Positions 1-38,781 of a stretch of DNA of 38,781 nucleotides are shown piece after piece. The stretch is taken from the NCBI GenBank assembly GCA_031412115.1, contig JANOCJ010000103.1, positions 1-38,781 on the forward strand, in the 5' to 3' direction. Source of the DNA: Flavobacteriales bacterium. GTDB lineage: Bacteria > Bacteroidota > Bacteroidia > CAMBQF01. A model generated the notes under the pieces. The model searched no databases. It saw only the letters and a program-made list of their open reading frames with translations, and was not told the origin of the DNA. The translations under genes were made by a program, and so were the position numbers. Every line of letters starts with the position of its first letter. Within the stretch, counting starts at the first letter, position 1.

Positions 1-109
1 GCAAAACGGCTACAGGGCGGTTTGTAAAAGAGTAGTTTTTGCCGATAAATTTTGTGTTTTAGTGCCGATACATACTAAAACCTGTACTTGTAACGTACTA
101 GCAATTAAG

Positions 110-117
110 TACATTTG
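110..117 (+). promoter_or_regulatory. candidate Bacteroidota -7 promoter box (TACATTTG, matches TAnnTTTG)
   Basis: Exact TAnnTTTG match 17 nt upstream of the ATG at 134. Motif-only call. Confidence 0.4.
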
Positions 118-133
118 TTTAAAACCAACAACC

Positions 134-2539
134 ATGAAAAAGCTTTTCACCCTCTCATTACTGGCTTTTATGGCTACCATTGCCTACGCGCAACAGCCCA
201 ATATTGCTGCAATAGAAGAAGCCAAGCGCCTTAAAGTGCTTGATATGTTGCAGGCAAAACTAGGCGGTACAGGCACTAACGATGTTACGAGTTTAATTCC
301 TGAACAAGATTGTATGGGCGCTATTGTGGTTTGCCAGCCCATATACTTTCAACCCAACTCGTATGTTGGTTCGGGTGATATTTCAAATGAAATAGGCGCC
401 GGCAGTTGCCTTGGCGCCGGCGAATTAAACGCCGCTTGGTATAAAATAATGATTGTAAACGACGGGGATTTGGCATTTAACATTACCCCAAATGACCTTA
501 ACAATGATTATGACTGGGCAGTATTTAATCTGACCAATGCAAACTGTGGCGACTTAGGAACCAATGCTGCTGGCTTGCAAGTAAGTTGCGATTTTTCGGG
601 CAGCACTTTTCCTACCGGTGTTACAGGGGCAAACGGTGGTTCAAACTCGCAAGATGAGCCCGTAATACCTGTTCACTCAGGCGAGGTGTATTATATTGTT
701 GTAAGCAACTTCTCTAACTCGCAATCGGGCTACACGCTCGATTTTTCTCCCTCAACCATTGAATTGGGCAACTGCTCATTTATATACGGCAGCGTGTACC
801 TTGACAATAACACCAATTGCGACTTAGACCCAAACGATAATGGCTTGCCCCAACAAGTGGTGTACGCATTGCCCGGGCCATACTACAGCCTATCTGACGC
901 CAACGGCCTTTACCGCATTGGCATACCCAGTGGGCAAATAGGCACTTACCAGTTGTTTACCCAACCGCTTAGCCCCGCTTTGGTGCAAGAGTGCCCCACA
1001 AACCCATCGTTTTTAACGGTAAATGTTACCAATACCGACTCGCTGTACCCCGGCAATAACTTTGCCTATATACCAGACCCTGTAGTGGCCAACCCTTGCC
1101 CTGCATTAACGGTTAGCAACGCATCATCGGGCATGTATTTAGTATGCTGCGGCGGTAGCCGTACCGTACGTGTTTGCAACAATGGCAGCGCCACAGCCAC
1201 CAACGTAATGCTCGATTTGGAGTATATGGATAACATTATTACCCTATCAGGCGCTACTTATCAATACTCAAATACCCCTGTACCATTTATTCAGGTGGGC
1301 AACCATTTTTATTTTGACTTGCCCGATTTAACCGTTGGCGAATGTGTTACGTTAAATATTGTAGAACAATTGCTTGACTCTGCTGCTACGGGAGAAACAT
1401 CGTGCGTAATGGCCCACGTAACACCCGACGCGCCTTGCGGCCCGCCAACTACCGGCTGGGATGGTTCAAACATTAGGTTAAACAGCCAGTGCAGCAATAA
1501 CAACACCGTTGTTTTTACACTGCAAAATGTGGGCGTTAGCAATATGGCAAGCCCATTGGCGTATACCGTATATCAGGGGGCAAATGTTATAGACAATGGC
1601 ACGTATCAATTAGCCTCGGGCCAAAGCACTACACGCTCATACCCGGCCGACGGCGACTTTTTTGTAATGCAGGCACAGCAAAGCCCCGGCAACCCTTACG
1701 GTATTCAGCCCGCAGGTTTTGTTGATAGCTGTGGCGATTCAACCTTTGTGCAAACCGTTGGCTTTAACAATTTTGCCCAAGGCGACCAACCCGACCCGTT
1801 TGATATGGATTGTGTTACCATTTTAAACTCATACGACCCTAACGATAAACAAGCGGTTCCTTCGGGCCTTGGCCCACAGCATTTTATTAGCAGTAATGAT
1901 AATATTGAGTATAAAATCCGTTTCCAAAACACCGGTAACGGCCCTGCTCAAAAAGTTGTTTTGGTTGATACGCTTGATGCCCATCTCGAAATTTTAACCT
2001 TACAAATAGGTGCATCAAACTACGATTATACTGCCGAACTGGTGGGCAATGGCGTGTTGGTATTTACATTTGATAATATTAATTTACCCCCGGCCTCAAC
2101 CGACTCGCTTGGCAGCATAGGCTTTATTACCTATAGCATAAGCCAAAGGTGGGATAACCCGTTAAACTATACCATCAACAACACGGCGTACATCTATTTC
2201 GACCTTAACCCGGCCATTGTTACCAATACCGTTTTTCATAATGTGAAAGATAATTTTGCTACTTCAGTAGCCGAAACCATTGGTAAAAACACCTTGGGCG
2301 TTATACTATACCCTAACCCTACCAATAGCAACATTACCATTGCCCTTAGCAGCTTAAAAGCAGGGCAGCAATATTCGCTGGCTATATACAACAGCGCAGG
2401 TATGTTGGTTAAAGAGCAAACAGGCTTAAAAGAAGCACAAACAATGTTGGATGTTGCAACCCTTTCATCAGGCCTATACACCTACCGCGTAGTTACAACC
2501 GATGGCAAAAGCGCTGCCGGTAGGTTTGTAAAAGAATAA
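134..2539 (+). CDS. large secreted protein with a T9SS C-terminal sorting domain (adhesin-like, repeat and beta-sandwich domains)
   Basis: ORF 62..2539. I place the start at ATG 134 because MKKLFTLSLLAFMATIAYAQ is a typical signal peptide. The C-terminus (ILYPNPTNSNITIAL...GLYTYRVV...GRFVKE) fits the T9SS type A sorting domain pattern. There is an internal SYDPNDK...IEYKIRFQNTGNGPA repeat-domain motif. Confidence 0.85.
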   Translation: MKKLFTLSLLAFMATIAYAQQPNIAAIEEAKRLKVLDMLQAKLGGTGTNDVTSLIPEQDCMGAIVVCQPIYFQPNSYVGSGDISNEIGAGSCLGAGELNAAWYKIMIVNDGDLAFNITPNDLNNDYDWAVFNLTNANCGDLGTNAAGLQVSCDFSGSTFPTGVTGANGGSNSQDEPVIPVHSGEVYYIVVSNFSNSQSGYTLDFSPSTIELGNCSFIYGSVYLDNNTNCDLDPNDNGLPQQVVYALPGPYYSLSDANGLYRIGIPSGQIGTYQLFTQPLSPALVQECPTNPSFLTVNVTNTDSLYPGNNFAYIPDPVVANPCPALTVSNASSGMYLVCCGGSRTVRVCNNGSATATNVMLDLEYMDNIITLSGATYQYSNTPVPFIQVGNHFYFDLPDLTVGECVTLNIVEQLLDSAATGETSCVMAHVTPDAPCGPPTTGWDGSNIRLNSQCSNNNTVVFTLQNVGVSNMASPLAYTVYQGANVIDNGTYQLASGQSTTRSYPADGDFFVMQAQQSPGNPYGIQPAGFVDSCGDSTFVQTVGFNNFAQGDQPDPFDMDCVTILNSYDPNDKQAVPSGLGPQHFISSNDNIEYKIRFQNTGNGPAQKVVLVDTLDAHLEILTLQIGASNYDYTAELVGNGVLVFTFDNINLPPASTDSLGSIGFITYSISQRWDNPLNYTINNTAYIYFDLNPAIVTNTVFHNVKDNFATSVAETIGKNTLGVILYPNPTNSNITIALSSLKAGQQYSLAIYNSAGMLVKEQTGLKEAQTMLDVATLSSGLYTYRVVTTDGKSAAGRFVKE

Positions 2540-2562
2540 AAATAGTAGTAGAGACTATTGAC

Positions 2563-2597
2563 AAAGCCCGCAGCACTTCTGTGGGCTTTTTGTTTTT
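2563..2597 (+). terminator. rho-independent terminator
   Basis: Stem agcccgcag / ctgtgggct (9 bp, one G-U) with loop cact, followed by tttttgttttt. It lies 24 nt after the stop at 2537-2539. Confidence 0.7.
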
Positions 2598-2600
2598 AAT

Positions 2601-2632
2601 CCCTCTTTTTTAGGAGAAGGTTGGGGTGAGGT
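2601..2632. repeat. short dispersed element: hairpin plus GGGTGAGG tail (copy 1 of 3)
   Basis: ccctcttttttaggagaaggttggggtgaggt is 27/32 identical by hand alignment to the copy at 8289..8320. It abuts the stop codon of the minus-strand Smr remnant. Confidence 0.6.
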
Positions 2633-2884
2633 TAAAACTTAAAATACACAAACAGCCTACCAAAGTTTTTGCTGTCGTTCTCTATTCGGTGGTACGATGG
2701 TTTTATATGTGGCAATTGCAAAAAACGCTCAACCTTTTTGCGCAACTGGCCGCTGCCTTTGCCGGGTATAATCTCAATCTCGCGTATTTTGTGTTATGGC
2801 CTTTTCAAAAGCATCTTCTAAAGCCTTGTCTATAGCCTTGCTGTTATTGTAAATATCGTGTAAATCAACCTTAATGCGCGCCAT
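2632..2884 (-). pseudogene. Smr (MutS2 C-terminal-like) small-domain gene disrupted by a 1-nt frameshift
   Basis: Hand translation of the minus strand from ATG 2884 gives MARIKVDLHDIYNNSKAIDKALEDAFEKAITQNTRD, then TGA at 2776-2774. The +1 frame continues REIEIIPGKGSGQLRKKVERFLQLPHIKPSYHRIENDSKNFGRLFVYFKF, then TAA at 2634-2632. Joined, DLH(D/G)...(26 aa)...IIxGKGSGxLR matches the Smr domain layout. One base appears to be missing from the Arg codon near 2780-2782. Each half is too short to appear in the ORF track. Confidence 0.7.
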
Positions 2885-3065
2885 ACTATGTTCTGTTTTG
2901 CAGTACGTAAAGGTACAAATTGAGTGAATGGGGATGTCCTAAAAATTAAATAGCATAAGTATTATCAACTTACGTTTTGGTGCAAACTTTTTTAAAACCG
3001 GCAATGTTGGATTTAACACGGGAGTTGAGGCCCGTAGCTATACTAACCATTTAAATCAAAACAAC

Positions 3066-3785
3066 ATGAAATCAGGTTCAACCCGCCCAAAACAAACTGC
3101 TTCAAAACCTGCAGGCAGGGCATCGGCCGACAAAAAACCGGCATCAGCAGGTGCAAAAAAACCGGCAACATCATCAAAACAAAACGAGTCTAAGGGAACT
3201 ACAGACTTGAAAAGTTTGTTTGAAGACATTTTGAAGGATACTATGAGCGCCGAAAAGCAATTACTTAAAGCATTGCCAAAAATGGCTAAAGGTGCCAGTT
3301 CAAAAGAGTTGCAAGCCGCTTTTAAAGACCATTTAGCTGTAACACAAGGCCAGGTAAAGCGCCTTGAACAGGTATTTGAAGTTTGTGGCCTTAAAGTAGC
3401 CTCAAAAAAATGCGAAGCCATGGAAGGCTTGGTAAAAGAGGGCGAAGAAGCTATTGAAGATACCGAAGATGGCAGCGCCGTGCGCGATGTAGCGTTAATT
3501 GTAGCTGCTCAAAAAGTTGAGCATTATGAAATTGCTGCCTATGGGTCATTACGCAACTTAGCAGCTATTTTGGGCTACGACGAAGCTGCCGATTTATTGC
3601 AGGAAACCCTTGACGAAGAAGGCGATGCCGACAAAACCCTTACCGGCATAGCCGAAGAGATTAACGTTGAGGCATATGCCGGCGATGATGAGGAAGAAGA
3701 CGAAGATGATACTGATGAGGACGAAGATGATACTGACGAAGATGAAAACGAAAAGCCTGCTAAAGGTGGCAGAAGCGGTCGTTAA
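3066..3785 (+). CDS. DUF892 / YciE-YciF-like ferritin-like stress protein with a basic N-terminal tail and an acidic C-terminal tail
   Basis: The core (LKDTMSAEKQLLKALPKMAK...HLAVTQGQVKRLEQVF...AAQKVEHYEIAAYGSL...LLQETLDEE) matches the four-helix DUF892 pattern. The N-terminal 45 aa are K/A/P/S-rich. The C-terminal 45 aa are D/E-rich. Confidence 0.85.
   Translation: MKSGSTRPKQTASKPAGRASADKKPASAGAKKPATSSKQNESKGTTDLKSLFEDILKDTMSAEKQLLKALPKMAKGASSKELQAAFKDHLAVTQGQVKRLEQVFEVCGLKVASKKCEAMEGLVKEGEEAIEDTEDGSAVRDVALIVAAQKVEHYEIAAYGSLRNLAAILGYDEAADLLQETLDEEGDADKTLTGIAEEINVEAYAGDDEEEDEDDTDEDEDDTDEDENEKPAKGGRSGR
3699..3740 (+). repeat. 2 x 21-nt in-frame tandem repeat encoding (D)EDDTDE(D/E)
   Basis: gacgaagatgatactgatgag is followed by gacgaagatgatactgacgaa (2 mismatches). 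It lies inside the acidic tail of the DUF892 gene. Confidence 0.8.
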
Positions 3786-3806
3786 TCAACTATAATTTTA
3801 CAAGCA

Positions 3807-3838
3807 AAAGCCTCCAATTATGGGGGCTTTCTTGTTTT
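3807..3838 (+). terminator. rho-independent terminator
   Basis: aaaagcctcca / tgggggcttt stem (with G-U pairs) followed by cttgtttt. It lies 22 nt after the stop at 3783-3785. Confidence 0.6.
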
Positions 3839-3988
3839 ATAGCAGCCCAATTTTGCATTATTAAAAACCTCTGCACGCTATTTATCGTACAAGTAACCAC
3901 TTAATTAGCAAAACCTTTGGTTTGCACAGAGCAAACATGCCCTTCCGGTTGTTTAGTAACTAAGCCGCCATATAGGAGCTTTTTTGGC

Positions 3989-3996
3989 TAGTTTTG
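3989..3996 (+). promoter_or_regulatory. candidate -7 promoter box (TAGTTTTG)
   Basis: TAnnTTTG match 31 nt upstream of ATG 4027. It overlaps the TTG at 3994 used by the ORF track, which argues against that start. Confidence 0.4.
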
Positions 3997-4026
3997 TACA
4001 TTATTATTATATTATATATTGCATGT

Positions 4027-6660
4027 ATGATTTTTAATTGGGGCAAAAACGAGGGAGTACGTAATAAGTTCAGGTTTAAGGAGATAAAAGTTTATTCCTC
4101 TAACGAATGGATGGCATGGGGCGGTAAAAAATACCGTCAGGTGTTTGAAAATACGGAAACAACGTATATGTATTTCGAAGTATCGTTATACAATAAGTTG
4201 TTTGATGAGGAGGACTGGGAAATTAACCTTACTGTAAAGGGCTTTCAGCTTGAACCGGACGAAAAACGCCGCGAGCTGTGCAGCATAGATATGCCCCGTA
4301 AGGTTTCTAAAGAAGACAATATTATTTATTTTCGTGATGGTTGGGGCATGGAGAGCGAAGGCTCTTTTTGGCGCCGCGGCGATTATATTTGGGAAGCCTA
4401 TGTTGATGGTCAACCTATTGGCAGCACCCGTTTTTATATAGAAGACGGTGGTGGCGTTTCGCCCGACTACAACCCTTATTTCGAAATACAATCTATTAAG
4501 CTATACGAAGGGGGTTATGACGGCATTGAAAAACCCAACCGCCGCTATTACAAGCAGTTTAACAAGCACCAAACCCGCTACGTGTGGATTGAGTTTAGCC
4601 TGCTTAGCAAGCAACCCAAATCATATTACTGCGAGTTGTTTTTTAACTTTTATGACGATGCCCACCAGCTAAAAGCTACAACAGGCATTTTAAATAATGT
4701 GCCCGATAACAGCGAGGGGCAGGTATTTACCTACACCACCGGCTGGGGTAGCGATACGCCCGGCACTTGGGTAGACGACCAATACACCGTAGAGGTGGTG
4801 TTTATGGACCAGCTTTTGGCCATTTTGCCTTTTGATGTTGAGGATGAATACGAAGAGGGCGATGTAAAAATTTACAAAGCGGGCAACCCCTTTTTAATGA
4901 CCGAACACGAGCTGGCCGGCGAAGCAGGGGAAACCGAACAAAACCTTGACGATTTATTAGCGGATTTTGATAAGCTGATTGGCCTGGAAGAGATGAAAAA
5001 GAAAATTCACGATTATGTGAATTACCTAAACTTCATCAAACTGCGCAATGAACGTGGCTTCAAAGATTCCAGCCGCATAAATTTACACTCGGTGTTTACC
5101 GGTAATCCGGGTACGGGCAAAACAACCGTAGTACAGTTTTTAGCTAAAATTTACAAGGCTATGGGCCTGCTGTCAAAGGGCCATGTGTACGAGGTTGACC
5201 GTGCCGATTTAATTGGCGAATTTATTGGGCAAACCGCCCCCAAGGTTAAAGAGGCTATAGAAAATGCCCGCGGCGGCATCCTCTTTATTGACGAGGCTTA
5301 TGCTCTCTCTCGCGACCAAAACGACACAAAAGATTATGGCAAAGAGGCCCTCGAAATTCTGATTAAAGAAATGTCGGACGGCCCTGGTGATATTGCCATT
5401 ATGGTAGCCGGTTACCCTGCCGAAATGGAGACCTTTTTAAACTCTAACCCCGGCCTTAAATCGCGCTTTAACCAGTCGTACAATTTTCCTGATTATACCC
5501 CCGCCGAGTTGATGGCTATTGCCGATTTGGCAGCGTCGCAGCGCACGGTAAACATGACGGATGAAGCCAAAAATTACCTGGAGTTAAAATTGATTGAGGC
5601 CTACCGTAACCGTAACCGCCAGTTTGGCAATGCGCGGTATGTAATAGGTGTTTTAGACCAAGCCAAGCTTGATTTGGGCCTCCGCCTGATGCAGCACACC
5701 GACCCTGCAACGCTAAGCGAGGAAGAGTTGCAGCAAATTACCTTGGAAGATCTCCGTCGTGTGTTTAACGACATTAAAAAGCCACAAGTTCAAATTAAAA
5801 TTGATGAGCCTTTACTGCTCGAATCGTTGAACGAATTGCACAACATGGTGGGCATGGATGAGGTGAAGAAAGAGATTGACGAACTGGTACGCTTGGTACG
5901 TTTTTACCGCGAAACCGGTAAGGATGTTACCAACCGCATATCATTACACGCCGTGTTTACCGGCAACCCCGGTACGGGTAAAACAACCGTAGCACGTATT
6001 GTGGCAAAAATATACAAAGCCCTTGGTTTGTTGGAACGTGGGCACTTGGTTGAGGTTGACCGCGAAGCACTGGTAGCAGCATTTGTAGGCCAAACAGCTA
6101 TTAAAACCCAACAAAAAATTGACGAAGCCCGTAACGGTGTTTTGTTTATTGACGAGGCTTACGCATTATCGCGCGGGGGCAATGATTTTGGCAGCGAAGC
6201 TATTGAAACGCTACTGAAAAAGATGGAAGATTTGCGCGGCCAGTTTGCTGTAATTGTTGCCGGTTATACCGACAATATGAAAACGTTTATCGAGTCGAAC
6301 CCCGGCTTAAAATCGAGGTTTGATAAGGTGTATGAGTTTAAAGATTATACGGTAGACCAACTATATAAAATAGCGCTAGACTTGTTTAAGAAAGAAGATT
6401 TGCTAGTAGATGCAGAGGCCGAAAAGCACCTAAAAAAATACCTGCAAAACCTGTACGACAGCCGCAGCAAATTTTTTGGCAACGGCCGCACGGTGCGCAA
6501 TACCGTTAATGAGGCAGTGCGCAACCAACACTTACGTTTGGCCGCCGTACCCGCTGCCGAGCGCACACCCGAAATGCTCTCGGTTTTAACCTTTGATGAT
6601 GTTAAGGAATTTAAAGCCGAAGAAGGTGGCCGTTTAGGTTTTAGAACAGGGGGTAGGTAG
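4027..6660 (+). CDS. tandem AAA+ ATPase (CbbX/SpoVK-type, two ATPase modules) with a duplicated N-terminal domain of unknown function
   Basis: Two Walker A motifs GNPGTGKTT (about nt 5101 and 5962). Two Walker B motifs (ILFIDEAYAL, VLFIDEAYAL). Two copies of VAGY...NPGLKSRF, typical of the CbbX/SpoVK clade. The first ~290 aa contain two ~125-aa repeats. The start is moved to ATG 4027. Confidence 0.9.
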   Translation: MIFNWGKNEGVRNKFRFKEIKVYSSNEWMAWGGKKYRQVFENTETTYMYFEVSLYNKLFDEEDWEINLTVKGFQLEPDEKRRELCSIDMPRKVSKEDNIIYFRDGWGMESEGSFWRRGDYIWEAYVDGQPIGSTRFYIEDGGGVSPDYNPYFEIQSIKLYEGGYDGIEKPNRRYYKQFNKHQTRYVWIEFSLLSKQPKSYYCELFFNFYDDAHQLKATTGILNNVPDNSEGQVFTYTTGWGSDTPGTWVDDQYTVEVVFMDQLLAILPFDVEDEYEEGDVKIYKAGNPFLMTEHELAGEAGETEQNLDDLLADFDKLIGLEEMKKKIHDYVNYLNFIKLRNERGFKDSSRINLHSVFTGNPGTGKTTVVQFLAKIYKAMGLLSKGHVYEVDRADLIGEFIGQTAPKVKEAIENARGGILFIDEAYALSRDQNDTKDYGKEALEILIKEMSDGPGDIAIMVAGYPAEMETFLNSNPGLKSRFNQSYNFPDYTPAELMAIADLAASQRTVNMTDEAKNYLELKLIEAYRNRNRQFGNARYVIGVLDQAKLDLGLRLMQHTDPATLSEEELQQITLEDLRRVFNDIKKPQVQIKIDEPLLLESLNELHNMVGMDEVKKEIDELVRLVRFYRETGKDVTNRISLHAVFTGNPGTGKTTVARIVAKIYKALGLLERGHLVEVDREALVAAFVGQTAIKTQQKIDEARNGVLFIDEAYALSRGGNDFGSEAIETLLKKMEDLRGQFAVIVAGYTDNMKTFIESNPGLKSRFDKVYEFKDYTVDQLYKIALDLFKKEDLLVDAEAEKHLKKYLQNLYDSRSKFFGNGRTVRNTVNEAVRNQHLRLAAVPAAERTPEMLSVLTFDDVKEFKAEEGGRLGFRTGGR

Positions 6661-6688
6661 TTGATAGATGATAATTGAAAATTGATAG

Positions 6689-6716
6689 CCCACGGTTTCA
6701 ACCGTGGGTTTTTTAT
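6689..6716 (+). terminator. rho-independent terminator (GCCCACGG hairpin family)
   Basis: cccacggtt tcaa ccgtggg followed by ttttttatt. It lies 29 nt after the stop at 6658-6660. Confidence 0.8.
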
Positions 6717-6752
6717 TGAGGATTAACTGCCTTATGAAAGCCTTCACAGCTT

Positions 6753-6786
6753 AAAAACAAAAAAGCCCCTCTGTTTCCAGAAGAGC
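6753..6786 (-). terminator. rho-independent terminator downstream of tRNA-Pro
   Basis: The minus strand reads GCTCTTCTG GAAA CAGAGGGGC TTTTTTGTTTTT (9-bp stem with G-U pairs). It starts 16 nt after the tRNA 3' end. Confidence 0.65.
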
Positions 6787-6801
6787 TTTCATTTATTGTT
6801 G

Positions 6802-6875
6802 TCGGGACGAGAGGATTTGAACCTCCGACCTCCAGCACCCCATGCTGGCGCGATACCAGGCTACGCTACGTCCCG
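6802..6875 (-). tRNA. tRNA-Pro (anticodon GGG)
   Basis: Hand-folded 74-nt cloverleaf. Acceptor stem CGGGACG/CGTCCCG. Anticodon stem CCAGC/GCTGG with loop AUGGGGU (GGG anticodon, G37). T arm GGAGG-TTCAAAT-CCTCT. Discriminator A. No encoded CCA. Confidence 0.9.
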
Positions 6876-6895
6876 AACATTAGTGGTAAGGGGCG

Positions 6896-6903
6896 CAAAA
6901 ATA
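6896..6903 (-). promoter_or_regulatory. candidate -7 promoter box for tRNA-Pro (TATTTTTG on the minus strand)
   Basis: TAnnTTTG match ending 21 nt upstream of the mature tRNA 5' end. Confidence 0.45.
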
Positions 6904-6949
6904 CAATATTATGCCTAAAATGCAAGGCCATAGTTGTATTTGCCTGTTT

Positions 6950-8074
6950 TTAGTTGGTTTGCGACTTTTTTAAGCGGTCTTTAAACACCTTCTCAAACTT
7001 TTCTACTTTCGGCTTAATAACCATACTGCAATAGGAGTTGCTATTGGCATTATTTGCGTAGTAATCCTGATGGTAATCTTCCGCTTTGTAAAACTTCTCA
7101 AAAGGCACTACCTGCGTTACAATCATATTATCATACACCCTTTCGTTTGTAAGGGCTTTAATAATGTCTTCCGAAATTTTCTTTTGCTCTGCGTTGCGGT
7201 AAAATATGGCCGAACGGTATTGTGTACCCACATCTGCCCCTTGGCGGTTAAGCGTTGTAGGGTCATGCACGGTAAAAAACACTTTTAGTATTTCCTCAAT
7301 AGAAGTTTTAGTATTATCAAAGGTAATCTGCACCACTTCGGCATGGCCGGTAGTACCGTTGCAAACCTCTTTATACGAAGGATTTTTAACGCTTCCACCA
7401 CTGTAACCCGATTCGGCACTGATAACACCATCAAGCATAGCGTAAACGGCTTCTACACACCAAAAACAACCGCCACCAATGGTTAGGGTATCAATATTGC
7501 TCTCTGCTTTGGCTTCACCCGCAGGGGCAGGGGTTTTAATTTGGTCTTGCGGCACAAACTCCAACGATAGTGAGTTAACGCAATAGCGCAAACCGGTATC
7601 AGTTGGGCCGTCGTCAAACACGTGGCCTAAGTGGCCGCTACATTTGGCGCACATAATTTCGGTGCGGCGCATACCTGCGGTATAATCTTCTTTAGTTATG
7701 ATTTTACCATCAGCAATTTCCTTATCAAAACTTGGCCAGCCGCAATGCGAATCAAACTTGCTATCCGATGCAAACAAAGCATTTCCGCAGGCTGCACAGG
7801 TATACATGCCTTTGTCTTTATGCAATAAAAATTCGCCGGTAAAAGGGCGTTCGGTACCTTTTTCGCGCAGTACATAATATTGGTCGGGCGATAGTTCGCT
7901 CTTCCATTGTTCTTCTGTTTTTACCACCTTCCCGGTGTCGTTCGTAATGTCCATATTCCTAATTTTTGTAGCGTTTGCAGTTGCGGTATTTTGGCCACAA
8001 GCTGTAAACAACTGGGTAACAATTAGCAAGCCTGCTAATGCAAGGGCTATTGCCAATGTGTGTTTTGTTTCCAT
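6950..8074 (-). CDS. msrBA: exported bifunctional methionine sulfoxide reductase, MsrB-MsrA fusion (lipoprotein-like signal)
   Basis: The N-terminal half has the MsrB zinc CxxC pairs (CAACGNALF, CAKCSGHLGHVF) and the RYCVNS catalytic motif. The C-terminal half has the MsrA GGGCFWCVE motif. The N-terminus METKHTLAIALALAGLLIVTQLFTACGQN looks like a signal peptide ending in a Cys. Confidence 0.92.
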   Translation of the reverse strand: METKHTLAIALALAGLLIVTQLFTACGQNTATANATKIRNMDITNDTGKVVKTEEQWKSELSPDQYYVLREKGTERPFTGEFLLHKDKGMYTCAACGNALFASDSKFDSHCGWPSFDKEIADGKIITKEDYTAGMRRTEIMCAKCSGHLGHVFDDGPTDTGLRYCVNSLSLEFVPQDQIKTPAPAGEAKAESNIDTLTIGGGCFWCVEAVYAMLDGVISAESGYSGGSVKNPSYKEVCNGTTGHAEVVQITFDNTKTSIEEILKVFFTVHDPTTLNRQGADVGTQYRSAIFYRNAEQKKISEDIIKALTNERVYDNMIVTQVVPFEKFYKAEDYHQDYYANNANSNSYCSMVIKPKVEKFEKVFKDRLKKSQTN

Positions 8075-8180
8075 GCTAAATTAAATTTGTTTACAATACC
8101 GTAGTCGTTATAGAATGCTTTTCCTTACAAAAAGTTTAAATTTTCGTCACATTGAGCTTGTTGAAATATGATAAAATTCA

Positions 8181-8280
8181 GGGCGTTGCCGCAAAGCATA
8201 CTTTGCGGCCGGGCTATATGCTGCAAGTTCTCGCTACCGCTTTAGCGGTTGCTGCGGGCTTTGCGCTTCTATCCCTAACG
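8181..8280. other. GC-rich, hairpin-dense intergenic element (REP-like or small-RNA-like)
   Basis: Perfect 9-bp stem gccgcaaag-cata-ctttgcggc (8188..8209). 6-bp stem accgct-tt-agcggt (8236..8249). Clearly more GC-rich than the flanking AT-rich spacer. Lies between the MBOAT stop and the msrBA start. Confidence 0.5.
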
Positions 8281-8288
8281 CAATAACT

Positions 8289-8320
8289 CCCTCTCCATTA
8301 GGAGAGGGTTAGGGTGAGGT
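8289..8320. repeat. hairpin plus GGGTGAGG element (copy 2 of 3); probable terminator of the long minus-strand operon
   Basis: ccctctcc-atta-ggagaggg is a perfect 8-bp stem, followed by ttagggtgaggt. It starts 2 nt after the MBOAT stop codon (8322-8324). It is the first convincing hairpin after mreB. Confidence 0.65.
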
Positions 8321-8321
8321 A

Positions 8322-9857
8322 CTAAAACTGAAAATATATAAACGGTTGTATCTCAGCCGATTTTACCTGAATAACGATATAGGCTACAACTAATATAAGT
8401 GCAGCTTTGCCCAGCAATGGGGTTTTGGTAATGCTTACCTGCACAAAATTTTTGGTACGTTGCGGGGTAAAATGCATGGCATAGCCTATCACCATTAGTA
8501 GTATTACATTTTGGTAGCCACTTACAAAACTGCTTAGTATCTCAGGGTGAAAATCATACACAATGCGGGCCATTACCTGGTGGGCAATATCAATGCTTGG
8601 GGCGCGAAAATATATCCAGCAAAAACACACAAAGTTGAAGGTTAGCGCAATGCCTAAAATTCGCATTAGCGTGTTTTTGGGTATGGTAATAACGGTACGA
8701 ATAGCTTTATCTGCGCCCAATGCGGCGCCATGCAATGCTCCCCATAGTATAAATTGCCATGCCGCGCCGTGCCATAAGCCGCCAATAAGCATGGTTATCA
8801 TTTGGTTTACGTACTGCATAAATTTGCCCCTGCGGTTGCCGCCCAGCGATATGTACACATAATCGCGCAGCCAAAAAGATAGCGACATGTGCCAACGGCG
8901 CCAAAACTCAGTTATGCTGCCGCTTTTGTAGGGCGAGGCAAAGTTGGGTTTTAGTGTATAGCCCAGCATTTGGGCAATACCTATTGCCATGTCTGAATAG
9001 CCCGAAAAATCGCAGTAAATAACCAATGCGTAGGCATATACTGCCACCATATTTTCTAAGCCGGTATAGAGCGATGGGTCGTCAAAAACACGGTCTACAA
9101 AGTTGGTGCTGATGTAGTCAGAAATAACGGCCTTTTTAAATAAGCCTACAGCAATAAGGAAAACCGCACGGCCAAAATCTTCTTTACTGATAAAAGCAGG
9201 CTTGCGTATTTGGGGCAGAAAGTCGGCCGCACGTACAATAGGGCCTGCCACCAAGTGGGGGAAAAACGTTACAAAAAACGCATAATCAAGCAACGATTTT
9301 GTAGGCTTTAACTGCCCACGGTAAATATCAATGGTATAGCTCAGCTTTTGAAAGGTAAAGAACGAAATACCCACCGGCAGTATCATGTGGTCGAGGTTGA
9401 AATACCCCACCCAACTGTGCAGTTTTTCGCCTATGTTTCCATTTAAAATATTACTTAAACTCTCGGTATCAATACCTACGTTTTGCAGTATAAAACCGGC
9501 ATATTTAAAGTAAACCAGCGCACCTACGTTTATGAGTAAACTAACCGTTACCCATAGTTTTTTGCGGGCCTTAGTTTCTGCTTGATAGATGCGTTCCCCA
9601 ATTAAAAAATCGGCCAGTGTAGAGCCAATCAACATAAACACAATCAACCCGCCCGACTTATAATAAAACAGTAACGAGAACAATGTAAGGTACACTGTGC
9701 GCATAAAATTAGCACGGTACACAATGCCGTAGCCCACCATAAATGCGGCAAACAGCCAAACAAAAAAGCCTGTGTTAAATAGTAAAGGCTCTTTACTATT
9801 ATAGTAAAATAGTTGTTCTAATTTACTAAAGTCAATATTGGGCAATGCAAAGCTCAT
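8322..9857 (-). CDS. MBOAT family membrane-bound O-acyltransferase (AlgI/PatA/DltB-like)
   Basis: Polytopic membrane protein with the MBOAT signature FWRRWHMSLSFWLRDYVYISLGGNR and a downstream GGLWHGA. The ATGA start/stop overlap with the upstream SGNH gene points to translational coupling. Confidence 0.92.
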   Translation of the reverse strand: MSFALPNIDFSKLEQLFYYNSKEPLLFNTGFFVWLFAAFMVGYGIVYRANFMRTVYLTLFSLLFYYKSGGLIVFMLIGSTLADFLIGERIYQAETKARKKLWVTVSLLINVGALVYFKYAGFILQNVGIDTESLSNILNGNIGEKLHSWVGYFNLDHMILPVGISFFTFQKLSYTIDIYRGQLKPTKSLLDYAFFVTFFPHLVAGPIVRAADFLPQIRKPAFISKEDFGRAVFLIAVGLFKKAVISDYISTNFVDRVFDDPSLYTGLENMVAVYAYALVIYCDFSGYSDMAIGIAQMLGYTLKPNFASPYKSGSITEFWRRWHMSLSFWLRDYVYISLGGNRRGKFMQYVNQMITMLIGGLWHGAAWQFILWGALHGAALGADKAIRTVITIPKNTLMRILGIALTFNFVCFCWIYFRAPSIDIAHQVMARIVYDFHPEILSSFVSGYQNVILLMVIGYAMHFTPQRTKNFVQVSITKTPLLGKAALILVVAYIVIQVKSAEIQPFIYFQF

Positions 9858-11206
9858 TTGTTTTTATTTGCTTTATAGTCTGCGTAAGCGTTTAAAATTG
9901 CACTAAGTAACATGCGCCCCTGCATGTTGTAGCCCGCCTTGTTAAAATGCACCCCATCGCCTGCCATCATCCCGTATTTTCTCCATTTTGTGCGTGAGCC
10001 ATACCCGCCTGTAATTTCATTCATATCCCATATTGCCATGTTATAATCGGTAGCATAGCGGCGTATGGTTTTTACCACCAACGGCAAATTGGGTTGCGCG
10101 TATTTTTTCTTCTTAAAACAGTCGGGTGGGGTGGTAAGCAAAAAGCCCGTTTGTGGCGGGTAAATAGCCATTAGCCCCGTCATTAATGAGTCTATTTGTT
10201 TGTATATAAGGTTGGTGTCTAAACTGCTGCCAAAAGCTTCGTTAGTGCCAAGCGATATAATGACCAACTCGGGTTTTAAGTCGTGGGCCTCTTTAAAAAA
10301 CATAGGCGTTGCTGCCCAGTCAGAAAAGTGCGCGCCGTTAGCGCCTGCTACGTGGTATAAAACGCCCGGACTGCCATTGGTAAGCACCACGCCGTGTATA
10401 GCTGCCTGGTTTTGTTTAGCTCCGGTTTTTACATTTTGCAGAAAAATATATTCGGTTGGATAGTTGGCTATTTCAGTAAAAGCAAATGAATTTTCGCGGG
10501 TTGATTTTTTGCGGATGCTATTTTTGTCATCCAACGATAGGTCTTTGTAATAGGATATATTTACCGAATCGCCTGCTAAAATAGTGTATGCCGAATCGCC
10601 CATTTGGCAGAAAACCGTTGCGTATGCAAACTGGTAATCCATGCTGTCCTTATCATTTACTTTAATGAGTAGCGATGCAGTAGAATCGTACGTGGCAGCA
10701 AAAAAACCGCTAACGCCGCAATACTTTCTATACTGGGCCTGCACTACACGCCCGCCTGCCCAGTATCCTTTGCTATAGCCACGCACTGATGCCGAACCAT
10801 TTTGCCCTTTAATTACAGAATGAGGAAATACCAACCCTCGCCCTGCATTGCCAAAACGTTTTTGTAAACCTACGCGTATGGGTTGTGTTAGCATATCAGC
10901 CTGTATGTGCGAATCGCCAACGTGCAGCACAGATACATTGCCAATGTTTTTACTCTCCAGCCAATCCAATTTCTCAAAAAAGTAGTTGAGCGATTGGGCG
11001 TTTTCCACTACATTTTTTTCAATACTAAATATACTAGTGTCAGCTACCTGCGCCGAGAGTTGAGAGCCGAGAGCCGAGAGGATTAGAATGAAAAATGAAA
11101 AACGAAAAATGAAAAATGAAGCCTTGCTTTTTCTCTTTTTTACAGAGAAGAAGTCACTCAAACACACCGTAGGCAAGCCTTTACAGGCTTTTTTTCTTTT
11201 CCACAT
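9854..11206 (-). CDS. SGNH/GDSL-family hydrolase or acyltransferase, paralogue 2 (secreted)
   Basis: Block I VLHVGDSH (Ser99), block III ISLGTNEA, block V GDGVHF. A signal-peptide-like segment FFIFRFSFFILILSALGSQLSAQ is encoded by a 7-nt periodic tract. The exact start is uncertain because the only in-frame ATG upstream of the catalytic core is at 11206. Confidence 0.8.
   Translation of the reverse strand: MWKRKKACKGLPTVCLSDFFSVKKRKSKASFFIFRFSFFILILSALGSQLSAQVADTSIFSIEKNVVENAQSLNYFFEKLDWLESKNIGNVSVLHVGDSHIQADMLTQPIRVGLQKRFGNAGRGLVFPHSVIKGQNGSASVRGYSKGYWAGGRVVQAQYRKYCGVSGFFAATYDSTASLLIKVNDKDSMDYQFAYATVFCQMGDSAYTILAGDSVNISYYKDLSLDDKNSIRKKSTRENSFAFTEIANYPTEYIFLQNVKTGAKQNQAAIHGVVLTNGSPGVLYHVAGANGAHFSDWAATPMFFKEAHDLKPELVIISLGTNEAFGSSLDTNLIYKQIDSLMTGLMAIYPPQTGFLLTTPPDCFKKKKYAQPNLPLVVKTIRRYATDYNMAIWDMNEITGGYGSRTKWRKYGMMAGDGVHFNKAGYNMQGRMLLSAILNAYADYKANKNK
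11052..11121 (+). repeat. 7-nt-periodic tract: (GCCGAGA-like) x4, spacer, (AATGAAA-like) x5
   Basis: gccgaga gttgaga gccgaga gccgaga ggattag aatgaaa aatgaaa aacgaaa aatgaaa aatgaag. The first 30 nt are 26/30 identical by hand alignment to the reverse complement of 18283..18312. Confidence 0.85.
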
Positions 11207-12512
11207 ATTTATACTTCTCGTACAATATTGTCTCCATTAATATTTTGGCAATTTGCTTGCCACCACTAAATTTTAAGTGGGTATAATCCTTATTGGCCCA
11301 TCCTTTATCGGCATACGTTACCATCGATTTTTCGCCACCCATTGCCTCAAATAAATTCCAAAAAGCAATACCGGTTTCACTGGCTATGCGGCGTTGGCTT
11401 TCTACCAGCAGCGGTATGCTTTTCATTGTAACATATTCGCCGTTCTTTTTGGTGCTTCGGTCGCTAACGCTAACCAGCAAAATGGTAGCGCCGGGGCAGT
11501 TTTTCTTTAAACGGTTTATTACCTTAATCATGTTATTCTCGTATGCCGTAAACTTGGTAGTACCTTCGGCAGCAACATTTAAGCCGTATTGCAATACAAT
11601 TAGTTTATACCCGCGTAGCGAGTCAAATTCGGCCATCATATCTTCTCCTACATTCAATAGTGCCATACCCGAGTTTCCGCGCAGCGAAAGGTTATCTACG
11701 CTAATACCCGTTGTATCTTCTAATGCTATGCCGTATATCTCGCCACCGCCACCAAAGCTAAATGCGGTGTTGCGTATGCTGTCTTTTTTAATCTGTACTA
11801 AGCCCACTTTTTTAGTAGCAACAAGCGTAAAGCTTTGCGCACCTTTACTGTTTATATTGCAGCTTACAGTAGTATTTGCGCCGCTGCGGTAGTATATGTT
11901 TATGCAGTTAAAGCGGCTAAGCCTTGGGTTTGATTTTATAGCCCCAAAATTTAACGTAGCGCCTGCCGCCGGTACAAATGTGTTGCATGCAAAACCTAAC
12001 GATGCGTTGGCCGGTTTACCCTCTAAAGCCGTGTACGTTGTAAAACCGCTAAAGTTGTGGGTAACCGTTTGGCGAAACTGGTTTACCATTGATGTAACGG
12101 GCATTAAGCCTACACCATGGCCGCCATACAGGCTTTGCAACGAATCGCGCAGGGTGGCGGTAATAATATCGCCCTCAATAAACGAGTCGCCAAAATAGCC
12201 AATGCGTACTGCTGTTTGCTTGGTAGAATCTAAATGCAGCAAGGCATCCAGAAAGTTATTGAGCGCGTTTTTATCCTTGCTATAATCTTCAAAACAGGTA
12301 ATGCCGGTTTTGCAGGTATCTACAAACTGGGGTTTTACTTTTTTAGCAGCCAAGGTGCTATCTATAATTTCCTTTTCTACGTCAGAAAACAGGTTGACTG
12401 GCTTAAAGGTGTGGCCAAAAAGGGTAAACTCTGTGGTGATGAATGACAGGCCCACTAATACAACAAACACTATTAAAACCAAGCCAAACGACTGTCTAAT
12501 GTAATTCTTCAT
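11181..12512 (-). CDS. SGNH/GDSL-family hydrolase or acyltransferase, paralogue 1 (N-terminal membrane anchor)
   Basis: N-terminal TM segment FGLVLIVFVVLVGLSFI. Block I IGYFGDSFIEGD (Ser110), block II GISVDNLSLRGNSG, block III VLQYGLNVA, block V KDYTHL. The start lies 8 nt after the rodA stop. Confidence 0.85.
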   Translation of the reverse strand: MKNYIRQSFGLVLIVFVVLVGLSFITTEFTLFGHTFKPVNLFSDVEKEIIDSTLAAKKVKPQFVDTCKTGITCFEDYSKDKNALNNFLDALLHLDSTKQTAVRIGYFGDSFIEGDIITATLRDSLQSLYGGHGVGLMPVTSMVNQFRQTVTHNFSGFTTYTALEGKPANASLGFACNTFVPAAGATLNFGAIKSNPRLSRFNCINIYYRSGANTTVSCNINSKGAQSFTLVATKKVGLVQIKKDSIRNTAFSFGGGGEIYGIALEDTTGISVDNLSLRGNSGMALLNVGEDMMAEFDSLRGYKLIVLQYGLNVAAEGTTKFTAYENNMIKVINRLKKNCPGATILLVSVSDRSTKKNGEYVTMKSIPLLVESQRRIASETGIAFWNLFEAMGGEKSMVTYADKGWANKDYTHLKFSGGKQIAKILMETILYEKYKYVEKKKSL

Positions 12513-12520
12513 CGGGTAAT

Positions 12521-13807
12521 TTACAGAATTTGCATGCGGTACGAATCTAATCGTAACAAAATGAATAATAATATGGTGAATGATAATAACGACGACCCCC
12601 CGTAGCTAAAAAAGGGTAGGGGTATACCAATTACCGGCATAAGCCCCAACGTCATGCCCACATTTACCAATAAGTGGAAAAATATTATGGAGGCTACGCC
12701 ATAGGCATAAACGCGGGTAAACGGCGATTTTTGTCGCTCGGCTAAAAATATAATGCGCAATATGAGGAACATAAAAAGCAGCAACACGGTAGTTGTACCT
12801 ATAAAGCCCCATTCTTCGCCCACGGTGCAAAATATAAAGTCGGTGTCTTGCTCGGGCACAAAATCGTACTTGGTTTGGGTGCCTTTTAACCAACCCTTGC
12901 CCAATGCGCCGCCTGAGCCAATTGCTATTTTAGATTGATTTACGTTATATAAAACCCCTTTTTTAGCCTCTTTCATCTGGCTGGGATCTATTTTACCTAA
13001 TAGTGCAGTAATACGTATACTTTGGTGGGGCTTTAAAACCTTGGTAAAAATGTAGTTTACACTTAGCGTAAAGCCAACTGCAGCAATGGCTACAACCGTA
13101 ATGCCTATAAGGCGGCGGAACCGGCGTTTACCAAAAAAGAAAAATACCACAGCAGCCACTATGCCTATTATAGAAAATATGATGGCTTTTTGTTCTATTA
13201 CAATAGATAGGATAAATAATACCAGTACTGAAAAACCGAGCAATAAAAAGCCGCCGGGCAGCCCCTCGCGGTATAGTACCATAACCAATGCGGTATATAC
13301 CAATGCCATACCGGTTTCGTTTTGTAGCAGGATAATTACAACCGGTAAACAGATGATAGCTGCACACACAAGCCGTGTTTGCAGTTTTTCCATTTTGATG
13401 TTTACGTTGCTTAAATAGCGCGCCAGTGCAAGGCAAACCGCAAATTTTGAAAGCTCGGCCGGCTGCAAACTAAAGCCCCCGCCAAGCCTAATCCATGAGT
13501 GGGATCCTTTAATTTCGGCCCCTATAAATATGGTAGCTATAAGTAGCAGTATCATAAAGCCATATATCCAAAAGGAGAAGGTGGCAAAAAATTTACCGTC
13601 AACAAACAGTATAACCAAGGCCACCGCCAACGATATGCCGATAAACATAACCTGCTTACCGTATTGCATATTCAGGCTGAAGATGCTTTTATGCTCCTCG
13701 TTATATACCGCGGCATAAATATTAAACCACCCCATTGTTACCAATATTAGGTATATGGCAAATATGGGCCAGTCAATATTATGCAATATGCTCCGTTGCT
13801 CTCTCAC
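12521..13807 (-). CDS. rodA: SEDS-family peptidoglycan glycosyltransferase RodA
   Basis: Polytopic protein with the FtsW/RodA/SpoVE hallmarks (GSGGALGKGWLKGTQTKYDFVPEQDTDFIFCTVGEEWGFIG, PFFSYGGSS). GTG start 1 nt after the mrdA stop. Confidence 0.93.
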   Translation of the reverse strand: MREQRSILHNIDWPIFAIYLILVTMGWFNIYAAVYNEEHKSIFSLNMQYGKQVMFIGISLAVALVILFVDGKFFATFSFWIYGFMILLLIATIFIGAEIKGSHSWIRLGGGFSLQPAELSKFAVCLALARYLSNVNIKMEKLQTRLVCAAIICLPVVIILLQNETGMALVYTALVMVLYREGLPGGFLLLGFSVLVLFILSIVIEQKAIIFSIIGIVAAVVFFFFGKRRFRRLIGITVVAIAAVGFTLSVNYIFTKVLKPHQSIRITALLGKIDPSQMKEAKKGVLYNVNQSKIAIGSGGALGKGWLKGTQTKYDFVPEQDTDFIFCTVGEEWGFIGTTTVLLLFMFLILRIIFLAERQKSPFTRVYAYGVASIIFFHLLVNVGMTLGLMPVIGIPLPFFSYGGSSLLSFTILLFILLRLDSYRMQIL

Positions 13808-13808
13808 G

Positions 13809-15668
13809 TTATTCGTCCGTTGGTATTACCTTTTTCTTTACTTTCTCGTATACAGGCAATACTTTGCCTTCCATCATACGTTTTTCAAGGTCAACCCGTT
13901 TTATTTTTTTCTTCAGGTATTTTTCAATCATTAAACTGGCAATAGGCGCAGCCCATGTAGCTCCAAAGCCTGCATTCTCTACATACACAGCTACGGCTAT
14001 TTTAGGGTTATCTAATGGCCCAAAACATATAAAAATAGAGTGGTCTTTACCATGTGGATTTTGAGCCGTACCTGTTTTGCCGCCCAATTTAATACTGTCT
14101 ATCTGCGCAATGCGGCCCGTACCATTGGTCATTACATTGCCCATGGCCGCTACCACAATGTCAAAGTTTTTACGCTCTACCTTGGTATAATTCTTTTTGC
14201 CGAAGCGTGGGTCATACTGCCCAACGGTTTGGTTGCCAATTTTTTTAATGGCGTGTGGCAGGTAATAATAGCCACGGTTGGCCAGCGTAGCACACATATT
14301 GGCCATTTGCAAAGGGGTAAGCAGCATCTCGCCCTGGCCAATGCCCAACGATATAACCGATAAGCCCCGCCAGCGGCCTTTGCCATACATTTTGTTATAA
14401 TATTCAGCACTGGGTACGTTGCCTTTCAATTCGTTGGGTAAGTCACACGGCAACCGCGCGCCCAAGCCAAAGCTCATAATATATTCGCGCCATTTGCGGT
14501 AGCCGGCCTCTGATGGTTTATAATGCTCTACCTGGTTGCGGAAAACGTTGCAAAAGTAGCCGTTGCACGATGTGGTAATAGCCCCCAGTAAATCTAGCGG
14601 GCTTGCGTGGGCGTGGCAACCTACGTGTACACCGCCCATACTAAAGCCGCGGTTGCAGCCATAGCGTGTTTCGGGGAAAAGCGTGCCATCTTGAAGGCCT
14701 ACCAGGGCGTTTATTAACTTAAATGTAGAACCCGGGGGGTACATAGCCATTAATGCGCGGTTAAACAGCGGCTTGGCCGAGTCCAGTTCCAGCTTGCGGT
14801 AGTTTTTAGAAAACTCGTGTCCTACCAATAAGTTAGGGTCGTATGTAGGGCTTGATACCAATGCCAAAATTTCGCCGGTGGCAGGCTCAATAGCTACAAT
14901 AGAGCCTATTTTATTCTTCATCAGCTTTTCCCCATATTCCTGTAGGTCAAGGTCAATGCTTGATATAAGGTCAACCCCGGCAACGCCCAAGGTGTCAAAC
15001 TTACCATTGGCAAAGGGCGCACGCTCGCGGTTAAATACGTCTTTCTCAATATGGCGCACCCCGCGTATACCACGCAAAGGTTCTTCGTACGATTTTTCAA
15101 TCCCGCTCAAGCCAATATAATCGCCCATTAAGTAATAAGGGTTCTTTTCTATAATGCGCTCGTTTACCTCGCCTACATAGCCCAGTAAATGGGCGCCAAT
15201 GCCTTTAGGGTAATTACGTATGGTACGCGATTGCACATAGAAACCTTCAAAGTCGTAAAGCTTTTCCTGCAAGGCAGCATAAGCGCGACCCGATAGCTGA
15301 GCCTCAAAAATGGCGGGTTGGTAAGTTGCGGGGTTTTGTTTTTTTAGGCGTTTAAAACGGTCAACAAACTCTACGGTGGTAATATTTAACAACCGGCAAA
15401 GTTCAAGCGTATCGCAATTTTTTACCTGGTTAGGTACTACCATTAAATCATAAGCAGCCTGGTTGGCTACCAGCAACTGCTTGCCGTAACGGTCATAAAC
15501 AACACCACGCGGCGGATAATCTACAATGCGTCGTATGGCCTGGTTAACAGCCATAATTTTATACTTATCATCAACTATCTGAATATAGAATAGCCGTGCT
15601 ATGTATAGCAAAACAACGGCTACAACAATGCCGCCAATTAGGTAACGCCTAGAGCCGAGCTGGTTCAT
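13809..15668 (-). CDS. mrdA: penicillin-binding protein 2 (elongasome transpeptidase)
   Basis: N-terminal anchor, then transpeptidase motifs STFK (PGSTFKLINAL), SxN (TSCNGYF) and KTG (GGKTGTAQ). ATGA overlap with mreD. Confidence 0.93.
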   Translation of the reverse strand: MNQLGSRRYLIGGIVVAVVLLYIARLFYIQIVDDKYKIMAVNQAIRRIVDYPPRGVVYDRYGKQLLVANQAAYDLMVVPNQVKNCDTLELCRLLNITTVEFVDRFKRLKKQNPATYQPAIFEAQLSGRAYAALQEKLYDFEGFYVQSRTIRNYPKGIGAHLLGYVGEVNERIIEKNPYYLMGDYIGLSGIEKSYEEPLRGIRGVRHIEKDVFNRERAPFANGKFDTLGVAGVDLISSIDLDLQEYGEKLMKNKIGSIVAIEPATGEILALVSSPTYDPNLLVGHEFSKNYRKLELDSAKPLFNRALMAMYPPGSTFKLINALVGLQDGTLFPETRYGCNRGFSMGGVHVGCHAHASPLDLLGAITTSCNGYFCNVFRNQVEHYKPSEAGYRKWREYIMSFGLGARLPCDLPNELKGNVPSAEYYNKMYGKGRWRGLSVISLGIGQGEMLLTPLQMANMCATLANRGYYYLPHAIKKIGNQTVGQYDPRFGKKNYTKVERKNFDIVVAAMGNVMTNGTGRIAQIDSIKLGGKTGTAQNPHGKDHSIFICFGPLDNPKIAVAVYVENAGFGATWAAPIASLMIEKYLKKKIKRVDLEKRMMEGKVLPVYEKVKKKVIPTDE

Positions 15669-16180
15669 GAATTGGATTTACTCCTTGAGAAAAACTGCTG
15701 GCTAATTAAAATCAAAATAAGGGTAAATGCGCTGCTGGCGAAAATTTTTATAAACATGTGTATCAACTCTGCAAAGCGGAAATACTCTATAAAAAACAGT
15801 ACAAAATGGTGTACAAAAACCAATACCCCTGCATATACCAAATACTTGGGCAGCCCTAAATGTTGTAATGATGGTTTAAAATAATCTACCCCCTCGCGCG
15901 GAGAGATAAGTTTAATCATGCCCGGGCGCAACAGGCCTACAAAAAGGCAGGCAGTAGTATGCATGCCCAAGGTATCGCCAAACATATCCATTATTAAACC
16001 GGTAATAAAGGCAAGCACCAATACCAGGCCGCGTGGGGTTTCTATGGGCAATGAAAGGATAAATAGCACATACAAAAACGGGTTGAGGTAAACACTCAAC
16101 TGTATTTTGTTAAGCACCAAAATCTGCAAGGCCAGTAGCAGAAAAAAGCGGAATATATTTTTAATTATCTCAATTCCCAT
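15665..16180 (-). CDS. mreD: rod shape-determining protein MreD
   Basis: 171-aa polytopic membrane protein between mreC and mrdA. Overlaps mreC by 11 nt. Called from size, topology and position. Confidence 0.8.
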   Translation of the reverse strand: MGIEIIKNIFRFFLLLALQILVLNKIQLSVYLNPFLYVLFILSLPIETPRGLVLVLAFITGLIMDMFGDTLGMHTTACLFVGLLRPGMIKLISPREGVDYFKPSLQHLGLPKYLVYAGVLVFVHHFVLFFIEYFRFAELIHMFIKIFASSAFTLILILISQQFFSRSKSNS

Positions 16181-17024
16181 TGGCGTCGTGCTCTACTGCT
16201 TTAATCGTTTTTTCTTCCAATGTATCGCGCTCGGCGCGGGTAAAATCACTAATTACATACACATGGGTAAGGCTGCTGAAATTGGTAGACAGTTTTACCC
16301 TGATAAGATGAAATGCATCGTTCGATTTTTCTTCCAGCCTGTCAACCGTGCCCACCATAATCCCTTCCGGAAAAATATCGCTAAAGCTGGTGGTAACAAT
16401 CGTATCGCCTTGTTTAAGTTTTACGTAGATGGCAATATCGCGCAAATAGGCGTAGTCAGGGTTAGTTCCATCCCATGCCAACGAGCCAAAATTATCAGTT
16501 TTCTGTAGCTTGGCGCTCACCCTTACCGCTTTGTGCAAAAGCGATAGTACGGTAGAGTAATTCTGTGACACATCTTTTACCACACCTACAATACCGTTGG
16601 GCGATATAACGGCCATTTGGGGTTTTATACCATGCAGGCTGCCTTTGTTTAGGGTAATGTAGTTGTTACGGCGGTCGGTAGAGTTATTGATAACCTTGGC
16701 CGCGGTGTAATTATACTTTAACAGGTGGATGGTATCGTCTTTCTCAAAAAACTTTTTGTTGGCTATTTCATAAGCCGAGCGAGATTGTGAGCGCAGGCGG
16801 GCATTCTCTTCGGCCAACAGGGCGTTGGCTTTTTTAAGGGCAAAATAATCGGTTACTTCCGACTCGGCCTCTAAAACTTTACCCGAAACATTGTTCGCTG
16901 AATTGATGTATGCGGCTTTGTGGTAGTTATTATTGCTAAAAAGCAATAGTAGCGATACCCCGAATAGCAGGATAAATAGAATGAAAAACCACGAGCGTAT
17001 AACAAAATTGATGAAGTTTCTCAT
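16170..17024 (-). CDS. mreC: rod shape-determining protein MreC
   Basis: N-terminal TM segment, coiled-coil stretch (LKKANALLAEENARLRSQ), then beta-rich domains with GIVGVV and GDTIVTS-like motifs. Located directly after mreB. Confidence 0.88.
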   Translation of the reverse strand: MRNFINFVIRSWFFILFILLFGVSLLLLFSNNNYHKAAYINSANNVSGKVLEAESEVTDYFALKKANALLAEENARLRSQSRSAYEIANKKFFEKDDTIHLLKYNYTAAKVINNSTDRRNNYITLNKGSLHGIKPQMAVISPNGIVGVVKDVSQNYSTVLSLLHKAVRVSAKLQKTDNFGSLAWDGTNPDYAYLRDIAIYVKLKQGDTIVTTSFSDIFPEGIMVGTVDRLEEKSNDAFHLIRVKLSTNFSSLTHVYVISDFTRAERDTLEEKTIKAVEHDANGN

Positions 17025-17054
17025 GCTGCAAAAATAGCCCGGCTATTAAAGGCG

Positions 17055-18077
17055 TTATTTTATGAGGAACTGGAAGTTATCAATATTCTTAAGTGCAATA
17101 CCGGTACCACGTGCTACGGCGCGTAGCGGGTCTTCAGCCACATGCACAGGCAGTTTGGTTCGCATAGATACGCGTTTGTCCAAACCACGCAGCAGCGAGC
17201 CACCACCGGCCATGTAAATACCTACGCGGTAAATATCAGCCGACAGTTCGGGCGGGGTCATTTCAAGGGCGCTCAAAATAGCGGCCTCAATTTTAGAGAT
17301 AGATTTATCAAGCGCGTGGGCAATCTCCGAGTACGAAACATAAATTTCCTTCGGAATACCCGTCATTAAGTCGCGGCCGTGCACGGCATAATCAGGTGGC
17401 GGATTGTCAATTTCGGTCATAGCTGCACCTACGTTAATTTTTATCTGCTCGGCAGAACGCTCACCAATTAAAATATTGTGCTGGCGGCGCATATATTCTT
17501 CAATATCAGCAGTAAACTCATCACCCGCAACGCGGATTGATTTATCGCAAACAATACCACCTAAGGCAATAACGGCAATTTCAGATGTACCACCGCCAAT
17601 GTCAATAATCATGTTACCCACAGGCTCGGTTACGTCAATACCCATACCAATAGCGGCTGCCATAGGTTCGTGTATCAGGTATACCTCTTTGGCCCCGGCA
17701 TGCTCAGCGCTGTCGCGTACGGCACGTTTCTCCACCTCGGTAATGCCCGATGGGATACAAATTACCATTTTCAACGACGGGCTAAACCACCTTTTGGTAG
17801 GGTTTATCATCTTTATCATGCCGCGAATCATGTGTTCGGCAGCGTGAAAGTCGGCAATAACCCCATCTTTTAACGGACGTATGGTTTTGATGTTCTCGTG
17901 GGTTTTGCCATGCATCTGCATCGCTTTTTTGCCCACAGCAATCACCTTGCCGCTGGTTCGGTCAACAGCCACAATAGATGGCTCGTCTACCACAACCTTG
18001 TCGTTATGTATAATGATCGTATTGGCGGTGCCAAGATCAATCGCAATTTCTTGCGTTAAAAAATCAAACATTCCCAT
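17055..18077 (-). CDS. mreB: actin-like rod shape-determining protein MreB
   Basis: IAIDLGTANT, DIGGGTSEIAV and GIYMAGGGSLLRGLD ATPase motifs. 340 aa. Confidence 0.96.
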   Translation of the reverse strand: MGMFDFLTQEIAIDLGTANTIIIHNDKVVVDEPSIVAVDRTSGKVIAVGKKAMQMHGKTHENIKTIRPLKDGVIADFHAAEHMIRGMIKMINPTKRWFSPSLKMVICIPSGITEVEKRAVRDSAEHAGAKEVYLIHEPMAAAIGMGIDVTEPVGNMIIDIGGGTSEIAVIALGGIVCDKSIRVAGDEFTADIEEYMRRQHNILIGERSAEQIKINVGAAMTEIDNPPPDYAVHGRDLMTGIPKEIYVSYSEIAHALDKSISKIEAAILSALEMTPPELSADIYRVGIYMAGGGSLLRGLDKRVSMRTKLPVHVAEDPLRAVARGTGIALKNIDNFQFLIK

Positions 18078-18114
18078 GTGCTACAACTGTAGTGTAACGT
18101 TAGTATATAACGTG

Positions 18115-18122
18115 CAAATATA
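18115..18122 (-). promoter_or_regulatory. candidate -7 promoter box for mreB (TATATTTG on the minus strand)
   Basis: TAnnTTTG match 38 nt upstream of the mreB ATG. Flanked by the inverted heptamers TAACGTG (18108..18114) and CACGTTA (18146..18152). Confidence 0.4.
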
Positions 18123-18209
18123 GGCACCTAAATTAATCGCAATTACACGTTAATAAAAATAACCTTAAACAATTTTATAATAATTATCAACGGGATTTCA
18201 ACCGTTGGC

Positions 18210-18237
18210 AGTGGCGAGTGGTAAGTGGCGAGTGGCG
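18210..18237 (+). repeat. 7-nt tandem tract (AGTGGCG AGTGGTA AGTGGCG AGTGGCG)
   Basis: Four consecutive heptamers, three of them identical, in the purH-mreB spacer. Confidence 0.85.
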
Positions 18238-18281
18238 AAATATTTTTTTGCGAAAAATTCTCTCAAAAAACAATTCATTTT

Positions 18282-18316
18282 CCCTCTCGGCTCTTCCCTC
18301 TCAACTCTCCGCTCTT
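18282..18316 (-). repeat. 7-nt-periodic tract, dispersed copy of the 11052 element
   Basis: The plus strand reads ccctctc ggctctt ccctctc aactctc cgctctt. Its reverse complement is 26/30 identical to 11052..11081 and, like that copy, is followed by AATGAA. It overlaps the purH stop codon (18315-18317). Confidence 0.85.
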
Positions 18317-19841
18317 AATGCTTAAAATGCCTGTTTCCGGTAAATACCATGGCCATATTGTTAGCGTTGCAATAATCAATGCTCAACTGGTCTTTAATAC
18401 TGCCACCGGGCTGTATTACGGTATTTACGCCCTCGTTGTGTGCAATCTCTACACAATCAGGAAACGGGAAAAATGCATCCGATGCCATAACAGCACCTTT
18501 TAAATCAAATCCAAAGGCGTTAGCCTTGGCAATAGCCTGTTTCAACGCATCAACGCGCGATGTTTGGCCTGTGCCACTGGCAATTAGCTGTTTGTTTTTG
18601 GCTAAAACTATGGTGTTAGATTTTGTATGCTTAACCAGTTTGTTGGCAAACAATAAATCTTCAACCTCTTGCGTCGTAGGGGCAATATTAGTTACCGTTG
18701 TTAAATCGGCAGCTACCTCTACTTTGCTGTCTACATCCTGCACCAATAAGCCGTTTAGCGATGTGCGCACTTGTTTGCTTGGGCGTGTAAACGGTTTAAG
18801 TTTTACTAAAATACGGTTCTTTTTGCTCTTTAAAATTTCCAGCGCCTTGTCGTCAAAGCCTGGAGCAATAAGTATTTCAAAAAATAATTTGTCCAGTTCT
18901 AAAGCCGTGGCTTCGTCAATAGTGGCATTGGTTGCCAACACCCCGCCAAATGCCGAAACCGGGTCGCCGGCAAGGGCATCATTGTAGGCTTGCAATACCG
19001 TTGGGCGCGATGCTAAACCACAAGCGTTGTTATGCTTGATGATGGCAAACGTAGTTTCGTCAAAATCTTTTATAAGCGATAAAGCTGCATCGGCGTCCAA
19101 CAAGTTGTTGTACGATAATTCTTTGCCGTGTAGTTTTTCAAACACCTCATTCAAATCGCCATAAAATGCGCCCTGTTGGTGTGGATTTTCGCCGTAACGC
19201 AAGGTTTCGCCGCCGTTGTGGCTTAGTTTGATAGAAGGTATTTCGTTGTTCTTGTTGAAGTAGTTAAAAATGGCACTGTCGTACCCCGATGAAACATTAA
19301 ACGCTTTGCCTGCGAATAACTTACGGTCTTCAATATCCGTTTCGCCGTTTTTCTCTTCTAAAATATCCAGCAAGGGTGTGTAATCAGCTTTCGAGGCAAT
19401 AATCACCACATCATTAAAATTCTTTGCTGCTGCGCGGATAAGCGAAATGCCGCCAATATCAATCTTTTCAATAATATCTTCTTCTGCAGCGCCCGATGCT
19501 ACGGTAGCCTCAAAAGGATACAAATCCACAATCACTAAATCAATTTCGGGTATCTCGTATTCGGCAATCTCTGCTACATCACCATTATTTTCGCGGCGGT
19601 TTAAAATCCCTCCAAATACTTTGGGGTGAAGCGTTTTAACCCTTCCACCCAGTATTGATGGATAGCCGGTTAAATCTTCAACTGCCGTAACGGGGATATT
19701 TAAGCCTTCAATAAACTGCTGCGTGCCGCCGGTAGAATAAAAGGTAACGCCATCGCTATGCAACTTTTTAATCAACGGTTCTAAACCATCTTTATAGTAA
19801 ACAGAAACCAGTGCGGTTTTAATTTTTTTGGATTGGGCCAT
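18315..19841 (-). CDS. purH: bifunctional AICAR transformylase / IMP cyclohydrolase PurH
   Basis: 508 aa. N-terminal MGS-like IMPCH domain (ALVSVYYKDGL..., GGRVKTLHP) and C-terminal AICARFT domain (IIKHNNACG, NTVIQPGGSIKD). Confidence 0.96.
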   Translation of the reverse strand: MAQSKKIKTALVSVYYKDGLEPLIKKLHSDGVTFYSTGGTQQFIEGLNIPVTAVEDLTGYPSILGGRVKTLHPKVFGGILNRRENNGDVAEIAEYEIPEIDLVIVDLYPFEATVASGAAEEDIIEKIDIGGISLIRAAAKNFNDVVIIASKADYTPLLDILEEKNGETDIEDRKLFAGKAFNVSSGYDSAIFNYFNKNNEIPSIKLSHNGGETLRYGENPHQQGAFYGDLNEVFEKLHGKELSYNNLLDADAALSLIKDFDETTFAIIKHNNACGLASRPTVLQAYNDALAGDPVSAFGGVLATNATIDEATALELDKLFFEILIAPGFDDKALEILKSKKNRILVKLKPFTRPSKQVRTSLNGLLVQDVDSKVEVAADLTTVTNIAPTTQEVEDLLFANKLVKHTKSNTIVLAKNKQLIASGTGQTSRVDALKQAIAKANAFGFDLKGAVMASDAFFPFPDCVEIAHNEGVNTVIQPGGSIKDQLSIDYCNANNMAMVFTGNRHFKH

Positions 19842-19925
19842 GAATGATTAGGGGAGAAAAATAAAGACGCGAATTTAGTTAAATAGCAGGTTGCCCTTAC
19901 GTGGAATGAAAAATAAATTTTACTA

Positions 19926-19955
19926 AAAATAAAAGTGAGTACTCACTTTTATTTT
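19926..19955. promoter_or_regulatory. 30-bp perfect palindrome, candidate TetR operator
   Basis: aaaataaaagtgagt|actcacttttatttt has 15-bp arms and no mismatch. It ends 1 nt before the -7 box and 30 nt before the tetR ATG. Confidence 0.6.
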
Positions 19956-19956
19956 A

Positions 19957-19964
19957 TACCTTTG
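19957..19964 (+). promoter_or_regulatory. candidate -7 promoter box (TACCTTTG)
   Basis: TAnnTTTG match 21 nt upstream of ATG 19985. Confidence 0.5.
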
Positions 19965-19984
19965 TGCTGTAAAATATTACAGTT

Positions 19985-20524
19985 ATGAGTAAAAAAGAAT
20001 TGGTACTAAACACCGCCCTCAACATGTTTGCCGAACAGGGCTATGATAACTCGGCTACCTTGGCTATTGCCAAAGCGGCGGGAGTGTCGGAAGGGTTGAT
20101 ATTTCGCCACTTTGGTAGCAAAGAGGGTTTGCTGAAAGCCATTATTGCCGAAGGCTTGGCGCAAGTGGGCGAAACGCTAAAATCTATGGCTGAGTTGAAG
20201 GAAGGTGATGATGCCATTGCCATACACCTAAAACTTACTGCCGAAGCCTTAAAACAAAACACGCGCTTTTGGCAATTAATACATACGTTGCGATTCAATG
20301 AAAAGGCAAAACTGTTGATGAAAGACGATGTAGAAAAATCGGAGGCGTTTATTACCGGCGTGTTGCAAAACTACTTTAAGCGTATGGGTTTGAAAAATCC
20401 TAAAGCCGAGGCACAGCTATACTTTGCCATGGTTGATGGTATTGCGTTGCACTACTTGGAAAATCCTGCAAAATATCCATTAACCGAAGTGTTTAACCAA
20501 CTAAAAACACATTACCATGAATAA
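19985..20524 (+). CDS. TetR/AcrR family transcriptional regulator
   Basis: N-terminal HTH (LNTALNMFAEQGYDNSATLAIAKAAGVSEGLIFRHFGSKEGLL) with an all-helical C-terminal domain. 179 aa. Confidence 0.9.
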   Translation: MSKKELVLNTALNMFAEQGYDNSATLAIAKAAGVSEGLIFRHFGSKEGLLKAIIAEGLAQVGETLKSMAELKEGDDAIAIHLKLTAEALKQNTRFWQLIHTLRFNEKAKLLMKDDVEKSEAFITGVLQNYFKRMGLKNPKAEAQLYFAMVDGIALHYLENPAKYPLTEVFNQLKTHYHE

Positions 20525-21386
20525 GCAAACACCGGCTTGGGTTGATGCTGAAATGTATCCCTTTGCCAATAAGTATATTAGTATTGATGGCCAAACAATG
20601 CATTATATAGATGAGGGCCAAGGCGATGTTATTTTGTTTGTGCACGGAACTCCGTCATGGTCGTTTGAGTGGAGGCACTTGATAAAAGCCCTTTCTGCTA
20701 ACCACCGCTGCATAGCACCCGACCATATTGGTTTTGGCTTATCTGAAAAACCACGGGATTATAATTATATTTCCCAACAACACGCAGAGAATTTAGCGGT
20801 ATTTATTGCTGCATTAGATTTAAAAGATATAACGCTGGTAGTGCATGATTTCGGTGGTCCTATCGGCTTAAACTATGCCGTAAAATACGCTGATAATATT
20901 AAGAAGTTAGTCATCCTCAACACCTGGATGTGGGATAGCCACACAATGCCCGGCTTTGAAAAGAGTGCTAAGATTTTAAAGAGCCCATTAATTCCCTTCT
21001 TATATAAGTATTTGAATTTCTCGGCTAAGTATGCAATACCCATTTCATTCGGCAATAAAAAATTGCTGACTAAAAGCATACATGCCATGTACACAAAACC
21101 CTTTGGCAGTGCAGCTGAAAGGATGGGCACATTGGGTTTTGTAAAATCGTTATTGAATGAGCAAGACTGGTTTGAAACATTGTGGCAACAGGTAGAAAAT
21201 ATCTGCAACAAGCCGACTCTATTTATTTGGGGGATGAAAGATGTGTTTTTAACCGAAAAGTACCTTGAGAAATTCGAGCATAAATTCAGCAATAAAAAAA
21301 CCTTGCAATTGCCTGATGCAGGGCATTTTCCGCAGGAGGAAGGAGTAGGGGAGATAGAGAAGGAAGTGGTTGAGTTCTTACAATAA
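20517..21386 (+). CDS. alpha/beta-fold hydrolase (haloalkane dehalogenase / epoxide hydrolase-like subfamily)
   Basis: HGTPSWSFEWR oxyanion region, VVHDFGGPIG nucleophile elbow with Asp, and C-terminal GHFPQEE His motif. Overlaps tetR by 8 nt. Confidence 0.88.
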   Translation: MNKQTPAWVDAEMYPFANKYISIDGQTMHYIDEGQGDVILFVHGTPSWSFEWRHLIKALSANHRCIAPDHIGFGLSEKPRDYNYISQQHAENLAVFIAALDLKDITLVVHDFGGPIGLNYAVKYADNIKKLVILNTWMWDSHTMPGFEKSAKILKSPLIPFLYKYLNFSAKYAIPISFGNKKLLTKSIHAMYTKPFGSAAERMGTLGFVKSLLNEQDWFETLWQQVENICNKPTLFIWGMKDVFLTEKYLEKFEHKFSNKKTLQLPDAGHFPQEEGVGEIEKEVVEFLQ

Positions 21387-21477
21387 TTGCCCAATAGTAC
21401 CCTCATTCCGACAAATCGTCCATTGATAACCAGAGTATAATGCAGGAAATTTGTATCCGAACATTAAATACTCGGAT

Positions 21478-22344
21478 ATGAAAAAGCACATACTTATTGG
21501 CCTGTTTGTTTTACTTGGAATAAGTGCCAACGCGCAACTACAAAACCTTGATTTTGAAAACTGGACACAAGATGTGGACGCTAACCGCCCGGATAATTGG
21601 GTAATAGGACAAGGTTTTGGGCAGTTTGGCATTTACCGCGATTCATTGCCACAAGCGGGTACTTTTGCTATGACACTTTCGCGCTGGTACTACTATACGT
21701 TTGACGATGCGGTGCAAACAGCCGCAGCTCCTATAAAACCGGTTGAATTGAAAGGCTTTTACCGATATACTGAAAATGACGTTCAGTATAATGGTGAAGA
21801 TGTGGTACAAGATACTGCCCATGTATATGTTTTTGCCAAAAAATGGAATTCGGTATCGCTGCAAAATGACACCATTGGCCGGGGCCATATTTTACTTACC
21901 AAGGCCGATTTTTGGACTGCATTTACCTGCCCGGTATACTATATAAGCAATGATATGCCTGATAGTGTCACCATCAGATTGGCGCCTACCGAGCGGTATC
22001 TTGATAGGCCCATGGGTATGTGTCCTAATACAAGTAGTGGCTACTGCTCGTACTTTACGGTAGATAATTTATCACTCTCGGAAACGGTGGGCTTAAATGA
22101 CACTAAAGCATCACAGTTTAGCATCTTTCCAAACCCTGCAAATGATAGGGCTTACATAGCAACGGCCTCTCAATCCAAAGCCATTCAATATACTATTATT
22201 GATGCTACAGGCCGCACTATTAAAAGCCAAACTAGCTATAGTATAGGCGAAGCTATTGATATTTCACGCTTACAAAATGGCATATATTTTTTGATAGTTA
22301 ATACCAATGGCACTACAACCGCGCAAAAAATAATTAAGCAATAG
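21478..22344 (+). CDS. secreted protein with a T9SS C-terminal sorting domain
   Basis: Start moved to ATG 21478 (MKKHILIGLFVLLGISANAQ signal peptide). C-terminus FSIFPNPANDRAYI...NGIYFLIVNTNG...QKIIKQ. Confidence 0.82.
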   Translation: MKKHILIGLFVLLGISANAQLQNLDFENWTQDVDANRPDNWVIGQGFGQFGIYRDSLPQAGTFAMTLSRWYYYTFDDAVQTAAAPIKPVELKGFYRYTENDVQYNGEDVVQDTAHVYVFAKKWNSVSLQNDTIGRGHILLTKADFWTAFTCPVYYISNDMPDSVTIRLAPTERYLDRPMGMCPNTSSGYCSYFTVDNLSLSETVGLNDTKASQFSIFPNPANDRAYIATASQSKAIQYTIIDATGRTIKSQTSYSIGEAIDISRLQNGIYFLIVNTNGTTTAQKIIKQ

Positions 22345-22372
22345 TTTTTTCATAAGTACCTGTTAGTAGTAT

Positions 22373-22420
22373 ACCCTATATTTGAGAGCAATTTCAACTA
22401 TAGGGTTTTTAATTTTTTTG
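22373..22420 (+). terminator. possible terminator (weak)
   Basis: 8-bp stem accctata / tatagggt with an 18-nt loop, followed by a T-rich run. The large loop makes this uncertain. Confidence 0.35.
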
Positions 22421-22422
22421 CT

Positions 22423-23262
22423 GTGAAGAAGATTATCCCCATACATAATTTTATAGACGAAGACACCAAAGGCCTTCCGGTACGCCATGTTCCGCTTAAT
22501 GTGCGAAACGACTATGATATTTCGACCCCCCACCGTCACAACTACTACGAAGTATTTTTCTTTACCAAAGGTGGCGGCCACCACTTTATTGATTTTGTTG
22601 AGCACCCCGTTGCCGATAACAGTGTACATATAGTATATCCGCAGCAAATACATGTGCTAAACCGAGAGCCCAGTTCACACGGTGCGGTAGTGCATTTTTC
22701 GCGCGATTTGTTTGGGGTAAATGCCGAAAACAGCATCGATGCTTTATTGAACAACAACCGCTTTTTACATATAGCGAATACTGCCAAACAACATGCAGAT
22801 TTGAATAACGTGTTGGAACAATTAAAAGCGGAATATAATAGTGATGATGCCAGTGGCGAAATACTAAAATCGTACTTAACTATTTTATTGCTGAAATGTG
22901 TAAAGCTGTTCGACTTGCAACACCCCGGCTGGCAAGAGAATGCATCGGGTACATATAATACTTTTAGGGCATTGGTTGAAGAAGGCTATCGCGAACAAAA
23001 GCAACCCTCATATTACGCCGAAAAACTAAAAATTACCGAGCGAAAATTGAATGAAGTTTGCAAAAATGCAACCGGCTTTACCGTTGGCGATTATATTAAT
23101 AACCGTGTAGTTTTAGAGGCTAAGCGCTTGCTGTGCAACTCGCCATTGACGGTAAAAGAAATTGCTTTTTATTTGGGCTTTAACGACCCTTCGTACTTCA
23201 ATCGCTTTTTTAAGCGCAATACTGAAGTTACCGCACTTGAGTTTAGGCAACAGAGCAATTAA
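22423..23262 (+). CDS. AraC family transcriptional regulator (cupin sensor domain plus HTH)
   Basis: The N-terminal cupin-like region has HRHNYYEVFFF. The C-terminal double HTH has KLKITERKLNEVCK...VKEIAFYLGFNDPSYFNRFFK. Apparent GTG start. Confidence 0.88.
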   Translation: MKKIIPIHNFIDEDTKGLPVRHVPLNVRNDYDISTPHRHNYYEVFFFTKGGGHHFIDFVEHPVADNSVHIVYPQQIHVLNREPSSHGAVVHFSRDLFGVNAENSIDALLNNNRFLHIANTAKQHADLNNVLEQLKAEYNSDDASGEILKSYLTILLLKCVKLFDLQHPGWQENASGTYNTFRALVEEGYREQKQPSYYAEKLKITERKLNEVCKNATGFTVGDYINNRVVLEAKRLLCNSPLTVKEIAFYLGFNDPSYFNRFFKRNTEVTALEFRQQSN

Positions 23263-23328
23263 AGAATGAAGAAATTAAAAAATGAAAGAATGAATTATTT
23301 AATTCTTTCGCTCTTTAATTTTTTAATT
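23262..23328. repeat. AATGAA-rich tract and its imperfect inverted partner between convergent araC-like and rnhA genes
   Basis: The left arm aagaatgaagaaattaaaaaatgaaagaatgaatt faces the right arm aattctttcgctctttaattttttaatt. It uses the same word set (AATGAA, CGCTCTT) as the tracts at 11052 and 18282. It could fold as a bidirectional terminator. Confidence 0.6.
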
Positions 23329-23333
23329 ATGCC

Positions 23334-23825
23334 CTACTTCTTCTTATAATCCTTCAAGCCAAACTTAGGCGGGCTTTGGCGTTCGTAGTATTCGTCGGTG
23401 TAAAAATTAGGCCCGTACGATGCCTTAACGGCTAGCTGGTCGCAGCGATTGTTCTCCACATTTTCGGCATGGCCTTTTACCCACACAAATTTTACTTTGT
23501 GGTTTTCCATCACCTTTAATAAGTACTGCCACAGGTCGGGGTTTTTAACATCTTTCCAGCTTTTGCGTACCCACCCTGCAATCCATTTTTTTTCAATAGC
23601 ATCTACCACATATTTAGAGTCGGAATAGATGGTAACTGTATGCCCCGGGTTTTTAATTTGCTCCAGCGCCATAATTACGCTAAGCAACTCCATGCGGTTG
23701 TTGGTGGTATAGCGATAGCCTGCGGCCAGCTCTTTACGGTGCTGCCCTGCCAGCATAACAATGCCGTAACCGCCCGGTCCGGGGTTGCCGCGTGCTGCGC
23801 CATCGGTATAAATGCTAATTTCCAT
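23334..23825 (-). CDS. rnhA: ribonuclease HI
   Basis: IYTDGAARGNPGPGGYG, NNRMEL, YSDSKYV and VKGHAENVENNRCDQLA carry the DEDD catalytic pattern of RNase H1. Confidence 0.93.
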   Translation of the reverse strand: MEISIYTDGAARGNPGPGGYGIVMLAGQHRKELAAGYRYTTNNRMELLSVIMALEQIKNPGHTVTIYSDSKYVVDAIEKKWIAGWVRKSWKDVKNPDLWQYLLKVMENHKVKFVWVKGHAENVENNRCDQLAVKASYGPNFYTDEYYERQSPPKFGLKDYKKK

Positions 23826-23836
23826 TGGTGCAAAGG

Positions 23837-23874
23837 TAATGAATAGCGGAGAGAGAAGCGAGGAGTGAGTAGCG
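23837..23874 (+). repeat. 7-nt-periodic purine-rich tract
   Basis: taatgaa tagcgga gagagaa gcgagga gtgagta gcg. It lies directly upstream of the rnhA start. Confidence 0.7.
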
Positions 23875-23969
23875 TTTGTTGGTAAAACAAGTTTGCCGCC
23901 CGGCTGTTTGTATAGCTAGAATCTATATCAACATAAAATAAATTGATGCTATATATATTAGCAGCATTG

Positions 23970-23977
23970 TACCTTTG
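23970..23977 (+). promoter_or_regulatory. candidate -7 promoter box (TACCTTTG)
   Basis: TAnnTTTG match 16 nt upstream of ATG 23993. Confidence 0.45.
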
Positions 23978-23992
23978 TAAAAAAATAAAATC

Positions 23993-24316
23993 ATGGCCGT
24001 ACAACTTTTAACCGACGCTGACTTTAGAGCCCAACTAACAGCCAACCCTAAAGTAGTAGTAAAATATTTTGCCGACTGGTGTGGCAACTGTAAACTGTTT
24101 GCCCCTAAGTTTCGCCGCATGAGCGATAACCCTGAGTTTGAAGGTGTTTTGTTTGTAGATGTAAATGCCGAGCAAAACCCCGAGGCACGTGGCTTAGCGG
24201 GGGTTGATAACCTTCCGTTTTTTGCCACCTTTAAAAATGGCGAGTTGGTTGCAGGCACAGCCACATCAAAAGAGGAGGTGGTAACCGAATTGCTAAATAC
24301 TTTGAAAGAGTATTAA
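23993..24316 (+). CDS. thioredoxin-family protein (WCGNC active site)
   Basis: 107 aa. KYFADWCGNCK active-site region in a thioredoxin-length protein. The dithiol motif is CGNC rather than the canonical CGPC. Confidence 0.88.
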   Translation: MAVQLLTDADFRAQLTANPKVVVKYFADWCGNCKLFAPKFRRMSDNPEFEGVLFVDVNAEQNPEARGLAGVDNLPFFATFKNGELVAGTATSKEEVVTELLNTLKEY

Positions 24317-24343
24317 TAATAAGTTATTAATAGAACATTTCTG

Positions 24344-24371
24344 AAAAGCCTTGATTTATCAAGGCTTTTTT
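24344..24371 (+). terminator. rho-independent terminator
   Basis: aaaa gccttga ttta tcaaggc tttttt has a perfect 7-bp stem extended by A/T pairs. It lies 28 nt after the trx stop. Confidence 0.8.
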
Positions 24372-24386
24372 CGTATACTTATATTC

Positions 24387-24394
24387 TACATTTG
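24387..24394 (+). promoter_or_regulatory. candidate -7 promoter box (TACATTTG)
   Basis: TAnnTTTG match 44 nt upstream of ATG 24438. Confidence 0.35.
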
Positions 24395-24437
24395 CATTGC
24401 CAAAACTATTATTAAGCGTTCTCTCATTCTTTATTAT

Positions 24438-27400
24438 ATGAAACTACTAAAACTAGCATTGCTTTTACTTGCAGTTAATGCAAGTGCCCAGCACACTCCT
24501 ATTACCTCCAATACACAAAATCAATCAACTACAAGTTCTTACCAAGCATTACCTCCCGGTTGTGCTACAGATGTGCTGCACGGTATTCAAATGCAAAATA
24601 CGCCGGGATATGCCCAACGAACGCAGCAAATGAATAATGCTATTTTAAACTTTGCACAGCAAAATAGAGGCGGCGGTACACTAATTATTCCGGTTGTAAT
24701 ACATATTATACACAACAACGGGCCCGAGAATATTAGTAATGCGCAAGTAATACAAGGGATAAGCGACCTTAACATGGCCTTTGGAAACAGCCAACCCTTA
24801 ATACAATTTTGCTTAGCCAAGCAAGACCCTAACGGCAACTTTACTACAGGCATTACCCGTACTGTTTCTACCCTTACCAACATGGTATCTGAAACGCAGG
24901 ACCTGGAGTTGAAAGACCTTGTACGTTGGGATCCTACGCGCTACCTTAATATATGGTTGGTTAAAGAAATTAACTCATTATCTATGGGTTCAGGTATTGC
25001 AGGATATGCTTACTTTCCCTCGGCCCATGGCACGGCAATAGATGGTATTGTAAACGAGGCCGGTTTTTTTGGTGGCACACAATTGGGCCCAAATACTTAT
25101 GATAATTCTAAAATACATGTGCACGAAGTAGGCCATTACCTTGGCCTATACCATACATTTGAAGGCGGCTGCGGCAATAATAATTGCCAGATAGATGGCG
25201 ACCGGGTGTGTGACACCCCTCCTGATAACTCTACCGCGGCAGTATCATGTTTTCAATCTACCGCTAATACTTGCGACACAGACGATGATGACCTATCGGC
25301 CAACAACCCCTTTAGGCCCATTGCCAATGGTGGCCTTGGCGACCAAGACGATATGATTGCGAACTATATGGACTACGGATACCAGGTATGCCAATTCATG
25401 TTTACCCCACAACAAAACGACCGTATGAATGCGGCGCTTTTAACAAGTCGCGCCAGTTTGTTGCAATCGCAGGGCTGCAATGATGCATGCTTAACACCGC
25501 TAAATGCGCAATTTATAGCCAGCGATACTACTATATATTTGGGTGGGCAGGTAACGTTTACTATCCCAAATCCTAACGCTACTTATACATGGTATGTAAA
25601 TGGCGTAGCCTCAGGCTCGGGTGCTACATTTATATATAATAACAGCCCCACAGGGCCGGTGGGTAACTATGTAATAAGCGTTACGGCAAGCAATGGTGAT
25701 GCAGCGTGTGAAACATCAAGCAGCTTTACTGTAAATGTAAATTGCCAGGCAAAAGCTTTGTACACAGTTACTTCACCATCGCCTTATAATGTGGGCGAAA
25801 CTGTTACTACGGTTAATATTTCAACTTCGGCTACAAGTTATGTGTGGGTATTAGATGATATTGTGCAAAGCACAAACACCAATTTTAGCAACCAGTTTAA
25901 TGCCCCCGGAGGACACAACCTCTTTTTAATAGCTTATACCAGCAACTGTGCCGACACATCGGCTACAACCTTTTTTACTGTTGGCAACTGCAACATTTCG
26001 GGCATGAACCAAAACTGGGTTTTTACCAATATATCACTCAACTTTAACAACGGCAATGGTGAGCCTACTGTAGGCCAAAGCCCATTAAATATTGTCGGGC
26101 AGGAGAGTACCACTACCATATCTGACCCTAATGGCAACTTGTTATTCTTTTCAGACGGGATGAGCGTTTGGAACCGTAACCAACAAGTAATGCCAAATGG
26201 CTCTGGGCTTTTGGGTAATTTATCAAGTACCCAATCGTGTTTGGCAACCCCATTCCCCGGCAACCCTAACTTATATTATTTATTTACTGCAGATGCTTTA
26301 GAAAATAACCTGGATAATGGCATTAGGTACAACATAATAGATATGACGTTGAATAACGGTTTGGGCGATATCGTTTCAGGTTCAAAAAACATTTTGGTGC
26401 GAGATGATGTTGGCGAAATGCTAACCGGAACTTTCCATACCAATGGGCGTGATATTTGGATACTAATGGCCAAAAGCAACAGCAACCATTTTTATGCGTA
26501 TTTGCTAACCGACCAAGGCATAAGTACCAACCCCGTTACTTCATCTCAAATAGGGCAAAATACCAGCCTCGGCCTGGGGCCAATGAAATTTTCGGCAGAC
26601 GGCAATATGATAGCATCGACTATGTTGAGAGACTGGCCTTGGAGCATTGTATTGGCAAACTTTAACCGCACTACCGGCGAGTTGACCAACGGACGTGATA
26701 TTTGGTTGAGTAGTGTGGTAAATAACCAGCCGCACAGCTTCGAGTTTTCACCCGATAATTCTAAGCTGTATGTAAACCTTTGGCAACCAAATGAGATATG
26801 GCAGTATGACCTTTCTGCAGGCAACATTAATGCTATAACTGCTTCTAAAACAGTAGTGGGGCCATATCCTACAGGTACTTCATATGGTCAAATGGCACGT
26901 GGCAATAATGGTAAAATATACATGACTTCTGTCTCAAGTGTCATGGTTGATTATATTGCAAATCCTAATGCTGCAGGGCTTGCCTGCAATTATACTACGG
27001 GCACAATTAACGCCTATATTTCAGGATTGATGTCGTTTTCCATCCCTAATATGATACAGGGCCTGGGCCAGCCGTATATCCCCTCTATAGCCGGTAAAAC
27101 TGCTATTTGCCCTGGCGAAACAACTACTTACAATGTTCCTTATTTAATATCAAACCAAACCGTAACTTGGAGTTATACCGGCAGCGGCACACTTACCAAC
27201 AACACAAACAACACAGCAACATTAACCAACGTTACCGGCACAGGCCAACTTCGGGTTACAGTAACCGGCGATTGCGGAATAACGCGCGACACTATTCAAA
27301 TAACGGCTGTGCCTGCTATCCATCCTTTTATTGGTAACGATACGTTGGTTTGTGGCGAGTTGCACCTAACAACCCAAATACCATTTGACCATTATACGTG

Positions 27401-28202
27401 GAATACCGGCAGCATAGGCACATCTATAGTGGCTACGCCACCGGGTACGTATTGGATTGAGACGATAGACACTAACGGTTGCCGCAGCCACGATAGTATT
27501 GTATTAAACACAACAACATCTGTACCGGTTGATTTAGGTATAGGCGCGGTTATATGCAATGGGCAAAGTGTGCAACTATCTGCCGGGCCAGGTTACCAAA
27601 GCTATCAGTGGCAGGATGGGTCGGCCGACAGCACATTTACCGCCACAACACCGGGCACGTATTGGGTTAGGGTATCTGACGGATGCAGTTTTGCAACAGA
27701 TAGTGTTGATATTACAGCTGGAACAGTTTCCTTCAACCTAAACTACAATGGCGATACGGTAGCGTGTAAAAATGCTTTGCCGTTTACCTTAAATGCGCCA
27801 TCAGGCTATGCCCAGTATTTTTGGCAAAATGGTAATGGCTCAACCAGCTTATTGGTTTCAAGCGTTGGCACGTATTGGGTAAGGGTAACAGATGGTAATG
27901 GCTGTACAGGCATTGATACCTTTAGGGTAATTGATTGTGTTTCGATAGATGAAATTGCTGCTTCGCCGCTAAAATTTTTCCCCAACCCGGTTGATAATGT
28001 ATTGCAACTGCAATATAATGGCACCAAACCGGCTGTAATAAGCATACTAAATGCCGCCGGGCAATTGGTGTTGAATGAGCAGGTAAACACATCATCTATA
28101 CTAAACACATCAGCCTTGGCAAACGGCTTATATATGGTTGAAATTAGCAGCGGAGGTAATGTTTGGCGACAAAAATTATTGGTGTTGCACACCGATTTTT
28201 AA
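24438..28202 (+). CDS. multidomain secreted zinc metalloprotease (M43 pappalysin/cytophagalysin-like) with a T9SS C-terminal sorting domain
   Basis: Start moved to ATG 24438 (MKLLKLALLLLAVNASAQ). HEVGHYLGLYHTF matches the HExxHxxGxxH zinc site, with a downstream NYMDY Met-turn region. PKD-like repeats and a beta-propeller-like middle region (SFEFSPDNSKLYV) follow. Then come three ~60-aa Cys-containing repeats (GTYWIETIDTNGC, GTYWVRVSDGC, GTYWVRVTDGNGC). The CTD is FFPNPVDNVLQL...NGLYMVEI. Confidence 0.9.
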   Translation: MKLLKLALLLLAVNASAQHTPITSNTQNQSTTSSYQALPPGCATDVLHGIQMQNTPGYAQRTQQMNNAILNFAQQNRGGGTLIIPVVIHIIHNNGPENISNAQVIQGISDLNMAFGNSQPLIQFCLAKQDPNGNFTTGITRTVSTLTNMVSETQDLELKDLVRWDPTRYLNIWLVKEINSLSMGSGIAGYAYFPSAHGTAIDGIVNEAGFFGGTQLGPNTYDNSKIHVHEVGHYLGLYHTFEGGCGNNNCQIDGDRVCDTPPDNSTAAVSCFQSTANTCDTDDDDLSANNPFRPIANGGLGDQDDMIANYMDYGYQVCQFMFTPQQNDRMNAALLTSRASLLQSQGCNDACLTPLNAQFIASDTTIYLGGQVTFTIPNPNATYTWYVNGVASGSGATFIYNNSPTGPVGNYVISVTASNGDAACETSSSFTVNVNCQAKALYTVTSPSPYNVGETVTTVNISTSATSYVWVLDDIVQSTNTNFSNQFNAPGGHNLFLIAYTSNCADTSATTFFTVGNCNISGMNQNWVFTNISLNFNNGNGEPTVGQSPLNIVGQESTTTISDPNGNLLFFSDGMSVWNRNQQVMPNGSGLLGNLSSTQSCLATPFPGNPNLYYLFTADALENNLDNGIRYNIIDMTLNNGLGDIVSGSKNILVRDDVGEMLTGTFHTNGRDIWILMAKSNSNHFYAYLLTDQGISTNPVTSSQIGQNTSLGLGPMKFSADGNMIASTMLRDWPWSIVLANFNRTTGELTNGRDIWLSSVVNNQPHSFEFSPDNSKLYVNLWQPNEIWQYDLSAGNINAITASKTVVGPYPTGTSYGQMARGNNGKIYMTSVSSVMVDYIANPNAAGLACNYTTGTINAYISGLMSFSIPNMIQGLGQPYIPSIAGKTAICPGETTTYNVPYLISNQTVTWSYTGSGTLTNNTNNTATLTNVTGTGQLRVTVTGDCGITRDTIQITAVPAIHPFIGNDTLVCGELHLTTQIPFDHYTWNTGSIGTSIVATPPGTYWIETIDTNGCRSHDSIVLNTTTSVPVDLGIGAVICNGQSVQLSAGPGYQSYQWQDGSADSTFTATTPGTYWVRVSDGCSFATDSVDITAGTVSFNLNYNGDTVACKNALPFTLNAPSGYAQYFWQNGNGSTSLLVSSVGTYWVRVTDGNGCTGIDTFRVIDCVSIDEIAASPLKFFPNPVDNVLQLQYNGTKPAVISILNAAGQLVLNEQVNTSSILNTSALANGLYMVEISSGGNVWRQKLLVLHTDF

Positions 28203-28249
28203 AACTAATTGCAACCTTTGTTGTCTGATATCTCTTTAAATAGATAATT

Positions 28250-28489
28250 ATGAAAATACCGGCAATAAAAAAAGCAGTAGAAAATTATACAGTAGAACAA
28301 CTGCAAGCAGCCGAGGCGGCCCTGTTGGAAGAGCAGCCTCTGCCCATTGAAATAGATGGTGCCGACGAAGGTGAACGGCTTACCCATATTTTAGCCGCCA
28401 TTTTTGTAAAACAAGAAATGGACAAAGGCAACGATTTAATGACGGCTGTACGTGCCTATTCGCAACGAGTTAGAAACAGTATATCGTAA
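28250..28489 (+). CDS. small hypothetical protein (79 aa, helical, acidic)
   Basis: Clean ATG ORF with no signal peptide. Its stop lies 2 nt before the next ATG. I recognise no motif. Confidence 0.6.
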   Translation: MKIPAIKKAVENYTVEQLQAAEAALLEEQPLPIEIDGADEGERLTHILAAIFVKQEMDKGNDLMTAVRAYSQRVRNSIS

Positions 28490-28491
28490 AT

Positions 28492-29187
28492 ATGCGCAAA
28501 ACGGTTGCCCTGTTTTTATTGGTATGTATTTTGGCGGCTTGTAGCGGCATTAATGATGCTGCACTGGAAAAAACCATTGCCCAAAAGGTAAATGCCGAAG
28601 CCTGTACAATAACCCAACGCGAGGATATTAATAATAGCAAGCCTAAAAGCTTATTGGTTGAAATTACCCGGCCACAGCCCGATAGTTTTGATTTGGATTT
28701 TGAAATAATAGCATCGCGCATTGCGCTTTATATTGCCGATAGTACAGAGGGGGATACTTACAAAGATTTTAAGGAGATAAATGTGCGGTATTATTTAAAA
28801 GATGATACAGCAGAATATACCATAAATACTGCGGATATACATAATGCCGAAAAGTATATTAGTAGGGCTGCACAATTTGCAAAAGCCTTTGCAAGCCTTG
28901 ATACTGTTGCTGCCGACCAACTGATAAACTACAGCTACATTGCACAGGATGAAATGGAATTCTCTATGGAAACGCCCAGCTTGCAACGCGATACTTTTGG
29001 CAATGTTACTTCGGTTAAATTTTTAGGGTTTATGGCTGCTTTTGTTCAACGGAATACCACACCTGCATACGAAGTGCGTTTTGCCATTTCTCGCAAAAAC
29101 AGGGTTACAGAGGCCTTTCAGGTATTGATTGATAAGCGCGATACACTGGTAGTAGGCTATAGCTGGCAATTGCAGTTCAAAAAGTAA
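28492..29187 (+). CDS. hypothetical lipoprotein
   Basis: MRKTVALFLLVCILAACSG has a lipobox-like Cys. No catalytic motif recognised. Confidence 0.7.
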   Translation: MRKTVALFLLVCILAACSGINDAALEKTIAQKVNAEACTITQREDINNSKPKSLLVEITRPQPDSFDLDFEIIASRIALYIADSTEGDTYKDFKEINVRYYLKDDTAEYTINTADIHNAEKYISRAAQFAKAFASLDTVAADQLINYSYIAQDEMEFSMETPSLQRDTFGNVTSVKFLGFMAAFVQRNTTPAYEVRFAISRKNRVTEAFQVLIDKRDTLVVGYSWQLQFKK

Positions 29188-29272
29188 AATCCCATTCGTC
29201 AAAGACTCATTAAATTAATGTTAAGCCAAGTTTAAGTAATTGATTGCAGGCTTACAACCATAAGCATTTAAC

Positions 29273-29280
29273 TAATTTTG
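29273..29280 (+). promoter_or_regulatory. candidate -7 promoter box (TAATTTTG)
   Basis: TAnnTTTG match 23 nt upstream of ATG 29303. Confidence 0.45.
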
Positions 29281-29302
29281 CCTTAGTTAAATATTCTTAT
29301 TG

Positions 29303-30739
29303 ATGTTTGGATTAGACACATGGCTTACAGTATTACTAATAGCCTGTATTTTATGCGCATGTGCGTTCGAGTTTATTAACGGTTTTCACGATACCGCCAA
29401 CGCTGTAGCTACCGTAATTTATACCAATTCACTTAAGCCTTCGGTGGCTGTTGTTTTATCGGCAATTTTCAATTCTATTGGCGTATTTACCGGCGGCATA
29501 GCTGTTGCTATGGGCATTGTAAACCTATTACCCATAGAGGCGCTGGTAGACCAAAATATGTGGCATAGCATGAGTATGGTGCTGGCCTTGCTTATTACCG
29601 CCATTGCCTGGAACTTAGGTACCTGGTACTTTGGCATCCCCTGTTCAAGTTCGCATACACTTATCGGTTCTATAATTGGCGTAGGCCTTTCATACAGTTA
29701 CCTGCAAGGCAGCTTTGGTGCAGGTATTAACTGGGCCAAGGCCGAAGATGTGGGCATGTCGCTATTACTATCTCCCGCTATAGGTTTTTTTATGGCAGTG
29801 GTAATGATGCTTCTGCTAAAATATTTGGTTAAAAATCCTAAGATTTTCAAAGAACACGAACCGGGTAAAAAACCACCCGCTTGGATACGTAGTATCTTAA
29901 TTGTTACCTCGGCAGGCGTTAGCTGGGCTCACGGCTCAAACGACGGACAAAAAGGCGTAGGCCTTGTTATGTTGGTATTGATTGGTATTGTACCTGCTTA
30001 CTTTGCAATAGACCATAACATTCAAGCAAAAGAAATGCTACAGCCTATTACCCAAATAGAACAGGTAGTTAGCAGCATTAAACTAGATGAACTTGCCGGC
30101 GAAGACCGCAAAAAAATTACCAAAGCAGCCGAAGAGTTAGACAACCTTAAATTGCTGGTAAGTGGTGCGGGTGCCAACATTCCTAAAGAGAAAGCATTTG
30201 AGGTGCGTAAAGACATCCTCCTTATAAGCAGCAATATTGAAAAGGTACTAAAAGCAGGCCACCTTAAATTAAATGAGGCTGATACTAAAAAATTGACCAA
30301 AGCTATTAATGGCGAAGAAGGCAGTTTCTTTATTGCTAACGATAGGGTAGTGGGCTTAAAATCATACACCAACTATTCTCCTGCCTGGGTTATCCTTATG
30401 ATATCGTTAGCGCTTGGCCTTGGTACCATGGTAGGCTGGAAACGTATTGTAATAACCATTGGCGAAAAAATTGGCAACTCAAACATGAGCTATGCCCAAG
30501 GCGCATCTGCACAGTTAGTGGCCGCATCTACCATAGCCCTTTCTACCTATGCAGGCTTGCCGGTAAGCACAACACAGGTGTTAACAGGTGGTATAGCAGG
30601 TACAATGGTATCGCAGGGTGGTATTAAAAACCTGCAAGGCGGTACGCTTAAAAATATTGCCATAGCATGGCTACTTACACTACCTGTTACCGTTGTGCTA
30701 TCAGCAGCGCTGTTTCTGTTGTTTAGGGCGATAGGCTAG
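29303..30739 (+). CDS. pit: inorganic phosphate transporter, PiT family
   Basis: GFHDTANAVAT and HGSNDGQKG are the two PiT signature repeats. Polytopic, with a long hydrophilic central loop. Start moved from TTG 29300 to ATG 29303. Confidence 0.92.
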   Translation: MFGLDTWLTVLLIACILCACAFEFINGFHDTANAVATVIYTNSLKPSVAVVLSAIFNSIGVFTGGIAVAMGIVNLLPIEALVDQNMWHSMSMVLALLITAIAWNLGTWYFGIPCSSSHTLIGSIIGVGLSYSYLQGSFGAGINWAKAEDVGMSLLLSPAIGFFMAVVMMLLLKYLVKNPKIFKEHEPGKKPPAWIRSILIVTSAGVSWAHGSNDGQKGVGLVMLVLIGIVPAYFAIDHNIQAKEMLQPITQIEQVVSSIKLDELAGEDRKKITKAAEELDNLKLLVSGAGANIPKEKAFEVRKDILLISSNIEKVLKAGHLKLNEADTKKLTKAINGEEGSFFIANDRVVGLKSYTNYSPAWVILMISLALGLGTMVGWKRIVITIGEKIGNSNMSYAQGASAQLVAASTIALSTYAGLPVSTTQVLTGGIAGTMVSQGGIKNLQGGTLKNIAIAWLLTLPVTVVLSAALFLLFRAIG

Positions 30740-30740
30740 C

Positions 30741-30775
30741 TAGTTTGCGGTTCGTTGTCAGTGGTTGATAGTTTA
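30741..30775 (+). repeat. 7-nt-periodic GTT-phased tract (left arm)
   Basis: tagtttg cggttcg ttgtcag tggttga tagttta. It begins 2 nt after the pit stop. Confidence 0.7.
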
Positions 30776-30805
30776 GCTACCAAAATATTCAGGCATATAT
30801 TCAAT

Positions 30806-30838
30806 AAAAAAGCCCCGTGCATTGCATGGGGCTTTTTG
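30806..30838. terminator. bidirectional rho-independent terminator between convergent pit and yebC
   Basis: aaaaa agccccgtgca t tgcatggggct ttttt is a GC-rich palindromic stem with an A-run on one side and a T-run on the other. Confidence 0.8.
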
Positions 30839-30854
30839 CTATTATCATAATTAC

Positions 30855-30889
30855 TGTCAACTGCGAACTGCCAACTACGAACTATTTCA
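30855..30889 (-). repeat. 7-nt-periodic tract (right arm, inverted relative to 30741..30775)
   Basis: The plus strand reads tgtcaac tgcgaac tgccaac tacgaac tatttca. Its reverse complement is GTT-phased and matches the left arm at 17 of 26 positions in my best hand alignment. It overlaps the yebC stop codon. Confidence 0.7.
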
Positions 30890-31589
30890 GATTATGAAAA
30901 ACGTTTAATACGTCATCATCGGCTTCTATTTTCTCTACCAACTCCAATACCTCTTCTTCTTGCTCTTCGGTAAGGTCGGTATAGGTATTCGGTACACGTT
31001 GCAGCTCGGCGCTTATGGCTTCAATTTTACGCTCCTCCAAGGCTTTTTGCATATGGTGAAATTCGGTAAAATCAGTATAAATATAAATGAACCCTTCGTC
31101 CTCTTCAATCGATTCTAAACCAAAGTCAATCAACTCCAATTCCAGGTCGTCAATGTTTTTGCCTTCGCCATTTATTTTAAAAACACCCTTGCGGCTAAAT
31201 ACAAAGCTTAATGAGCCTGATGTGCCCAAAGTGCCGTTGTTGCGGTTAAAATACATACGTATGTTGGCAACGGTACGCGTAGGGTTGTCAGACGCACATT
31301 CTATAAATATAGGCACACCGTGTGGGCCGTACCCTTCGTATGTTAATTCTTCAAAACCCTTTTCATCTTTACCGGCGGCCTTTTTAATAGCGGCATCAAT
31401 ACGGTCTTTAGGCATGTTAAGGCCCTTAGCGTTTTGAATAGCCACACGCAAACGCGGGTTAAATTCAGGGTCGGCAGTGCCGTTTTTTACAGCCAGCGCA
31501 ATCTCGCGACCTGCGCGGGTAAAGCCTTTGGCCATTTTGTCATAGCGGGCAAACATTTTATGCTTGCGTTTCTCAAATCCACGTCCCAT
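30882..31589 (-). CDS. yebC: YebC/PmpR family DNA-binding transcriptional regulator
   Basis: 235 aa. N-terminal MGRGFEKRKHKMFARYDKMAKGFTR...NPRLRVAIQNAKGLNMPKDRIDAAIKKA is typical of the family. Confidence 0.92.
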   Translation of the reverse strand: MGRGFEKRKHKMFARYDKMAKGFTRAGREIALAVKNGTADPEFNPRLRVAIQNAKGLNMPKDRIDAAIKKAAGKDEKGFEELTYEGYGPHGVPIFIECASDNPTRTVANIRMYFNRNNGTLGTSGSLSFVFSRKGVFKINGEGKNIDDLELELIDFGLESIEEDEGFIYIYTDFTEFHHMQKALEERKIEAISAELQRVPNTYTDLTEEQEEEVLELVEKIEADDDVLNVFHNLK

Positions 31590-31612
31590 AGTTAATTTCT
31601 TTAAAGCGGTTG

Positions 31613-31620
31613 CAAAAATA
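31613..31620 (-). promoter_or_regulatory. candidate -7 promoter box for yebC (TATTTTTG on the minus strand)
   Basis: TAnnTTTG match 24 nt upstream of the ATG. Confidence 0.45.
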
Positions 31621-31638
31621 GTTAAAAGCGTAATACTA

Positions 31639-32745
31639 CTACTTTACAGGTGAAATATATCCCCATTTGCCGTTTACGCGCACCGGTATAAGGCCCTCGT
31701 TGTATTGCTTGGCATCTTCCAAAGGTTCGCCGGCCAGCTCTTTTCCATTCTTATCAATTATAACAATACCCAAGCGGCCTTTAGCGGCAGCGTAGCCATT
31801 TTTAAAAGGCATAGTGCCTGCGTATTCCGACTCAAAAGGCACTTCGCCTTTCATATTCAGGTAGGTATAATAGTGCCCGTCCGATGCTACAATCATCCCA
31901 TCGCTAAACTTGCCGCTAACCCACCAACCGGGCTTTAGCTGAAAAAGCAGTTCGCCTTTTGGGTTGTAATACGTAGCTACGCTACTGCCTTTGGCATCGT
32001 TTTCATACACCTCTATTACCCCTTGGCGAAACTCGGTTTGTATCTCAAATTTATAGGGTATAACCAGCTTGCCTGTTTTATCTATAAACCCCCATTTGTC
32101 GCCCTTTTGTACGCAGGCCAACCCTTCCGAAAATTTACCTGCTTCAGCATATTCAGCGGGTATTACCAACTTCCCTTTGGTATTTATATAACCCCATTTG
32201 CCATTAACTAAAACAGGGCAAAGGCCTTCGGCAAATACACCTACCTCTTTATAGTTAAGCGGAACAACAACCTCACCTTTGGTATTGTAAAAACCATATT
32301 TCAGGTCTTTAAAAAAGTACGTCATGCCGCTGTTAAAAGGCAATAGGTTGGCAAATGCAACCGGCACCACTTCTTTGCCGTACGCATTAATAAAGCCATA
32401 TTCGCCTTTAAAAACCTTGGCGCAGCTATCGCTTACCGGGTAAATTTTTTCGTAATCTTTTTCGCACAATACTTTGCCGTTAATATCAATAATGCCCACT
32501 TTGTCGCCGCGCTTAAATGATGTTACCTTTTCAGTAAAAGGGTTCAGTTCAGTAAACTCAAAAGGGATAACCTCTTTGCCCGAAGTGTTGATAGCACCAT
32601 ATTTTCCGCCCTTTTTAACAACCGCCAAGCCGTTGCTAAATTCGCCCGCATCTTCATAAATATTCTCTACCACCCAGGTATAGCTTGTTTGCGCAGCCAG
32701 GGTGTAGCTGATAAGTAGCGAGGATAAGAATGCAATTATTTTCAT
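31639..32745 (-). CDS. WG-repeat (KWG-type beta-repeat) secreted protein
   Basis: Start moved to ATG 32745 (MKIIAFLSSLLISYTLAAQ). Roughly ten repeats of the form GKWGYINxxGKxVIPxxY. Confidence 0.85.
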   Translation of the reverse strand: MKIIAFLSSLLISYTLAAQTSYTWVVENIYEDAGEFSNGLAVVKKGGKYGAINTSGKEVIPFEFTELNPFTEKVTSFKRGDKVGIIDINGKVLCEKDYEKIYPVSDSCAKVFKGEYGFINAYGKEVVPVAFANLLPFNSGMTYFFKDLKYGFYNTKGEVVVPLNYKEVGVFAEGLCPVLVNGKWGYINTKGKLVIPAEYAEAGKFSEGLACVQKGDKWGFIDKTGKLVIPYKFEIQTEFRQGVIEVYENDAKGSSVATYYNPKGELLFQLKPGWWVSGKFSDGMIVASDGHYYTYLNMKGEVPFESEYAGTMPFKNGYAAAKGRLGIVIIDKNGKELAGEPLEDAKQYNEGLIPVRVNGKWGYISPVK

Positions 32746-32784
32746 GTTTATTAGATTAATGGCTAATTTTCGTGCCTTAAAACT

Positions 32785-34689
32785 ATGAAAAAGCAAGTTG
32801 ACAGCAAGAATAAGGCGCAAAAAAATGTAACCACCCTGTCGGGCGAGGGTTGGTTTTATGCGTTGATAGCCGTGTTTGCTTTTTTGTTGTATGTGAATAG
32901 TATTGGCAATTTTTACTCGCTGGATGATAATTTAGTCACCAACAGAAACCCGTTAATACAAAAGGGCATAAAGGCTTTGCCCGAAATTTTTACCACAAAT
33001 TATGTTACCGATGGTTCGGTTAAGTTTGAATACCGCCCCATTGTAAAGGCCACTTATGCTATAGAATATCAGTTTTTTAAGGCCAACCCACACGTAAGCC
33101 ATTTTTTTAATGTGCTGTTGTATGCCTTAACCTGTGTGCTATTATATAGGTTATTGCGGAGGTGTTTGCCAGGCCAAAATCGTTGGCTGCCGCTGCTTGC
33201 CACTATACTATTTGCAGCGCACCCCGTGCATACCGAGGTAGTAAATAACCTAAAAAGCCGCGACGAATTGTTGGCCCTATTGTTTGGTCTTTTATCGGGC
33301 TTATACCTGTTGAGATATGCAAAAGAATCTACGATAAAGCACCTGATAGCTGCGGTAGGGTTGTTTGTTTTGGCGTTAATGTCAAAGGCCAGTTCGGTAT
33401 GTTTTATTGGCATTTTGCCCATTACCGTTTACTACTTTACCCAAAAGCGTAAAGAGGCACTGATAGGCATGGGTATATTTGTAGCCATTACCGCTGTTTT
33501 CTATGCCTTACTTTTTGCCCTGCTGCCCGGCATGAACCGCGAGCCGTTGTTTTTAGAAAACCCTTTAGTTGAAGAGCCAAGTTTTGCCGTACATATTGCT
33601 ACCGGTTTTTATTGGATGAGCCACTATGTGCGCCTGTTGTTTGTCCCTTATCCGCTGGCGTTTTACTACGGTTACAATCAGTTGCCTGTTGTGGGCTTTT
33701 CAGACCAGTTAGGTGTAATTGCCATCATATCTATGCTGCTGCATTTTGCGCTGTTTGGCTATGCAGTATATACACTTAAAAAGCCAACCGTTTTAGGCTA
33801 TGCGGCTTGGGTGTATTTAGCTGGCATATTTTTATTCAGCAATATATTGGTGCCGGTTGTTGGCATAGTGGGCGAGCGTTTTATCTACATCCCATCCATA
33901 GGCTTTTGTTTGGCTTTGGCCTATGGCTTGTTGCGCCTTGCAAAGATTGAAACCACAAGCAATGTGCTACTAAAAGGCAACACACTGCTGTATGGCGCGG
34001 CCTTGGTTTTTATCATCCCCTACAGTGTTATTACGGTTAACCGCAATACCGATTGGAAAGATGCGCTAACGCTTTTTAGGCACGATGTAAAGGTGGTGAA
34101 GAACTCGGCTAAGGCACAATCGGAATTGGCGTTGGAACTGCGCCGCCAGTATAAAAAAATGGACCCTAACAACCCTAAACGGGCTAAGTTGGTTGATGAA
34201 GCTTTGGGCCATTTTGCTGCATCGCTGGCTATTTATCCTAATAGGGCCGAGAATAATAATTACTACGGAAGTATTTTACTATTTGAAAAACGCAATCCTG
34301 AAAAGGCACTGGCACCACTGCAAAAGGCAGTTAAATTAACTACCAAAACGCCCGTAAAATACTGGATGGATTTAGCCAATTGCTACATGGTTTTGCGCCA
34401 GCTGGATAGTGCAGGGGTATACTTTTTTAAGGTGCTTGAGCGCGATACAATGCATATACAGGCTCATTACCAGTTAGCTAAAAATGCATATTTGCAAGGC
34501 GATACTACCACAGCTAAAAATGTAAACCGCAGGTTTTTAAAACTACACCCTGAAAACCCGCTGCCTTACCGCAACCAAGGAGATTTTTATTTGATAGAAG
34601 GTGATACCGCCAAGGCTAAATTCTGGTATCAAAAGGAACGTGATGTTCAGCAAAGAATGAAACCCAACCCTGTTACCGACGACGAATAG
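32785..34689 (+). CDS. polytopic membrane protein with C-terminal TPR repeats (PMT/ArnT/TMTC-like glycosyltransferase architecture)
   Basis: About 420 aa with 10 or more hydrophobic segments, then about 200 aa of TPR-like helices (AKAQSELALELRR..., LANCYMVLRQLDSAGVYFFKVLE..., YRNQGDFYLIEGDTAKAKFWYQK). The function is inferred from architecture only. Confidence 0.7.
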   Translation: MKKQVDSKNKAQKNVTTLSGEGWFYALIAVFAFLLYVNSIGNFYSLDDNLVTNRNPLIQKGIKALPEIFTTNYVTDGSVKFEYRPIVKATYAIEYQFFKANPHVSHFFNVLLYALTCVLLYRLLRRCLPGQNRWLPLLATILFAAHPVHTEVVNNLKSRDELLALLFGLLSGLYLLRYAKESTIKHLIAAVGLFVLALMSKASSVCFIGILPITVYYFTQKRKEALIGMGIFVAITAVFYALLFALLPGMNREPLFLENPLVEEPSFAVHIATGFYWMSHYVRLLFVPYPLAFYYGYNQLPVVGFSDQLGVIAIISMLLHFALFGYAVYTLKKPTVLGYAAWVYLAGIFLFSNILVPVVGIVGERFIYIPSIGFCLALAYGLLRLAKIETTSNVLLKGNTLLYGAALVFIIPYSVITVNRNTDWKDALTLFRHDVKVVKNSAKAQSELALELRRQYKKMDPNNPKRAKLVDEALGHFAASLAIYPNRAENNNYYGSILLFEKRNPEKALAPLQKAVKLTTKTPVKYWMDLANCYMVLRQLDSAGVYFFKVLERDTMHIQAHYQLAKNAYLQGDTTTAKNVNRRFLKLHPENPLPYRNQGDFYLIEGDTAKAKFWYQKERDVQQRMKPNPVTDDE

Positions 34690-34691
34690 TT

Positions 34692-35093
34692 ATGCTAAAA
34701 ATTGAACATATAGGCATTGCCGTAAAAGACATTGAAGCATCAAACGCTTTATTTACCAAGCTGTTTAACCGCCCGCCGTATAAAATGGAAGTGGTAGAAA
34801 GCGAAGGGGTATCTACTTCCTTCTTCCAAATGGGCGAGAGTAAGATTGAGTTGCTGGAAGCTACCAATGAGAATAGCCCTATTGCTAAATTTATAGAAAA
34901 GCGTGGCGAAGGCATCCACCATATAGCCTACGATGTAGCTGATATACGCGCTGAAATGCAACGATTGAAAGACGAAGGTTTTCAGCTATTAAATGAAGAA
35001 CCTAAAAAAGGTGCGGACAATAAATGGGTATGTTTTCTCCACCCCAAAGGCACCAACGGGGTATTGATAGAATTGTGCCAGGAGATTATTTAA
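34692..35093 (+). CDS. mce: methylmalonyl-CoA epimerase (VOC/glyoxalase fold)
   Basis: IEHIGIAVKDIE...KIELLE...PIAKFIEKRGEGIHHIAYDV...HPKGTNGVLIELCQ matches the epimerase pattern. 133 aa. Confidence 0.88.
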   Translation: MLKIEHIGIAVKDIEASNALFTKLFNRPPYKMEVVESEGVSTSFFQMGESKIELLEATNENSPIAKFIEKRGEGIHHIAYDVADIRAEMQRLKDEGFQLLNEEPKKGADNKWVCFLHPKGTNGVLIELCQEII

Positions 35094-35514
35094 TAACAAT
35101 TCTTGTTGTTTTACAGCGTTTTACCACTGCATTTTTTTGAATGTCTTGTGGCTTCCAAGTCATATACTTCATAGCGTTTGGGTCTTGTATCTCCCTATCA
35201 GCATCACATCTAACATTTCCTTCAATTCTATTGGCAAATTCAGCAGAATCTCCCGGTGTTAACTGAAAGTCAGCTCCTTGCTCTATAGGAGTATTTCCTA
35301 AATCATCCATAAAATAGGTATAGCCAAAAATGCTACCACGGATATTGTTTTTAGACTGATTTACTACCATAACTGTTCCAACCTTGTATTTTTCGCAGTC
35401 TGATTCAGTTGAATTATTGTCTGTTTGAATACTATTACTTAATTGAGCGTTAGGTGAAATTTGTACGCCTGAGAATAAAACAAATAGCAGTGGAAAGATT
35501 AGTAGGTTTTTCAT
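35086..35514 (-). CDS. small secreted hypothetical protein with atypical codon usage
   Basis: Signal peptide MKNLLIFPLLFVLFSGVQISPNAQ and three Cys. Arg codons are AGA x3, AGG x1, CGT x1, CGC x1. Gly codons are GGA x5, GGC x2, GGT x1. The neighbouring mce has 0/4 AGR Arg codons and 0/9 GGA Gly codons (all hand-counted). Confidence 0.65.
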   Translation of the reverse strand: MKNLLIFPLLFVLFSGVQISPNAQLSNSIQTDNNSTESDCEKYKVGTVMVVNQSKNNIRGSIFGYTYFMDDLGNTPIEQGADFQLTPGDSAEFANRIEGNVRCDADREIQDPNAMKYMTWKPQDIQKNAVVKRCKTTRIVIK

Positions 35515-35591
35515 GGCTTTAGTTTTTTACTAAAGTATAATTTTATTAGAACAATGCAAAATATGAAGTAATATTTTGGTTGATTTTTTTA

Positions 35592-35909
35592 CTATTCAAT
35601 ACCCAACCATTGGGCCACATTTTTAGCGGCTTCATCGGGTGTGCGGCCTATTTCATGGGCGTATACTACAAACTCATCAAAAAACACGGCGCCGCCGTCT
35701 TTCTTCAACTTTTTTAGTTGCGATACAACCTTTATTTGGCGAGGCTCCAGCGTGGTTATAATCTCTTTTAGAGTGCATGGATAAACCTGATTATCCTCAA
35801 ACGAAATGTAATATTTTGCCCCTATTGTTAAATCAAACCGCACCCGTTTTTCAACAGGTACAGGCTTTACGCCTTTTACTTTTATTCTGCCTACCAATTC
35901 TAAAGCCAT
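35592..35909 (-). CDS. hypothetical protein (105 aa, cytoplasmic)
   Basis: Clean ATG ORF with host-like composition. No motif recognised. Confidence 0.6.
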   Translation of the reverse strand: MALELVGRIKVKGVKPVPVEKRVRFDLTIGAKYYISFEDNQVYPCTLKEIITTLEPRQIKVVSQLKKLKKDGGAVFFDEFVVYAHEIGRTPDEAAKNVAQWLGIE

Positions 35910-35961
35910 GCGTTAAAGGTAGGCTTAAAAAATGATATGGTTTCTTGGGGGAGAAAAACGG

Positions 35962-36612
35962 CTACGCAAACAACTCCAAAATATGCTGCGGCACAACTAA
36001 GTGTATGGTATGTATACCAAGGGCTTTGGCCGCATTTATATTGTCCTCGTTATCATCAATAAACAAGGTTTCGGCCGGGTTTAAATTTTCTTTCTGCAAT
36101 ACACTTTCGTAAATGTCGGCGTTGGGTTTGCGCATTCCCATCTCGTATGAATAGTATACTTTATGAAAGAATGGGTGGATGCTGTTAACGTTATGCTCTC
36201 GCTTTAAATACCCATCAGCGGCAGCAATGTGCAGCGTATTGGTATTGCTTAAAAGAAAGGTGTTGTAATGCTCTTTAAGCGTAGTTAGCAGCGTTAAACG
36301 TTCCGCCGGAATTTCACCCAGCATGGCGTTCCATGCCTGAACCATTTTATAAACAGTATCGCCGTCATGCATTGACTCTTCCGGTAGAAAAGCCCATAAA
36401 CGGTTAAGAAAAGGTTCGGCACCAATGTTGCCGGTTTCAAACTGGTAAAAAAGGTCGTTTACGGCCGGGCCGGTCATCAATGCCGGTACATTGGCCACAC
36501 CTAAATCCTGAAAAGCCTGTTGGGTGCGTTGGTAGTGTATATCAATAACTACACCGCCGTAATCAAATATAATATTCTTAATACCCGAAAATTCTGGGTT
36601 TATAAGTTTCAT
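35962..36612 (-). CDS. HAD-superfamily hydrolase (subfamily IA-like)
   Basis: Motif I IIFDYGGVVID, motif II LLSNTN, motif IV FIDDNEDNINAAKALG. Confidence 0.85.
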   Translation of the reverse strand: MKLINPEFSGIKNIIFDYGGVVIDIHYQRTQQAFQDLGVANVPALMTGPAVNDLFYQFETGNIGAEPFLNRLWAFLPEESMHDGDTVYKMVQAWNAMLGEIPAERLTLLTTLKEHYNTFLLSNTNTLHIAAADGYLKREHNVNSIHPFFHKVYYSYEMGMRKPNADIYESVLQKENLNPAETLFIDDNEDNINAAKALGIHTIHLVVPQHILELFA

Positions 36613-36639
36613 CCGTACTTTATAAAGTAAGTGTGTTTC

Positions 36640-37407
36640 CTATTTGCCTTTGTTTATCTGTACAACATAATGTTCCAAAGCCATTGTCATAGACGGGGCA
36701 ATGGTAGAAGGGGCGTGTATATCCAAGCGCAAATTAGCATCGGTAATAGCCTTGGCTGTAGTAGGGCCAAAGGCAGCAATACGCGTTGGGCCTTGTACAA
36801 AATCAGGAAAGTTTTGAAACAATGATTTAACCGCCATAGGGCTGAAAAACACCAACACATCATACTTAACATCTGCCAAGTCCGACAAGTCGCTGCAAAC
36901 AGTTTTATAAATAACCGCTTTTTGATAAGTCAACTTGTTTTGGTCAAGTATATCGCTCATTTCGTCGCGGGCAATGTCAGAGCAGGGAAGCAAAAATTTC
37001 TCTTCCTTGTGTTTCTTCAATATGTCAATCATATCGCTAAACTTCTGCTTGCCATGAAAAATTTTTCGCTTACGGTACACCACATACTTCTGCATATATA
37101 ATGCAGTTGATTCTGAAATACAGAAATATTTCATTGTATCGGGCACAGTAACGCGCATCTCGGCACACATGCGAAAAAAGTGATCAACCGCATTGCGGCT
37201 GGTCAAAATAATAGCAGTAAACTCCGAAATGTTTATACGGTCGCGGCGGAAGTCTTTTGAATCGACACCCTCCACGTGTATAAACTCGCGAAAGTCTATT
37301 TTTAAATTAAGCTTTTTCGCAAGGTCAAAATACGGAGACTTATCGCCTTCGGGTTTTGGTTGGGTAACCAAAATGGTTTTAACCTTGTTGGGTTTCTCTT
37401 CGCTCAT
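36640..37407 (-). CDS. uroporphyrinogen-III synthase (HemD)-like protein
   Basis: 255 aa. ILVTQPKPEG...LNLKIDFREFIHVEG...AIILTSRNAVDHFF...VLVFFSPMAVKSLF...RIAAFGPTTAKA fits the two-lobe HemD-fold pattern of the family annotated this way in Bacteroidota. Confidence 0.75.
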   Translation of the reverse strand: MSEEKPNKVKTILVTQPKPEGDKSPYFDLAKKLNLKIDFREFIHVEGVDSKDFRRDRINISEFTAIILTSRNAVDHFFRMCAEMRVTVPDTMKYFCISESTALYMQKYVVYRKRKIFHGKQKFSDMIDILKKHKEEKFLLPCSDIARDEMSDILDQNKLTYQKAVIYKTVCSDLSDLADVKYDVLVFFSPMAVKSLFQNFPDFVQGPTRIAAFGPTTAKAITDANLRLDIHAPSTIAPSMTMALEHYVVQINKGK

Positions 37408-37422
37408 TGGTTGGCCGGTTCT

Positions 37423-38286
37423 TTACAAGCTGTTTACTACCTTGATTGCCACAACAAGCGGCAAAATTTCAAGGGTGCAAAGATATAAAAATAAATAAAG
37501 CAAATTTAAAGGGGCGGCCACCCCGTCAATAGTAAAGGCTTTAGCAAAGCGTAAAAGAAAGAATAGCGCAAATAGGGCAATGCCCGTGTAGGTTGCCCAT
37601 ACATCTGCCGGTGCGCCTGTGTAATAGGCTATGGCTACCACCGGTATAAGCATTAATCCCAGTATATTATTAAGCAGGTAAACGTTAAAAGCATACTGCC
37701 TGGCAAGGGGGTAAATTCTAAAAATATACCCTATTAATTGAATGAAAATAATTTTTGCGGCATATATAACCAGCAAACCACCGGTAAAAATGCCAAAGGC
37801 CCTATAGTCGGTAAAATCTATATGGGGGGCGCCACCAACAACACCTATGGCTTTGGTTATAAATAGCCCGCCCGTAAGGCAAAAGGCCAAAAACAGAATG
37901 AGTGAAAAGGGCGACGACAATAAATTTTCCTCGTCAAACAACTCATTTAGGGCACGGCGGTTGTAAAAGGCGCTAAGGTATACCCACATTTTTTTTGCGT
38001 TAATGCGGCGCAGCCACATTAGCAGTATAAAAATGGCTACCAAGGCAATAAAAACCCAACCCTCGCCCGGTATCTTATCCATAGGCAATAGGCTTTTGGT
38101 TTTTAGTTCGTGCTTGGCAAATGGGCTTTTTTCGTAAACCGTTTGTTTAGGTAGTGGTTTATAATCTTTCGGAAAAACAACTACCTGCTCATTTTGCCCT
38201 GCATGTTGGGCAAAAGCCATAATATCTGTGGGCTTCGCTAAATCGAAGGTGTCGGGCTTATGGTTATGGGTAAACGGGTGGCTCAT
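37423..38286 (-). CDS. polytopic membrane protein (DUF4271-like by size, topology and position upstream of the hemD-like gene)
   Basis: Six or so hydrophobic segments. I prefer ATG 38286 (MSHPF...) because the GTG at 38319 lies inside the upstream terminator hairpin. The family assignment is from memory of conserved synteny. Confidence 0.65.
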   Translation of the reverse strand: MSHPFTHNHKPDTFDLAKPTDIMAFAQHAGQNEQVVVFPKDYKPLPKQTVYEKSPFAKHELKTKSLLPMDKIPGEGWVFIALVAIFILLMWLRRINAKKMWVYLSAFYNRRALNELFDEENLLSSPFSLILFLAFCLTGGLFITKAIGVVGGAPHIDFTDYRAFGIFTGGLLVIYAAKIIFIQLIGYIFRIYPLARQYAFNVYLLNNILGLMLIPVVAIAYYTGAPADVWATYTGIALFALFFLLRFAKAFTIDGVAAPLNLLYLFLYLCTLEILPLVVAIKVVNSL

Positions 38287-38301
38287 GCGTGGTGCGAAAA
38301 T

Positions 38302-38336
38302 ACGAAACAAAAAGCCCACGGTTTAAACCGTGGGCT
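38302..38336 (-). terminator. rho-independent terminator (GCCCACGG hairpin family)
   Basis: The 24-nt perfect palindrome agcccacggttt|aaaccgtgggct is followed on the minus strand by TTTTTGTTTCG. Its core is 19/20 identical to the hairpin at 6689..6708. Confidence 0.75.
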
Positions 38337-38360
38337 AAATAATTCTAAAGAATAAAAAGT

Positions 38361-38397
38361 CTTTCCCCTTTTAGGGGGAAGGATATAGGATGAGGGT
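38361..38397. repeat. hairpin plus GGATGAGGG element (diverged copy 3 of the GGGTGAGG family)
   Basis: ctttcccc-tttt-agggggaag stem followed by gatataggatgagggt. It directly abuts the stop codon at 38398-38400, as the other two copies do. Confidence 0.5.
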
Positions 38398-38781
38398 TTA
38401 CTGCACAATAAACTTCAGCACTTTGCTTGCTTCGCCTGCTTTTACAGCAATAAAATAAATACCTGTGTTTAGTTTGCCGTTTAAATTAAGGCTGATGTTT
38501 TGCTTGCCGGTACCAATGTTTTGGTGGGTTTCGCTGTAAACCAATTTGCCTTCGGCAGAAAATACTTTTGTTTCAACATCTCCGGTAACGTTATTTACCG
38601 CCACATTAAAGTTGCCGTTGCTTGGGTTTGGGTAAATAGTTACGCCTGCCAATGCTGCATCTTCGTTAATGCTCACGGGGCGTTCAGGTACAACTAGTGT
38701 GTTATTATATATTTTATCGCCTGTGCGGCTGCTATTGTTATTAGTTACATTAAACGCGCCATAAAAAGTAACGGTTCCGGT
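38398..38781 (-). CDS. C-terminal end of a T9SS-sorted secreted protein (5' truncated by the window edge)
   Basis: My hand translation shows the frame stays open from 38676 to the window end (TGTVTFYGAFNVTNNNSSRTGDKIYNNTLVVPERP...). The CTD reads VTIYPNPSNGNFNV...TGIYFIAVKAGE...KFIVQ. Confidence 0.85.
   Translation of the reverse strand, partial: TGTVTFYGAFNVTNNNSSRTGDKIYNNTLVVPERPVSINEDAALAGVTIYPNPSNGNFNVAVNNVTGDVETKVFSAEGKLVYSETHQNIGTGKQNISLNLNGKLNTGIYFIAVKAGEASKVLKFIVQ

Follow-up and report, generated by a model that had tools for sequence, protein, structure and literature searches.

A putative peptidoglycan O-acetylation module joined to the Rod operon in a Flavobacteriales bacterium

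A Rod operon and a peptidoglycan O-acetylation (OAP) module of the Bacteroidota type probably form one transcription unit in the window, the whole 38,781-nucleotide stretch of DNA from an uncultured Flavobacteriales bacterium analysed here, with SGNH-1 as transferase and SGNH-2 as esterase. In the ORF list, the minus strand from 8322 to 18077 holds an eight-gene unit composed of mreB, mreC, mreD, mrdA and rodA, followed by the genes of two SGNH proteins (SGNH-1 and SGNH-2) and an MBOAT, the last three being called the triad below. The triad has been known in Bacteroidota since 2005 and is therefore not new to the phylum; the new part is its fusion to the elongation genes, in a few lineages only.

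Layout and boundaries of the eight-gene unit

The genes and the candidate signals at both ends of the unit are as follows.

18115..18122, minus strand: candidate -7 box of a Bacteroidetes-type promoter, TATATTTG, ending 37 nt before the ATG of mreB
17055..18077, minus strand: mreB, 340 aa (PF06723, 2.9e-128; NF010539, 6e-141)
16170..17024, minus strand: mreC, 284 aa (PF04085, 1e-43; NF010532, 5e-97)
15665..16180, minus strand: mreD, 171 aa (TIGR03426, 2e-10, above cutoff; no match in the Pfam search)
13809..15668, minus strand: mrdA (PBP2), 619 aa (TIGR03423, 6e-144, above cutoff; PBP_dimer and Transpeptidase domains)
12521..13807, minus strand: rodA, 428 aa, GTG start (NF037961, 1e-146; PF01098, 2e-80)
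11181..12512, minus strand: SGNH-1, 443 aa, Ape1b-type (Lipase_GDSL_2)
9854..11206, minus strand: SGNH-2, 450 aa, gene in the Ape1c position (Lipase_GDSL_2)
8322..9857, minus strand: PatA-like MBOAT, 511 aa (PF03062, 8e-33), stop TAG at 8324-8322
8289..8308, minus strand: candidate terminal hairpin CCCUCUCC-UAAU-GGAGAGGG, 13 nt past the MBOAT stop, with an 8-bp G+C-rich stem

Neighbouring genes are separated by a 30-nt gap (mreB/mreC), overlap by 11 nt (mreC/mreD) and 4 nt (mreD/mrdA), are separated again by 1 nt (mrdA/rodA) and 8 nt (rodA/SGNH-1, 12513-12520), and overlap by 26 nt (SGNH-1/SGNH-2) and 4 nt (SGNH-2/MBOAT); the minus-strand packing and all seven junction sizes described in an earlier note on this DNA match the ORF list exactly. 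The region from mreB to the MBOAT gene is read as one transcription unit, the members of which would be co-transcribed.

The consensus for Bacteroidetes promoters is TAnnTTTG. The box TATATTTG lies in the 237-nt gap after purH and may be the operon promoter, the evidence of the box being weak because the motif is not enriched across the window (50 matches against 53.8 expected). At the other end, the stable hairpin that had been claimed right after the MBOAT stop was confirmed at 8289-8308; its extended fold (8262-8325) reaches -23.6 kcal/mol with z = -3.1, and none of 200 shuffles folds as well. It is a candidate for the end of the transcription unit and is followed by no U-tract, which is why the consensus terminator scan missed it. 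That scan returned 22 terminator-like sites against 17.8 +/- 4.0 expected, about chance level; its minus-strand sites between 8322 and 18077 all fall inside coding sequence, and it found no terminator-like hairpin between the eight genes.

Predicted roles of the SGNH proteins and the MBOAT

SGNH-1 and SGNH-2 are paralogues (hhalign probability 99.7%) that share an SGNH domain interrupted by a beta-sandwich insertion. SGNH-1 has a membrane anchor at its N-terminus (helix 5-23 in the AlphaFold2 model, pLDDT 87), and in the family alignment its Cys pair C67 and C73 is conserved and its catalytic S110, D409 and H412 are invariant together with the block III N312. SGNH-2 (AlphaFold2 model pLDDT 86) has a cleavable signal peptide (...LSA|Q, with Q53 invariant), and S99, D417, H420 and N322 are likewise invariant in its family alignment. 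SGNH-2 has diverged much more than its neighbours in L002, L085 and L086, three related loci of the survey described below, with 42-46% identity against 66-81%.

Ape1 of N. meningitidis is matched in the PDB by SGNH-1 and SGNH-2 with E-values of 1.9e-16 and 1.2e-19 in phmmer and 1.8e-28 and 9.7e-43 in profile searches, the latter placing SGNH-2 nearer to this esterase than SGNH-1, and for both proteins Ape1 leads other solved relatives by about 15 orders of magnitude. Foldseek likewise returned Ape1 (4k3u) as the top match of both models (SGNH-1, E 2.7e-23, TM 0.85; SGNH-2, E 3.6e-25, TM 0.83), with alignments spanning the whole SGNH domain and the inserted beta-sandwich, and the next matches at E >= 1e-8. 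Judged by sequence and predicted fold, both SGNH proteins belong to the Ape1 family, and their closest solved relatives are only peptidoglycan O-acetylesterases. The HMM and Foldseek checks proposed in the earlier note thus gave matches to MBOAT (PF03062) and Lipase_GDSL_2 and none to ALGX, and best structural matches to Ape1 rather than to lipid or EPS acyltransferases. PatB matches neither SGNH profile at E <= 10, AlgX/AlgJ have no Pfam match to either protein, and all of these are absent from the top 50 Foldseek matches; in sequence and predicted fold, neither protein resembles PatB, AlgX/AlgJ or a lipid acyltransferase.

The MBOAT carries the catalytic His363 (in GLWHG) and a C-terminal acyl-shuttle hexapeptide, FIYFQF, of the FxYxxF type, a motif that 61 of 64 full-length orthologues carry. 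PatA is known to autoacetylate the Tyr of its FxYxxF motif, and PatB takes the acetylated peptide as donor; in every characterised bacterial MBOAT of this type, an SGNH protein, as a rule the product of an adjacent gene, takes over the acyl group (Anderson et al., 2025; PMC12148441). The best PDB match of the window MBOAT is DltB (1.7e-27), the closest solved structure, and the DltB-DltD-DltX system of teichoic acid D-alanylation shares the acyl-Tyr shuttle logic. However, the window MBOAT scores 180 bits against the 375-bit cutoff of the DltB equivalog, its shuttle motif is fused to the enzyme whereas that of Dlt is on a microprotein, and the window has no dltA, dltC or dltD.

By analogy with PatA, the MBOAT would move acetyl groups from cytoplasmic acetyl-CoA to the Tyr of FIYFQF on the periplasmic side, from where the anchored SGNH-1 would take them on Ser110 and hand them to the C6-OH of peptidoglycan MurNAc, filling the role of PatB in Neisseria and Campylobacter. 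Secreted SGNH-2, the probable periplasmic O-acetylpeptidoglycan esterase, would remove O-acetyl groups and thereby open the wall to lytic transglycosylases. With the module as the last part of the Rod operon, acetylation capacity may track side-wall synthesis through co-regulation. SGNH-1 as O-acetyltransferase partner of the MBOAT stays an inference because both SGNH proteins resemble the esterase Ape1 and not a known transferase. The unusual block II loop of SGNH-1, RGNSG, has three more residues than its counterpart NGA in Ape1 and SGNH-2; it recalls the Gly-to-Ser/Asn replacement in PatB, and two alignment methods place the loop differently.

Gene pairing and comparison with known systems

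Almost all of the roughly 150 related loci keep the triad genes side by side, and the triad, with conserved gene order, has more than 550 species-level genome matches among those listed; it also occurs in MAGs of Bacteroidales, Prevotellaceae and Paludibacter. Five loci have SGNH-1 directly before the MBOAT gene and no SGNH-2 within 10 kb, which suggests that a working pair can do without SGNH-2. In L165, SGNH-1 and MBOAT are together on one strand and SGNH-2 is on the opposite strand, and SGNH-2 with MBOAT and without SGNH-1 was found in none of the 80 loci fetched with SGNH-2 where upstream sequence exists. This pairing supports SGNH-1 as the core partner of the MBOAT, as do the membrane helix of SGNH-1 and, for SGNH-2, its greater closeness to Ape1 and its fast divergence.

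In the alginate system of Pseudomonas (AlgI-AlgJ-AlgF-AlgX), an MBOAT likewise works with a pair of SGNH-like proteins in the periplasm, of which the first is anchored in the membrane and the second is soluble and bears a carbohydrate-binding module (AlgJ/AlgX), a division that the anchored/soluble SGNH pair of the window mirrors. A comparable relay, in which SGNH-1 would receive the acetyl group and pass it to SGNH-2 as the terminal peptidoglycan transferase, with no dedicated esterase, would need both SGNH proteins and would give the carbohydrate-binding-type insertion of SGNH-2 to that transferase. The cohesion of the three genes fits such a relay, and so does the presence of an anchored and a secreted SGNH paralogue, each with an intact catalytic triad. 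It is nevertheless unlikely, given the five loci without SGNH-2, the place of SGNH-2 as the paralogue closest to a characterised esterase, and SGNH folds that match Ape1, not AlgX/AlgJ; unlike the alginate system, the window has no ALGX Pfam match, AlgF, alginate synthase or export genes.

By gene order and motifs, the triad appears to be of the ape1b-ape1c-pat type described in B. thetaiotaomicron, B. fragilis and P. gingivalis by Weadge, Pfeffer and Clarke (Weadge et al., 2005; PMC1199599), who measured wall O-acetylation at 27-69% in the two Bacteroides species. The claim that the arrangement was not characterised in Bacteroidota was therefore overstated, as both the gene order and the O-acetylation had been published. 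The two clusters share, within one phylum, the order of two family-1 Ape genes and then an MBOAT 'pat', motifs I, GDS(F/H), and VII, Dx(T/V)H (GDSF/DYTH in SGNH-1 and GDSH/DGVH in SGNH-2), and a beta-rich insertion after motif I. They differ in that the upstream neighbour reported in Bacteroides is a cation-efflux transporter and not rodA (PMC1199599), whereas the window triad is fused to the Rod operon. Against the published description of Ape1c as lacking an insertion of about 100 aa (PMC1199599), SGNH-2 has one in its AlphaFold2 model.

Weadge et al. (PMC1199599) annotated both Ape1b and Ape1c as O-acetylpeptidoglycan esterases, whereas SGNH-1 is argued here to be a transferase. Their reading, under which the transferase serving the MBOAT would be encoded elsewhere, agrees with the Ape1-like sequence and fold of both SGNH proteins, but it dates from before Ape2 was recognised as the transferase PatB. 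It is improbable, since characterised bacterial MBOATs of this type use an SGNH partner that is usually adjacent (PMC12148441), no PatB-like protein was found in the window or in the roughly 150 related loci, and the strict pairing of SGNH-1 with the MBOAT is not easily accounted for if SGNH-1 is purely an esterase.

With the PatA-PatB-Ape1 system of Neisseria and Campylobacter (Anderson et al., 2025; PMC12148441), the window shares the MBOAT catalytic His and C-terminal FxYxxF, the grouping of three genes in a unit, an SGNH esterase that has the Ape1 fold and its beta-sandwich insertion, and, as presumed substrate, the MurNAc C6-OH. In contrast, the window has no PatB-type (Ape2) transferase, in place of which stands a membrane-anchored second Ape1 paralogue, and its SGNH genes precede the MBOAT gene, the opposite of the order in that system. 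The proposal of an O-acetylation module in the earlier note thus holds for the type, peptidoglycan O-acetylation (His363, FIYFQF and the Ape1 fold), and fails for the composition, which is not PatA/PatB/Ape1, both SGNH proteins being Ape1 paralogues.

Linkage to the Rod genes among related loci

The eight-gene unit recurs in every one of the seven relatives tested whose SGNH-1 is 51% or more identical (L002, L081-L083, L085, L086 and L088); the short contig of L001 shows the portion from rodA to SGNH-1. The rodA/SGNH-1 junction measures 2-7 nt in L081-L083, L086 and L088, and the 26-nt SGNH-1/SGNH-2 overlap recurs in L081-L083, L085 and L088. The flanks differ: upstream, the window has purH and L081 an AI-2E transporter; downstream, the window has msrAB, L085 a gene of the DsbA family, L086 DUF2442 and L081 a GT4 glycosyltransferase. 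The close spacing is not a chance feature of a single genome.

Upstream sequence of 1.5 kb or more exists for 120 related loci, of which 110 have no adjacent rodA; the upstream neighbours belong to 61 different families, and most flanking genes have unrelated housekeeping functions. In L045 and L161, the triad stands a short way downstream of mrdA-rodA or of the complete Rod operon, on the same strand. L045 is a Bacteroidales MAG whose close relatives carry a different upstream gene, and L161 has a GC content of 53% and an MreB only 47% identical to that of the window. Their rodA-to-triad gaps of 0.2-0.9 kb, together with the 110 loci without rodA, limit tight coupling to one lineage. A tie to the elongasome, as formerly put forward, is consequently not a property of the system, and what stands of it is the fusion kept in one lineage and the adjacency in L045 and L161. 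Rod-gene adjacency is seen in three lineages among some 61 upstream contexts, against about 0.01 roughly estimated for a random position in a genome of a few thousand genes; recurrence in two unrelated lineages and a stable fusion beat chance, suggesting a functional association of the triad with the Rod genes. Physical coupling of the module to RodA/PBP2 is a conjecture.

It was also considered whether the triad is a separate unit driven by a promoter inside rodA, the small gaps merely reflecting genome compaction. The triad is an independent unit in most genomes, and the gap in L045 holds a TAnnTTTG box of its own, next to the wide spacing in L045 and L161. This explanation is very unlikely, however, as the minus strand of rodA in the window has no TAnnTTTG, intergenic hairpins were not found by the scan, and the junction, 8 nt here and 2-7 nt in L081-L083, L086 and L088, is kept down to 51% protein identity.

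The substrate of the module is most plausibly peptidoglycan. Alginate, cellulose and secondary wall polymers are further targets of MBOAT/SGNH pairs (PMC12148441), and the module might instead acylate another envelope polymer (capsule/EPS, LPS or protein O-glycans), its site after rodA being a neutral rearrangement. The prevalence of loci without rodA among housekeeping flanks agrees with this, as does the GT4 glycosyltransferase just downstream of the triad in all of L081-L083. It has little probability in view of the Ape1 kinship of the SGNH proteins and the low chance of the Rod adjacency, and so widespread a triad with conserved order is more in keeping with a universal substrate than with a glycan that varies between strains. 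Neither in the window nor in the surveyed loci were genes for polysaccharide synthases or export found beside the triad, and orthologues elsewhere proved not to lie in EPS or alginate loci, in line with the earlier proposal.

The gene directly upstream of the triad on the same strand encodes an acetyl-CoA synthetase in seven loci and a DUF218 protein in 11, neighbours that would represent an acetyl donor and an envelope context.

Layout of the eight-gene unit

The eight genes lie on the minus strand as one closely packed unit, and all the junctions and coordinates that the earlier note had read from the sequence were recovered in the ORF table; the gene names it had given are likewise borne out by Pfam and NCBIfam. 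The Rod (elongasome) operon mreBCD-mrdA-rodA is complete, with its five genes contiguous on one strand (ORF table, Pfam, NCBIfam), and is followed by a triad of two SGNH genes and one MBOAT gene.

Features of the eight-gene unit and its flanks, in the direction of the minus strand
18315-19841, minus strand: purH, upstream neighbour of mreB
18115-18122, minus strand: -7-type box TATATTTG, 37 nt from the mreB ATG, inside the 237-nt gap before mreB
17055-18077, minus strand: mreB, 30-nt gap to mreC (ORF table, Pfam/NCBIfam)
16170-17024, minus strand: mreC, 11-nt overlap with mreD (ORF table, Pfam/NCBIfam)
15665-16180, minus strand: mreD, 4-nt overlap with mrdA (TIGR03426)
13809-15668, minus strand: mrdA (PBP2), 1-nt gap to rodA (TIGR03423, above cutoff)
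12521-13807, minus strand: rodA, GTG start, 8-nt gap to SGNH-1 (NF037961)
11181-12512, minus strand: SGNH-1, 26-nt overlap with SGNH-2 (Lipase_GDSL_2)
9854-11206, minus strand: SGNH-2, 4-nt overlap with MBOAT (Lipase_GDSL_2)
8322-9857, minus strand: MBOAT, last gene (PF03062)
8289-8308: hairpin, 13 nt past the MBOAT stop, 8 bp, G+C-rich, no U-tract
6950-8074, minus strand: msrB/msrA fusion, downstream neighbour of MBOAT

We infer that the eight genes are co-transcribed. The box before mreB fits the Bacteroidetes -7 consensus, TAnnTTTG, and a motif search of the minus strand found none within rodA; both observations weigh little, because the motif occurs in the whole window at chance frequency (50 found against 53.8 expected). 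The extended fold around the hairpin behind the MBOAT gene reaches -23.6 kcal/mol (z = -3.1), and the hairpin sits in a longer imperfect palindrome (8262-8322, minus strand), ACCCUAACCCUCUCC...GGAGAGGG...UUAGGG. A generic terminator scan gave nothing above chance, and its minus-strand matches within 8322-18077 all fall in coding sequence; a combined sigma-70 promoter and terminator scan gave about chance counts, a sigma-70-type scan being uninformative for a Bacteroidota genome.

Elsewhere in the window, Rfam and tRNA scans found only a tRNA-Pro (GGG) at 6801-6875 on the minus strand, outside the operon region and immediately downstream of msrAB; a strong terminator-like hairpin bearing a T-run (6761-6790, minus strand) comes next, and the gene of an 888-aa double-AAA+ ATPase (3994-6660), which lies on the opposite strand, ends at a terminator at 6687-6710. 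Three proteins (62-2539, 21451-22344 and 24351-28202), among them a 1283-aa M43 peptidase and one with DUF7619, carry Por_Secre_tail, the C-terminal sorting domain of type IX secretion, which confirms a Bacteroidota chromosome. The divergent genes at 31639-32820 (minus strand) and 32785-34689 (plus strand), encoding a WG-repeat protein and a PMT_2/TPR membrane glycosyltransferase-like protein, overlap by 36 nt at their 5' ends as called, and one of the two start codons is probably miscalled.

Relationship of the triad to known acylation systems

The MBOAT is a protein of 511 aa that matches PF03062 at 8e-33, carries a catalytic histidine (His363) in GLWHG, and ends in QPFIYFQF, so that the MBOAT domain, the catalytic His and the C-terminal FxYxxF motif by which PatA is recognised are all present. 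A motif of this type was found in 61 of the 64 full-length MBOAT orthologues collected, 56 of which have the exact QPFIYFQF end. PatA autoacetylates the tyrosine of its C-terminal FxYxxF hexapeptide, and PatB draws on the resulting acetyl-Tyr peptide when it acetylates a mimic of peptidoglycan; PatA-type MBOATs require an SGNH partner, and all bacterial MBOATs with a fused FxYxxF motif are argued to act alike (Anderson et al., 2025; PMC12148441). In Zymomonas, deletion of patA abolishes wall O-acetylation (2026 preprint). DltB is the nearest solved structure to the MBOAT; a Dlt-type module was rejected, with a TIGR04091 score of 180 bits, below the cutoff of 375, and none of the partners DltA, DltC, DltD or DltX in the window.

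The two SGNH proteins are paralogues, which hhalign aligns along the entire ectodomain (probability 99.7%, E 3e-26, 350 columns). In their family alignments (A1 for SGNH-1, A2 for SGNH-2), S110 in block I, N312 in block III, and D409 and H412 in block V are invariant in SGNH-1, as are S99, N322, D417 and H420 in the same blocks of SGNH-2. Their only strong sequence matches in the PDB are to the peptidoglycan O-acetylesterase Ape1, as solved from N. meningitidis (4k3u) and from C. jejuni (8gld, 8gkd); the former is matched at 1.9e-16 by SGNH-1 and 1.2e-19 by SGNH-2 as single sequences, and at 1.8e-28 and 9.7e-43, respectively, as profiles. AlphaFold2 models (pLDDT 87 for SGNH-1, 86 for SGNH-2) have in both cases an SGNH alpha/beta domain split after block I by a beta-sandwich; both proteins possess the SGNH domain, inserted CBM35-like beta-sandwich and Ser-His-Asp triad that characterise Ape1. 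Foldseek against the PDB ranks five Ape1 chains (4k3u, 8gld, 8gkd) first for both models, with target-normalised TM of 0.74-0.85 over 369-409 alignment columns and E from 3e-22 to 4e-25 (against 4k3u, 2.7e-23 for SGNH-1 and 3.6e-25 for SGNH-2), followed by CE2 esterases and isolated CBMs at E >= 1e-8.

The best fold matches are thus Ape1, and not the lipid or EPS acyltransferases that the earlier note had allowed for, since Ape1 alone matches strongly and PatB, AlgX and AlgJ are absent from the top 50 Foldseek matches of either model. No PatB homologue was found by single-sequence, profile or fold search, and PatB among the PDB sequences is unmatched by either SGNH profile even at E <= 10. A module of alginate or EPS type (AlgI/AlgJ/AlgX) was rejected as well: the one kind of Pfam domain matched at E <= 0.01 is Lipase_GDSL(_2), with no ALGX, the flanks are Rod genes, purH and msrAB with no polysaccharide genes nearby, and the folds match Ape1 only.

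O-acetylpeptidoglycan (OAP) clusters were defined by Weadge, Pfeffer and Clarke (2005; PMC1199599), who described ape1b, ape1c and then pat, the MBOAT gene, in B. thetaiotaomicron, B. fragilis and P. gingivalis, measured wall O-acetylation of 27% in B. thetaiotaomicron and 69% in B. fragilis, and listed a Zymomonas cluster as containing an ape1b. The window triad has the same order on one strand. The OAP Ape motifs, GDS(H/F) for motif I and Dx(V/T)H for motif VII (PMC1199599), are matched by GDSF and DYTH in SGNH-1 and by GDSH and DGVH in SGNH-2, with Ser, Asp and His invariant in A1 and A2. In Ape1b, motif I is followed by an inserted stretch of about 100 aa, which Ape1c is without (PMC1199599). 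SGNH-1 has this insertion (strands at 151-265 of the model), whereas SGNH-2 departs from Ape1c, by its description rather than by the NP_811593-NP_811595 sequences, in having an insertion as well (strands at 141-288 of the model). The Bacteroides clusters lie behind a cation-efflux transporter and not rodA (PMC1199599), whereas the window triad lies behind rodA. The triad also occurs in Bacteroidales, Prevotellaceae and Paludibacter MAGs. The earlier note had held the arrangement to be uncharacterised in Bacteroidota; given the matching order and motifs, the triad type was already described for the phylum in 2005 (PMC1199599), and a literature search found, among the papers it covered, no later work on Ape1b/Ape1c or on the genetics of O-acetylation in Bacteroides.

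The triad is a member of this Bacteroidota ape1b-ape1c-pat type, and not of the PatAB, alginate or Dlt type, and is probably a module for peptidoglycan O-acetylation, as predicted from its parts. By analogy, it may work like the PatA/PatB/Ape1 system of Neisseria and Campylobacter, with which it shares a PatA-type MBOAT and Ape1-type SGNH proteins; in contrast to that system, it has no PatB-type (Ape2 family) transferase, both SGNH proteins being Ape1 paralogues.

Linkage to rodA among related loci

Related loci were collected in two scans, the first anchored on SGNH-1 with one genome per species, which gave at least 556 confirmed loci, and the second anchored on SGNH-2 in metagenome contigs, which gave 80 further loci with the same gene order. 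The best 80 of the at least 556 loci span Flavobacteriales, Chitinophagales, Cytophagales and Bacteroidales (MAGs and isolates), and nearly all of them have SGNH-1, SGNH-2 and MBOAT in order. Linkage was counted in the 120 loci of both scans (the first represented by its best 80 of at least 556) whose sequence extends 1.5 kb or more beyond SGNH-1 on its upstream side: rodA lies upstream on the same strand in 10 of these 120, and in 2 of 64 genome loci, so phylum-wide linkage was rejected. The nearest upstream gene, named by Pfam, belongs to 61 families, the largest being DUF218 (11 of 120 loci, same strand), pyridoxal-dependent decarboxylase (10, opposite strand), rodA (9), acetyl-CoA synthetase (7, same strand) and FolD (6). 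With so few rodA contexts and so many upstream families, the triad is normally a free-standing unit. Acetyl-CoA synthetase, linked in seven Cytophagales-type loci (L030, L036, L061, L063, L069, L112 and L164), and DUF218 could be functional partners of the triad in acetyl supply and envelope biogenesis, respectively; as a clue to the substrate, a conserved alternative neighbour is suggestive at most with flanks so varied. The upstream DUF218 is YdcF/ElyC-like.

The ten rodA-linked loci form three groups: the window's lineage, L045 and L161. Among the loci surveyed, the eight-gene unit is present in every relative whose SGNH-1 shares 51% identity or more (L001, a partial contig, L002, L085, L086, L088 and L081-L083), and 2-7 nt separate rodA from SGNH-1 in L081-L083, L086 and L088. 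The flanks of the unit vary: L081 has an AI-2E transporter on the upstream side and GT4 on the downstream side, and the downstream neighbour is a DsbA-family gene in L085 and a DUF2442 gene in L086. The next-closest SGNH-1 relatives, 47-48% identical (proteins P0011 and P0013, and locus L003), have no rodA linkage. In L045, from a Bacteroidales MAG, mrdA-rodA is followed by a spacer of about 0.8 kb, which holds a TACTTTTG box and, on the other strand, the remnant of a T9SS-tail gene, and then by the triad; its close relatives share the downstream genes and have a decarboxylase upstream in place of rodA. L161 (1-9198), an activated-sludge contig of 53% GC whose MreB and RodA are 47% and 28% identical to those of the window, has mreB-mreC-mreD-mrdA-rodA, a gap of about 0.2-0.3 kb, and then SGNH-1, SGNH-2 and MBOAT.

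Unlinked loci are nearer to the window in similarity than L045 and L161; therefore, the linkage was gained several times, or it is ancestral and was often lost. By a rough estimate, assuming a few thousand genes per genome, chance would place the triad directly behind rodA in a total of about 0.01 contexts among the roughly 61 distinct ones, against three seen, which gives real gene-neighbourhood evidence for a functional association of the triad with side-wall synthesis. The tie to the elongasome drawn in the earlier note is one of gene neighbourhood: a tight fusion in the window's lineage, where alone the coupling is tight and probably translational, and looser adjacency in L045 and L161, while 110 of the 120 loci are unlinked. 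The rodA-SGNH-SGNH-MBOAT order recurs in three lineages and is not general (10 of 120, the first scan entering as its best 80 of at least 556). The observation of the earlier note stands, and its interpretation is partly supported, for a probable O-acetylation module but not for a general tie to the elongasome; a physical attachment of the OAP proteins to the elongasome is unlikely. The literature search found no report of an MBOAT linked to rodA. New here are the Rod-operon fusion in one uncultured lineage and the recurrence of Rod adjacency in two others; their significance is limited, as the cluster type has long been known and few lineages have the fusion. It is the first hint found in gene neighbourhoods that a Gram-negative phylum coordinates acetylation with the synthesis of its side wall.

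Proposed division of labour between the SGNH proteins

Lytic transglycosylases and the sensitivity of the wall to lysozyme are both under the control of peptidoglycan O-acetylation. To our knowledge, the enzymes responsible for it have yet to be assigned in Bacteroidota, among them gut Bacteroides, whose walls are heavily O-acetylated. The re-identification of Ape2 as the transferase PatB left the Bacteroidota cluster without a recognised transferase.

SGNH-1 begins with a hydrophobic helix (residues 5-23 of the AlphaFold2 model) without an obvious cleavage site, followed by an invariant cysteine pair (C67, C73), and from its sequence the helix is read as a membrane anchor. The signal peptide of SGNH-2 ends in LSA, followed by Gln Q53, which is invariant in A2; Bacteroidetes signal peptidase I substrates prefer Gln at +1, which this site fits, and SGNH-2 is therefore considered secreted and periplasmic. 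In profile searches, SGNH-2 is far nearer to Ape1 than SGNH-1 is. It is also by far the fastest-diverging gene of the operon, with 42-46% identity to the window protein in the eight-gene relatives L002, L085 and L086, against 66-68% for SGNH-1 and 75-81% for RodA, PBP2 and MBOAT in the same loci; relaxed or diversifying selection may act on the secreted protein.

Five loci labelled Crocinitomicaceae/Lishizhenia have SGNH-1 and then MBOAT directly, with no SGNH-2 within 10 kb, and L165, a locus with divided genes, has SGNH-1 and MBOAT together on one strand and SGNH-2 on the other. None of the SGNH-2-anchored loci with upstream sequence has SGNH-2 and MBOAT without SGNH-1. The anchored state of SGNH-1 and these pairings suggest that it would be the SGNH partner that takes acetyl from the MBOAT, i.e., the O-acetyltransferase, while SGNH-2, which some lineages can do without and which is secreted, fast-evolving and more Ape1-like, would be the O-acetylpeptidoglycan esterase. 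Acetyl as the transferred group fits the acetyl-CoA synthetase directly upstream in seven loci. The comparative argument for an Ape1 paralogue as the missing transferase is new, and the survey yields a testable assignment, with SGNH-1 as candidate transferase and SGNH-2 as candidate esterase; in some lineages, the module appears to be placed under shared transcriptional control with MreBCD, PBP2 and RodA. The full explanation, comprising the roles of both SGNH proteins and co-transcription, is somewhat favoured. A wider reading, that Bacteroidota acetylate peptidoglycan without PatB or OatA by means of an anchored Ape1-fold SGNH-1 turned transferase, and that in several lineages this is a side-wall step in elongation, is quite improbable; SGNH-1 would then cooperate directly with the MBOAT, and the module would lie in the Rod operon as acting on nascent glycan strands made by RodA-PBP2.

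In PatB and pneumococcal OatA, the Gly of block II is replaced, giving a type I turn. Block II, the oxyanion loop, was rejected as a discriminator of transferase and esterase: SGNH-1 has a longer RGNSG against NGA in Ape1 and SGNH-2, and the loop is not relied on because phmmer and hhalign disagree on its register. Among other arrangements, SGNH-1 occurs without a nearby MBOAT in L066 and L071 (Prevotellaceae MAGs) and in L043, SGNH-2 is alone in L156, and L101 has SGNH-1 and SGNH-2 with no MBOAT within 6 kb.
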